A stretch of DNA of 64,000 nucleotides, from the NCBI RefSeq assembly GCF_006345805.1, contig NC_043018.1, forward strand, positions 5,580,001-5,644,000. Reading direction: 5' to 3'. Both the position numbers and the translations under genes were made by a program. Under the pieces are notes generated by a model. That model was given only the letters and a program-made list of their open reading frames with translations, ran no database searches and was not told where the DNA came from. This document shows, piece by piece, positions 1 through 64,000 of the stretch (positions are counted from its first letter, which is position 1; each line of letters starts with the position of its first letter). This stretch comes from Octopus sinensis. Taxonomy: Eukaryota.

Positions 1-360
1 GCTCATGCTTTGCTCCCTCCACTGCCACTGTGAGCTCTATATCATCTGTATGATGTGGAAAATGTTCCATCAATATTGCCCATCTTTAAAATTCGTCCGA
101 GGCTTGGCCCCGTGCCCTCCATCCACTACAGAAATGTTTGTGTCGTATCACAACACTATGACAGAACTATTTCACCTCAATTGGCCCTGCTCTCTTCAAC
201 ATTGTGCCAAACACACATAAAAGAGGGAAGTGACTTCACGGCATTCAAACGATCCCTAGATGATTACCCCCAACAAATACCAGATAAACCACCCACACCC
301 AGATATGTCTCTGAAAACAATAACCCTCTGCTTGAATGGGCTTCGGTTCCCCAGAGCTGA
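1..360 (+). mobile_element. LINE 3' fragment (CR1/L2-group-like RT C-terminus)
   Basis: FKRSLDDYPQQIPDKPPTPRYVSENNNPLLEW resembles a decayed LINE C-terminus. Confidence 0.6.
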
Positions 361-852
361 CTGTGTATCTCTTCCAGGCGGTGCTATTAAATTAGACATG
401 GCCTGAGTCAACTTCGGCCGAAATTTATCTAAGTAATCTAATCTATGCTGTAACCTTTTAATCAAAGCATGACAACGCGGGTAGAGGCTGATATCTTAAC
501 ATTTCTGATGGTCTTAAGTATAAAAAGAATTATTAAAGATTTATATAGAACTACATTCAGAGTATGTCTATAAGCTATTGTGTTTAGACCTGGTTTCTAT
601 CCTCAAACTGTTCCGTTTTGTAGATGCAATTTTTTTCGTTTTTAATAAAGCACTTCGAGATTAGAAAAATCAAAAATCTGCAATAATCTCAGTCCCATGA
701 GTATCGGATAATGGATTTTCAACTGTGTAAAGAAACTGATTGTGGTGATCGTAGTTTTGATGGTGATTGTGGTGAAAGCAGATACAGTGTTGATGATGAC
801 GATGGCCGAGATAAGTATGGGAGGAGGTCATGTTTTTGTCGGCGTTTGTTTG

Positions 853-887
<35 letters not shown>

Positions 888-967
888 TTGATGATAACAG
901 TAGAGTCCAAGTTCATTTCAGTGAAAATAAAGGTTAAGTAAAAGAAAATCACAAAACACTTTCTTAC

Positions 968-4346
<3,379 letters not shown>

Positions 4347-5480
4347 CTCGATTGCAATATCTTGAGTTTTAGAAATAGAAATAGAAATAAATAAAAATGT
4401 TAGAACGTTATGAAAAAACAAGAAAAAGGAGAAGAAATACATGCAGCAGGTAGTGTTTGCTGAATCCAGTGAATCTTTAAGGATCCTTGCCTGCTTTGCT
4501 ATGCAAGGCTTATATTGCAGAGGGGGTAAGGATTCATAAAGACTTGCTGGACCCAAAATCTCTCTTAAACTCAAAACATGAGATCTATAGTACCTGCCCC
4601 ATTTCAAACGCTACCTGCTGCAGGCGTGGGATTCCCTGCTCATCAATTAGAGCTGGAAAAAGTTCATACAGACACACTTCTCTGTCTGTCTCCTCTTCCT
4701 TCTCCTTCTCCTGCTCCACCCCTCCTCTCTATTTATCTAAATACATATATGCACATTACATATATACATATATTGGGTTGGAATAAAAGTTCATATCGTT
4801 TTTTTAAAAGTAAAATTCAAAAACCAAATTTAGATATTTGAAATCAACAATGTAATTATGATAACTAATGAACTTGAGGAGTGATATGAAATAAGAGCTG
4901 ATACAAATCTCGCCCCAAGGGGCACGTGCTTAGGGTATCAAGGGAAGGAGGGGGTCTCCACAGAAATGGTAAATGGTTCACGGCACAAAAGAAATCACTT
5001 TAAACTTGCTAAAATAATATTCGGGATGCCTTTATCTCTACTAAGTATAGATGCAGATATGTTACCTAAGATTAATTTTGAGGATCTGATTCAAAGACTT
5101 TGCAATTCAAAAAATGTAGGAGGAAACTTTTCAAATATAAATAAAGTGGAAGTATACAAAAATAAACATTATTTTCACCTCTTACTGTTTTGTTTCGTTT
5201 TGAAAAACAAAAAAATTATTTTATGGTTTGTTATTGTTTATATTTTGAATTACATAATCTTTTATGGGGTCACCAAAATCTTTTAAGTGCTTAGGGCCTC
5301 GATGGGTCATTATCCGGCCTTGCATCAACCACGTTATTGCAAACTGCGAGAGAATGTCTTCCAGACATTATCTTCCCATGAGGTATGATGCGGGGCCCAG
5401 GACAGTCTCGAACAGGATAACAAAAAAGAAAACAGCGGAGGCAAAGAATACGTACACCACCCGTTTTCGGCGTAACAAAA

Positions 5481-5531
5481 ATCCTAATTCTAACTCTAAT
5501 CCTAACCCTAAACCCTAACCCTAACTCTAAA
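5481..5531. repeat. Short degenerate (CCCTAA)n telomere-like tract
   Basis: ATCCTA ATTCTA ACTCTA ATCCTA ACCCTA AACCCTA ACCCTA ACTCTA A. Confidence 0.75.
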
Positions 5532-5682
5532 CACCGGGTGCACGTATTTTTTACTTTCGCCAAGAAAACCCCTACAAACGAACTTGACTATACTGACACC
5601 GACTGAGCAAAAGAGAATTGGTGGAAGTTAAAAATTAAAACAGTTACCAAGTTTAAACACAGCGCCCGCCCGCACACACGCA

Positions 5683-5738
<56 letters not shown>

Positions 5739-5844
5739 AATACGACACTTTATTGTTTCTGCTATACAAATTACAGTCATTCATAGACACGAAAATCAAA
5801 CCTATATTTGCATTTCATTTTGTGAAAGGCAACGTAAAGAATTA

Positions 5845-6137
5845 GGTACTACTTAAGGAGAGTGGTCCCGGTGCGCGCATCCGCGCAAGCTAGTCATGAC
5901 TAGTCGATCCTACAATGACTACCTAGCAAAGTAAATAAAACAAAATAAATAAATTTTTTTACACAAAGTAAATTTTGTTAAACAAAGTAAATAAAACATA
6001 AAAACACGAAATAATTTTTTAAACAAAGTAAATAAAACACAAAAACACAAAGTAAGGATCGACTAGTCACGACTAGCTAGTGCGGATGCGCGAGTACGCG
6101 AGTGCGCGCACTGGGACCACTCTTCTTTAGTAGTACC
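5845..6137. mobile_element. MITE with ~65-bp TIRs (GG termini, 8-bp TSD; Merlin- or hAT-like)
   Basis: GGTACTAC...GTAGTACC termini; flanks AAGAATTA / AAGAATTG match at 7 of 8 positions. Confidence 0.75.
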
Positions 6138-6217
6138 AAGAATTGCGACACATTACTGTAAACAGAAATATAATATGAAGAAACTTTTTAATAAAGTCAT
6201 ACTTTTGAGTTAAAACA

Positions 6218-6251
<34 letters not shown>

Positions 6252-6877
6252 CACTTATTGCTTCTGCTATACAAATCACAGACATTCATAGACAATAACT
6301 TAAGGTTTACATAATTTGAAGTTCTTGTATTAACGTAAAATAATTATTATTACATTTTTTTATTGTGTAATTAAAAAATAAATTGGTTTAAAAGTTTTCT
6401 TACCAGAGTAAATTAGAAACGAACGAAGGGAAGTATCCAACCATTCGAAATATTATTTAAAAGTGGTAATCTCCACTTTGCTTAATCCCAGAATTTGGCC
6501 TTTTGACATAACGAGAAAATATATCTGTATATATGCGTATGTAACTTTTATTCTTTTTCAAAATTACGCAGCGGGTGTTTGTATATATGCATGTGTATAT
6601 CTTTGTGTGTATCTAATATCACATTTTGAGGGAGAATAATTGGGTCAGTGCCCTTTTTAATGAAGATGATTTTAAGATTCGGTCATTTTGTACCCCCTTT
6701 TTTAGGTCATGCATTTAAGCTAGTGAGCATTTATGTGGGTATATGTTGACGTGTCGCTCTGCACTGGTTTATTTCAATATTACGTCTGTATACATGCAGA
6801 TGTGTGTACAATGGCTTGTATTTATGAATGTGTGTGTGTGCGCGCGCGCATGTGTGTGTTTGTATAATATATATATA

Positions 6878-7067
6878 CCGGAGTAAACACATAAATGTGA
6901 AACAAGGTGGAAAAAAGAGTACTCAAATACCAGTGGTAGAGTAATATGCTTTATTTAAAGCAGCGGGAAATTCAACAAAACCTGTTGCTCGGAGTTTTGT
7001 CCGACGAACGGGAACGTGAAACTCCGAGTAACAGGTTTTGTTGAATTTTCCGCTGCTTTAAATAAAG
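6878..7067. mobile_element. Short fold-back element with a minimal hammerhead-like core
   Basis: 49-bp inverted arms at 6949-6997 and 7019-7067, flanked by (TA)n. Confidence 0.6.
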
Positions 7068-7081
7068 TATATATATATATA

Positions 7082-7232
7082 TAAGCAATAAAGGGTTTAG
7101 CAACGAATTGCCTTACCACATACCGAATTTAGAAATAGCAGTCAAAGAGTTATAGCTATCTATAACTCTTTGACTGCTATTTCTAAATCGGTATGTGGTA
7201 AGGCAATTCGTTGCTAAACCCTTTATTGCTTA
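7082..7232. repeat. Near-perfect palindrome (~74-bp arms, 4-nt loop)
   Basis: Arms 7082-7155 and 7160-7232 differ by one bulged base. A related copy with shorter arms is at ~31343-31528. Confidence 0.85.
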
Positions 7233-7332
7233 GTATTACTTAAATTTTCCTCGAATGAGGCTTTTACATGCCGAAGACTACTTGGTGTAATTGATAATTA
7301 TTCCAAATTAATTAATTTCACCCTTCATTATT

Positions 7333-7384
<52 letters not shown>

Positions 7385-7393
<9 letters not shown>

Positions 7394-8398
7394 TCTAGTT
7401 GTGTGAGTGTCTGTCCCCTTCGATTTAGATTCCTAACTCCTCCCACATTTTGCGGTGCAGTTTAACCAAATTCGGGTATCTTATAGTCGTGATTCATATC
7501 GAGCCCGTCTGACTATTAGCGCGCGTCAACGATGAGTCTACGATTTTAAAAATAATTTAACATAATTTTTTATTCCATTTTAATGCATAAAATGCATCGT
7601 ATGTCGATGGCGGCGGAGTTGGCGTCCACGCTCACAGCTGCACCTGTTTGCTTCTCCCCCTTCCCTCCCTCGTGAAGCTGTGGGGAAGGGAGTGTAAAGA
7701 AATCAACGTCGTAATGCGTTGTGAAGGAAACCAGCGTTCTTTTAGAACAACGACTTCATGGCTTGAAGACACCAAAACAAAAATGGCTAAGAAAGCCCGA
7801 ATTTATAAGGGACGTAACTCTCTAAAAATGCTTATATAGTTATTTCCCTTACAAACCCGAGCAACGCCGGGCGATACTGCTAGTATATATATAAAACTGT
7901 AGTTGTGTGAGTATCTGTCTCCTACGATTTAGATTCCTAACTCCTCCCACATTTTGCGGTGCAGTTTAACCAAATTCGGGTATCTTATAGTCGTGATTCA
8001 TATCGAGCCCGTCTGGCTATTAGCGCGCGTCTACGATGAGTCTACGATTTAAAAAATAATTTAACATCATTTTTTATTCCATTTTAATGCATAATTTTTC
8101 GTGTGTCGATGGCGGCGGAGTTGGCGTCCACGCTCAAACACCTGCACCTGTGTTTGCTTCTCCCCTTTCTTCCCTCCCTCGTGAAGCTGTGGGGAAGGGA
8201 GTTTAAGGAAATCAACGTCGTAATGCGTTGTCAAGGAGACCAGCGTTCTTTTAGAACAACGACTTCATGGCTTGAAGACGCCAAAACAGAAATGGCTAAG
8301 AAAGCTCGAATTGGCATCTATAAGGGAAGTAACTCTCTAAAAATGCTTATATAGTTATTTCCCTTACAAACTCGAGCAACGCCGGGCGATACTGCTAG
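7385..8398 (+). mobile_element. Two head-to-tail non-autonomous Helitron copies (~7385-7883, 7884-8398)
   Basis: Each copy ends in a CCCGAGCAACGCCGGG-like hairpin followed by CTAG|T. The internal sequences are near-identical. Confidence 0.8.
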
Positions 8399-8679
8399 TC
8401 TATATATATATCTGATATTCTTTTATTCTTTTATTCTTTTACTTGTTTCAGTCATTTTTGACTGCGGCCATGCTGGAGCACCGCCTTTAATCGAGCAACT
8501 CGACCCCGGGACTTATTCTTTTGTAAGCCCAGTACTTATTCTATCAATCTCTTTTGCCGAACAGCTAAGTAACGGGGACATAAACACACTAGCATCGGTT
8601 GTCAAGCAATGCTAGGGGGACAAACACAGACACACAGACAACACAACACACACACTCGCATACCCACAACATATATATA

Positions 8680-8737
<58 letters not shown>

Positions 8738-8902
8738 TACGACGGGCTTCTTTCAGTTTACGTCTACCAAATCCACTCACAAGGCTTTGGTCGGCCCAGG
8801 CTACAGTAGAAGACACTTGCCCAAGGTGCCACGCAGTGGGACTGAACCCAAATGAAGGAATTTTTTGTATACAGTGATCAGGTGCACTACAACTAAAAAA
8901 AA

Positions 8903-8939
<37 letters not shown>

Positions 8940-9142
8940 GATATATATATTCGATGGAAATAAAATATGGCAATACAGATGTATTTCTATCCAGTAAAAT
9001 AAAACATCGTAAAGGTAGAAGTATAAATATATGTTTGCTGCCCTCACACATCTTTGCCAGTATATAAACATTGAAGGTTTACTGTAGCGTCGGAAATGTA
9101 TTGGCTGCTATTTCCAGTAAACATTGGTGCTTTGTTGTACCA

Positions 9143-9210
<68 letters not shown>

Positions 9211-9469
9211 TATATATATATATATATACTGATAAGCTGATACTTTCTCTCTCTGTCTCATGGACGATGGAGTTTATTACACATGGCAATAATAAAAAGA
9301 ACGAAATACAAATACGAAATATATATATATATTTATATAAATAAGGATAAGATCGATATTTAAACACCGATCTTATCAGGTGGCCAGCATGGGAATAAAA
9401 ACCTTTCAAAGGTAATAATTATTTAAAATTATAGTTTATGGTATCAAGCGTGGTGTTATCTTTTAGATA

Positions 9470-9793
9470 CCCTAAATTCTTCTTCCCCTCCCCTTCTCCC
9501 CCCTCTTCTCCTCACTACACCACACGACTTTACACATCACATCATATAGATGTGCCATACTAATACATACACCAACTAATAAATACTAAGTACTAATACA
9601 TACTAATACATACTAATACATACACCAACCCTATACATACCACACGTCCAGACCCCTCATACGCACTTATACTCTCTCATACACACACACTTATACATAC
9701 TAATACGTACTAATACATACTAATACATACTAATACATACACCAACCCCATACATACGCACGTCCAGACCAATCCTACGCACTAATACTCTCT

Positions 9794-9827
<34 letters not shown>

Positions 9828-10197
9828 ATACACATACTAATACATACACCAACCCTATACATACACACGTCCAGACCCCTCCTACGCACTATTAGCTGGT
9901 CCTTCAACCCTATTATCACCCCTTTATCTCCCCTTATTTCGCTCTCGCGTCTCATGTTTGATCTTTGACCTCTGAAAATCAGATCGCCATGTTGATTCGT
10001 TAGCTACTGCACGCATTTTTTCTCTCTCTCCTCTTTCTGTGTTTTTCTCCTCTCTGTGTATCTTTCTGTTGAAGAGCGTAGGCTCGAAACGTTAAAGACT
10101 TGTTTTATTTATATTCCTGAGCGCCATACTAATACAATTGTTCGTTTGTTTTCCCCACCTGCCTTCGTCTTTTGTCTATTTTCATAAAGCTTCCCGT

Positions 10198-10262
<65 letters not shown>

Positions 10263-10520
10263 TATATAATATATATATATATATATAATATATATATAGC
10301 ATATAGTTAGAATTTACGAAAAAAAAACAAAAGATGAAAACGGGTGTGTAAGCAACAAACAGATGTATTAGTTTAACGCTCGGAAAGTAAGAAAGTCTTT
10401 TACGTTTCGAGCCTACGCTCTTCAACAGAAAGGGTCACAGAAATAAACAAAGAGAGAGAAAGAGAGAGAGAGAGAGAAAGGTTTAGTGGCTAGCGATCTA
10501 TCATGGCGACTTTGGACGAG
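9470..10520. mobile_element. Penelope-like tail (9470-10200, +) with inverted partial copy (10300-10520, -)
   Basis: Strong similarity to 37620-38030. The tail motif is at 10061-10098 (+) and 10397-10432 (-), separated by (TA)n. Another copy lies at 27760-27890 (-). Confidence 0.75.
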
Positions 10521-10695
10521 AGTTGATTTGTAAAAGCATGTGGTTGGATATATAAAATACAAAATAGAGTGAAAAAACTACAGAAGACTTGTTATATGGT
10601 AAAAGAATATATTTAAATCGTTATGTTAGAAAAATGTTATAAAATTTTGGGCATAGTAACTATATATATATATATTATATATATATATATATATA

Positions 10696-10735
<40 letters not shown>

Positions 10736-10887
10736 CAGTTCAGTAAAATTTAGATTCAGATGAATATGGTCAAAGGCACCAGAATTTTGTATGGTATTAT
10801 CGATATAAGTCAAATGGGTGATTATAATCAAAATAAGCAACAAGTATATCCGAGGTAGAGTAGAACAATTGTTTCATGCTACTTCAT

Positions 10888-10893
10888 TTTATT
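10888..10893 (-). promoter_or_regulatory. Candidate polyadenylation signal of aldolase B
   Basis: AATAAA on the minus strand, ~245 nt downstream of the stop codon. Usage is not shown by the sequence. Confidence 0.3.
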
Positions 10894-11019
10894 AAACACT
10901 GTAAGTATTACATCAGTTTTAAAATGTCGAGCAATCTTCAGCCACTTATAGAATTTTCCAGTCAAACGGACATATATATATATCTAGTCTTTAATTCTTT
11001 CAGTCAAACGGACATATAT

Positions 11020-11106
<87 letters not shown>

Positions 11107-11136
11107 GCTATAAAATATAACTACTCTTTAATTATT

Positions 11137-12354
11137 TCAGAAATGAATTTCATTAAAAACATAACAGACTTTCTTGATGGCATCATCTATGTCTTCTTCG
11201 TTTATATTACAGCAAATTGCAAACCGAATATCTTTACCTATAAGTTTGCAACCCACATGGATTTCCTTACCCAGTTCCTTCACTTCAGCTTCTGTGGTCT
11301 GTTTAAAAAAAAAAAAAACACAGAAATGAAGTAAATGAATAAAAAAACGAAAAAACAAAGAAGTATTCTATAAAATAAAACTTGCCAGAAATTTATATTA
11401 TAAGAACTTAGAAAACGTGTGAGATATGAAGATAGCAGATAAATCGATCAACAATTTTTTCTACTATAAGCACTTGGTCTGAAATTTTGAGAGAAGGGAC
11501 GTGTTGATTATATCGATTCCAGTCCCCAACTAGTACGTATTTTATCAACCCCTAAACAATGAACGGTAAACTTGATCTCGGCAGCATTTGAACTCGGAAC
11601 GTAAAGAGCCAAGAGAAATGTCCCCAAGCACTTTGTCCAGAATGCTAACGATTCTGCCAGCTTGCTACTGTGCTAAAGTTGTAAATAATAGCATGTAGAA
11701 TATTCAGTTAAAAAAACAAACTCTTGGATGGAAAAAAAAAGTTAGGCTCCCTCCTATATACGAATCCATACCTTCTGTCCAGAAAATATATTTATTTACA
11801 GGTTTACTATTAATTTCCGCTCATAGTTACCCCTCTTTACAAATATTTATATTTAAACCAGTAGCTTTACTTTCTGCAGAATGAAATGGATAAATAAATT
11901 AGGGATTCGCTTTCATACCGTCATTAAACGTTCTGTTAAGTTAGTGATGAAAGACATTTCTTTATCGATTTTAATAAAAACGAGATTAGTTTGGTCTTCC
12001 TCTGGTTCTATTGTCACCAATGAAGAAGAAAGATTTTTCAGACCTGAAACCAACAAAAATGAGAAACAATTCACGAATTAAAAACTTAAATAAAAAGATA
12101 ATTCTTAATTAAATAATTGAAATAATAAGAATAATTCACGAAATATATTAACTTATTAGCATGCAAATTACTCTATCAAATGTACTGCTTAATTATTCAC
12201 ATTTTTTAATTAATCAGGCGTTATCTCATAGCTTTGGGAGAAAAAAAAATGAAAGAAGACACATACACACAAATGTTACGTGAGCGTCAATATTCTAAAA
12301 ATAAGAGTTTAAAATTTAATTTCATAAATATTTATACAAGTGTGTGTGCTTGTG

Positions 12355-12404
<50 letters not shown>

Positions 12405-12601
12405 CTTTATTCACCATAAGGTTGAGAAAAAGAGGGGACAAAACAAACGTTGGGGTCAGGGTATCGAATGAGACGAAACGTATGAATAAACAAACAATTA
12501 AAATATATACAATTAAATGAGAATGAGTGAATAACAAAAAATGAAGCGGAGGACGCGGTCGACCCCACAAACCACATACTCACACTGAAGACTTTGCTTT
12601 C

Positions 12602-12637
<36 letters not shown>

Positions 12638-15600
12638 TAAGAGGGAGAGAGAGGTTGAGCGAACAAGAGAGAGATTGTTAAGATAAATATAATTTACGAT
12701 AAAATTTTAGTTTCACTTTCATCAAAATATCGACGAATTCAGAGTAAAACATCTCCTTACACTTCACCTCATTCAGTATCACTGATTGTAATTCACTCCC
12801 GCTCCCTTTGTTGCTTTAGCTTCCCTCCGCCAGTGTGACCATGTGAAGCATATTGCATTTTATTTTATGCAAGATAAGATTAGTTAAGAATTAAGAAAGC
12901 AGAATGAACTTTCAAAAGAAAATGACAAGCACAACAAAGTAGAGACGCTGCTACAAGAACGAAGTAGAAACGCTGTTGGATAATTTAGAAAGCTTCAAAA
13001 CGTTTCATTTGAGTATTATCTTTATATATAAAAGTGAGGTTGTGTGCTGTCTGTCACCTACGATTTAGATTCCTAACTACTCCCACATTTTGCGGTGCAG
13101 TTTAACCAAAAGCGGGTATCTTATAGTCGTGATTCATATCGAGCCCTTCTGGGTATTAGCGCGCATCTACGATGATCTCTACGATTAAAAAAAAAATTAC
13201 CATAAATTTTTCCCATTTTTAATGCTTTTTGGCATATATAAGGGAAGTAACTCTCTAAAATTTATTATTAAATCTCAGAACGTAAAAAGCTACAGTAACC
13301 CCCCCCCTTTGTGGTTAGCCATATTGAGATGGTATTATACTTTACATCTCTAAAAATGCTTATATAGTTATTTCCCTTACAAACCCGAGCAACGCCGGGC
13401 GATACTGCTAGTTAGATAAATACAAAAAATAAACAGAAGGACTCCAGCTCCTGTCGAGTGATTTAGAAAGTAAATCGTATAAAGTGGAACTAATTTATAG
13501 ATGGTTATGTTGTTATGTCATCTAATGTGACTCCGCTGAGAAGGCTGTGATGTTATTGTGGTAGGAACCCGGTAAAGAAATACATGGAGCAAAGGTGATA
13601 ACTTTAAATACGTTTATTGTGGTCACACGTATAGATAGATACACAAGCTGAATGGAAGTGGTTGATGGACTTTTGTTCATATATCTACATGCATCTGCGT
13701 GGGTTGTATGTTAGCTGTTAACCCTGGTGAGAAGCTCACGAACAGCGATATGTTAGAACCAGTGCAGTGTGTTGGTGCTGTGTAGATGCTTTTGACGACG
13801 TTGGTGAGAAACATCAGTGGTGGCGACGAAGATAGCGGTCGCTGCAATGTGGTCAGTGGGTAAACCTTAGAATGTCTGGAACCAACTGACGTCGAGCCTA
13901 GGAAGGGGCGAGCTTTTGTAGCTGATAGTAGGCTCAAATGCCTGTTTGAAGCAGACTATCTCACATGACTTATTTGAAGGCTGCGATTGGTTGGGTTGGA
14001 TATTGGGGCGTGATAGTGTAAGAGACAAATTGCGTCAATACCCACCAATCGGAGTGGGAGACACAACGGGGGTCCAAAACAGCGACCGAAGGTTAGCTGT
14101 TACCTGCTACGTTCGTATGTATGTAATAGAAGAGAGGAAGCTCACTAGAGTTCGCTATAAATTCAACTGCTTCAAACGCTGTTACTCACACACACAAAAA
14201 AAAGGTTATATACAAAGACATGTAGCATATTATATATATATATATATGTATACAAAATAAATATAAGAGAGTGGTCACTATATGGCTCACTCTAGCACCA
14301 GTTAATCCAAAAGGTTTCAACCACGAAAATACATGTTTCCCATGAAAGTCAGTACGATTGTTAGCTCACACGGACAGGGCAAATAAAAAATAACAAAAAT
14401 ACAGATTATTTTGGGACAATTGTTTCGCTATTAATGAATTAAATGTAATTTTACTTACAAAAAAAATCCATTGTAGCTCGTCAGCCAAACTATCTGGATG
14501 AAATCCACTCAATCACAGCCAGATTTTACCATAACGATAAATACGCGTGTGGTTCAATTGATTACATCCGACGTTATAATCAAATGCCCCAACTAACAGC
14601 GCGCCAAACTTTCACGGAAAAAAATACAGCATTTAGAAATAATGCAGCATAATTATAATTAATTAATAAGGGTGAGAGAATTAGATACTAATTTAATAGT
14701 ATATCTATTCAACACCAAGTGCCTAGTGCTCCGAGAAACCTGGATTATTATAATATTTTATAACATATTATAATATTTATACAAAATAAATATAAGAGAG
14801 TGGTCACTATATGGCTCACTCTAGCACCAGTTAATCCAAAAGGTTTCAACCACGAAAATACATGTTTCCCATGAAAGTCAGTACGATTGTTAGCTCACAC
14901 GGACAGGGCAAATAAAAAATAACAAAAATACAGATTATTTTGGGACAATTGTTTCGCTATTAATGAATTAAATGTAATTTTACTTACAAAAAAAATCCAT
15001 TTGTAGCTCGTCAGCCAAACTATCTGGATGAAATCCACTCAATCACACGCCAGATTTTACCATAACGATAAATACGCGTGTGGTTCAATTGATTACATCC
15101 GACGTTATAATTCAAATGCCCCAACTAACAGCGCGCCAAACTTTCACGGAAAACAAATACAGCATTTAGAATAAATGCAGCATAATTATAATTAATTAAT
15201 AAGGGTGAGAGAATTAGATACTAATTTAATAGTATATCTATTCAACACCAAGTGGCCTAGTGCTCCGAGAAACTGGATTATTATAAGTGACCACTCTCTT
15301 ATATTTATTTTGTATAAATATTATAATATGTTATAAAATATTATAATAATCCAGGTTTCTCGGAGCACTAGGCCACTTGGTGTTGAATAGATATACTATT
15401 AAATTAGTATCTAATTCTCTCACCCTTATTAATTAATTATAATTATGCTGCATTTATTTCTAAATGCTGTATTTGTTTTCCGTGAAAGTTTGGCGCGCTG
15501 TTAGTTGGGGCATTTGAATTATAACGTCGGATGTAATCAATTGAACCACACGCGTATTATCGTTATGGTAAAATCTGGCGTGTGTGATTGAGTGGATTTC

Positions 15601-18600
15601 ATCCAGATAGTTTTGGCTGACGAGCTACAAATGGATTTTTTTTGTAAGTAAAATTACATTTAATTCATTAATAGCGAAACAATTGTCCCAAAATAATCTG
15701 TATTTTTGTTTTTTTTATTTGCCCTGCCGTGTGTGAGCTAACAATCGTACTGACTTTCATGGGAAACATGTATTTTCGTGGTTGAAACCTTTTGGATAAT
15801 GGTGCTAGAGTGAGCCATATAGTGACCACTCTCTTATATTTATTTTGTATAAATATTATAATATGTTATAAAATATTATAATAATCCAGGTTTCCGGAGC
15901 ACTAGGCCACTTGGTGTTGAATAGATATACTATTAAATTAGTATCTAATTCTCTCACCCTTATTAATTAATTATAATTATGCTGCATTTATTTCTAAATG
16001 CTGTATTTGTTTTCCGTGAAAGTTTGGCGCGCTGTTAGTTGGGGCATTTGAATTATAACGTGGATGTAATCAATTGAACCACACGCGTATTTATCGTTAT
16101 GGTAAAATCTGGCGTGTGATTGAGTGGATTTCATCCAGATAGTTTTGGCTGACGAGCTACAAATGGATTTTTTTTGTAAGTAAAATTACATTTAATTCAT
16201 TAATAGCGAAACAATTGTCCCAAAATAATCTGTATTTTTGTTATTTTTTATTTGCCCTGTCCGTGTGAGCTAACAATCGTACTGACTTTCATGGGAAACA
16301 TGTATTTTCGTGGTTGAAACCTTTTGGATTAACTGGTGCTAGAGTGAGCCATATAGTGACCACTCTCTTATATTATTTGTATAAATATATAATATGTTAT
16401 AAAATATTATAATAATCCAGGTTTCTCGGAGCACTAGGCCACTTGGTGTTGAATAGATATACTATTAAATTAGTATCTAATTCTCTCACCCTTATTAATT
16501 AATTATAATTATGCTGCATTTATTTCTAAATGCTGTATTTGTTTTCCGTGAAAGTTTGGCGCGCTGTTAGTTGGGGCATTTGAATTATAACGTCGGATGT
16601 AATCAATTGAACCACACGCGTATTTATCGTTATGGTAAAATCTGGCGTGTGATTGAGTGGATTTCATCCAGATAGTTTTGGCTGACGAGCTACAAATGGA
16701 TTTTTTTTGTAAGTAAAATTACATTTAATTCATTAATAGCGAAACAATTGTCCCAAAATAATCTGTATTTTTGTTATTTTTTATTTACCCTGTCCGTGTG
16801 AGCTAACAATCGTACTGACTTTCATGGGAAACATGTATTTTCGTGGTTGAAACCTTTTGGATTAACTGGTGCTAGAGTGAGCCATATAGTGACCACTCTC
16901 TTATATTTATTTTGTATAAATATTATAATATGTTATAAAATATTATAATAATCCAGGTTTCTCGGAGCACTAGGCCACTTGGTGTTGAATAGATATACTA
17001 TTAAATTAGTATCTAATTCTCTCACCCTTATTAATTAATTATATATATGTATATATACTGATTTTAAACTTTGGTACTAGGCCAGCAATTTCGGAGAAGA
17101 CAATAAGTCGATTACGTCGACACCAGTGTGTGGCTCCTACCCCCAAGAATAAAGAAGCAAATGTCAAGGAAATATATTTACCGTTGACCAGTTTTTTTGT
17201 TAGAAAATGGTCCTTCCGAATGTTTTCTTCAGCTCCGTCTAAACCATATAAAGCTGCTGCAGCTTCCATACCCAGTTGAGGCATTTCACCCCCGAGGGCT
17301 TTACGACATCGTCTGACTCTGGTTATTAAAAAAAAAATAATAATTATATTAATATCTTGATATATGTGTTAAGATGTTCTCGGAGATCACTCGTAAAGCG
17401 AAAACCCGTAAAATGCAGTTGGGAAGCAAGCTTCTTTCTACACAGCCACAGCCTAGTGGTTAGGGTGTTATATTTAAAAACATGCTACAAGCTGGTCGTT
17501 TAGCTTAATGGTAGAGTATTCGGTTGGAATCTGAGGCGTACGGGTTCGAGTCCCGCAGACGTCTACTGACAGCTTTTTTTTTTTAACCAACGGTGGTGCC
17601 CCAGCATGACTACAGCTTTAAAGCTGAAACACTTAAATAACAATACCAATTGATACAAACCTTTTGATGAAAGATTCAGTGCCAGCTACTATGGACCCAA
17701 ATGGAGCACCAATTCCCTGGAATTAAAATTCAAAGAAAATCCTTTTAAAAAGATCTTAGAGATATAGAAGTAAATAATTAACAGAAGTAAATAATTAATA
17801 GACGTAAATAATTAATAGAAGTAAATTATTAATAGAGGTAAATAATTAATGTAATGAATATTTTTGTTAATTTAGAAATGAATTTATGAAAAGAGAGATG
17901 CTGTGTTGGGGGTGTCAAAGAATACACCCGACATTTCCTCTGCGTGTCATAAAGGGCGACTGAAAGAGGTCGAGGTAGGGCTTGCACTCCGATCTGGTGA
18001 AACCCTTACCAACAACGGCTACCCAAACAAACCCGTTGATTTGAGGGTTGTCCCCCCGAGCGGTGCAAGGGCGGGCAGCGTCCGCCAGGAATAGGGAATC
18101 AACAACAAATGGTGGATGCAGCGAGGCGCTGTCATAGGGCATGCCCCCTTATTACTACTACTACTACTACTTGTCTTCCAACTTCAATTGGTGACAATTT
18201 GAACTTCCAGAACACCACAGCGTGTTTTTTTTTTAATAACCTCAGTGTTATTTTGTACTAAAATCTATTGACAAGGTTCTTCCATACCATTGTGAAATAG
18301 GTTCTCCTGTAAGAGTCCAGTCCTTGGACATTCACCAAAGACATAGAGGCAAGGTTTGATGGCATTTACACCTTCATGTTAGGGGCAATTCCGAATATCG
18401 CGTCGAAAAAAGCAGCATCTCATGAAACAAAGACCGTATGGCAGTCTTCTTGCAATCAAGTTTATTATTCGAGAGAGACTCATACGATTTGCAGGACATT
18501 GCTGGAGGGTTAAACAACAACTGATTAGTGACACACTAATCCTTGTTGATCTCGCGAATGCTATGATGGGTGGCATAATAAAATCAAATAAATCCGAGAA

Positions 18601-18895
18601 ATATTGACCAGATGATACTCATTTGTTAATATGACATGGTATAGTGGTTATCACGTCTGCTTCACACGCAGAAGATCGTGTGTTCGAAACTCGCTGGAAC
18701 CCTGCCTTGCCTTGCTTTGTTTTATAGGCGTAGGAGTGTCTGTGTGGTAAGTAGCTTGCTTTCGAACCACATGGTTCCGGGTTCAGTCCCACTGCGTGGC
18801 ACCTTGGGCAAGTGTCTTCTACTATAGCCTCGGGTCGACCAAAGCTTTGTGAGTGGATTTTGTAGACAGAAACTGAAAGAAGCCTGTTGTATATA

Positions 18896-18926
<31 letters not shown>

Positions 18927-21900
18927 CTGTGTCTGTGTATTTCCCCCCCAAACATCCCTTGAAACCGATGCTGGTATGTTTACGTCCCCGTCACTTAGCG
19001 GTTCGGCAAAAGCCTCGGGCCGACCAAAGCCTTGTGAGTGAATTTTGTAGATAGAAACTGAAAGAAGCCTGTTGTATATATGTATATGTGTGTGTGTGTG
19101 TGTGTGCGTGCGTGCGTGTCTGTGTGTGTGTATGTGTGTGTGTGTGTGTGTGTGGTGTTTGTGTATGTCCCTCCAAACATCGCTTGAAACCGATGCTGGT
19201 GTGTTTACGTCCCCGCCACTTAGCGGTTCGGCAAAAGACACCAATAGAATAAGTACTAGGCTTACAAAGAATAAGTCTTGGGGTTGATTTGCTCGATTAA
19301 AGGCGGTGCTCCAGCATAGCCACAGCCAAATGACTGAAACAAGTAAAAGAGTAAAAAGAGTAGAGAATGTCAGACTATGAACTGAAAGATCTTGGTAGTG
19401 AACACAAAAACCCAACACACTGGCCGGCGCAGGACACGAAACCACAACGGAAAGATCATAGTTGCAACACCTTAATACATTTCCTAATTAACTATACACA
19501 TTAACCCCGCTACTATGCGTGTGGCCTTGTAGTTAGGCTGTTGCATTCACAATCACTAAATCGTGGGTTCGATTCCCAGACGGGGCGGCGCGTTGTGTTT
19601 TTGAGCAAAATATTTAATTTCATGTTGTTCCAGACCACTTCGATCAATGGTAAATGCTCTCCTAGCCAGTGCAATGACGTCATTTGAAGACTAAAACAAT
19701 ACAAAATTGTATTGTAATCAGTGATGTGTAACAACGTCTGACAGATTAGTCGGTCATGTGATCACATGGTCACGTGATTAAGCTCAACACAAGGTTGAGT
19801 CCTTGTTGCAGTATAGTACCTTGTATGTCTCAAAGTCCAAGACTTTGAGTCACTTTTCCCAGAGGTAAAAAAAGGGTTGGCAGAGGGCTAAAACCCCTAC
19901 ACAGGAAAAAGTCAATGAAGCAATGATACCAATACAAAATCAACAAGATCTGGGAGAGTATGGCCCTCGGGGAAGCGTACGAGAGTAACTCTCACACTGG
20001 GGTATGCGTCTGCCCAGAGAACAGTGGAGAAAAGCCATTGACGGCCAATGCGAAGTAAGAGACCTTTAACCATAATATCATAAAAAATACCCCTTACCTT
20101 ATTAAGACAAAAAGTGACAGAATCACAGAATTTTGTTATCTCTGAAACAGGAACACCAAGTCCAACGGCTGCATTCAAAATACGTGCGCCATCCACGTGA
20201 ACCTTTATATCATTTTCTTGGGCTAGATTGTACAACTGCAAAAATAAAAAATATTATTTAATCAGTAACAATGTGTTACACGGTTTTTGTCCTTGGGCAG
20301 CAACTATTATTTTCTATTTGCTTGCCTCTAGAAATTATGACCTTGCTTTCAAACTTTCAGAAATTATTCCAGGTTGTTCCAGCGGTACAACCTGGAATTG
20401 TATTGTCTTGTATTGTCTTGTATTGTCTTGTATTGTCTTGCTGCTGTGGAGGCGCGTGGCTTAGTGGTTAGGGTGTCAGCATCATGATCGCAAGATTGTG
20501 GCTTCGATTCTTGGACCGGGCGACGCGTTGTGTTCTTGGGCAAAACACTTCAATTTCACGTTGCTCCAGTCCACTCAGCTGGCAAAAATGAGTAACGCTG
20601 CAATGGACTGGCGGCCCATCCAGCTTCGGAACACACACACCATGGAAACCAGGAAACCGGGCCCATGAGCCTGGTTCGGCTTTAAAAGGGCGCATTTATT
20701 TATTTATTTATTGTCTTGCTGCAGAAGAGCCTGCTTTCTGTTAACCAATGCCGTGCATTTATGCCGCACAATGGCACACATCCGTAAGATGCCGAACTCA
20801 CCTCATACTCTCTGAGTGCTACTCGCCAGATTTGCCTCGATGGCTTAGGACACGACCTCAGAATCCACGGTTACCTGATCATCAAACTACTTGACCTCCT
20901 ACGGTCAGGTGATATACACGTCGCACACTTGCACGTGTGAAAATATTTGTTTCAAATGGTGGCACATGGCCAGAAAATACAGATGAGGGGTTAGGTCGAT
21001 TACATCGACCCCTGTGTTTCACTGGAACTTATTTTATCGACCACGAAAAGATAAAAGGCAATGTCGAACTCGGTAGAATTTGAACCCGGAATATAAAGTC
21101 GGACGAAATAACGCTATGCATTTTTCCTGGTGTGCTAACGATCTTACTAGTTGGCTGTCCTCACGTATGCAAATATTGCAAAGCTTTTGAGTCGCCTCAA
21201 TATTACATCACTTCATTATGCATTGATAATCATACCAAATCATTATGCGTTGATATCAAATAAATTTTCTTTACTACCCACAAGGGGCTAAACATAGAGG
21301 GGACAAACAAGGACAGACAAAGGGATTAAGTCGATTACATCGACCCCAGTGCGAAACTGGTACTTTATTTATCGACCCCGAAAGGATGAAAGGTAAAGTC
21401 AACCTCGGCGGAATTTGAACTCAGAACGTAACGACAGACGAAATACCTATTTCTTTATTACCCACAAGGGGCTAAATACAGAGGGGACAAACAAGGACAG
21501 ACACACGGATTAAGTCGATTACATCGACCCCAGTGCGTAATTGGTACTTATTTAATCGACCCCGAAAGGATGAAAGGCAAAGTCGACCACGGCGGAATTT
21601 GAACTCAGAACGTAGCGGCAGACGAAATACGGCTACGCATTTCGCCCGGCGCGCTAACAATTCTGCTATATCACTGCCTTCTATTGATATCCAATAAATC
21701 ACTCCAACAGGCCCCGATATTCAATGGTCATACTCCGATCTTATGATACCAGTTGCCACAATGTTTCAATATCGAGTGAACCAATCACAGTACCTTGACA
21801 GGCACAGGTGTGGTTCCGTGGTTAAAACGTTTCAGGTTCAGTCCCGCTGCGCAACATCTTGGAACAGTATCTACTATATCTCAGGGCTGACAAAATCTTT

Positions 21901-21962
21901 TAGTGTTGGTAGATAGAAACTGGAAGGAACCAGTCGTATATTGAATGTATGTATGTACGTAT

Positions 21963-22016
<54 letters not shown>

Positions 22017-23429
22017 ACTCTTGTCTAGACATCATATGATGGCTGTAAATGAGTACCATCGTCATACAAGCGTTCATTTATAATCTTCCGTGAAAAAAAA
22101 AAACATGTCTAGCTTCGCTGTTGGAAAATATTACCTTATTTGGAAAACATCCGGTCATAGAAAATCCATCTCAACAAATTTCGTCTGACTCATGCTAGCA
22201 ATGAAAAGTGGACGTTTAATGATCATGATGATGATGGTGGTGGTGGCGACAACGGTGATGATGATGATGACAATGATGTTGATGACAATGATGTTGATGA
22301 CAACAATGATGATGATGACAACGATGATGATGATAATGATGGTGACGACGACGACGACGACGATAAAGGATGATAGCAGTAGGGCTGACCATCGCAAAAG
22401 ACCTTCTTACCTTTTGTAAAAAGTCCAACGGTAAAATACTCCCAGCGCATAAAGTATGAGTGTTTTCTAGGCAGATAACTTTGGTTCTACATACATCATT
22501 TCCGTCTGATGTTGATATTGTCTCGGCTAATGTGGTTAAATCGTGAGTTCCATCTTTTAGAGTGGGGACGCTTCTTGGAAAAACTCCAGCCAACTGTGAA
22601 AAAAGATTCATCACAATGCCATGATTCTAAAAGTGAACGATTTTACTCATACACACATCTACATACACACTTAAATATAACGTGAATGAATAAGATTATA
22701 CTTACATGGAAACGAATTTACGTAAATACGTGAGGTTTCCAGGAGTATGGTTTTCTGTAACCCACATTTTTGGGGGCTGCCAGGAGCTCACTCTACGTAT
22801 TTGCATGCTCTTTTGAAAAATTGATGTAACAATTGTATTCTATTGATCTGAAGAGCAAGCCTTCTATGTCTGCATTGGATTGTATAATGTACAACAGCAC
22901 TATGCAAATTATAACACACACACTTGTACAGACAATGGGATATTTTTGTAAGTGTCTCATTTATAACTACATATTAACCTATCACACATGGCTAATATGA
23001 ACATAATGAATCACCCATATCTGCATGGCCGAAACAGCTGTAAGATGTAGTTTATATTTATATTTGTATTTATTTATATTCACTTATACATACTGTACTT
23101 ACTGTATCATATTACTCTTTCATGTACATTGTTTTGTCCTATATTATTATGTTTGACCGAAATGTTCATATGTAATGGTTTAATAAATTATGTGATTGGG
23201 CATTATCTGGTAGTTGATGATTGATTAAGGTGTATTTCTCCATTTTCTTATTTTGTATTATTAATTTGTGGTAAAGCATTTTACCTTTGCCCATATAATA
23301 CAGTAAATGAATTAACTGCATCGCAGTTCTTAACATTTATGTATTAACTTTGTTGGGTGCTTCACCAGCAGTATATTGGATATATGTTATCCAATGGAGG
23401 GTTGCACTTACAACCCCTATCTTAATTTG

Positions 23430-23482
<53 letters not shown>

Positions 23483-24648
23483 TTGCTAGGGGAGATAATT
23501 GTTCACTCATTCATTTTGCAGTAAAGGGGAGGTAAATCTGTAATTTAAATTATTTTTGTTTTTTGTGTTCTCTATTTTATTATGGCTTACATCTTGCATT
23601 AGATGGGGTAAATCCTTTATCTTTAGTATGGGTTCATTTATGTAACTAGATGCTCAAGGAAATTCGATCCGCAAGAGATGTATGGTCCATAGACAACAAA
23701 TTTCCTCCCCACGATATCGCCAAATATATCTCACTCAACACATTGACGAATATGCAGGACGATTACATCCACAAATCGTAATTTTCAACTTGCTCTCTGG
23801 ACCTCAACACAAGTAAGACTGAATAAAGAAGTCTCATCTATCTAAAAATATAAACCAGAATTAAATAAAGGACGTACTCCATCTAATATAAGATATCAAT
23901 CATAATAAAATAGAGAATACAAAAACAAAAACAAACATAAATATTACAGATTTACCTCCCCTTTACTGCAAATTGAATGAGTGAACAATTATCTCCCCTA
24001 GCAATGCGAAACCAGTCCTTACTTCAATTACGTTGAAAGAACAAAACCTAGTTTTGTACAAAATTGTATATATCTAATATCATGGCTGTGATATAATCTT
24101 AAATCCTGTAAAACATACCTTCTGTGATTTTTCTATATATATCCACCACGTATCTTTCCCCAGTAAAATATTTTCTACCTTATACATGATGGCCGTCCAC
24201 TCGTGACCGAGGAAGACCATTGCCGACCTTCAGGAACATTGTGCGCTCTAGGACTAACTTATATTTTGCATTTGCGGCTCCGTTGGTGGCTAATTAGCCC
24301 TGCTCTTGACAAGCATACACAACTGCAAACATTGCAGACCAAGCTTTCCCCATTCACTATACGAGCCGTGCGCTTTCGCACAGCTCGCCTAAGTTCTTCA
24401 TGCTGGATACGCGCTCTCTCAAAAATGTCGATCCCCTCCTTAACCTGCTTCCTCCATCTGTGGTGATGACAGGCATTGTTCTCCCAGTCAGTGTCCTGCA
24501 TATCAAAGGCCTTTAACGAGGACTTGACACAGTCCTTAAATCGCAGCCTTGGTTTTCGCCGGAGTCTCCTTCCATTCACAAGTTCTTCATAGAGCATCTG
24601 CTTAGGAATCTTTCTACCTTATACATACATACATACATACATACACAC

Positions 24649-24720
<72 letters not shown>

Positions 24721-24838
24721 ATATAGCTCTGGAATTTTAATTTTTCTATTGAAATTGTTGCTGAATTCTTGCACAAAGGGAAATACTTGTGCTACTTACG
24801 AAATACATATTCCAATCCCTAAGAATAACATGCTCTCT

Positions 24839-24871
<33 letters not shown>

Positions 24872-26477
24872 ATACACACATACACACACAGGCATATACA
24901 TATATACATATAATGCATATAAAAGTAGTGAGAAGATTAGCAACCTACCTGAGCAACGTGGCCTTGTTCAGCTAAATATAAATGAGACTTATCCCCCATC
25001 AGAACCTCGAGTCCTCTCTCCTGACAGTGGCTCATAACTGTAAAAAGGATTTAAAAGAAATTAAATGCTTTATGTTAAGAAAGCCTTTATAAAGAACAAT
25101 AATCGTTTCATTTTCTTCCAAGTCATCTTCAGTCTGTATGTTGCCTAACTATTAATGTAACCACATCAAATATCCTGCATGTTTCACCCGTTATTTTACA
25201 TATCTATCTATATATATAAAGCTGAAGTTGTCTGTGAATGGCGGGTTTGGTAGCCTTCAACGAACACTATCTCCTCCGAGACCCTGCGGCGCAAGTTGAC
25301 CAAAACTGAGAGTATGATAGAAGAAGGTTTGCTCTTCATTCCGTAGAAGAAAAAAATCAAATCGGACCATGTTAAGACCAAAAATTATTTACATCAAAAA
25401 GGTGCTTTTTTTCTATGAAAATCCCTATTTTTTACGAGCTTTTGACTGCTGTGTCGCCATTTTTCGGTATATTTCAACCAGAAAAATTTTCACTTAAAGA
25501 GAATAACAAGCTACATAATGCAAAAGTTTTACTTTTCAAAAATTCCAATTCTAAAGGGTAGAAACAAACCCGAGCAACGCCGGGCGATACCGCTAGTATT
25601 ATGATAAATAGATGAGAATATTCTCTGGTACCCTCGGGTACCTCTCTATCTCACTTCTAGTTACTCTCACCTACCCTTGCATAATGTGGGGGTAACAACA
25701 TATCTTCTCTATAGCAGGACAGCTGTGCTTGTCCCTTCATCATACTTTAGCCTACAACACCTGGTATAAAGCCACCGCCTCGTCTTCTCTTTGATTGACT
25801 CTCCATTCGGTTGAGGGGGCCATCTCTGTCTACTTTTTTATTCATTGTTTTGCAAGCTACTTGGTGATTTCACTAATGCTGGTCGCGGGGGAAAAAAGCA
25901 CTCCGGCTATAAACGATGGCGAAAGGTCACATTGATAGCAAAAAGAAAAGAACAAAAACAGGTAAAAGAAAACGAAAACAAAACAATCAAATAAAACATT
26001 ATGTAATAACTTACTGCTTAATAAATTTGCCATGGTCCCTGTAGAAACAAGCAAGGCCTTTTCTTTGCCAAGAAGTTTTGCACATTTTGCTTCTAAAGCT
26101 GAAATTTTAAAGAAGAATAAATAAATAGTTTTTAGTTTGTTTAACAGTTACTAAGACGACATCAAGGTACCATCTTCACACACGCATGCATGACGCACGC
26201 ACACACAGCCACATACATACACAGATAAATAGATAGAGAGAGAGGGGGGGGACAAGAGAGAGTGAGAGAATTATATATAAAACTAGAAACATGTATGTGG
26301 TGGTGGTGATATACTGTTGAAGCTTTATAAAAAATATTAAAAAAACAATTAATAACTAAAATTTTTACCTAGAACCATCGGATCTTCTCCTACATCAGCA
26401 TTGGCCATGGCTTCTCTCATGGCCTTGGAAGGTTTTGAGAATATATCACTTATCATATCCACAAATTTTGGGGCCAT
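11137..26477 (-). CDS. L-threonine aldolase-like paralog B, complete 9-exon CDS, 1083 nt, 360 aa
   Basis: Exons 26369-26477, 26015-26098, 24949-25037, 22411-22593, 20098-20235, 17661-17716, 17182-17318, 11919-12043 and 11137-11298 (TGA at 11137-11139). All boundaries are GT-AG and the lengths sum to 361 codons with no stop. Motifs: SH83, LENTH, HVDGAR (D170/R173), CLNK201-GIGAPFGS (PLP lysine), RKALGG, QTNLVF, IR332F. Confidence 0.95.
13019..13411 (+). mobile_element. Non-autonomous Helitron
   Basis: A|TC 5' end, 3' hairpin plus CTAG|T; same family as 7385-8398. Confidence 0.85.
14409..14489 (-). ncRNA. Type I hammerhead ribozyme motif, sense to the aldolase B pre-mRNA
   Basis: Reverse complement of the array motif with an intact core; cleavage C at 14415. 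Confidence 0.83.
14938..15019 (-). ncRNA. Type I hammerhead ribozyme motif, sense to the aldolase B pre-mRNA
   Basis: Reverse complement of the array motif with an intact core. The stem I 5' strand is one U shorter; cleavage C at 14944. Confidence 0.85.
15611..15693 (+). ncRNA. Type I hammerhead ribozyme motif
   Basis: TTTTGG (stem I) CTGACGA GCTA...TAGC (stem II) GAAA CAATTG T C CCAAAA (stem I'). Predicted cleavage is after GUC at 15687. Confidence 0.88.
16143..16225 (+). ncRNA. Type I hammerhead ribozyme motif
   Basis: Same motif as 15611-15693; cleavage C at 16219. Confidence 0.88.
16676..16758 (+). ncRNA. Type I hammerhead ribozyme motif
   Basis: Same motif as 15611-15693; cleavage C at 16752. 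Confidence 0.88.
17494..17584 (+). ncRNA. tRNA-like Pol III unit (pseudo-tRNA or isolated SINE head) with oligo-T run
   Basis: A-box TAGCTTAATGGTAGAG at 17501, stem TTCGG/CTGAG with loop TTGGAAT, B-box GGTTCGAGTCC at 17543, and T11 at 17574-17584. The acceptor stem is imperfect. Confidence 0.55.
18630..18702 (+). pseudogene. tRNA-Val-derived pseudogene (anticodon CAC)
   Basis: TGGTATAGTGGTTATCACGTCTGCTTCACACGCAGAAG..GTTCGAAAC..TGGAACC closely follows the metazoan tRNA-Val body. The 5' acceptor strand (expected GGTTCCA) is lost and the T stem is mismatched. Confidence 0.75.
20446..20700 (+). mobile_element. tRNA-headed SINE family C (CORE-like domain)
   Basis: GGAGGCGCGTGGCTTAGTGGTTAGGG head, GTGTTCTTGGGCAAAACACT..GCTCCAGTCCACTCAGCTG core and a (TTTA)n tail. 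Other copies: ~19510-19760, 53997-54190, 60555-60870(-). Confidence 0.75.
23490..24004. repeat. Inverted repeat pair (~75 bp) about 370 bp apart, in aldolase B intron 3
   Basis: tattgctaggggagataattgttcactcattca...aggtaaatctgtaat (~23480-23550) versus its reverse complement at ~23942-24005. Confidence 0.65.
24190..24612 (-). mobile_element. RTE-like LINE 3' fragment
   Basis: LYEEL..GRR...PRLRFKDCVK..LK...DWE...RWR, followed by a C-terminal CxxC...H knuckle. Confidence 0.85.
25207..25596 (+). mobile_element. Non-autonomous Helitron with a different interior
   Basis: A|TC start and the same 3' hairpin plus CTAG|T, but an unrelated middle. It is absent from the homologous intron 2 of paralog A. 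Confidence 0.8.
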
Positions 26478-27170
26478 CACGATTGCAATATCTTGAGTTT
26501 TAGAAATAAAAATAAAATATATAAAATGTTAAAACATTATAAAAAGACAATAAAGATGGCAAGAAACATTTTAACTCTTTAGCATTGAGATTACTCTGTC
26601 AAATGTAATGATTATTTATTCACATTGTTTTGAATTAGTTGTGCATTATCTTGTGGCTTTGAGATTTCGATGATATGTGAATGTGATACTGATGAGAGAG
26701 CAATAACTTTTGAAATATATATGTTAGGTGCAAGCATAGCTGTGTGGTAGGAAGTTTGCTTCCCAAGCGCATGGCTTCGGCTCAGTCCCATCGCATGTCA
26801 CCTCAGGCAAGTGTCCTCCTCTGTAGCTCTGTAGCCACAGGCTGACCAAAGCCTTGTGAGTGGATTTGGTTTTCGGAAACTGAAAGAAGCCCGTCGTATG
26901 TGTGAGAGTGCACGCGCGCGTTTGTTTGCGTGTGTATGTTTCTGTGTGCGTGTGTGTCTTTGTGTCTGTGTTTGCTGCCGACTTGACAACCGGAGTTGGT
27001 TTGTTTACGTCCCCAAAACTTAACGGTTCGGCAAAAGAGACTGATAGAATAAGTAACAGGCTTAAAAAAGTAAGTATTGGGTTAAAAAAAAGTTCTTCAA
27101 GGCGGTGCCCCAGCATGGCCGTATTCTAATGACTGATACAAGTAAAAGATAAAAGATTAAAGACTCATGA

Positions 27171-27202
<32 letters not shown>

Positions 27203-27710
27203 CTGTAGCACACACACACACACACACACATGTAATACATGAAGTGGACGCCAAATTAAGCAGTGACTTTATCAGATATATTGCATCATTCAAGGAATCG
27301 TTATCTTGGTGATTCCTTTACCATTATGGGCTAAACCTGACAAAGCATTGTACAAATTTTCTAAGATTTTCACAAATCTGTATACAGCTATTAAGTTCAC
27401 AAGAGAGGCAAATACGCACGGATTAGCATTTCTGGATATCTTAATAATTACAAAACCATTGAAATGTGTTGGAGGTGGGGACACAAATACAGATACACAA
27501 ACATACACACATACACACATATATATTCATACGACGGGCTTCTTTCAGTTTCCGTTTACCAAATCCACTCACAAGGCTTCGGTCGGCCCGAGGCTATAGA
27601 AGACACTTGCCCAAGGTGCCACGGACTGAACCCAGAACCATGTGTTGGTAAGCAAGCTACTTACCACACAGCCACTTCTACGCCTATACATATATATTAT
27701 ATATATATAA

Positions 27711-27760
<50 letters not shown>

Positions 27761-27957
27761 ATTCACAAAAAAAAAGAAAACAAAAGACGAAGACAAGTGG
27801 TGTAGACAACAGGCATATGCATTAGTATAACGCTCGGGAGGTGAAAAAGTCTTTAACGTTTCGAGCCTACGCTCTTCCACAGAAAGGAACATATATTTAT
27901 ATACGTATGTGTGTGTGTGTATACAGTTGACGTCATAAGAATTTTAAAACTTCAAGG

Positions 27958-28190
27958 TGACGAGCTGGCAGAAACGTTAGCACGCCGGGCAAAATGCGTA
28001 GCCGTACTTCGTCTACCGTTACGTTCAGAGTTCAAATTCCGCCGAGGTCTACTTTGCCTTTCATCCTTTCGGGGTCGATAAATTAAGTACCAGTTACGCA
28101 CTGGGGTCGATGTAATCGACTTAATCCGTTTGTCTGTCCTTGTTTGTTCTCTCTGTGTTTAGCTCCTTGTGGGTGGTAAAGAAATAAGTA
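27958..28190 (+). mobile_element. tRNA-headed SINE family B
   Basis: GAGCTGGCAGAAACGTTAGC...GAGTTCAAATTCCGCCGAGGTC...CCTTTCGGGGTCGATAAA. Other copies: ~1840-2000(-), 2040-2235(-), 11455-11670(-), 20985-21160(-), 21265-21670(-, tandem), 41575-41845, 50400-50615(+), 51290-51515(+), 51890-52020(-), 54425-54620(-), 60960-61140(-), 62095-62290(-). Confidence 0.85.
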
Positions 28191-28873
28191 TTTGGATTCT
28201 TTACACTCTGAGTTCAAATTCCGCCGACCCTTTCAGGGTCGATAAATTAAGTAACAGTTGCATACTGGGGGGCCTTCTAATCGACTAGCCACCACCCCTA
28301 CAATTTCAGGCCTTGTGCCCAGAGTAGAAATGAATTAAAAAAACTTCAAGTGAACATGAGATAATTCTGTTTTGGAACGTTGGATCCTGAAGCAGATAAA
28401 CTATAAACTTCGGTTTTAGATTTTGTCACAAGGCCAGCAATTTCGGAGGAGGCGAATAAGTCGGTTACATCGACCTCATTGCTTAACTATTACTTATTTT
28501 ATCGACCCCCGAATAGAGCAAACTAATTCTTCGAACTTCTCTATCCGTCTTAGAAACCGTTTTCTTATCAGCTACAGCTGCATGTTGCTGATGCTATAAG
28601 AATTTTATAAACCTCAAAATATCAGGAAATAATTCTTATTTGGAACGTTGGATCTTGAAGCAGGTAAGCAATAGATAGTAGCATGTAATAGAGAAATTCG
28701 AAGGATTGCTTTGCTGCGATGGTAGAATGCTTCTCATACTTACAAAAGATATGGGTTGAAGTTTGATGAGCAACTTTCGACTTTTGATGTTTACACGCTT
28801 TTATCTATAGCTTATCTACTTTGAGATCAACGTTCCAAACAAGAAAAAAAGGAAAAAAAATGTATGTGTATGT

Positions 28874-29278
28874 AGGCGTAGAAGTGGATGTGTGGTAAGT
28901 AGCTTGCTTACAAACCACATGGTTTCGGGTTCAGTCCCACTGCGTGGCACCTTGGGCAAGTGTCTTCTACTATAGCCTCGGGCCGACCAAAGCCTTGTGA
29001 GTGGATTTGGTAGACGGAAACTGAAAGAAGCTCGTCGTATATATGCATATATATATATATGTGCGTGTTTGTGTGTCTGTGTTTGTCCCCCCAACATCGC
29101 TAGACAACCGATGCTGGTGTGTTTACGTCCCCGTAACTTAGCGGTTCGGCAAAAGAGACCGATAGAATAAGTACTAGGCTTGCAAAGAATAAGTCCTGGG
29201 GTCGATTTGCTCGACAAAAGGCGGTGCTCCAGCATGGCCACAATCAAATGACTGAAACAAGTAAAAGAGTAAAAGAGG
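28874..29278 (+). mobile_element. SINE family A, full-length copy
   Basis: Near-consensus copy of the 1395-1790 family. Confidence 0.85.
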
Positions 29279-29540
29279 GTATATACGTACACACACATAT
29301 ATAATATAATATAATATAATATACTATTATATCATATTAGAGGAAAAATCAAAACTAATATATATATATATATATATGCTATAACGGAACTCTAACACGG
29401 ATCTCCGGATCCGGCTTTAGCTGTGATCATGGAACCTAACGGCCGACCAACTATAGCACTTACCCAGTTTAGATCACAAGTGAGCTCATATGCACACACA
29501 CACACACACTCTCTCTCTCTCTCTCTCTCTCTCAATGTAT

Positions 29541-30840
29541 ATGATTGATTGATTGATTGATTGATTCCAGTTTCAGCTTATGAGCTGTGGCCATGCTGGG
29601 CACCGCCATTTGGTGTTGCTACTTGGTTTCACTTCATGGAGGCTTTCTAGCAACTGCTATTTGGTGCATGAGAGAGTTCGATGCAGCTGCCCTCATCTGC
29701 CCCTCCTGTCGTGAAGTTGGTTCATCTGGGACACCTGACAGGAAGAGATCCAGCTCCATTTTAAGACATCTGTATCCACCCCATGCAGGTCTCTCAGGTT
29801 CATCGGGAGGATATTGAAGAGCTGTGGGCCTCGGAAGCCAGGCTATCACAGAATCTTGTCCTACATCTTGATGGCAAGTTTGGAGTCCTAGGCACCACGC
29901 AGTGGCGCCCAGTTCTGGCGTTTGCGTAACTCTCGATGCCAAAGTTCAGGACACTTCCCTCCAGGATCTTCCAGATGTATATTATGGCATATCTTTCCCG
30001 CCTACGCTCCAGGGAATATAATTTTAATCTCTTGAGTCTTTCCCAGTAGCTTACATTCTGCATAGAGGCTATCTTCTTCGTGTAGCTTCGTTGGATCGCC
30101 TCAAGTTCTGTGATCAACTTGACACTGGATGGTGACCATAGCTGAGAGCATAGTCAAAGTGACTTAGGACAAGTGTCTTCCAGAGGACCATCATGGTTTC
30201 TTGTTCTCTGTTCTAAAGGTTCTAAGAATCCATCCAGCCAGCCGTCTGCATTTCATTGTCAGTTTAGCAACATGTACATGAAAGGTCGCGTCATCACTCA
30301 TGTGAATACCAGGTCACGCACTGATTGTGCTCTGGATTGCATCCCTCCGGGTCCAGTGTATTCCTTGGGTATGCATTCAGTTTTGCATGCTGATAGTATA
30401 AAGCTTGAAACTTTTCAGCATTGAACTGCATGCTATTCTTTTCAGCCCACTTGTATATTTCGTCCAGCTCATATTGCAGGTGCCTAGTGTCTTCAGGGTT
30501 CTGTATTGCCTGTGAAACTTTTGTATCATCTGCATAACTTGTGATCGTGGCTCTCCGCGTGGCTGAGGGCATGTCTGAGAGGGCCATTATGAACAGTAGT
30601 GGTCCCAAAACAGTGCCCTGTGGAACACCGCTCACTATTTGCGTGCTAATGGCTACTACCACCTGACTTCTATTCTTCAGAAAGTCGTGAAGCCATTCTC
30701 CTAGTTTTCCAACTATGCCAAGATCACGCAGTTTGTGACATATCATTCCATGATCGACTTTATCGAAGGCCTTTGCGAAGTCGAGATATATGACTTCCAC
30801 ATTTGAGTGGTTGAGCAGTTGTTTCAGCACCCAGTCATAT
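29541..30840 (-). mobile_element. 5'-truncated CR1/L2-group LINE (reverse transcriptase, frameshifted)
   Basis: DFAKAFDKVDHG, SGVPQGTVLGPLLF, YADDTK and LYSLERRRERY motifs, with an (AATC)n tail. Confidence 0.9.
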
Positions 30841-30995
30841 ATATATTTGTTGAAATGGAAAGATGAATTATCTTGTTACGGATTATTCAAAAGTTTAACC
30901 GATACCTGGGTAGCAAAAATCACAGCAGAAAAAACCGGTTGGAGATAAGACCATGGTGTTGCAACCGTGCGTTGGTGCGGATAATTGAAGTTTAA

Positions 30996-31298
30996 TATAA
31001 TTAGTGAATGGAAAAAATGGAGTTGAACGAAGATTGTACAGAATTCCTTTTATTACATTCTACACATGTTTCAAAGGCCACAATTTTCCAAATTCTGATT
31101 AAATAAGGATACCATATTGCAGCTTTGTTTTGTTCTGACAACGTAATTCCTGGTTTTTCCTGAAGAGAAAGCTGCAATATGGTATCCTTATTTAATCAGA
31201 ATTTGGAAAATTGTGGCCTTTGAAACATATGTAGAATGTAATAAAAGGAATTCTGTACAATCTTCGTTCAACTCCATTTCTTCCATTCACTAATTATA
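30996..31298. repeat. Fold-back element (~131-bp arms) with a hammerhead-like motif
   Basis: Arms 30996-31126 and 31168-31298; CTGAAGA at 31160 and GAAACATATGTA at 31222. Confidence 0.7.
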
Positions 31299-31300
31299 TA

Positions 31301-31345
<45 letters not shown>

Positions 31346-31628
31346 AACAATAATTAAGGGTTTAGCAACAAGTTGCTTAACCACATTTTTTGCCTATGTG
31401 AGGTACAGAGAGGGTTGTCTGTGGAGTTAGATTTTGTAGTGAAAAAAATAACGGTCTTTTGACTGCTGTTTCTAAATTTTTCGGAATGTGGTTAAACAAC
31501 TCGTTGCTAAACCTTAATTATTGTTATAATTATATATGAAACTTCTTGTATAAGTTTTTACCGAATATGGTTCTTTTCCATATTGAAACTATTTTTGGAA
31601 ATTTGTTAATTATAAATTAATAATTGTT

Positions 31629-31681
<53 letters not shown>

Positions 31682-32323
31682 TGATATATAAACAACACTT
31701 TACTGTCCCTGGTAAACAAATCGCATTCATTCATAGACTGCATGACCTGACCTATATTTGTGTTTCTTTTATTAAAGGCAACGTTAAAGAATTACTACAC
31801 AAAATATTCTGAACGGAAGCATGATATTTGAGAAAATTTTAAACAAACATTACGCTTTAATCTGTTGTGTCTGGGGAGAGTTATTTTCTTTTCGTGCCTT
31901 TATAATTTAACACGCTTACCGATAAGATTCCCACGTTTTTCTTATTTTTATTTTCTTAAAATTTTCGTTGCGTCTTGCAACCTTTCCAAAGACGCAACGA
32001 AAATTTTAGGAAAATAAAAATAAGAAATAAGTGAAAATTTTAACGGTGAGTGTGTTAAATTATAAGGCACAACAGAATATGTTTCAACACACGAACTCAC
32101 ATAAAGAATCTTGCAAACCAAATCCTAAAACGAAATTACGCTTTAATTTCTGTTACAATTATTTAAGGTTTAAAAAAAAGCCGGCTTCCCAACCACATGG
32201 TTCCTGGTTCAATCCCACTGCGTGGTACCTTGGCTAAGTGTGTTGTATTATAGCCTCGAGACGACCAAAGCCTTGTGAGTGGATTTAGTAGACGGAAACT
32301 GAAAGGAGCACGTAGTATATATG

Positions 32324-32359
<36 letters not shown>

Positions 32360-33145
32360 GTGTCCTACTACCGCTTGACAACCGGTGTTGGTGTATTTGT
32401 GTCCTGTAACTTGACGGTTCGGCAAAAGAGGCCGATAAACTAAGTACCAGGTTTAAAAAACTAAGTACTGGGGTTGATTAATTCGACTAAAAATTTCACG
32501 GGGGTGCCCCTGCATGACCACAGTCTATTGACTGAAACAAGTAAAGAAATAACAGATCATATCATTGCTGTTATGTTAAACTGCCGCATGTCCAAAGTCG
32601 GTTTTTTTTTTCAATATTTATTTTTGCTTGTAGTAGGCGGTCATTTTTCTTAAACTATCGTATCTCCAGCTGCTTCAGATGCCAAGATATCAAAAATTGT
32701 CAAAGTGTAGTACATTGGCTTTGCTATGGAATGGTGAAACTATTTTTTCGTTACTTCAGTCTACTGGAGTAATAAAGGTAGAATGAGGTATTTTTACCTC
32801 TTGGCTGAAACAGCTGTAAGATATTTTCCCAATTTCTATTCCTGTATGTTATATATTTTAATAATTACTGGTATCTTTATATATTTTATATGTAAAGCAT
32901 AATATGTTATATATGTATGCATATTCTTGTAATTGTCATTTTAGTAAATAAATATATAAATTGGCATAATATAATGTCTAAAAGTTGATGAACCACCTAT
33001 TGATCCCTCCATTGCTCTATAAATTAATCGTAAAATAACTCTTTTAATTTTTACTTTTCTATTATATGTAATTTTCTAGATGGTGTAATTTAATTATTCA
33101 TTTTGAATTGATAAAAGGTGGTTTTTTCTAATATGTTATATTTAT

Positions 33146-33878
33146 ATTATATTGAGGGTACTACTATTCGTAGATACCAACACGCTAAGAGGGACCAATG
33201 CGGTCAAAACTACTAAAAGTAAACAAAATTTTACCGAATGCAAAACTTCAATATAATATAATATTATATTATACCCTCAATATAATATAAATGAATATTT
33301 TCAAAGAGGAAGAATTTACGGATTTTTTCTCTTACGAGGTTTTTCACGCTGACTACTGATAATTTCTTTTAAAGATTTTATCCTCAATTTATATTTTTCA
33401 CCGGAATAGTTCAATACTGAATTTTTATTCCGACTAGACAATTTGGTACCGAAATGCATTGCGAATAAGCCCGCCATTTTCATAGATATGTAAAGATAAA
33501 CATTCGTACATGCTACGACGAATTCTACGGTTGGCTATCGAGCTTGTAATGTTATGTTTTCTCTTATATTTCTTGAGTTTGTTGCACTGATGAACATGAA
33601 ATGCATATTCTGCATAAATGCGAAATCACATGTGATATGTAACTGAATTCTTTTTTAAAATGATGTGTTTTGAAGTTTTGCATTCGGTAAAATTTTGTTT
33701 ATTTTTAGTAGTTTTGACCGCATTGGTCCCTCTTAGCGTGTTGGTATCTACGAATAGTAGTACCCTCAATATAATATAAATGAATATTTTCAAAGAGAAA
33801 GAATTTACGGATTTTTTCTCTTACGAGGTTTTTCACGCTGACTACTGATAATTTCTTTTAAAGATTTTATCCTCAATT
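33146..33878. mobile_element. Penelope pLTR/retrozyme-like insertion: 489-bp monomer plus partial direct repeat and inverted arm
   Basis: Direct repeat at 33272 and 33761 (period 489). 33146-33250 is the reverse complement of ~33672-33775. The element ends in (TA)n and contains a hammerhead motif. Confidence 0.7.
33581..33643 (+). ncRNA. Type I hammerhead-like motif (second family)
   Basis: GTTGCA CTGATGA A-CAT...ATG-C GAAA TCAC AT GTGA T A TGTAAC. Stem I is 6 bp, stem III is the palindrome ATCACATGTGAT, and there is an A.C mismatch at the base of stem II. Confidence 0.75.
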
Positions 33879-33879
33879 G

Positions 33880-33980
<101 letters not shown>

Positions 33981-35639
33981 TACATATATATATATACATA
34001 TATAATATATTGCAAATTAATATAGACAGCCGTGTGCAATGTTTTTCCAAAAAGGCAAACTATAATCGTTACTAAGTATTGCTAGAATGTAGGTGTTTTC
34101 AGATGATTATTGTCCCTGTCAGTATATATGTAAACAATTATGTGCTTTGACTACAGCATCAGAGCATTTTAGCTCTTATTTCTTGCAATGTAGGTGTTTC
34201 TAACACTCTTGTCATATTTAGTGTCAGACTAAATCTTTTCAACACTAAGCTTGCCTCTTTTCTTTCGCTAGACTAATTCCTTCTAACATAGTAACGCATG
34301 CATACCTATATCTTATGCAGACCCGTGTGATCATCTCTGCAAAAAAAAAACCCCAGAAAACCCCCAAAACATGCTATTTTCTCTCTCTCTTCATCACCTA
34401 GAGAACTATATCTTCCAGCTTGCTCACGTTATTCACCTAACCCCTCCAACTCGTCCCCTCACTACCACCTGATCAACCAAACTGCTTGTGTGGGTTGCCA
34501 CTTTTTGCAAGGATGTCTCCTTAGGCAACCCCCACCACTCAAACAAAAAAAGTGGGCAAGTCAGGTCGCTCTCGAGTGCTATTAGTCGCCCTTGTTCACT
34601 ACTGGTAACATGTAACCCAGTACAACCTGTTACATGGTCGAGTCGTCGGCGACTGCAGGTTTTACCTAAGCGACCAATATTTGATTCTCACGATCAGCTA
34701 ACCTGATTCTGCATTTCACTACTCACAGTTTTGAACTGCTAAACATTATTATTGCATTTCCTTAATTTGAATCTTAAACATTAAAGACTTCGTTCATACA
34801 TTTCTATTTTTGAATGTCCGTTACTCCGATAATTCTGCATTTTTACAGTTATACTTTTTCCATGACAGCAGATAACTTTTTATATTCCACAAAGTATTTG
34901 TAGTGGCTTCAAGCAGGCATAGCGTGGATTCGATCCTCGATTGCCAAATTTCACTTAACACTTCAACAGCGCTTTTCTCACGGTAAAACAATAGTTTTTC
35001 TGTGAATAACAGCAGTTATACATTTCCCAGATGCCTTCGCTAAGCAGAATAATGTCTTTGCCTCTCGCCAACCTCCGAAAACCTGTCTCCAACAATCTAT
35101 TACTCCTCCAGTTGACAGTTTTTTTGTACTTTTTCGTGAATGAAAATATACCTTTTGTGGCAGTTATAACAAAATTGCTTTCTTATATCAGAGTAATAAG
35201 GCGTTTCAGTAGAACATCTTTACCCCCGGGAATTACCGGGTACACCAACTAGTATATATATATATATATATTATATATATATATATGAAATTCGATGTAT
35301 TTAATTCCATATATTAGGAGTGAAGGTATCCAATCTAGAAGGAAACTCTAATATAAAACCAGGTCTTTGGTTGCTAAGGGTCTCCCTGACAGGGCTAGAC
35401 TCTCCGGCTTGTTTATAGCAGCTCGTCTAGGAGATGGAAACCTCTGGAGAAAAAACCTGAGGTGTATTGTTCTTGGTATTGTGGCACATATGTGCACCAT
35501 ATTCTTGCTATCATCACTTCCAAAAAGTGTGACTATTTCAAATCATATGTGTGGGTTTTTTGACAACTTACATTTATTCATTCAATACGGCATAGCTTCA
35601 ACTTACAAAAATCACAAAGTCTTCTGGTGAGAGAGTGAA

Positions 35640-36510
35640 AGGATATCACTGGAAGTCTCTTGCTGGATCTCTACACAGTCGGCGACCATTGGGTGATGGA
35701 TGTTCCAACACAGAACTTGTGAGTCACTGTGCTGTCCGTATTCTCCAGTGGTGACAAAGCAGGTCTATTTAGACCCAGCACTGTTTTCCTCAACAAGAGG
35801 AGGGACGAGAAAGGAAGCCTCCAACATTGCTTACTTACCTTAAACTTGGCAGCCCGCTGCAGCTGTCTGGTTATTCAGTTAAGCAGTCGAAACATGAAGA
35901 AATCTAAGAATATTAATCTTGGTTCTTGGAATGTGCGCACTCTCTAAGACAGTCACTCAGCACCAGAACGAAAAACAGCACTGGTTGCCCTTAAACTAAA
36001 GAAATACAACGTTGACGTAGCTGAACTCAGTGGAACTCGTTTTGCAGGATTATTACAGCTAGAAGAAAGTAAAGGTGGATACATATTTTTCTGGCGTGGA
36101 AGAAATGAAAACGAGCCACGCCATTCTGGTGTTGGCTTTGCCATCAAAACAGAAATAGCTAAATTCACTTTCATAAAAGGCTAGACATCTTCCACAAAGA
36201 CTGTCTAAGGACAATCTGCGGTTATTCACTAAAAGACAGTTTCTAATGCCGATCTGTTTAGCAAGTGTAAAATTAGTGGAATCCAGAGCTTCCTTATATA
36301 ATCACAATTGCGGTGCGCTGACCATGTCGTCAGAATGAGTGACGAAAGAATACCCATATTCCTCATGTACAGCCAGCTTAAGAGGGGGCACAGGGACGGT
36401 GGTCGACCATGGTTCAGATACAAGAACAAGCTGAAGAGTAACCTCTTAGAACTGAAGATAGCTCACAACACCTTTGGAATGAACAAAATGGAGATTGTTG
36501 TGTCAGGAAT
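35640..36510 (+). mobile_element. Internally deleted RTE-like LINE
   Basis: SWNVRTL...SGVGFAIK (APE) is directly followed by DHVVRMSDERIP..LMYSQL..G.R..GRP..RYK (RT C-terminus). Confidence 0.8.
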
Positions 36511-36984
36511 TTAGAAAATTAGGACTTAACCGAACACAACATTGCAGATTCAAAAAATCTATATTTATACTTTAAAGTTGGTTTTCGCACCCAATCTTGT
36601 TCTACATAATCAGTGTCGCGGCAGGAACGCATGGGTTGGGAGTTTGACCGGCAGAGGTGATCAGGTTGCACATGCTAGCCCTTTCGAACCCCCTATCATC
36701 TAACCCCTCTTGGCTGATGGGTTGGGAGCCCTTCCAGCAAGGAAAATAGAACGCCCAAAAGCGCTCTCGGTCCTCTCTGTCAGAAGAGGTTATGTTCGGA
36801 TCACAACTAAGCCTTAACCTAAGCTTAAGCTAACCTAGTGAAAGTGGGCTCAGGAGCCTCTGAAAGGGAGCGACTAATCCCTATCTAGACCTAACCGCTC
36901 CTAGGGGTACTATTGGTTAAGGTTGCATTGAAGGTTTGCACGCTGAAAACGAATATATAAACGTGTATATATATATACACAATA

Positions 36985-38023
36985 TGTCACATTCTCACCC
37001 TCCTCACAGGCACCCATCATCGACCCTATCGCATCATCAACTCCTTCACCTGCACCTCCAGCAATATTATCTATTGCTCTCTCTCTGCCATTCCCTGTAC
37101 ATCGGACAAACGGGACGCCGCTTGGCTGACCGGTTCGCGGAACACCTTCGTGACATCCGCCTTGCGAACGACTCACCGGTCTCACGCCATTTCCGCTCCA
37201 CCGGTCACTCCTTGCAACACCTGTCTGTGTTCGGTTTGTCCTTACACAGAGGCCATCCGGATTCCCGTTTGCGCCGTGAACAGGAATTAATCTTCTTGGT
37301 CTCAACTCTCCCCCCTCCTCATCTAACCTCCCCCCGACCCCTACTTCTCTTCAGTCCTTCATCCTTTCACCCCTACTCCTCTTCCCTTCTTCCCTCTTTC
37401 TCCCTCCCTCTTTCTCCCTCCCTCTTTCTTCCCTCTTCCCCTTCTCTCTCTCCCCCTCTCCCTCTTTCCTCCCTCCTCCTCTCCCCTTCCCTCCTCTCCT
37501 TCATTCTCCCCTCCTCTTCTCCTCTCCTTCCTCCTTCCCCTTCCCCCTCCTACTCTCCCCTTTCCTTCTCCCTTCTTCTCCCCTTTCTTTCTCCCCCCTC
37601 CCCCTCCCCCATCTTCTCTTCTCTCTACACTACACCATACGACTTTACACATCACATCATATATACATACACACGTCCAGACCTCTCATACGCACTAATA
37701 CTCTCTCATACACACACACACACTCTTCTCATACACACACTCTTATGTTGGAGTTAGGTCATTCAACCCTATTATCTCCCCTTATTTCGCTCTTGCGTCT
37801 CATGTTTGATCTTTGACTTCTGGCCGAAATCAGATCGCCATGTTGATTCGCTAGCTTCTGCACGCAAAAAAAATTTTTTTCTCTCCTTCTTTCTGTGTTG
37901 AAGAGCGTAGGCTCGAAACGTTAAAGACTTGTTTTATTTATATTTCCTGAGCGCTATACTAATACAATTGTTTGTTTGTTTTCCACCAGCCTTCGTCTTT
38001 TGTCTATTTTCATAAAGCTTCCC

Positions 38024-38030
<7 letters not shown>
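36985..38030 (+). mobile_element. Penelope-like element 3' remnant (GIY-YIG endonuclease fragment plus tail)
   Basis: LCHSLYIGQTGRRLADRFAEHLRDIRLANDSPVSRHF...RLRREQELIFL is a PLE-type GIY-YIG. The upstream part is frameshifted. The tail carries TGAAGAGCGTAGGCTCGAAACG and ends in (TA)n. Confidence 0.85.
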
Positions 38031-38058
<28 letters not shown>

Positions 38059-39294
38059 CTAGCAGTATCGCCCGGCGTTGCTCGGATTGTAAGGGAAATA
38101 ACTATATAAGCATTTTTAGAGAGTTATAGCCAAAAAGTAGCAAAAAAATGCATTAAAAATTGAAAAAAAATTAAGGTAAATTTTTCTTTAAATCGTTCAC
38201 ACATCGTAGATATTTTTAGAGAGTTACTTCCCTTATATAAAAGCGAAAAAATGCATTAAAATGGAAAAATATGATGGTAATTTTTTTTTAAATCGTAGAC
38301 TCATCGTAGACGCGCGCTAATACCCAGAAGGGCTCGTTTGTTATTCTGGGTAACTTTCTGTAAAATTATTAAAATTTTGTTCAAACATCGCTATAGAAAA
38401 TGGGTTATTAGCTAATTGGGTATACAACAAAATTTTACGATAGAATTTGTTATACTGGGTAAAATTATTAAAATTTTGTTCAAACATCGCTATAGAAAAT
38501 GGGTTATTAGCTAATATTCAATTGGGTATACAACAAAATTTTACGATAGAATTTGTTATTCTGGGTAACTTTCTGTAAAATTATTAAAATTTTGTTCAAA
38601 CATCGCTATAGAAAATGGGTTATTAGCTAATATTCAATTGGGTATACAACAAAATTTTACAATAGAATTTGTTATTTTGGGTAACTTTCTGATACCCATA
38701 ATAATATTTATGGCAAAATAGGCCTTAATTTCATTTAAGGTTGTGGGAAATAACAAACTATCCTTTCTTTCGGTTTGTTTACGTTTAGCGTAATGATTTC
38801 AAATAGGCTCATTCGAAAAAGTAAATAGAAATAGTCTAAGCTTTACTCTTCTGGGAAAGTCTGTGGCTTGGTCCAGTTTCTTCAGAAAACTCACCGAAAG
38901 AAAGAGTTTTTAAATTTTCACTCCATTCAGGTACCAATTCGTTTTCTTTATCGCTGTCGGATTCACTGTTTTCACTTTAATAGCTGCAAACTTGCAAAGA
39001 CAAAGGAGGAGAAGGGTGATAGCGTCAGTGAAACAATTCGCTCCCTTTGTGTGTGTGTGCGTTTGCGTGTGGTGTAAACCAGACTAAGAAAAGCATTTGA
39101 CACACACACCAGAATGTGAGTTTTCTGTAAATTTTGCTTAATTGGAGTTTAAATTTTAAAAACTGGACCTGGCATGACGCGATGCATTGTACTCTTAAAA
39201 ATGCTAGGTAAATTGTAATTGAAGAAATCCTATATTGTAGATTTGTATAACTCCCAAAGGGAGGCAGATAAAATCTGCCTTTTATAATAAGAGA
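38059..39294 (-). mobile_element. Non-autonomous Helitron with internal tandem repeats
   Basis: 3' CTAG at 38059-38062 with hairpin, a candidate A|TC 5' end at 39294, and ~100-bp internal tandem units at ~38340-38690. Confidence 0.6.
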
Positions 39295-40334
39295 TAACGA
39301 ACCATGTAATTTACACCCTGGAAATTTTATTTCTGTAAAATGTTAGGAGGGTAAAACTTCCGAGGCTTCCACCTCACTCCACCCAGTTTTTTTAGCACAT
39401 TAGGAGGACATAGGAATTCCTTCAACGAAAAAAAAATTTTTCCAATGATTCCGGGATGGGGAGTATCCCCTCGCTCTATCCCCTTTTTTCCGAACCAAAA
39501 TAAGGGATGTGCAGCATATTAGGTCAGGGTACTTGATTCCACGCAAAGTATCCGAGTTTTTTGTTTTTTCTTAGTGAAAATCATGCGGGTGTTAATTTAA
39601 AAATTCACCCTTTGTTTTTCTTTCCCGGCATTGCTAGACAGGTGACTTAACTCATATTAGCAAACTTAGGGATTTCCTCGACGTGGAAATTGGTTAAAAA
39701 TTGATTTTTACCACTATCCATGGGTGCCTCGGGGAAAATTAGCTGACAAAAACACAGCCATGATCGGGGCCAATGTCCTCCTAAAATATAGTGTCTTTCA
39801 AAAACATCCTAAATTTGAAGACTATAGTACGTGTTTAATACAAAAAAACATTTTACATTTTAATTTTTGATGAGCGCTGTCACTTACACTCTCTCTCCTT
39901 CACACACACTTTCTCTTTACATTTTTTGTTAGACGCTGTCAAACTCTCTCTCCTTCACACATACTTTCACTTTACATTTTTTTTCTTAAACGCTGTGAAA
40001 CTCTCTCTCTCCCCCCACACACATACACACACACACACATCAACACACAAATTCTCTCTCTCTCTCTCACACACACAACTTCTCTCTCTCCCTCTCACAC
40101 ACAACTTCTCTTTCTCACACACACACTTTCACTTCGCTATGGCAAGAAGGGGATTTAATTCATGTTAGCAAACTTCAAAATTGGTAAAAGTTATGACTGA
40201 AAATCGATTTTTACCGCTATCCTCGGGTACCTCGGGAAAAATAAGTTGACAGAACCCAGCTAGGATCGTGACGAATGTCCTACTAAAATTAGAGCTACAT
40301 GCATGCTAAATTGTGGACGTGCATAAATTACATT

Positions 40335-40369
<35 letters not shown>

Positions 40370-40439
40370 ACACACACACATCCTGCTTTTTATAGATATA
40401 CATATATTTACCAATATTATTCAATAAAATTGCCGTTTG

Positions 40440-41000
40440 GCTTCAACCGCGGTCTCCAGACAATTTCAGAATCTCCTGCAACTCTCCTTGTTTAAGTTGG
40501 TGAATGCTGCCATAATCCTTGCCTTCAGTTCATCTTTGGTGTTACAAGGAATTTCGTTGGTCTCTCGCTCAACTGTGTCCCACACATAATAATCAAACGG
40601 GTTGCAGTCTGGGAAGGTAGGTAACCAAATGTTATGGGTGATGCGATCGTAGAAATTGTCAGACAGCCATGACTGGGTTCTCCTGCTTGTGTGGCATGGT
40701 GCAGAGTCCTGTGTGGCGTGGTCAGAGTAGTACTACCTCCTCCAAGCACTTGATGTAGGCCTCCGTGTTGAGTCTGAGGCCGTGAGAGCAGATGAATGGA
40801 GGCATAACGTCGCTACCATAATGTTAACTAGAAGTTTGATTTTTATCGCTCTCAGTACATGTTTTGGGAACACGGCAGACCAACGGTTGTTCTGCGTGTT
40901 TACCATCTGATCGAGGCAGAAATTTTTCCCGACCGAGAAAATCCAAAGCATTTTCGGACGGAGAATTTGCTTGAGTTTGTTCAAAAGCTTCGTAGTGCAG
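40440..41000 (-). mobile_element. Tc1/mariner-type transposase remnant
   Basis: Frameshifted pieces: WIFS..KNF..DQ..N.QNNRW, QQDSAPCHTS, W..PDCNPFDYYVW. An N-terminal fragment of similar type is at ~2780-2925 (-). Confidence 0.75.
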
Positions 41001-41209
41001 TCTTTCCTCAATGGCTTGTTTCATCGACCCAGAAAAGATGAAAAGCAATGTCAAACTCGGCGGAACTTGAACCCATAACGTAGAGATGAATGAAACGCTA
41101 CTAAGCATTTTGTCCGGCGTGTTAACGATTCAGCCAACTTGCCTCTCTTCTGAACAATTACGATGGCTTCAAATTTTGGCACAATTTTTGGGAGCTTTGA
41201 GCCATGGTG

Positions 41210-41410
41210 CTGATTTTACTTCTTGCGAAATAAAAGTTCTAGTCGACATGGTCTTCCAGAGAAGTGTAATTCATCAGTGTTGTATACCCCATACATTGGT
41301 ATATGGCTTCTTTCAGCTAAAATTTTCTTCATCCACCTAAGATAATTAGTAGCAAACATCTTAATCAATATATGACTGGTGAAAGCAGTTTCACCAGTCA
41401 TTTTAATGTT
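41210..41410 (-). mobile_element. pogo/Tigger-like transposase remnant
   Basis: TGETAF...KMFATNYL..K.L......VYNTDE resembles a pogo DDE N-terminus. Confidence 0.45.
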
Positions 41411-42201
41411 GGTTAAATTTTAGTACTTAACCCTTTCAAACTAGCCTTTAACTAACCAGGAAAAGTTATCCATTTGAAGTTTCAGCTTCCTTTTTTCTAT
41501 AACTCGCCATCATAACTATTGTTTTCTTTTAATTACTTTTAATTACTACCGTAATTACTACAGCAAATTACGTCGAATCGACTTAATACGTTTATCTGTC
41601 CTTGTTTAGCCCCTTGTGGGTAGTAAAGAAATAGGTATTTCGTCTGCCGCTACGTTCTGAGTTCAAATTCCGCCGAGGTCGACATTGCCTTTCATCCTTT
41701 CGGGGTCGATAAATTAAGTACCAGTTGTGCACTGGGGTCGATCTAATCGACTTAATCCCTTTTTCTGTGCACTGGGGTCGATATAATCGACTTAATCCGT
41801 TTTGTCTGTCCTTGTTTGTCCTCTCTGTGTTTAGTCCCTTGTGGTTAGTAAAGAAATAGGTAAATAACGAACTAAATAAGATGGCTGAGGACCGTATTTT
41901 CAAATATCCAAATAAAGTAAAACGATAAGTTGTTAGGAAAGATAGGACGTCGAGAAAGTAATATGGGGAGATATTATCTCATGAAATCTTACTAAATGCT
42001 ACAATGTATTTGAAAACTGTAGGTGCTGTAGGTGTTAAGGGACGTAAAATAGTCATTTAAGTAGGCTGTTATGGGTATTGAAGAAAATAAAGATACAAAA
42101 CAAAGAATTTTTCAGGTGGGAAGAGGTGGAAATAACGAAATGGGACTAAAATGGGAATAAAAATAGGAATAAGCAAAATTATATATATATATTTATATAT
42201 A

Positions 42202-42571
42202 TCTTTATATATAAAAGTGAAGTTGTGTATCTGTCTCCGATTTAGATTCCTAGCTACTCCCACATTTTGCGGTGCAGTTTAACCAAAAGCGGATATCTTA
42301 TAGTCGTGATTCATATCGAGCCCTTCTGGGTATAAGCGCGCGTCTACGATGAGTCGACGATTTAAAACATAATTTACCATCATTTTTTTACATTTTTTCG
42401 CTGTATATAAGGGAAGTAACTCTCTAAAAATGACTACGAGTCAACGATTTAAATAAAAATTTACAATAATTTTTTATTCTATTTTTTATTATTTTTTGGC
42501 TATAACACTCTAAAAATTCTTATATAGTTATTTCCTTTAAAAACCCGAGCAACGCCGGGCGATACTGCTAG
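42202..42571 (+). mobile_element. Non-autonomous Helitron
   Basis: A|TC ... hairpin plus CTAG|T; same family as 13019-13411. Confidence 0.85.
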
Positions 42572-42659
42572 TGGGGCATAAAGTTTTACAGTTATAGTAA
42601 GGAGAGAAAAGTTATTCTGTATTGTATGCTAAAATAGTAGCTTAAAATGTATTTTAAAG

Positions 42660-44686
42660 GTTTACTTGCTTCCAAGAAGAATTATAGTTTATTTACTTCT
42701 AAGGAAATATTATAGTTTGCTTCCTTCCAAAAAGAATTGTAGTTTACTTGCTTCCAAGAAGAATAATAGTTTACTTGCTTCTAAGGAAAAGAATATATTA
42801 CTTGGTTGTAAGAATTATAGTTTACTTGCTTCCAAGAAGAATTATAGTTTACTTGCTTCTAAGAAAAAGTATATATTACGTGGTTGTAAGAAGAATTATA
42901 GTCACTTCCTTTGAAGAAGAATTATAGTTTACTTGCTTCTAAGAAGAATAATAGGTAACTTGCTTGAAAGAAGAATTAGAGTTTAATTGCTTCTAAGAAG
43001 AACTGTAGTTTACTTGCATCCAAGTAGGATTATAAATTACTTGCTTCAAAGAATTATAGTTTACATGCCATAGTTTAATTGCTTATAAGAAGAATTGTAT
43101 TTTACTTGCTTCAAAGAAGAATAATAGTTTACTTGCTTCTAAGAAGAATTATATATTACTTGGGTGTAAGAATTATAGTTTACTTGCTTCCAAGAAGAAT
43201 TATGGTTTAATTGCTTCTAAGAAGAATTGTAGTTTACTTGCTTTAAAGACGAATAATAGTTTACTTGCTTTAAAGAAGAATCATATATTACTTGGTTGTA
43301 AGAAGGGTTATAGCTTTAAGAAGAATAATATGTGACTTGCTTAAAAGAAGAATTAGAGTTTACTTGCTTGAAAGAAAAGTTATAGTTTATTTGCTTCCAA
43401 GAAGAATTATAGTGTACTTGCTTCATAGAAAAATTGTAATCTATAATAATTATTAGAAGCAAGTGAACTATAATTCTTGTTGGAAGCATGTAAACTATAA
43501 TTATTCTTAAAAGCAAGTAATATATCATTCTTTTAGAAGCAAGTAAACTATAATTCTTCTTTTAAGCAAGTCAACTAGAATTCTTTTTTGAAGCAAGAAA
43601 ACTAGAATTCTTCTTAGAAGCAAGTAAACTATAGTTATTCTTAAAAGCATGTGAACTGTAATTCTAGTTGGAAGCAAATAATTCTTATTGTAGGCAAGTA
43701 AACTATAATTCTTCCCAGAAGCAAGAAAACTAGAATTCTTCTTACAACCAAGTAATATATAATTCTTTTTGAAGCAAGTAAACTATAATTCTTCTTACCA
43801 GCAAGTAAACTATAATTATTCTTAGAAGCAAGTAATCTCTAATTCTTCTTGGAAGCAAGTAAACAATAATTTTTCTTCGAAGCAAGTAAACTAGAATTCT
43901 TCTTTCAAGCAAGTAAACTAGAATTCTACTAGGAAGCAAGTAAACTATATAGTTTACTTGCTTGAAATTGTAGTTTACTTGCTTCTAAGAAGAATTATAG
44001 TTTTCTTGCTTCCAAAAAGAATTAGAGTTGTACATGCTTGAAAGAAGAATTATAGTTTAGTTGCTTCTTCGAAGAATTATAGTTTAATTAGAAGAATTAT
44101 ACTGCACTTGCTTCCAAGAAGAATTTTATTTTAATTGCTTCCATCAAGAATTATAGTCTACTTGCTTCCAAGAATAATTATAGTATACTTGCTTCCAAGA
44201 TGAATTATAGTTCACCTGCTACTAAGAAGACATATATTACTTGCTTCTAAGAAGAATTCTAGTTTTCTTACTTCTGTGAAGTTTTTTTGCTTCTAAGTAA
44301 AATTCTATCTTTCTTGCTTCTGGGAAACTTGCTTCTGGGAAAGCTATAATTTTTCTTTGAAGCTAATATACTATAATTCTTCTTGGAAACAAGTAAGCTA
44401 TAATTCTTCTTTCACATAAGTAATCTATAATTCTTCTCAGAAGCAAGAAAACTAGAATAACTATAGTTATTCTTAAAAGCATGTGAACTATAATTCTTCT
44501 CAGAAGTACACTATAATTCTTCTTAGAAGCAAGTAAACTATTATTCTTCTTAAAGCAAGTAAACTATAACTCTTCTTTCAAGCAAGTAAGCTATATATCT
44601 ACTTTCAAGCAAGTAAACTATAATTATTCTTTGTAAGTGAAGTATAAATCTTCTTGGAAGCAAGTAAACTATAATTTTTCTTTGCA
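42660..44686. repeat. ~27-29-bp minisatellite array with internal orientation switches
   Basis: Unit ~TATAGTTTACTTGCTTCTAAGAAGAAT. Forward ~42660-43420, reverse ~43440-43945, forward ~43950-44340, reverse ~44345-44686. Confidence 0.9.
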
Positions 44687-44786
44687 NNNNNNNNNNNNNN
44701 NNNNNNNNNNNNNNNNNNNNNNNNNNNNNNNNNNNNNNNNNNNNNNNNNNNNNNNNNNNNNNNNNNNNNNNNNNNNNNNNNNNNNN
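44687..44786. other. Assembly gap (100 N)
   Basis: Run of N. Confidence 1.
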
Positions 44787-46067
44787 ATGGATGAGATCCA
44801 TGTCATTTGTGAAGCATAGATCCAGTGTGTTACCTGCCCTGGTTGGTTGGAGTATGACCTGCTCCATGTACAGGGTGTTGATGAGGTTCAGGAGGGACCT
44901 CGCCTGTCCTCGTTCACATCTTGTCATTCCTGGGAGAGAAAGGCCCTCGGGCCATCTGACATTGGGCAGATTGAGTCTCCCATAAGAAGCACACCTATGT
45001 GTTGTTCTAATGTGGTTAGAATTTCTTCTATTTTTATAGGCAGTCTTCAAACTTGCCCACATGGCTTGGGGCATCTGGAGGGCGATATGTAGCACACCAA
45101 CTACATCAAGTTGCCTAATATGTACAATTAGTGTGTCACACCGATTTGAGTATGACAAGAGGACCTGGGGTGTGAGGTCCTCACGGATGTACATAGCAAC
45201 ACCTCCATGACTCCTTTCTTCCTGTCGGTCCGTAGTACAGCATACTGTGGTATGTGTAACTCCGCATCTGCTATGTCCGGTTTCAGGTGCGTTTCTGTAA
45301 GTGCTATGCATAAGGCTTGATTGCATGCACAAGTCTCTCAGGAACGGGATCTTTGTCCTGTTACTGAGTGTTTGCAGTCCTCTGATGTTCAGTAGGTGTA
45401 TCGAGGTGAGGTGTACGTTGTTGCCAGCGGTGTCCATCCTGTGTCTGTTTGCTGTGGTGGTCTGGTATTAGTGGGTAGTCCCACCTGCGGGCTTGGGTTT
45501 GATGAAGCCAGGTCAGCTGCTGTACAATCTTTTGTGCCATGCACAAAAAAGATTGTTGCTCAGCAGCTGCTCTTTCGACAACATCATGTTAGCTGTTTGT
45601 GGCGCGCACAACATCTGCGTACCTCCGCTTTGGGGCAGGTGGTGCGTGGTCCATCCCTTTTCTTTGTGTTGATGGTTTGTCCATCTGCCTCGTGTCTCTG
45701 TGGCAGGGTCACGATGTGCAAAGCGGCAGCCTGCCACCTTCCTTTCCATGCCAGCAGGAACCTCTCAGGTAGAACATACACACCCGTGTGCGCTGTTTGG
45801 TTCCATCCTTTGCGGTTCCACTTCTATTCCTGGTTGTTTCACTCTTTGGTCCTGCTTGAGCTTTTTCTTTTCTTTAGCTCTTCCAGTCCTTCTTTTAGTT
45901 CTTCTTCTCCCTCTACCTCTTCACCGGGTTCTCCGTCTCCATGGCATTGCACCTGGGTTCACTTCCCGGGCAGGTTTCTCATTCAAACCTCCTCCCGGGC
46001 GTCCACCAGGTGTGGGTGACTTCTTCATCGTCCCTCCATTCTTGCCATCTTTGCCCCGCTCGTTCGC
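44787..46067 (-). mobile_element. LINE 5' part (APE endonuclease, decayed), cut by the assembly gap
   Basis: LNIRGL, GGVAMYIR, LNLPNVRW and QPTRAGNTLDLCFTN motifs. Confidence 0.85.
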
Positions 46068-46107
46068 ATATATATATATATATATATATATATTATGCAT
46101 ATATATA

Positions 46108-46159
<52 letters not shown>

Positions 46160-46540
46160 TATATATATGCATATATAATATTATATATATATGCATATAT
46201 ATGCATATATATTATATATATATATATATGCATATATATATGCATATATATATATATATATGCATATATTATGCATATAATATATGCATATATATATATA
46301 TGCATATATATATATATATATGCATATATATATATATATATATATATATGCATATATATTATATATATGCATATATATATATATATATGCATATATATAT
46401 ATATATTGCATATATATATATATATATATATATGCATATATATTATATATATATGCATATATATATATATATTGCATATATTATATATATATATATATAT
46501 TATATATATATGCAATATATTATATATATATATATATATA

Positions 46541-46574
<34 letters not shown>

Positions 46575-46709
46575 TATATATAGATATATATATATATGCA
46601 TATATATATATATTATATATATATGCATATATATTATATATATTATATAGCATATATATATATAATATATATATTATGCATATATTATATATATATTATA
46701 TATATATGC

Positions 46710-46741
<32 letters not shown>

Positions 46742-46783
46742 ATATATGCATTATATATATATATATATATATTATATATATGC

Positions 46784-46814
<31 letters not shown>

Positions 46815-46947
46815 GCATATATATATATATATATATGCATATATATATATATATATAGCATATATATATAGATATGCATATATATATATATATATATGCA
46901 TATATATATATATTGCATATATATATATATGCATATTATATATATGC

Positions 46948-46980
<33 letters not shown>

Positions 46981-47947
46981 TGCATATAATAATATGTCTA
47001 TATATATATATATATGCATATATATATATATGCATTATATATTATATGCATATATATATATATATGCATATATATACTATATTGCATATATATATATATA
47101 TATGCATATATATATATATATATGCATATATATATATATATATGCATATATATATATATAATATAATATATATATATATATAATATTATATATATATATA
47201 TATGCTATATATATATATATATGCATATATATATATAATATGCATATATATATATATGCTCTATATTATATATATGCATATATATAATATGCATATATAT
47301 ATATATATATATGCATATATATATATATATGCATATATATATGCATATATATATATGCATATATATATATATATATGCATATATATATATATATGCATAT
47401 ATATATATATATATATGCATATATATATATATATATGCATATATATATATATATATTATGCATATATATATGCATATATATATATATGTATATTATATGC
47501 ATATATATGTATATATATATGCATATATATATATATGTATATATATATATACATATATATACATATATATACATATATATATAACATATATATACATATA
47601 TATATATATATATACATATATACATATATATATACATATATATACATATATACTATATATATACATATATATACATATATATATATATATATACATATAT
47701 ACATATATATATACATATATATACATATATACTATATATATACATATATATATACATATATATACATATATACATATATATATACTATATATATACATAT
47801 ATATACATATATACATTATATATACATTATATATATAATATATATATATACAATATATATATACATAATATATATATATACATATATATATACATATATA
47901 TACATATATACATATATATATACATATATATATATATACATATATAC

Positions 47948-47978
<31 letters not shown>

Positions 47979-48002
47979 CATATATCATATATATATATAT
48001 AT

Positions 48003-48033
<31 letters not shown>

Positions 48034-48059
48034 TACAATATATATATATATATATATAC

Positions 48060-48117
<58 letters not shown>

Positions 48118-48150
48118 ATAATATATATATATACATAATATATATATATA

Positions 48151-48211
<61 letters not shown>

Positions 48212-48620
48212 CATATATATATACTACATACATATATATTATACTATATATATATATATTCTTTTACTCTTTTACTTGTTTTTGTTTCAGCCATCCGGCT
48301 GAGGCCATGCTGGGGCACCGCCCTTGCTGCTACCCTCTCTAAGTCCAGTTTGCCGTGGCTGGCCACTGATCCAAGAGAGAGTTTGTAGCTGCTGCCCTTA
48401 GGTTACCTTCGTACCTTGCAGTGTGTTCATCTGGGATCCCAGAAAGCAGCTTGTCTAGATGTTTTTTGAAAATGTCCACATCCGCATCATGTAGATCTCT
48501 TTGTTTTCTTGGCAGTTTGTTGAACAGCTGAGGGCCCCTGAACCCGAGGCTATTACAGTATCTGCTCCTTACCCTGGATGTGGAAGACGGGACCTTTGGC
48601 ACCACCACAGTGACGTCCTG

Positions 48621-48678
<58 letters not shown>

Positions 48679-48743
48679 CATATTATACAGATATATACAT
48701 ATATATATATATATATACATATATATTATATATACATATATTA

Positions 48744-48779
<36 letters not shown>

Positions 48780-48832
48780 CATATATATATAATATATATA
48801 TATATATAACATATATTAATTATATATTATAT

Positions 48833-48875
<43 letters not shown>

Positions 48876-48897
48876 TATATATATCTATATATACATA

Positions 48898-48968
<71 letters not shown>

Positions 48969-49035
48969 TATACACAGATATATATATATACATATATATA
49001 CACATATATACACATATATACATATATATATATAC

Positions 49036-49082
<47 letters not shown>

Positions 49083-49390
49083 CATATATATATATACATA
49101 TATATATATATACATATATATATACTATATATACATATATATATACATATATATATATACATATATATATATATACATATATATATACATATATACATAT
49201 ATATATACATATATATACTTATATATATACATATATATATACTATATATAACTTATATATATACATATATTATATACATATATTATACATATATATATAC
49301 TACATATATATATATATATATATATACATATATACATATATATACATATATACATATACATATATATATCTATACATATATATATATATA
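46068..49390. repeat. ~3.3-kb compound (TA)n microsatellite with TGCA/TACA interruptions
   Basis: Seen directly; interrupted by the LINE fragment at 48265-48620. Confidence 0.95.
48265..48620 (-). mobile_element. LINE 3' end fragment inside (TA)n
   Basis: [33 protein letters not shown]; same group as 29541-30840. Another fragment is at ~53185-53500. Confidence 0.8.
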
Positions 49391-49984
49391 CACCACAGGC
49401 TTCTTTCAGTTTCCGTCTACCACATCCACTCACAAGGCTTTGGTCGGCCCGAGGCTATAGCAGAAGACATTTGCCCAAGATGCCACGCAGTGGGACTGAA
49501 CCTAGAACCATGTGGTTGGTTAGCAAGCTTCTTACCGCACACCCACTCCTGCGCCTATTGGTCATTCTGTTGTTGAAAAGAATCATTTTTCATCTCACAG
49601 AGGAGATGACCAATGGACCAGGATGTCTTGAGAAGACCCACTCACCTCAGCAAATTGCATTTTGAAAAGTGACGTAACTTTTCAATGTTGTAAAACGAAG
49701 AATTATCAGGATAAAACAGAGTTAATAACTCTGGATGAGGATGAGGGCAACTGCTTAAACTGGATGGTACCTGAAGAAGAGGGAATCCAGAAGTGATGTG
49801 CCCCCACCACCACCACCTACCCATGCAATTAATATAGTACAAAGTAAGATAGGGGTTATGGGTGTAACCCACTATGGGATATCATTTATCCAATATACTG
49901 TTGGTAAAGTACCCAAATTCTCAATACATAAATGTTTTTAATTGCAATGAAAGTAATTCATTTATTGTATTAAATGGGTGAAGG

Positions 49985-51280
49985 TAAAGAAATAACTTGG
50001 TGCATAAGAAAATTGGACGTTTCATTCTTAATGACCCGGAGAAAGCTTTTGACAGAATCCCTTGTTCTGTTATCTGGTGGTCTCTAAGGAAATCAGGAGT
50101 AGGCAGGTGGCTTGTTACAACTGTACAAGCCATGCATACTGGTGTTGTCAGTAGCTTACGGGTCAGCCATGAGTACACTGATGAATTTGGTGTACCAATA
50201 GGGGTTCACCAGGGCCTTAGTACTCTTATTCATCATAGTCCTCCAAGCCAAAACAAGAATTTAAAACTGGCTGCTTGTGGGAGGAACTACTATATACTGA
50301 TGACCTTGCTCTTATAGCAGAATTGGAAAAGATATTCCAGGTTATGGAAATGAAACTTTGAATCAAAGACCAGAGCTGTTGTTAGCAACAAAGCAGATAA
50401 AACTCTGGCAGAAACGTTAGCGCACTGGGCAAAATTCTTAGCGGTATTTCCTCAGCCATTAGATTCTGTGATCAAATTCCGCCAAGGTCGACTTTGCCTT
50501 TCATCCTTTCGGGGGTCGATAAATTAAGTACCAGTTCGGCACTGGGGTCGATGTAATCAACTTAATCTGTTTGTCCCCGCTATGTTTAGCCCCTTGTGGG
50601 TAGTAAAGAAATAAGATATAACTCTTTTCTTATCAGTTAAATGGCCCTGCTCATTACGTAAGAACGGAATTCCATTCGTTGCACCCAGTGCAATGAATGG
50701 AAGCGTAAAAGATGCAATGGAATTACTGATAGATTAGCAGAGAAGCTCATCTTTGTACGTGTCAGGTGTGCAGGAACAATAAACAATAATGATACATGGG
50801 ACTCAGACTCTCTCTCTCAAATTCCCAGGAGACTCCATGTTACCTAGGTGACTAAATTAGCAGTGGTGGAGGGTGTTCTGAAAGTATTGCTGCAGGAATA
50901 AGAATAGGATGTAGGAAATTCAGAGAGTTATGACTGCTGTTGGCAAAGAAAGTCCTCTCTCAATAAAAGACAGATTGTATGATGCTTGTGTATGAACCGT
51001 TATGCTTCATGGTAGTAAGACCTGGGCCCTGAATGTAGATATGCAGATGACATGCATAGACTGGAGTAGGAATGAAACTAGTATGCTCCAGTGTGCATGT
51101 AAGACAAAGTGCAAATGTGCTAAGAGAAAAGTCAGGCCTAAAAGGAATCAAATGTAAGACTGATGGTTTGGACATGTAATTTGTATGGATAAGGGCAACT
51201 GCTTAAAGTGGATGGTACCTGTGGAAGAGGGAACCCAGGAAGACATGGGATGAAATAGTGAGGGTTGATCTCAAGATGTT
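49985..51280 (+). mobile_element. Decayed RTE-like LINE RT fragments interrupted by a SINE
   Basis: EKAFDRIP..VIWWSLRK.GV..WLV..VQAMH...IGVHQG. An inverted partial copy is at ~52105-52280. Confidence 0.7.
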
Positions 51281-53961
51281 GAGATGCCAGTGGCGAGCTG
51301 GCAGAAACGTTAGCGCGCCGGGCGAAATGCTTAGCGGTATTTCATCTGCTGCTACGTTCTGAGTTCAAATTCCGCAGAGGTCGACTTTGCCTTTCATCCT
51401 TTCGGGGTCGATTGAATAAGTACCAGTTACACACTGGGGTCGATATAATCAACTTAATCTGTTTGTCCTTGTTTGTCCTCTCTGTGTCTAGCCATTGTGG
51501 GTAGTAAAGAAATAGGTTGATCTCAAGATGTTGGTTCTCACAGAGATGACCAATAGACCAAGATATCTTGAGAAGACCCACTCACCTCAACAAAACTAGA
51601 GTTCTGGAAGCATTGCATATTCCAACCGCATGTAACATTTCATTCACACCCTTTTACCGCAATGAAACCAAACTGCATCACTTCTTGATGCACCAGGCTC
51701 ATCTCTCCCTCCCCACTCCTGCAGCCTTAAGCCACTCTGTCATTTCTCTTTCCGCACCCCAACTATATCACTGCTATCCTCTTGTGTGCCCACCACTTAC
51801 CCATATTTTACCACTTGCTGCATTCCCTCCCCTCTCTGTACTTGTGTGAACTCCTTGCTTGCTCACCCTGGGCAATCTGCTAACATTCCATTTATATATT
51901 TCTTTATTGCCCACAAGGGTCCAAACAAGGACAGACAAACGGATTAAGTCGATTACATCGACCCCAGTGCGTAACTGGTACTTATTTAATCGACCCCGAA
52001 AGGATGAAAGGCAAAGTCGACAGTTTCATTTCCATAACCTGGAATATCTTTTCCGATTCTGCTATAAGAGCAAGGTCATCAGTATATAGTAGTTCCTCCC
52101 ACAAGCAGCCAGTTTTAAATTCTTGTTTTGGCTTGGAGGACTATGATGATAAGAGTACTAAGGCCCTGGTGAACCCCTATTGGTACACCAAATTCATTAG
52201 TGTACTCATGGCTGACCCTTAAGCTACTGACAACACCAGTATGCATGGCTTGTACAGTTGTAACAAGCCACCTGCCTATGATCAATATATACATACACAC
52301 AACAGCAGGGTTGTATGTTGTGATTAAGATATTTACTTTCCAAGTATGTGGTTTCCAGTTCAGTCCCACTGTGTGACACTTTGGGCAAGTGCCGTCTTCT
52401 ATAGCTTCAGACCAACCTTTTGAATGGATTTAGAAGACAGAAACATGTGTGTGTGTGTGTATGTATGTATATATATATATATAGTACAAAGATAGGGGTT
52501 ATGAATGTAACCCACTATGGGATATTTATCCAATATACTGTTGGTAAAGTACCCAAATTCTTAATACATAAATGTTTTTAATTGCAATGCAATTCATTTA
52601 TTGTATTAAACGGGTGAAGGTAAAGAAATATTTTTACTGTAAATTTATAATACAAATAAGAAAATATATATATATACACACACACAGCTTCTCCAGCTGT
52701 GAGGTCAGTATACAAGGTTGACTTGCTCTACACACATCACTGAGAATGTGTGTGTACCTGTATGTGTGCATCACTAAAAACTGAGAATGTGTGTGTATCT
52801 ATGTGTGCATCACTAAAACTCGAGAACTACCCAACTGATTTCATTCAAATTTTGTACATGCCTTACTTAGAGTCCATGCAGTGTCACGGGCCAAAAAAAT
52901 TTTCAAGCAGAAATTGATATCCTAAAACCATGATGCTACCTAAAAAGCATTGGCGTGGCTGCCGGTACAACATAAAAATCACTGGTCATGGTACCATGTG
53001 AAAAAACACCCAGTCTACTTTTGTAAAGTGGTTGGCATTAGGAAGGGCATCCAGCTGTAGTAACCAAGCCAGAACTGACTATGGAACCTCGTGTGGCCCC
53101 CTAGCCTTACCAATTCCTGTCAAGCTGTCCAATACTGCCAACATGGAAAACAAACTTTGTTGTTGATGATGATATTTTATTTATTTTATCTAGTTTCAGC
53201 TCAAGAGCTGTGGCCATGCTGGGGCACCGCCATTTGGTGTTGCTACATGATTTTACTTCACAAATGCTTTTTAGCAATTGCTATTTGGTGCATGAGAGTT
53301 TGATGCAGCTGCCCTCATCTGCACCTCCTGCCGTGAAGTTGGTTCATCTGGGACACCTGACAGGAAGAGATCCAGTTTTATTTTAAAGATATCTGCATCC
53401 ACCCCATGCAGGTCTCTCAGGTTCTTTGGGAGGATATTGAAGAGCTGTGGGCCTCTGAAGCCCAGGCTATCACAGTATCTTGTCCTACATCTTGATGGTA
53501 AATTTTCTATGTATGAGAGGCTAACAGCAACTTTTTTTTTTCAGTGGACATAAAAATGATGTTGATATATGCCCATACATGCTTAGCCTTGTATATGTGT
53601 TTTTTTTGAGGAACACACACCGAAAAGAATATCTATTAACCAATTTAATGCTGAGTTTTATTCTCTAAAATATACACCTGCAATGCATAGAAAGTAACAG
53701 AACGGAATTAAATTAAATTTTTAAAAAGCGATAAGAAATATGACAGATTTCATCTTTACTTTAACAATCTTGAAAATTTAGATGCAAGATTTAATGTTAG
53801 ATGGTAGTAAGTGGATGAAATATGCATATATATTAAATTAAATTAGAGATAAAGTGGTTTTATCTCTAATTTAATTTAATATATATTTATACTATAAAAT
53901 TAGATTTAATGCTAAATCTAATTTTTCCCTGTAAGTTTGGATTTACTCCCTAGTATTATTA

Positions 53962-53998
<37 letters not shown>

Positions 53999-54639
53999 GT
54001 GGAGGCGCAATGGCCCAGTGGTTAGGGCAGCGGATTCGCGTTTTCAATTCCCAGACCGGGCGTTGTGAGTATTTATTGAGCGAAAACACCTAAAGCTCCA
54101 CAAGGCTCCGGCAGGGGTTGGTGGCGACCGCTGCTGTACTCTTTCACCACAACTTTCTCTCACTCTTTCTTCTGTTGGCCTGCTCGCTTAGAAGATATGT
54201 CATGCTAAGAATTTCTAATTTTTGAAGACCCCATAATAGGTAAGCAGCAAAAAATTTAATGTGTATTCTTTGCATCCTTATTTGTCAATTTCAAATTCAA
54301 GGTTCTAATCCTACCATGTTACAGAGAAATGATTATCTCTCTTGTATTAACTGTCTACTAGAGGGCACCATGTGTTTTAAAAATAACTTCTGCATGAAAA
54401 AAAACGGCATAATATTAGCTTCAAGTTTTGGGCACAAGGCCTGCAATTTCAGGGAGGGGATAGGTCAATTACATCAACCCCAGTGTTCGACTGGTACTTG
54501 TTTTATTGACCCCGAAAGGATGAAAGGCAGAATCAACCTCAGCGGAATTTGAACTCAGAATGTAAAGACAGGCAAAATGCCACTAAGTATTTTGCCCAAC
54601 CTGCTAAGAATTCTGCCAGCAGAAACAACATGATATTAA

Positions 54640-54839
54640 CCCTTTCGTTACCGTATTTATTTTGAGATATTCTGTGTTTCTTTCAATTACATTAAATATA
54701 ACAAAGAATTTAGTAAAATAACTTGGTTATCATTCAGCTAGTGTTAGGAACATAAATTGTGACTAAGGTTTGGTAGAAGATTTTAATTCAAAACAAGACA
54801 TTTGTACTCAAAGCAAGAACCGGTTTGGTACTTAAAGGG
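54640..54839. mobile_element. piggyBac-type MITE
   Basis: TTAA|CCCTTT ... AAAGGG|TTAA. Confidence 0.8.
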
Positions 54840-56391
54840 TTAAAATGACTATTTCAAGAGCAGAGAAGTAAAATATTTCTAGGATTTATTACAGATTATT
54901 ATTATCTTTTGTTTTGTTGTACAGTGTATCACAGGTACCTCAGTGTTTAATTTTTTCTTTTTTTTTTTTATAGAATAGATGAACATTTCACCTCTTTTCT
55001 GCTTGCATTCTTTTTTTTTTCTTTGATACATACATACAAGACAAGTAATGAAAATAGAAATTTATTTATTCATTTATTTTTTTTTTGTAAAATAAAAACT
55101 AAAAAAAAAGTTTTCAGAGGAAAAAAAAGAAAAACAGTCGTAAGTGAATAAAGCAGAACAGGGAGGCTGGTGGGGCAACATAGATTGCACTGGAATGAGT
55201 TAGCATTTTCACCCTTCTAAAGTCGATAAATTTATAGAATGAGACAATTCTATTTGGACACTGATGATCTGACACGGCTGACTGGACATTGAAGCTGTTT
55301 GGGTAACAGCACTCTTTGGCACTGGAGGCAAACCTATGCAAGTCGCACAAAATATGTACATACAGATAGAAAGTGTAAGAGAATGAGATATTACAATACA
55401 GATACAAAACCAACTTTGCAGACATTAATGGTTCTGGGACCTTTTCTAATCCTCACCACTCTACCTGCATTGCATTTAATTTATCATCATTTAACATCTA
55501 TTTTCTGTGCTTAATTCATCATCATCATCATCGTTTAACGTCCACTTTCCCTGCTAGCATGGGTTGGATGATTGACTGAGGGCTGGCAAACCAGATGGCT
55601 GCACCAGGCTCCAATCTTGATCTGGATGCCCTTCCTAACACCAACCACTCTGAGAGTGTAGTGGGTTCTTTTACATGCCAGTCAGGCGGTAGTGGCAACG
55701 ACCTCACTCAAATCTTTTACACATGCCACTGGCACAGGTACCAGTAAGGTGATGCTGGTAACGATCATGCTCAAATAGTATCTTTTACGTGCCACCGACA
55801 TAGAGGCCAGATCATGCTCGGATGATGCTCTTCATACCCTACTAGCACGGGGCTCAAGTGCCAGTAAGGTGACGCTGGTAACTATCACGCTTGAATGGTG
55901 CCTTTTGAGTGCCACTGGCATGGAGCTGGTTAACCGCTCTGTCAATGATCATACTTGTATGGTGCTTAATTATTTAAATTAATATTTAATCTTTTAAATG
56001 AATTAATATTTAACTATTTAAGTAAATTAATATTTAAGACAGCTGTGTAAAGAAGTGCCAAGCTCTAATTGTGGAGGGTACTTGTGGAAGAGGTAGACCC
56101 AAGAAGACGTGGGACGAAGTGGTAAGAAAGGATCTTTGGTCACTGAGGAAGTGAAAAGGGACCGGGAGATGGGGCTATTTGCTGCACTTGGTAAGATGCA
56201 TTAAGCTAAGTAAAATCAATGTCTTCCACATATACAGGCTTGACCTTTCAGGTGATGGGGCCTCATAAAAAGGTCCCATGCCAGTACTGTGCAAATGCAT
56301 CCATGCCGGTGGCATATAGAAAGCACCTAGCAACACTCTTAGGCTGTTGGCGTTAGGAAGGGCATCCAGCTATGGAAACTTCTTACAGCAT

Positions 56392-56700
56392 TCACCCGGG
56401 GTGGGTTGAGCTGGCTTCATTTATCCTCAATGCTGCATCTCTCACAAACGCCGACCAGGCCTGGCGATTTGAGGCTAACGACCACGTGATCTCCAACCAC
56501 TCCCTATTCCAGCGGTGAACGCCATAGATATGGGGGCCTAGGTTGGGTTCCAGATCAACCATGACAGTCATCAGCCAGGTTTTTCGTTGTCCACCATGCT
56601 TTCGTAGATGAATTCTCTTGGTTGACGACGGAGGGTATGACCCAGCCAACGCAGACATCTCGTTAGGATGACTTGTCGGAGGGAGGTGATTCTGCACTGG
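56392..56700 (-). mobile_element. RTE-like LINE 3' fragment
   Basis: LRWLGHTLRR...W..LASNRQAWSAFVRDA. Confidence 0.7.
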
Positions 56701-57636
56701 TGTCGCACCAGTGTCTCCAACAATTCAGTGTGACACCAGCTATGGAAACCATGCCACAACAGACAATTGGAGTCTGGACAGCTCCGTGTCAAATCATCCA
56801 ACCCATGCCAATATGAAAAACAGATGTTAAACAATGATGATGTTGAATATTTAATTAAGTAAATCTAATATTTAATTTAGAGTGTGTTGATCAAGGTGAT
56901 CTCCCTTGGTTCTGAAAACAGTTACCTGTAAAGGCTTTGATACCAAAGATTCCAGAAAATCCAAGTTATAGCTGTATGTTAGTTAAATATGATTGACATA
57001 AGCACTTTCCTCTCCTCAAACGCATAAATGGAAATATACTCACACACATAAACAGCAAGAGGTGGGGCGTGAAGGGGAGAATCAGAGAAACATTAAAATG
57101 TCAGATGTCCAAACAAGTTGGTGTCAAATCAGCAACACTGAAATAGCTGTGCCAAAACATATCCATAAATTTAGAAGCAATTATATATTGGAGGTTAATC
57201 TAATTAAATTTAGCTTTTTTTAAGTTAGAAATTATTATTATTATTAGTGCATAAGACACACATTAGCCATGAATTTTTAGCACTGAACACATGGTGATGA
57301 GCCAAAGTCTATAACCATAATATTGTGACTGTTGTGTCTCTGAGCAAGGAACAGATTCTGCTTGACTGACAAAACATACTCCTACTTCAGAGATGAGTGA
57401 TAAACAACAGGCAAAAAAAAAATGGCTCAAACAAAGAATTGTTTAAACTATCCTGGCATGACTGATCATTATTGCAAAATATATCTACATCCATTCTCTG
57501 AACCATGAACATGACATCATCTGCCAGACTGACAAAATATACTGCTACTTCACAGAAGTGATTGACAACAGAAAATAGGAATGGCTCTGCCAAAATATTC
57601 TATCCAAGCATGACTGATATCATTATCATCATTTAA

Positions 57637-57832
57637 CCCTTTCATTACTGTATTTATTTTGAGATGCTCTGTGTTTTAAGTATAACAATGAATTTAGTAA
57701 AATAACTGAGTTACCATTAAGCACATAAATTGTGACTAAGGTTTGGTGGAAGGTTTTAATTCAAAACTTTTGAAAACAAGACATTTGTACTACAGAGCCA
57801 GAGCTGGTTTTGGCCAGGTTGGTAATGAAGGG
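57637..57832. mobile_element. piggyBac-type MITE, second copy
   Basis: TTAA|CCCTTT ... GAAGGG(A)TTAA; the interior is homologous to 54640-54839. Confidence 0.75.
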
Positions 57833-57974
57833 ATTAACATCCAAGTTCCATGGTTTGACAGGATTTGATGTGTCCAAGGACTGCACCTTGTTTGAATTGT
57901 CTGCTTTGGTATGGTTTCTATGCCTAGATGCTCTTTCTAATGCAAACCACTTTACAGTGCATACAAGGTGTGTT

Positions 57975-58890
57975 TTCATGCCACTATTGTAGTTGTAATA
58001 CCAGTGCTGGTGGCACATAAAAGAACCATCCGAATGTGATCATTGCCAGCGCCGCCTCGACTGGCCTCCATGCCAAAAAGCGCCAACCGATCGTGGCCGT
58101 TGCCAGCCTCACCTGGCACGTAAAAAGCACCCACTACACTCATGGAGTGGTTGGCATTAGGAAGGGCATCCAGCTGTAGAAACACTGCCAGATCAGACTG
58201 GACCTGGTGCAGCCTCCTGGCTTCCCAGACCCTGATCAGACCGTCCAACCTATGCTAGCATGGAAAGCGGACATTAAACGATGATGATGAGAAATAGCGA
58301 GGTTGTTATACAGTTCAGAAGATTGTCTTCATTCCTGATCTTTCTCACCTTGTGTTTCCTCTACAGCAAGGCACCTGTATTTGTCTCTATAACCTTTTCG
58401 TCATCACCTCCTTCAATGCCGTCTCCCCGGTTTTTGTCTTGCAAGTACTTGGTAACCCTGTCAGTGCAGGTGCCACTTAAAAGTACCCAGGTGGTTGGTG
58501 CTTGGAAGGGCATCCAGCTGTAAAAACCCTTGCCATGTTTGTGCCACATAAAAAGCACTAAGTCCATTCAGCTGAGTGATTGGTGTTAGGAAGGGCATCC
58601 AGCTGTAAAAACCCTGCCAAAACTGACCTTGCTAGTGCTTGTGTCACGTAAAAAGCACTAAGTCCACTCAGCTGAGTGGTTGGTTGGTGTTAGGAAGGGC
58701 ATCCAGCTGTAAAAAGTCCTAAGTCCACTCTGCTGAGTGGTTGGTTGGTTGGTGTTAGGAAGGGCATGCAGCTGTAAAAATCCTGCCAAGACAGTCACAG
58801 ATGTCTAGTGCAGGCTTCGGCCTGAACAGCATGTGGTACTGTTCCACCCATGCTAGCATGGAATATAGACATTAAATGATGATGATAATG
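57975..58890 (+). repeat. Dispersed repeat family (GGTTGGCATTAGGAAGGGCATCCAGCTGTA..., (TGA)n tail) with local tandem expansion
   Basis: Motif copies at ~53030, 56345, 58150, 58495, 58580, 58680 and 58745; reverse copies at ~55510-55950 and 61150-61500. Confidence 0.7.
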
Positions 58891-60154
58891 AAGACTACAA
58901 TATTTGGGTCTACCTTACAGAAAGAAGTCACGTAGCAGTTATCTCAAAGATATTCATCTACTTAGGAAGCTGGTGAAACTGAATTACTAAACTAAATGCT
59001 TTACAATATCTAGTTTGGGTTTCAAATCTCAAAGTGAGTAGCCAGTAATACATTTAATTTACTTCATTAAATATAAAAATATACTTCCTTAATTGAGAAA
59101 TTTAAGTGTGTTTTTTTGTTTGTTTTTTTTTTGTTGCTTTTTACGAAATCAGGAATGGTGGATTGACAGATGTGTCAGAGCATTGAAAAAATAGCCTTAG
59201 TGTTTGTTCTGGCTCTTTAAGTTCCGAGTTCAAATTCCACTGAGGTTATGTCTTCATTTTCCTCCCAACTTTTTTTTTTTTTAGCCCTAGGGCTAATAAG
59301 GCCAGTTACTTGACATGTAAGTGACCAAGATCACAACACTGCACCGGTTGGGAAACTAGTTCATTATAAGATTGAAGGCCAGCAATTTTGAGGGTAAGGG
59401 ACAAGTTGACCACATCAACCCCAGTGCTTGACTAGTACTTTATTTTATTGAGCCCTAAGAAAACGAAAGGCAAAGACTCCTCTGGAGTTGCTAAAGTATA
59501 GTACCAGTCATATACTAGTGTTGATGTAATCTATTATTCCCCCGCCCCATATTTCTAACCTCAGGTCTATGAAGTTATTATTATTATTATTATTGCTATC
59601 AGCAGAGTGGAAGAACTGTAATATCACACTAAATACTTTGCATCATATAATTACATCATCATCATTGTTTTAATGTTCACATTTCCATGCTAGCATGGGT
59701 CACACATGATTCATTGAGGCAGATTTTTCTATGGCTGGATGCTCTTCCTGTGGCCAACCCTCACTTGTTTCCAGGTAAGGTAATGTTTCTACACAACCGG
59801 ACATGTTTACACGGAAATGAATGAACTACTTGTGCGACAACAGGAGACCAATGTGTATGATACACAAACTAATAAGTGTATGTGAACGTGTTTGTGTATT
59901 ATAAAGAGATATGCTCAACAGCAAATGATGGGTATATGTTGAAAAAGTTATAGGTGGATGTCACTCTTGGTTCTAAACTCTTGTCAGAACAAAAACTATT
60001 TTTGAAATATATCTGAATTTTAAAAAAAGGTATTCTAAGGCATTCTCCAAGACAAAGTCTTCAAGTAGGCCCCTTATAATCTAATGGATTTCACCACTGG
60101 TTCTAATTAAGAATTACTTTACAATACTAAGAATTACTACAACACAGCTGCAGG

Positions 60155-60545
60155 AGGGGCTGTGTGGTAAGTAGCTTGCTTACCAACCACATGGTTCCGG
60201 GTTCAGTCCCACTGCGTGGCACCTTGGGCAAGTGTCTTCTACTATAGCCTCAGGCCGACCAAAGCCTTGTGAGTGGATTTGGTAGACGGAAACTGAAAGA
60301 AGACCGTCGTATATATGTATATATATGTGCGTGTGTGTTTGTGTGTCTGTCCCCCTAGCATTGCTTGACAACCGATGCTGGTGTGTTTACGTCCCCGTCA
60401 CTTAGCAGTTCGGCAAAAGAGACCGATAGAATAAGTACTGGGCTTACAATGAATAAGTCCCGGGGTCGAGTTGCTCGATTAAAGGCAGTGCTCCAGCATG
60501 GCCGCAGTCAAATGACTGAAACAAGTAAAAGAGTAAAGAGTAATA
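60155..60545 (+). mobile_element. SINE family A, full-length copy
   Basis: Near-consensus copy of the 1395-1790 family. Confidence 0.85.
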
Positions 60546-62476
60546 ACAACTGGCATTCTGTCAGTTATGACGATTAGGGTTCCCGTTGATCCTATCAATA
60601 GAACAGCCTGCTCTTGAGATTGATGTGAAAGTGGGTTGAGCACTCTACAGACACACAAACCCTTAATGTAGTTCTCAGTGAGATTCAGCATGACACAGAA
60701 TGTGACAGGGCTGGCCCTTTGAGAAAATAGATACAACTCATTTTTGCCAGCTGAGTGGACTGGATTAACATGAAATAAAGTGTCTTGCTCAAGGACACAA
60801 TGCACTGCTGGGATTCGACCTCATGACCTTACGATTATGAGCTGAATACCCTAACCACTAAGCCATGTGCCTTCACTCTCCAATAGTAAGGCTCGCTTCA
60901 GTGGGTAACAAAGTTATTTCGTCTCTAAAAATGGATAATATAATCCTTTCTATTATAGGCACAAGGCCTGAAATTTAGTGGGGGGAGGGGACAAGTCGAT
61001 TACATCAACCCCAGTGATTCACCGGTACTTAATTTTTCGACCCTGAAAGGATGGGATGGCAAAGTTGAACTCAGAATATAAAGATGAACGAAATACCGCT
61101 AAGCTTACTGCCTGGCATGCCGACCATTCTGCCAGCTTACCACCTTCATCATCATCATCATCACCGTTTAACGTCTGCTTTCCATGCTTGTATGGGTTGG
61201 ACGATTTGACTGAGGACTGGTAAACCAAATGGCTGCACCAGACTCCAATCTGATCTCGCAGAGTTTCTACAGCTGGTATGCCTTTCCTAACGCCAACCAC
61301 TCCGAGAGTGTAGTGGGTTCTTTTACGTGCCACCAGCACGAGGGCCAGTCAGGCAGTACTGGCAACGGTCATGCTCAAATGATGTTTTTTACATGCCACC
61401 TGCACAGGAGCCAGTCCAGCGGCAACTGATAATGACCTCACTCGAATGTTTTTTCACGTGCTGGTAAGGTGATGGTAACGATCACGCTCAAATGGTGCTT
61501 TTTACATGTGTGTGTGTATGTGAGTGTATACACACACACACACACACAGATTTATATATAATAATAATAAAAATAATAATAATGGAATGTGTTGTTAAAA
61601 CTAATGCTAACAGGTTTAAATTTCCATTAGATTTTTACTATTATTTTACTTATGCTGTTTTATCAAGCATTCATCAGTGGAAAAATTGTTGTTATAGATA
61701 TGTACATGTGAATAAATGTTGGAGAAATTTCTTTTTACAGACAACTTGATGTCTCTCTGTTCCTGTGAAGTAGGCTACCTGTCAGGTAAAGCGGATTAAA
61801 GTAGAGTCCCCTGACTCAACAAACATATTCAACTCAGAACCACACAAAACTATTTTAGGTGTTGTTCCAAATGAAATACTAACCCCACGACCATCGCCAC
61901 ATAAAAAATATAATTTGTAGCAATTAATGATATAATTATTAGCAATTTATATTAATTGAAATCCTTTTTTAAAACAGAATTTGAAATTCATGTAAATAAT
62001 ACCAAATACCAAATTTAAATGTAATTAAAAGAAGAAAAATTTGTTTTAAATATTATTTAAAATGGAAATGATGATAACGATTTCAAATTTTGGCACAATG
62101 CCAGCAATTTGGGGGAAGGGGCTAAGTCAATTACATCGACCCCAGTACGTAACTGGTACTTATTTTATCGACCCTGAAAGGATGAAAGGCAAAGTTGACC
62201 TCAGCAGAATTTGAACTCAGAACGTAAAGACGGGACAAAATATCACTAAGCACTTTGCCCGGATTGCTTAATGTTTCTGCCAGCTCCGCTGTGTTGAAAA
62301 TAATATTAAATAATGATAATAAAGATAAAAATGGGATAAACTATCACCAATGTGTTGATCAACCAAAACATTTTGTTTATATTTCACACCAGGTTCAAAC
62401 TGTTAAATACAGTTAAACAGAGTGTTAAAACACAAGCAACACAACTAAAAATGTTAGCATGTAGAATATATATATA

Positions 62477-62872
62477 TATATTAATAAATAAAACATATGC
62501 ATTTATATATATACATATATGAGCGTACCAACCTCTACATGTATATATACATGCATATATGGGTACAGGACACCAAAAAAACGTCGAACACTATGAGAAA
62601 CGAAAACATAAACACAAAACCCAGGAACTGGACATTTTTCTTAAACAACAAAAAAATAGAGTACAGTCCTTGTGTTATTTGTCCTGTACTCTATTTTTGT
62701 TGTTGTTTAAGAAAAATGTCCATTTCCTTGGTTTTGTGCTTATGTTTTCGTTTCTCATTGTGTTCGACATTTTTTTGGTGTCCTGTACCCATATATGCAT
62801 GTATATATACATGTAGAGGTTGGTACGCTCATATATGTATATATATATGCATATGTTTTATTTATTAATATA
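62477..62872. repeat. Fold-back (~190-bp arms, 17-nt loop) downstream of the IRE1 stop codon
   Basis: Arms ~62477-62666 and 62684-62872 with only scattered mismatches. Confidence 0.85.
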
Positions 62873-63311
62873 TTATATGACGGAACGCACGCATCCATTT
62901 CTAAGTAAGATTGTTCTTGATATATATATATATATATATATATTCATATTTGAAGTTCTGTTTAGGAATGTAGCCATTCATAGTGTATTATTATTATTAT
63001 TATATGTACAATTGCGAACATTTGGTTAAAAACCTGACTAACATGTCATACCTCCCTCCCATGATAAAAATATTTAGAAATTTTAAAATGTAAAGAAAGA
63101 ATGTTTTGATACAAAAACTTCTTCCTTTTTCTGTTTTTTTTTTTTAAATGATTATACATACATATATCATATGTATATTAAAGAGACTGTATATAACATG
63201 TTTTATAAATGTTTGTTATAGTTTTGAATATATGAGATCACAGAATTTTAAATGATAAATATGTATATGTGTTGTGTGTGTGTGTGTGTATGTATGTGTG
63301 TGCGTTTTGTC

Positions 63312-63932
63312 TTAAGTATCGTAATATTGAGACAATGTATTTTCATTTGAACAACAGACTGCTGCTTTGTAAGTATGTAATAAAAGACGAGGAAATCTGG
63401 ATGTGAAATATTCAATAAACTCTGAAGGGAATGAACCTAAAGACTTTTGGACTGCTTCTGGAAGTTCTTTATAATGATTTCTCTGGAAAAAGAAAAAAAA
63501 AGAAAGAACATATGAGAAACGATATTTAAAAATAGATTTTGTTATATGTATGAGTGTGTGTATGTATACACAACAACAACACACACAAACCAGTTATATA
63601 TATTGCAAACTCAAATATAAAAACACACACACACACACATACACTTACAAGGGGGGTGATGAAAAGTTCCTGGCTTTGAGTAAATACAAGAAGATCAGTT
63701 AATTATGGAATTTATTCAACAGAAAACTGAAGGACTGCTGCAATAAGTGTGTGATTCAGAGAGGAGGAAGAAGAAGAATAGGAAGAAGAAGAAGGAGAAG
63801 AAGAATAGGAAGAAGAAGATGTTGATGTTGTTGTCATTAAGTGTAATAAAAAAAATGCTTTTACCTTATTTCTCATTGCTCGGATTAAATCTTTCACCAA
63901 TGCGCCATTATATGTACGGAATTTTCTCAAGT
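63312..63932 (-). CDS. ERN1: IRE1 serine/threonine kinase-endoribonuclease, last two coding exons (KEN RNase domain)
   Basis: Exon 63865-63932 (DLRKFRTYNGALVKDLIRAMRNK) and exon 63312-63482 (RNHYKELPEAVQKSLGSFPSEFIEYFTSRFPRLLLHTYKA...QYYDT*), both GT-AG. These match the IRE1 motifs DLRKFRTY..S.RDLLRAMRNKKHHYRELP and YFTSRFP.LL.HTY. The catalytic Tyr and His equivalents are retained. Confidence 0.93.
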
Positions 63933-64000
63933 CTGAGAAGAAAGGAGGAAAAAGAATTAGCACTCAAGGAGCTGAATCACAGAAGATTGCTAAATTATTA

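What the first reader, a model, noticed from the sequence alone, without database searches (positions are those of the whole stretch)
14251..16350. Array inversion puts two sense ribozymes and a ~1-kb fold-back into the aldolase B pre-mRNA
Seen: the array flips at ~15286 (..GGATTATTATAA|GTGACCACTC..), so the ribozyme strands diverge. The host gene is transcribed from the minus strand, so intron 7 RNA carries the two minus-strand hammerheads in sense (cut sites 14944 and 14415) and both arms of a ~1-kb inverted repeat. Inference: the intron could self-cleave co-transcriptionally and release a 529-nt monomer from the host transcript. Alternatively it could fold into long dsRNA that masks the ribozymes and is an ADAR substrate, which is relevant because coleoid cephalopods edit RNA heavily. 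Caveat: unit 1 has several single-base dropouts typical of unpolished long reads. However, both left units share a stem I variant (CCAAAC) absent from the right units, and the flanks are not mirrored, which argues against a simple fold-back read artefact.
Basis: partly seen in the sequence, partly recalled or inferred. Interest (0 to 1): 0.7.

Follow-up and report, generated by a model that had tools for sequence, protein, structure and literature searches.

The report
Head-to-head hammerhead retrozyme array in intron
A young, non-coding mobile element carrying hammerhead ribozymes sits as two opposed tandem arrays in an intron of an octopus threonine aldolase gene; it is a new example of a known element type, and its RNA should fold into about 1 kb of double strand that hides the ribozymes.

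Summary
Window 14249-17043 is a 2.8-kb array of a 536-bp, AT-rich, non-coding unit. About 1.95 units lie on the minus strand, then 3.3 units on the plus strand, joined head-to-head at 15286/15287. Every full unit carries a complete type I hammerhead core. The cleavage sites are 14415 and 14944 (minus) and 15687, 16219 and 16752 (plus).

The window is Octopus sinensis GCA_006345805.1. The host is a low-specificity L-threonine aldolase paralog on the minus strand, not fructose-bisphosphate aldolase B. The array is in its intron 7.

I read it as a young non-LTR retrozyme. Three features match the insertion pattern described for Penelope-like elements: a tandem array with an inverted 5'-truncated copy at its 5' end, a (TA)n target site, and a 6-12-bp duplication flanking the whole composite. 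A later inversion fits less well.

In the pre-mRNA the antisense arm is transcribed first. The minimum-energy fold pairs 1034 of 1043 left-arm bases with the right arm, and both sense ribozymes are buried. Masking in long dsRNA, a likely ADAR substrate, is therefore better supported than self-cleavage. No RNA or read data could be examined. Verdict: new member of a known kind, of moderate interest.

The parts
14249..15286 (-). Left arm. About 1.95 retrozyme units with the hammerhead-sense strand on the minus strand, the same sense as the host gene. In sense orientation it runs from consensus position 55 at the inner end (15286) to position 30 at the outer end (14249).
   Evidence: Unit alignment and consensus; repeat families D4-D8 and I1-I25.
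15287..17043 (+). Right arm. About 3.3 units with the hammerhead-sense strand on the plus strand, antisense to the host gene. It runs from consensus position 1 at the inner end to about position 155 at the outer end.
15287..15354 (.). Head-to-head junction (15286|15287, with 1 nt of microhomology) and the unpaired loop of about 68 nt in the fold-back. This loop is right-arm sequence (consensus 1-54) with no counterpart in the left arm.
   Evidence: (I9: 81 nt between the arms).
14931..15026 (-). Sense hammerhead in unit L2 (type I). Core spans 15014-14944, with cleavage 3' of C17 at 14944. Helix I has 5 bp plus a bulge, because its T run is T3 instead of T4.
14402..14496 (-). Sense hammerhead in unit L1. 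Core spans 14484-14415, with cleavage at 14415. It has the same T3 helix I and lacks one extra A in the internal loop of helix II.
15604..15700 (+). Hammerhead in unit R1, antisense to the host gene. Core spans 15617-15687.
16136..16232 (+). Hammerhead in unit R2, antisense to the host gene. Core spans 16149-16219.
16669..16765 (+). Hammerhead in unit R3, antisense to the host gene. Core spans 16682-16752. This is the copy scored by Rfam.
14241..14252 (.). Left copy of TATATATGTATA within a (TA)n microsatellite. The strict target-site duplication is TATATG at 14243-14248. The last 4 nt overlap the homology to the unit.
17042..17053 (.). Right copy of TATATATGTATA. The strict duplication is TATATG at 17044-17049. 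The first 2 nt overlap the homology to the unit.
12044..17181 (-). Intron 7 of the L-threonine aldolase paralog (5138 nt; donor AACG|GTAAAT, acceptor TTTCAG|GT). The array makes up 54% of the intron and begins 138 nt downstream of the 5' splice site.

Best explanation
**What it is.** This is a young insertion of a non-autonomous, non-LTR 'retrozyme'. The unit is 536 bp, 32% G+C and non-coding. It carries one type I hammerhead per unit and is predicted to form a highly self-paired RNA monomer.

**How it got there (inferred).** It landed in a (TA)n microsatellite in intron 7 of an Octopus sinensis L-threonine aldolase paralog. The head-to-head form was made in one integration event and is not a later inversion. 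Multimeric cDNA was copied from a circular or multimeric template. Copying was primed from both nicked target strands at TA-rich sites of the unit (consensus positions about 30 and about 155), and it ran towards the RNA 5' end from both sides. The two products were then joined in the middle. This is the partial-tandem-plus-inverted-5'-truncated-copy pattern described for Penelope-like elements, which have been proposed as the mobilisers of animal retrozymes.

**Consequence in the host (inferred).** The host pre-mRNA first transcribes the antisense arm (3.3 units) and then the sense arm (1.95 units). The sense arm zips onto the antisense arm as it emerges and forms about 1.04 kb of near-perfect intramolecular dsRNA. 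This sequesters both sense hammerheads, so little self-cleavage of the intron is expected. The hairpin is instead a likely substrate for ADAR hyper-editing, and possibly for small-RNA pathways.

**Status of each step.** Shown: the DNA structure, the motif, the gene context and the thermodynamic fold. Inferred: the integration mechanism, the masking in vivo and the editing.
For: **Retrozyme features.**
- The hammerhead core is complete: CUGACGA, G10.1-C11.1, GAAA, and a 2-bp helix III capped by an AAUU tetraloop with a GUC cleavage site. Rfam Hammerhead_1 matches positions 1-45 of 45.
- Helix III is of the form reported for invertebrate retrozyme hammerheads (PMC7229834).
- The array is tandem, has low G+C, has no ORF longer than 69 codons, and its unit ORF has no protein homologue.
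- The monomer RNA folds at -152.4 kcal/mol, z = -7.8 against shuffles, and its two ends are paired in helix I.
- The units differ by 0-5 substitutions per about 500 bp, which fits a single recent event.

**Penelope-like architecture.**
- Here the sense strands diverge from the centre, so the arrangement is 5'-to-5'. The site is a (TA)n run. TATATG, up to TATATATGTATA, flanks the whole composite.
- Both flanks align to the paralogous locus L002 right up to the (TA)n. L002 lacks the array.
- L002 intron 6 holds a separate, decayed relative. It is also a head-to-head pair (117-nt arms, 94% complementary, 75-77% identical to consensus 338-459) and also lies next to a (TA)n run.
- Retrozymes have been linked to Penelope-like element terminal repeats, and about 43% of the Xenopus copies overlap introns (bioRxiv 10.64898/2026.07.22.740005).

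**Masking.**
- The minimum-energy fold of pre-mRNA 17179-14100 is -1977 kcal/mol. In it, 1034 of 1043 left-arm nt pair with the right arm and both sense hammerheads are 100% paired in trans. An isolated hammerhead domain folds at only -22 to -27 kcal/mol.
- Hyper-editing in Metazoa, with octopus among the strongest cases, targets long near-perfect dsRNA formed by neighbouring inverted repeats (PMC5625713).
Against: - No independent assembly or raw reads could be examined. The region shows about 25 single-base indels, which suggests poor polishing. Unit counts and the exact junction could therefore be wrong.
- The target duplication lies in low-complexity TA sequence and could be coincidental.
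- No other full copy of the family was found in about 180 kb of O. sinensis sequence held here. Dispersal, the core property of a mobile family, is therefore not shown.
- No octopus Penelope-like element with a matching terminal repeat was identified.
- The Rfam score is below the gathering threshold.
- Both left units share a T3 run in helix I that the right units lack. This is unexpected if both arms were copied from one template.
- Masking is a thermodynamic prediction. Co-transcriptional kinetics, helicases or editing could free the ribozymes.
Confidence: 0.6

Rival explanations
1. Secondary rearrangement, the reader's 'array inversion'. A direct tandem array inserted or grew first. Part of it was later inverted, or duplicated in inverted form, by recombination or by a fold-back template switch during replication.
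For: - The unit contains short internal palindromes, such as TTATAATAT...ATATTATAA near the junction, which could promote a template switch.
- The two left units share an indel that is absent from the right units. This could mean the arms diverged after insertion.
Against: - Un-inverting 14249-15286 places consensus position 30 next to position 1, and position 55 next to the flank. A regular array is not restored.
- The inverted DNA abuts the left target duplication directly. One breakpoint would therefore have to fall exactly at the edge of the element.
- The arms are as similar to each other as units within one arm are.
- A decayed relative in L002 has the same head-to-head form.
Confidence: 0.15
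2. Assembly artefact. The long-read assembly mis-joined or folded back reads inside a simple direct array, so the orientation switch, or at least the unit numbers, is not real.
For: - The region carries many single-base indels typical of unpolished long reads.
- Published work notes that complex tandem/inverted Penelope-like insertions often cause assembly problems (PMC8557442).
- Only one assembly, GCA_006345805.1, was available. The window is identical to it.
Against: - The left unique flank joins a minus-sense unit and the right unique flank joins a plus-sense unit. Both flanks are validated by alignment to a paralog up to the (TA)n. An orientation switch is therefore required somewhere between them, whatever the internal layout.
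- The junction is asymmetric, with a 68-nt loop and arms of 1.95 and 3.3 units. The flanks are not mirrored. A missed-adapter or fold-back read would not give this.
Confidence: 0.13
3. Functional self-cleaving intron. The two sense hammerheads cut the nascent intron 7 at 14944 and 14415. This releases a 529-nt monomer that can circularise, and it may affect exon 7-8 splicing or transcript levels.
For: - Both sense copies keep all core nucleotides and helices I-III.
- Retrozyme RNAs from invertebrates self-cleave efficiently in vitro and accumulate as circular RNAs (PMC7229834).
- Sense intronic hammerheads exist in amniotes (cited in PMC7761336).
Against: - The complementary arm is transcribed first and lies only about 68 nt from the start of the sense arm. 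The duplex is favoured by nearly 2000 kcal/mol and covers both ribozymes fully.
- The insertion is absent from the paralog L002 and shows no sign of conservation.
- Retrozymes are depleted from introns in Xenopus relative to intergenic DNA.
Confidence: 0.1

Closest known systems
Metazoan non-LTR retrozymes (Cervera & de la Pena 2020, PMC7229834; Li, Clavereau & Pollet 2026 preprint)
   Same: - Tandem repeats with one type I hammerhead in each unit.
- Low G+C, no ORF, and no LTR, PBS or PPT.
- A target duplication longer than 4 bp.
- A highly self-paired predicted monomer RNA.
- Helix III made of 2 bp plus a tetraloop, as in invertebrate retrozymes.
- An intronic location, which is common for this class.
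   Different: - The unit of 536 bp is longer than the 170-400 nt first reported, though within the 51-972 bp range of the 2026 survey.
- Helix II carries an extension of about 55 nt. This pushes the motif below Rfam's threshold and past its filters.
- The array is split into two opposed arms. Neither retrozyme paper describes this in the passages I searched.
- Expression as circular RNA and dispersal in the genome are untested here.
Penelope-like element insertion architecture (Craig et al. 2021, PMC8557442)
   Same: - A partial tandem with an inverted 5'-truncated copy immediately at its 5' end.
- Insertion into a microsatellite.
- Hammerhead motifs within the repeated part.
   Different: - There is no RT or GIY-YIG ORF in the element, so it would be non-autonomous.
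- The hammerhead is a full canonical type I motif, not the minimal variant typical of these elements' terminal repeats.
- No 30-40-bp 'tail' was recognised.
- No sequence match to an octopus Penelope-like element was available.
L1 twin priming (5' inversion during target-primed reverse transcription)
   Same: - Two cDNAs are primed from the two nicked target strands and meet in the middle.
- The outer ends show microhomology to the target: TATA and GTATA here.
- A target duplication flanks the whole composite.
   Different: - There is no poly(A) tail.
- The template would be a circular or multimeric RNA, giving several units per arm.
- The enzyme would be a Penelope-like RT/GIY-YIG protein, not an L1 ORF2p.
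Hammerhead satellite DNAs of newts, schistosomes and cave crickets (cited in PMC7229834)
   Same: Tandem repeats of several hundred bp that are transcribed into self-cleaving monomers by type I hammerheads.
   Different: Those are large satellite arrays. This is a five-unit insertion inside a gene intron, with two arms in opposite orientation.
Intronic inverted-repeat dsRNA as an ADAR hyper-editing substrate (Porath et al. 2017, PMC5625713)
   Same: - Two inverted copies of one repeat lie in the same pre-mRNA and form long, near-perfect dsRNA.
- Octopus shows one of the strongest hyper-editing signals.
   Different: - Here the two copies come from one insertion event. The arms are about 1 kb long and about 98% complementary, and they contain ribozymes.
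- Editing at this locus was not examined.

Membership tests
Type I hammerhead ribozyme (Rfam RF00163) | Conserved catalytic core: C3-U4-G5-A6-N7-G8-A9, G12-A13-A14, and a U16.1-H17 cleavage site | tested here: met
   CUGACGA ... GAAA ... GUC| is present in all five copies.
Type I hammerhead ribozyme (Rfam RF00163) | Three helices around the core, with helix I open-ended (type I topology) | tested here: met
   - Helix I: 5-7 bp, then an internal loop, then 5 bp.
- Helix II: 4 bp, then extended.
- Helix III: 2 bp plus an AAUU loop.
Type I hammerhead ribozyme (Rfam RF00163) | Score at or above Rfam's gathering threshold (34 bits) | tested here: not met
   The score is 30.1 bits (E = 5e-6 in a 151-nt search) and spans the whole model. 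The shortfall comes from a 40-nt insertion in helix II. The motif was not reported at all in the whole-window and 3.6-kb searches.
Type I hammerhead ribozyme (Rfam RF00163) | Self-cleavage activity | not testable with these tools
   This needs in vitro transcription of a monomer and a dimer.
Non-LTR retrozyme | Tandem repeats with a type I hammerhead in every unit | tested here: met
   All five full or near-full units carry the motif.
Non-LTR retrozyme | Non-coding, low G+C (<45-50%), and no LTR, PBS or PPT | tested here: met
   G+C is 32%. The longest stop-to-stop frame is 69 codons. The unit ORF has no protein homologue.
Non-LTR retrozyme | Target-site duplication longer than 4 bp, when present | tested here: inconclusive
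   TATATG (strict), up to TATATATGTATA, lies on both sides, but inside a (TA)n run where chance matches are easy.
Non-LTR retrozyme | Stable, highly self-paired monomer RNA | tested here: met
   -152.4 kcal/mol against -110.4 +/- 5.4 for shuffles, z = -7.8.
Non-LTR retrozyme | Dispersed multicopy family in the genome | tested here: inconclusive
   Only one decayed relative was found, in L002 intron 6, at 75-77% identity. None was found in L003, L004 or the rest of the window. A whole-genome search is not possible with these tools.
Non-LTR retrozyme | Expression as linear and circular monomer RNA | not testable with these tools
   No RNA data were accessible.
Penelope-like-element-type insertion | Partial tandem with an inverted 5'-truncated copy adjacent to its 5' end | tested here: met
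   The sense strands diverge from 15286/15287. The left arm is truncated at consensus position 55 and the right arm starts at position 1. Feature as described in PMC8557442.
Penelope-like-element-type insertion | Insertion bias for microsatellites | tested here: met
   The array interrupts a (TA)n run. The paralog L002 has the uninterrupted flank sequences and a long (TA)n at the same place.
Penelope-like-element-type insertion | Sequence relationship to the terminal repeat of an autonomous Penelope-like element in the same genome | not tested
   No octopus Penelope-like element sequence was available. A GIY-YIG-like motif seen by eye near 37080-37300 was not confirmed by Pfam.
Penelope-like-element-type insertion | 30-40-bp 'tail' extension at one end | tested here: inconclusive
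   No distinct extra segment was recognised between the unit homology and the flank at either end. The feature is only described as 'often' present.
Conserved intronic hammerheads of amniotes (HH9/HH10 type) | Conservation of the motif at an orthologous or paralogous intron position | tested here: not met
   The array is absent from the homologous site of the closest paralog, L002. The units are near-identical, which points to a recent insertion.

The most novel reading that the evidence does not exclude
The head-to-head retrozyme acts as a built-in hairpin-RNA locus. Host-gene transcription through intron 7 would produce about 1 kb of perfect dsRNA, which would be hyper-edited by ADAR or processed into small RNAs that silence the retrozyme family in trans. 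The same duplex would keep two otherwise competent sense ribozymes conditionally off, so that editing or helicase activity would decide whether the intron is cut. Separately, the locus would be the first structural evidence from a mollusc that animal retrozymes integrate through the Penelope-like-element pathway. That evidence would be the inverted 5' arm, the microsatellite target and the duplication around the whole composite.
Probability: 0.12. Interest if true: 0.7.

Novelty: new member of a known kind. Interest (0 to 1): 0.4.

Why it matters
- **Link to Penelope-like elements.** Animal retrozymes have only recently been tied to these elements, and on phylogenetic grounds in vertebrates. 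A very young cephalopod copy shows an insertion signature like theirs: an inverted 5'-truncated arm, a microsatellite target, and a duplication around the whole composite. If genome-wide copies behave the same way, this would be independent structural support for that link.
- **Annotation gap.** Hammerheads with a long helix II escape routine Rfam annotation, so cephalopod ribozyme counts may be underestimates.
- **A natural test case.** The locus sets ribozyme folding against long-range dsRNA formation in a heavily editing animal.
- **Consequence for the host gene.** It is probably just a tolerated intronic insertion.

Tried and rejected
- **Rfam at gathering thresholds.** The whole window and L002+L003 gave no hammerhead.
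- **Rfam E-value search on 3.6 kb.** This returned only spurious hits driven by the palindrome: WsnRNA46, mir-9256 and MIR2599. I rejected them as artefacts of the fold-back.
- **Search for other copies or expression through unit ORFs.** Neither the exact look-up nor the homologue search found anything.
- **Pattern scans of JGI metagenome and IMG/VR contigs.** Both gave 0 hits.
- **O. bimaculoides ortholog.** The locus could not be fetched because that isoform is not on record.
- **L003 (paralog P0004) and L004 (paralog P0009).** Neither holds a copy of the unit, and intron 7 of L003 is not alignable at the insertion site.
- **Fructose-bisphosphate aldolase B.** Rejected: Pfam gives Beta_elim_lyase and the best hits are L-threonine aldolases.
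- **L002 as an empty allele.** Rejected: its protein is only 90% identical to the window's gene, so it is a paralog.
- **GIY-YIG reading of ORF 36936-37757.** Pfam did not confirm it.

Full report
**1. What is in the sequence**

Window 14249-17043 is an array of a unit of about 532 bp. Using GTGACCACTCTC as an anchor, the units are R1 15287-15821, R2 15822-16355, R3 16356-16888 and a partial R4 to 17043, all on the plus strand. On the minus strand they are L2 15286-14808 (5'-truncated), L1 14807-14279 and a 30-nt partial unit to 14249.

The majority consensus is 536 bp with 32% G+C. Its longest stop-to-stop frame is 69 codons.

The units differ by 0-5 substitutions and 3-14 indel columns per pair. 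Nearly all indels are private single bases. A length difference in a homopolymer, within a region full of single-base indels, is weak evidence for anything.

**2. The ribozyme**

Rfam did not report a hammerhead at gathering thresholds on the window. It also missed it in an E-value search of 3.6 kb. That search returned only hairpin-shaped families matching the palindrome centre.

In a 151-nt search, Hammerhead_1 (RF00163) matched end to end (model positions 1-45 of 45). The score was 30.1 bits with E = 5e-6, against a gathering score of 34. The shortfall comes from a 40-nt insertion in helix II.

The pattern CTGACGAGCTAC-N(30-60)-TAGCGAAAC occurs five times, against 0 expected. A descriptor requiring helices I, II and III plus a U-H cleavage site finds exactly these five motifs in the window. 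It places C17 at 14415 and 14944 (minus) and at 15687, 16219 and 16752 (plus).

Helix III is 2 bp capped by AAUU. Cervera and de la Pena describe this form as typical of invertebrate retrozyme hammerheads (PMC7229834).

The cleavage-to-cleavage monomer (16220-16752) folds at -152.4 kcal/mol, against -110.4 +/- 5.4 for shuffles (z = -7.8). Its two ends are brought together in helix I.

**3. Where it is**

A 21.3-kb locus fetched for the best protein hit is 100% identical to window 8137-29477. The window is therefore Octopus sinensis GCA_006345805.1, chromosome CM016880.1.

The host gene encodes XP_036368104.1, 'probable low-specificity L-threonine aldolase 2' (Pfam Beta_elim_lyase, E = 8e-45). 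It is not fructose-bisphosphate aldolase B.

The gene has nine coding exons on the minus strand. The array lies between exon 7 (17320-17182) and exon 8 (12043-11919), which is intron 7. It starts 138 nt after the 5' splice site and fills 54% of the 5138-nt intron. A second paralog (P0004) lies downstream at window 4346-965 and beyond.

**4. Is the orientation switch real?**

No reads or second assembly could be reached, so this question stays open. The internal evidence, however, favours a real switch.

- An unplaced contig of the same assembly (L002) carries a third paralog, 90% identical in protein.
- L002 aligns with the window's right flank up to 17050 and with its left flank from 14243. 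In both cases the alignment ends at a (TA)n run.
- Both array-flank junctions are therefore bona fide. The left flank joins a minus-sense unit and the right flank joins a plus-sense unit.
- An orientation switch must then exist between them, whatever the assembler did inside the array.
- The junction is asymmetric: the loop is 68 nt and the arms are 1.95 and 3.3 units. The flanks are not mirrored. This excludes a simple fold-back read.

**5. How it arose**

A later inversion is not parsimonious. Un-inverting the left arm would place consensus position 30 next to position 1, and one breakpoint would have to coincide with the edge of the element.

The whole composite is flanked by TATATG, or by TATATATGTATA if bases shared with the unit are counted, at 14241-14252 and 17042-17053. 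Both outer junctions show 4-5 nt of TA-rich microhomology between the unit and the target.

The sense strands run outward from the centre. This is the geometry expected if two cDNAs were primed at the two nicked target strands and met in the middle.

[quoted passage not shown] They note that such insertions trouble assemblies (PMC8557442). A 2026 preprint derives animal non-LTR retrozymes from the terminal repeats of Penelope-like elements, and reports that about 43% of the Xenopus copies overlap introns. The passages I searched in that preprint and in PMC7229834 do not describe inverted arms.

L002 intron 6 gives a second, independent case. It holds a decayed relative arranged as a head-to-head pair: arms 17135-17251 and 17312-17428, 94% complementary, 75-77% identical to consensus 338-459, and next to a (TA)n run.

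No further copies were found in L003, L004 or the rest of the window. Dispersal of the family is therefore not established.

**6. What the RNA should do**

The host pre-mRNA reads the array from 17043 down to 14249, so the antisense arm is made first and the sense arm second.

- The minimum-energy fold of 17179-14100 is -1977 kcal/mol. In it, 1034 of 1043 left-arm bases pair with the right arm and both sense hammerheads are fully paired in trans.
- An isolated hammerhead domain is worth only -22 to -27 kcal/mol.
- The arms are 97.8-98.5% complementary over about 1040 nt.

I infer that the hairpin zips up from its 68-nt loop as the sense arm emerges, and that little self-cleavage occurs. The resulting duplex is the kind of substrate that is hyper-edited across Metazoa. 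Octopus is among the strongest cases (PMC5625713).

It remains a prediction.

**7. Verdict**

The element is a new member of a known kind, the non-LTR retrozymes. Three points are of modest specialist interest:
- the long helix II, which hides the motif from routine Rfam annotation;
- the 536-bp unit;
- the head-to-head form with a microsatellite target and a flanking duplication, which fits mobilisation by Penelope-like elements.

The main uncertainties are the lack of read-level confirmation, the lack of genome-wide copies, and the absence of any RNA evidence.

Noticed in passing
window 965-4346 (minus), window 11140-26477 (minus); L002, L003, L004: L-threonine aldolase is present as a cluster of paralogs on O. 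sinensis chromosome CM016880.1. These are P0001, P0004 and P0009, found in three separate look-ups within about 100 kb, plus a fourth copy (P0121, 90% identical to P0001) on unplaced contig VCDQ01004223.1.
   Followed up: partly
L002 16960-17428: Intron 6 of the paralog on L002 holds a decayed relative of the retrozyme, arranged as a head-to-head inverted pair. The arms are 117 nt, 94% complementary, separated by 60 nt, and 75-77% identical to consensus 338-459. The element lies next to a (TA)n run. A 51-nt segment that resembles the unit's end by eye is duplicated at 16968-17018 and 17048-17098. The hammerhead core is no longer intact.
   Followed up: partly
L002 25712-25746 (minus): A solitary minimal hammerhead-like motif, CCAC-CUGAAGA-UUGU...ACAA-GAAAC-AAUU-GUA-GUGG, shares the GAAACAATTGT helix III sequence with the retrozyme. 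It lies in AT-rich DNA. Chance was not excluded, and Rfam's gathering search of L002 found nothing.
   Followed up: no
window 16640-16790 versus the whole window: Infernal/Rfam reports the hammerhead only when given a very short stretch (30.1 bits). With 3.6 kb or 64 kb, the speed filters drop it. Routine annotation would miss this family.
   Followed up: yes
window 17494-17566 (+) and 18635-18696 (+): There are two tRNA-like sequences. The first is called tRNA-Ser(GGA) by ARAGORN and scores 34.2 bits in Rfam. It lies in intron 6 of the host gene, antisense to it, and about 450 bp from the array. The second adjoins a SINE-like repeat and was not called by ARAGORN. Both may be heads of tRNA-derived SINEs.
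   Followed up: partly
window 1394-1800, 8415-8694, 18723-19366, 27483-27756, 28857-29277, 60146-60546; L002 5109-5533, 7539-8368, 18024-18416: An interspersed repeat of about 400 bp, probably a SINE, is present in many copies at 85-94% identity, on both strands. In L002 one copy sits at the same (TA)n site that holds the retrozyme array in the window.
   Followed up: no
window 30294-30830 (minus); 35729-36514 (+); 36936-37757 (+): - 30294-30830 (minus) is a reverse-transcriptase fragment (Pfam RVT_1, E = 6e-19).
- 35729-36514 (+) holds ORF pieces that look like LINE endonuclease and C-terminal fragments by eye; Pfam found nothing for them.
- The ORF at 36936-37757 contains a YIGQTGRRL...EH stretch that resembles a GIY-YIG nuclease by eye. 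Pfam gave no hit, so a Penelope-like origin is unconfirmed.
   Followed up: partly
window 15220-15406: The centre of the palindrome draws sub-threshold Rfam hits to unrelated hairpin families: WsnRNA46, mir-9256 and MIR2599. These are artefacts of the fold-back, not genes.
   Followed up: yes

What the first reader, a model, noticed from the sequence alone, without database searches (positions are those of the whole stretch)
14251..17040. Intronic array of ~533-nt units each carrying a canonical hammerhead ribozyme: candidate octopus retrozyme / circRNA-producing element
Seen in the sequence: every complete unit contains TTTTGG-CTGACGA-GCTA[44 nt]TAGC-GAAA-CAATTG-TC-CCAAAA. This gives all conserved core nucleotides, a 6-bp stem I, a G-C-closed stem II (extendable by AATGGATT/AATTCATT), a GUC cleavage triplet and a tiny stem III that is the palindrome ACAATTGT. 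There are five copies (+: 15611, 16143, 16676; -: 14409, 14938), with cleavage sites spaced 532, 533 and 529 nt. There is no ORF and both ends abut (TA)n. Established: minimal type I hammerheads with palindromic stem III occur in Penelope-like element pLTRs and cleave as dimers, and tandem non-coding metazoan retrozymes self-cleave to monomers that circularise. Inference: a transcript across the array would be cut into ~533-nt monomers, possibly circular RNAs mobilised in trans by a Penelope RT. I cannot tell from here whether this family has been described.
Basis: partly seen in the sequence, partly recalled or inferred. Interest (0 to 1): 0.92.

Follow-up and report, generated by a model that had tools for sequence, protein, structure and literature searches.

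The report
Hammerhead-ribozyme tandem repeat in cephalopod intron
A 2.8-kb block of about five near-identical 530-base non-coding repeats, each carrying an intact self-cutting hammerhead RNA motif, sits in an intron of a cephalopod gene; it looks like a new family of a known kind of mobile element (an animal "retrozyme"), so it is a good catch but not a new kind of thing.

Summary
Five hammerhead motifs sit at the stated places, with cleavage sites 532, 533 and 529 nt apart. The units have no ORF, 32% GC, and (TA)n at both ends. A canonical GT-AG intron of a threonine-aldolase-like gene contains the array. One correction: both minus-strand copies have UUUGG, not UUUUGG, in helix I, and one of them also lacks an A in helix II.

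Rfam's type I hammerhead model matches full-length at 30.1 bits, below its 34-bit gathering score. It appears only when the 121-nt stretch is searched alone; a 40-nt insertion in loop 2 costs the score. A match this good is expected by chance in about 0.15% of simulated windows. The monomer is predicted to be highly self-paired (z = -7.8).

The array is a head-to-head structure: about 2.0 inverted units joined to about 3.3 direct units. Its outer ends lie in AT-rich parts of the unit, not at the cleavage site. This is the footprint reported for Penelope-like element (PLE) integration.

Best reading: a non-autonomous non-LTR retrozyme insertion. Cleavage, circles, copy number and the PLE partner are untested, and no relatives were reachable. 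Novelty: new member of a known kind. Interest is modest.

The parts
14249..15286 (-). Inverted arm: about 1.96 units of the ~530-nt repeat. In its own orientation it runs from unit position ~188 through two hammerheads to unit position ~165.
   Evidence: blastn of the unit against the window; boundary alignment; arm-to-arm alignment at 97.6-98.3% identity
15287..17043 (+). Direct arm: about 3.29 units, from unit position ~136 through three hammerheads to unit position ~291.
15604..15700 (+). Hammerhead copy 1 (core 15617-15687). Predicted cleavage is after C15687.
16136..16232 (+). Hammerhead copy 2 (core 16149-16219). Predicted cleavage is after C16219. Rfam RF00163 matches 16143-16225 at 30.1 bits.
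16669..16765 (+). Hammerhead copy 3 (core 16682-16752). Predicted cleavage is after C16752.
14402..14496 (-). Hammerhead copy 4 (core 14415-14484), sense to the host gene. It has UUUGG in helix I and lacks one A in the helix II internal loop. Cleavage falls between 14415 and 14414.
14931..15026 (-). Hammerhead copy 5 (core 14944-15014), sense to the host gene. It has UUUGG in helix I. Cleavage falls between 14944 and 14943.
15287..15340 (.). Asymmetric head-to-head junction. This is the 54-nt loop of the potential 1038-bp hairpin (14249-15286 pairs with 15341-16383).
   Evidence: sub-threshold hairpin-type Rfam hits here
14230..14248 (.). Left target flank, (TA)n ending in TATATG.
17044..17058 (.). 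Right target flank, TATATGTATATATAC. The TATATG repeats the end of the left flank and could be a 6-bp target-site duplication, but in (TA)n this cannot be resolved.
17182..17318 (-). Upstream host exon (threonine-aldolase-like, ..VRRCRKALGGEM..KKLVN-G), followed by a GT donor.
11920..12043 (-). Downstream host exon (GLKNLSSSLVTIEPEE..), preceded by tttcAG. The intron 17181-12044 (5.1 kb) contains the array.

Best explanation
The array is one insertion of a non-autonomous, non-coding retroelement of the metazoan 'non-LTR retrozyme' kind, in a cephalopod genome.

The element is a ~533-nt unit carrying one canonical type I hammerhead ribozyme. Its proposed life cycle runs as follows:
1. A longer-than-unit transcript of the unit's sense strand is cut after GUC at each hammerhead. 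Pairs of hammerheads probably share an 8-bp intermolecular helix III (ACAAUUGU).
2. The resulting ~533-nt monomers have 5'-OH and 2',3'-cyclic-phosphate ends, held side by side by the 12-bp helix I within a highly paired fold.
3. A tRNA-ligase-type enzyme (RtcB) closes them into circles.
4. A Penelope-like element's reverse transcriptase and endonuclease copies circular or multimeric RNA into multi-unit cDNA at nicked (TA)n targets.

This particular locus bears the footprint of step 4. It lies in a (TA)n microsatellite. It has two arms head to head. The two outer (3') ends lie at different AT-rich 'TATA' positions inside the unit rather than at the cleavage site. Each arm runs uninterrupted through the cleavage/ligation site.

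Shown here: the motif, the anatomy, the predicted folds and the intron position. Inferred: cleavage, circularisation, the reverse transcriptase partner, and whether this copy is expressed at all.

In host-gene pre-mRNA the two minus-arm hammerheads are in sense. However, they are transcribed after their full complement, so the 1-kb hairpin probably wins over ribozyme folding at this locus.
For: - Core and helices are present in 5 of 5 copies.
- The Rfam type I model aligns over its whole length, positions 1-45, at 30.1 bits and E = 4e-6 in the local search.
- A comparably good motif appeared in 3 of 2000 simulated windows.
- None of 45 core-pattern matches in prokaryotic, metagenomic and viral collections had a helix I longer than 3 bp.
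- The hammerhead region folds with helices I and II as drawn, z = -3.4.
- Among core-free folds, the double hammerhead is 9.2 kcal/mol better than two single ones. The 2-bp helix III does not form on its own.
- The monomer MFE is -152.4 kcal/mol against -110.4 for shuffles (z = -7.8), with 67.5% of bases paired and the ends joined by helix I.
- Units are 529-533 nt at 32% GC, with no ORF over 53 aa wholly inside the array.
- The anatomy is head-to-head, with (TA)n flanks and internal AT-rich end points.
- These traits match published descriptions. Non-LTR retrozymes are described in PMC7229834. Unit sizes of 51-972 bp and derivation from PLE terminal repeats are reported in bioRxiv 10.64898/2026.07.22.740005. 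PLE tandem/inverted insertions and microsatellite targets are described in PMC8557442. The canonical metazoan hammerhead geometry is described in PMC4209133.
Against: - Only one locus is visible, and no relative could be retrieved from any collection. Mobility, copy number and conservation are therefore unshown.
- The copies are nearly identical, so there is no covariation and no evidence of selection on the ribozyme.
- Rfam stays below its gathering score, and the normal whole-window scans miss the motif.
- The unconstrained MFE pairs GACGA of the core with UUGUC, an inactive alternative fold.
- The 1-kb inverted repeat would sequester most of the hammerheads in any read-through transcript.
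- No intact PLE lies in the window. There is only a degenerate GIY-YIG-like remnant.
Confidence: 0.68

Rival explanations
1. This is an inert relic: a local tandem (satellite-like) amplification of the terminal repeat of a decayed Penelope-like element. The hammerhead is merely inherited, and this family produces no transcripts, cleavage or circles today.
For: Only one locus is seen and there are no relatives. A degenerate PLE-like endonuclease remnant lies in the same window. The 2026 preprint derives retrozymes from PLE terminal repeats and allows expansion by unequal crossover. Near-identity of the copies fits DNA-level duplication as well as it fits rolling-circle reverse transcription.
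Against: The hammerhead has the canonical architecture rather than the PLE-minimal one (judged against PMC4209133). All five cores are intact. The whole unit, not only the ribozyme, is far more self-paired than shuffles. The two arms have different AT-rich end points, which simple unequal crossover does not explain.
Confidence: 0.2
2. The functional output of this locus is a long intronic hairpin RNA (a 1038-bp stem), which would be a substrate for ADAR editing or small-RNA production. On this reading the ribozymes are irrelevant here.
For: The arms 14249-15286 and 15341-16383 are 97.6% complementary with a 54-nt loop. Rfam hairpin-type models hit the centre below threshold. The array lies in a transcribed-looking gene's intron. 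Massive A-to-I editing correlates with dsRNA abundance across Metazoa (title of PMC5625713; the link to cephalopods is from my own knowledge).
Against: Nothing shows that this is selected rather than a by-product of PLE-type insertion, which commonly produces inverted copies (PMC8557442). This reading does not conflict with the retrozyme origin.
Confidence: 0.07
3. The hammerhead is a chance motif in an ordinary AT-rich minisatellite, or the inverted part is an assembly artefact.
For: Rfam scores below gathering. The five copies count as one event. The indel-only differences suggest a noisy long-read consensus. The window carries a scaffold gap.
Against: A motif this good appeared in 3 of 2000 simulated windows. 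The Infernal alignment is full-length. The junction is asymmetric by about 52 nt (unit position 188 against 136). A missed-adapter palindrome would be symmetric, which is an inference.
Confidence: 0.05

Closest known systems
Metazoan non-LTR retrozymes (coral, mussel and axolotl families; Cervera & de la Pena 2020, PMC7229834; Li, Clavereau & Pollet 2026 preprint)
   Same: One type I hammerhead per unit. Head-to-tail repeats of a few hundred bp. Low GC. No ORF, LTR, PBS or PPT reported for the class. A highly self-paired monomer. Helix III of 2 bp plus a palindromic tetraloop. Array size within the usual range of seven units or fewer.
   Different: The unit (529-533 nt) is longer than the 170-400 nt reported for invertebrates, though it lies inside the 51-972 bp range of the 2026 survey. 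Loop 2 is replaced by a ~40-nt extension of helix II, which pushes Rfam below threshold. The locus is a head-to-head inverted structure in an intron. No cephalopod family was found in the searchable literature. Expression and circles are not shown.
Penelope-like element pseudo-LTRs with minimal hammerheads (Cervera & de la Pena 2014, PMC4209133; Craig et al. 2021, PMC8557442)
   Same: A type I hammerhead in a terminal or tandem repeat. Tandem plus inverted 5'-truncated insertion architecture. Insertion into microsatellites, so that target duplications are hard to see.
   Different: There is no RT/GIY-YIG ORF between the repeats. The hammerhead is canonical: helix I is long, helix II is 4 bp up to a loop, helix III is present, and there is no extra base between positions 9 and 10.1. 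PLE minimal variants have helix II of 7-8 bp, helix I of 4-5 bp and no helix III.
Classical hammerhead satellites (newt satellite 2, Schistosoma Sm-alpha, cave-cricket pDo500), named from my own knowledge and from PMC7229834
   Same: Tandem non-coding repeats of about 330-500 bp with a type I hammerhead. A weak helix III, and cleavage as dimers in newts.
   Different: There is no detectable sequence relationship. The promoters known for those satellites (snRNA-type or pol III) were not identified here.
Plant LTR retrozymes (PMC4918200)
   Same: Non-autonomous elements with hammerhead-delimited monomers that circularise, mobilised by an autonomous element's reverse transcriptase.
   Different: The plant elements have type III hammerheads inside LTRs, with a PBS and PPT, 4-bp TSDs, GC above 55%, and Gypsy-type helpers.

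Membership tests
Hammerhead ribozyme, type I (Rfam RF00163) | Conserved core: C3 U4 G5 A6 N7 G8 A9, G12 A13 A14, the A15.1-U16.1 pair and H17 | tested here: met
   CUGACGA ... GAAA-C-AAUU-G-U-C is present in 5 of 5 copies and is aligned column by column by Infernal
Hammerhead ribozyme, type I (Rfam RF00163) | Three helices around the core with helix I open-ended, and a G10.1-C11.1 closing pair | tested here: met
   Helix I is 7 bp + A.A + 5 bp. Helix II is GCUA/UAGC, then a 2x2 loop, then 8 bp, then a 5-bp distal hairpin. Helix III is 2 bp plus AAUU.
Hammerhead ribozyme, type I (Rfam RF00163) | Score at or above the curated gathering threshold (34 bits) | tested here: not met
   The score is 30.1 bits when 121 nt are searched alone. 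There is no hit at all in the 64-kb or 3.3-kb scans. The deficit comes from the 40-nt insertion in loop 2 and two deleted stem positions in the alignment.
Hammerhead ribozyme, type I (Rfam RF00163) | Helices supported by covariation among relatives | tested here: inconclusive
   The copies differ almost only by 1-nt indels, and no relatives were found outside the window
Hammerhead ribozyme, type I (Rfam RF00163) | Site-specific Mg2+-dependent self-cleavage | not testable with these tools
   Needs in vitro transcription
Metazoan non-LTR retrozyme | Head-to-tail tandem units of a few hundred bp, each with one type I hammerhead | tested here: met
   Units of 532, 533 and 529 nt. There are 3.29 and 1.96 units in the two arms.
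Metazoan non-LTR retrozyme | Low GC (<45-50%) and no coding capacity | tested here: met
   GC is 0.32. The longest ORF wholly inside the array is 53 aa. Translated unit ORFs have no homologue.
Metazoan non-LTR retrozyme | Monomer predicted to be stable and highly self-paired | tested here: met
   -152.4 kcal/mol, z = -7.8, 67.5% of bases paired. The circular form is -149.2 kcal/mol.
Metazoan non-LTR retrozyme | Absence of LTR, PBS and PPT | not tested
   No LTR-like terminal structure is seen in the repeat maps. PBS and PPT motifs were not searched for specifically.
Metazoan non-LTR retrozyme | Many dispersed genomic copies (a mobile family) | not testable with these tools
   No eukaryotic genome collection is on hand. 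There is one locus only in the 64 kb.
Metazoan non-LTR retrozyme | Expressed as unit-length linear and circular RNA | not testable with these tools
   No transcriptome access
Metazoan non-LTR retrozyme | Co-occurrence with autonomous PLEs in the same genome | tested here: inconclusive
   There is a degenerate GIY-YIG-like remnant at 37095-37310, with no Pfam hit. The literature reports Penelope families in Octopus vulgaris (PMC13282606), but the window's species is not established.
Autonomous Penelope-like element (the repeat as its pseudo-LTR) | RT plus GIY-YIG ORF between the terminal repeats | tested here: not met
   No ORF over 53 aa lies wholly inside the array. The units follow one another directly.
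Autonomous Penelope-like element (the repeat as its pseudo-LTR) | Minimal hammerhead architecture: helix II 7-8 bp, helix I 4-5 bp, an extra base 5' of helix II, and helix III absent or vestigial (PMC4209133) | tested here: not met
   Canonical geometry instead
Autonomous Penelope-like element (the repeat as its pseudo-LTR) | Tandem plus inverted 5'-truncated insertion structure, and a microsatellite target | tested here: met
   Head-to-head arms and (TA)n flanks. This is compared with the description in PMC8557442.
Plant LTR retrozyme | Type III hammerheads in LTRs, with PBS, PPT and 4-bp TSDs | tested here: not met
   The hammerhead is type I and there are no LTRs

The most novel reading that the evidence does not exclude
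This is the first characterised retrozyme family of cephalopods. It would have an unusually large (~533 nt) monomer and a hammerhead whose loop 2 has been replaced by a long helix II extension, so that standard Rfam annotation misses it. On this reading the locus also preserves a direct footprint of how such elements integrate. Two cDNAs would be primed by microhomology at (TA)n on a circular or multimeric RNA, which explains end points inside the unit rather than at the cleavage site. They would then be joined head to head, as in Penelope-like elements. That would be structural evidence for the proposed but unproven PLE-mediated, rolling-circle mobilisation of animal retrozymes.
Probability: 0.35. 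Interest if true: 0.5.

Novelty: new member of a known kind. Interest (0 to 1): 0.34.

Why it matters
Animal retrozymes are a recently recognised class. Their mobilisation mechanism and their link to Penelope-like elements are still argued mainly from co-occurrence and sequence similarity.

A cephalopod family would extend the class to a lineage known for heavy RNA editing and a repeat-rich genome. The anatomy of this single insertion is the kind of evidence that, multiplied over many loci, could test the circular-template/PLE model. That anatomy comprises the (TA)n target, the head-to-head arms, and the end points away from the cleavage site.

There is also a practical point. The motif is missed by routine Rfam scans, so counts of hammerheads in cephalopod genomes (for example, 235 in the giant squid, PMC6962438) may be underestimates.

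Sense-strand ribozymes and a 1-kb hairpin inside an intron could in principle affect the host threonine-aldolase-like gene. Nothing here shows that they do.

Tried and rejected
- Rfam at gathering threshold over the window, and at E<=10 over 14000-17300, gave no hammerhead. Only the 121-nt search found it.
- Core-pattern scans of metagenome, prokaryotic-genome and viral collections returned 45 loci. All are chance matches, with a helix I of 0-3 bp. No eukaryotic genome collection is available.
- Exact-product look-ups of two unit-encoded ORFs and one RT fragment found nothing on record.
- The last homology search used concatenated stop-free translations of the unit: 8000 word candidates, none significant.
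- In the Argonauta hians threonine-aldolase locus (24 kb), the unit and the hammerhead are absent. The SINE and exons are shared. The genes are only 47% identical, so this cannot serve as an empty site.
- Pfam on the GIY-YIG-like remnant gave no hit even at E<=10. One unnamed Logan relative was found.
- A relaxed hammerhead descriptor over the whole window found no further credible motif. There was one weak hit at 26689-26721.
- I considered a pol III A/B-box promoter in the unit by eye. The box-like strings are in the wrong order, so I did not pursue it.
- I considered a missed-adapter palindrome artefact. It is disfavoured because the junction is asymmetric.

Full report
**What is there**

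The region 14249-17043 is built from one non-coding unit of about 530 nt. A blastn of one unit against the whole window finds it only here. It covers 14227/14249-15286 in minus orientation and 15286-17043/17049 in plus orientation. The rest of the 64 kb gives only short AT-rich noise. The repeat finder gives start-to-start spacings of 529-536 nt and long inverted pairs between the two halves.

The hammerhead pattern matches exactly five times, three on + and two on -. There were no matches in 100 shuffles. Predicted cleavage sites are 532 and 533 nt apart on + and 529 nt apart on -. The array has 32% GC, and no ORF longer than 53 aa lies wholly inside it.

Small corrections apply. Both minus-strand copies have UUUGG rather than UUUUGG in the 5' strand of helix I. 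One of them also lacks an A in helix II.

**Is the hammerhead real?**

All core positions are present: C3 U4 G5 A6 C7 G8 A9, G12 A13 A14, A15.1-U16.1 and C17. G10.1-C11.1 closes helix II.

RNAfold of the 121-nt region gives the following helices, at z = -3.4:
- Helix I: 7 bp, an A.A mismatch, then 5 more bp.
- Helix II: 4 bp, a 2x2 internal loop, 8 bp, and a distal 5-bp hairpin.

Rfam did not report a hammerhead at gathering threshold over the window, nor at E<=10 over 3.3 kb. When only 16125-16245 was searched, Hammerhead_1 (RF00163) aligned over its whole length at 30.1 bits, against a gathering score of 34, with E = 4e-6 for that search. A 40-nt insertion in loop 2 accounts for the shortfall.

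My own descriptor found the five copies and nothing else credible in the window. In 2000 first-order Markov simulations of the window, 66 had any loose match. Only 3 had helices as long as the real one. As an incidental control, 45 matches to the bare core pattern turned up in prokaryotic, metagenomic and viral collections. None had a helix I longer than 3 bp.

The five copies are one event, not five. They differ almost only by single-base indels, which looks like long-read consensus noise. No covariation evidence is therefore available.

**Which kind of hammerhead?**

Cervera and de la Pena describe canonical metazoan type I motifs (PMC4209133). These have helix I of about 6 bp, helix II of 4 bp, and helix III of 1-2 bp capped by a small palindromic loop. 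Such motifs are poorly active alone and active as dimers. They contrast these with the minimal variants of Penelope-like elements, which have helix II of 7-8 bp, helix I of 4-5 bp, an extra base before helix II, and no helix III.

The motif here has the canonical geometry. The one difference is that loop 2 is opened into a long extension of helix II.

In constrained folds that keep the core free, the 2-bp helix III does not form on its own. The double hammerhead with an 8-bp ACAAUUGU duplex is 9.2 kcal/mol better than two single hammerheads. Cleavage as a dimer is therefore the likelier mode, as in newt and axolotl repeats (PMC7229834). The unconstrained MFE also contains an inactive alternative pairing, GACGA with UUGUC.

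**The unit as a whole**

Cut at the predicted sites, the 533-nt monomer folds to -152.4 kcal/mol, against -110.4 +/- 5.4 for shuffles (z = -7.8). The complementary strand gives z = -5.2. In this fold 67.5% of bases are paired. Helix I brings the two ends together. The circular form is almost as stable, at -149.2 kcal/mol. This matches the 'highly self-paired' monomers described for retrozyme circles (PMC7229834).

**Anatomy of the locus**

The array is two arms joined head to head at 15286/15287.
- The minus arm is about 1.96 units. It starts at unit position ~188 and ends at ~165.
- The plus arm is about 3.29 units. It starts at unit position ~136 and ends at ~291.

The junction is therefore asymmetric by about 52 nt. 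Both outer ends stop at a 'TATA' inside AT-rich stretches of the unit and run into (TA)n. The flanks read ..TATATATATG | array | TATATGTATATATAC... TATATG on both sides could be a 6-bp target duplication. In this context that cannot be decided.

Neither outer end is at the ribozyme cleavage site, and each arm runs uninterrupted through the cleavage/ligation site. This is what one expects if cDNA synthesis was primed by microhomology on a circular or uncleaved multimeric RNA. That is an inference.

PLE insertions are described as tandem arrays, often with an adjacent inverted 5'-truncated copy. They also show a strong bias for microsatellites that obscures target duplications (PMC8557442). The anatomy here fits that description. 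It also fits the proposal that PLE machinery mobilises animal retrozymes (PMC7229834; bioRxiv 10.64898/2026.07.22.740005).

**Context**

The window is eukaryotic, with microsatellites, SINEs, RT fragments and a 100-N gap.

A threonine-aldolase-like gene (PF01212) lies on the minus strand. tblastn with the best named relative maps its exons. That relative is Argonauta hians 'probable low-specificity L-threonine aldolase 2', at 47% identity. The exon ending at 17182 is followed by GTAAAT. The next exon starts at 12043 after TTTCAG, and the reading frame is kept across the junction. The array therefore lies in a 5.1-kb GT-AG intron.

A SINE core present 13 times in the window is 84-93% identical to a copy in the Argonauta locus. 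This supports an octopod-related cephalopod. 'Octopus' itself was not verified.

In host-sense pre-mRNA the two minus-arm hammerheads are in sense. They are transcribed after their full complement, because the arms form a 1038-bp hairpin (14249-15286 with 15341-16383, 97.6% identity, 54-nt loop). That hairpin explains the sub-threshold miRNA-like Rfam hits at the centre, and it would compete with ribozyme folding. I therefore regard this locus as an insertion product rather than a demonstrated source of circles.

**Comparison with what is known**

The class is established. Non-LTR retrozymes occur in cnidarians, molluscs (mussel), arthropods, amphibians and others (PMC7229834). A 2026 survey finds units of 51-972 bp. 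In that survey, three quarters of families have at most seven repeats, and the elements derive from PLE terminal repeats (bioRxiv 10.64898/2026.07.22.740005).

For cephalopods I found only two relevant items. One is a count of 235 Rfam hammerhead-1 hits in the giant squid genome paper (PMC6962438). The other is reports of Penelope families in Octopus vulgaris (PMC13282606). Searches for hammerhead ribozyme or retrozyme together with octopus or cephalopod returned no description of such a family.

This is a new member of a known kind. Three things are somewhat unusual: the unit length for an invertebrate, the extended helix II, and the clean head-to-head insertion footprint.

**Limits**

No eukaryotic genome or transcriptome could be searched. 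Attempts to reach relatives through ORF look-ups and a concatenated-ORF homology search failed. Copy number, mobility, expression, cleavage, circularisation and the identity of the helper element are all inferred.

**Verdict**

- Observation: confirmed.
Its activity claims are untested, and its interest score was too high.
- Confidence in the retrozyme-insertion reading: about 0.68.
- Interest: 0.34.

Noticed in passing
window 25035-11149 (-) and 4400-1 (-): There are two tandem threonine-aldolase-like (PF01212) paralogues on the minus strand. The second runs off the start of the window. The Argonauta hians locus L047 also has two tandem PF01212 genes.
   Followed up: partly
window 1410-1642, 8717-8852, 18753-18975, 27476-27658, 28901-29120, 32184-32394, 49371-49529, 60173-60384 and others: A SINE-like family has 13 copies in 64 kb. 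Its ~95-nt core is 84-93% identical to L047:11196-11292 of Argonauta hians, which is useful as a lineage marker.
   Followed up: partly
window 17494-17566 (+) and 18635-18696 (+): Two tRNA-like matches were found: Aragorn tRNA-Ser(GGA) with Rfam 34.2 bits, and a second at 31.6 bits. The second lies beside a SINE copy. They may be SINE heads or degenerate tRNA genes.
   Followed up: no
window 37095-37310 (+): A degenerate GIY-YIG-like stretch (..LYIGQTGRRLADRFAEH..) is followed by proline/serine-rich low complexity. It has no Pfam hit. Its only relative is an unnamed 136-aa Logan protein (P0027, 64% identity) with VIY...YIDQTG. It is probably a decayed Penelope-like endonuclease, and no hammerhead lies nearby.
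   Followed up: partly
window 30294-30830 (-): A reverse-transcriptase fragment (RVT_1, E = 6e-19), presumably a LINE remnant. Other TE-like ORFs at 44550-45437, 49997-50317 and 24259-24597 had no Pfam hit.
   Followed up: no
window 44687-44786 and 46000-49000: A 100-N scaffold gap is followed by about 3 kb of almost pure TA/TATG-type low complexity (GC 0.11 in 46-48 kb).
   Followed up: no
window 17764-17850: A 17-nt tandem repeat (ATAGAAGTAAATAATTA) of 5.1 copies lies in the intron just upstream (in gene sense) of exon 17719-17660.
   Followed up: no
window 14249-17043: Differences among the repeat copies are almost all single-base indels, often in homopolymers. This suggests long-read consensus error rather than divergence, so the copies cannot be dated from them.
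   Followed up: partly
window 26689-26721 (+): A weak hammerhead-like string (CTGATGAGAGAGC..GAAA) was found only with the most relaxed descriptor. It has no convincing helix III and is probably chance.
   Followed up: no
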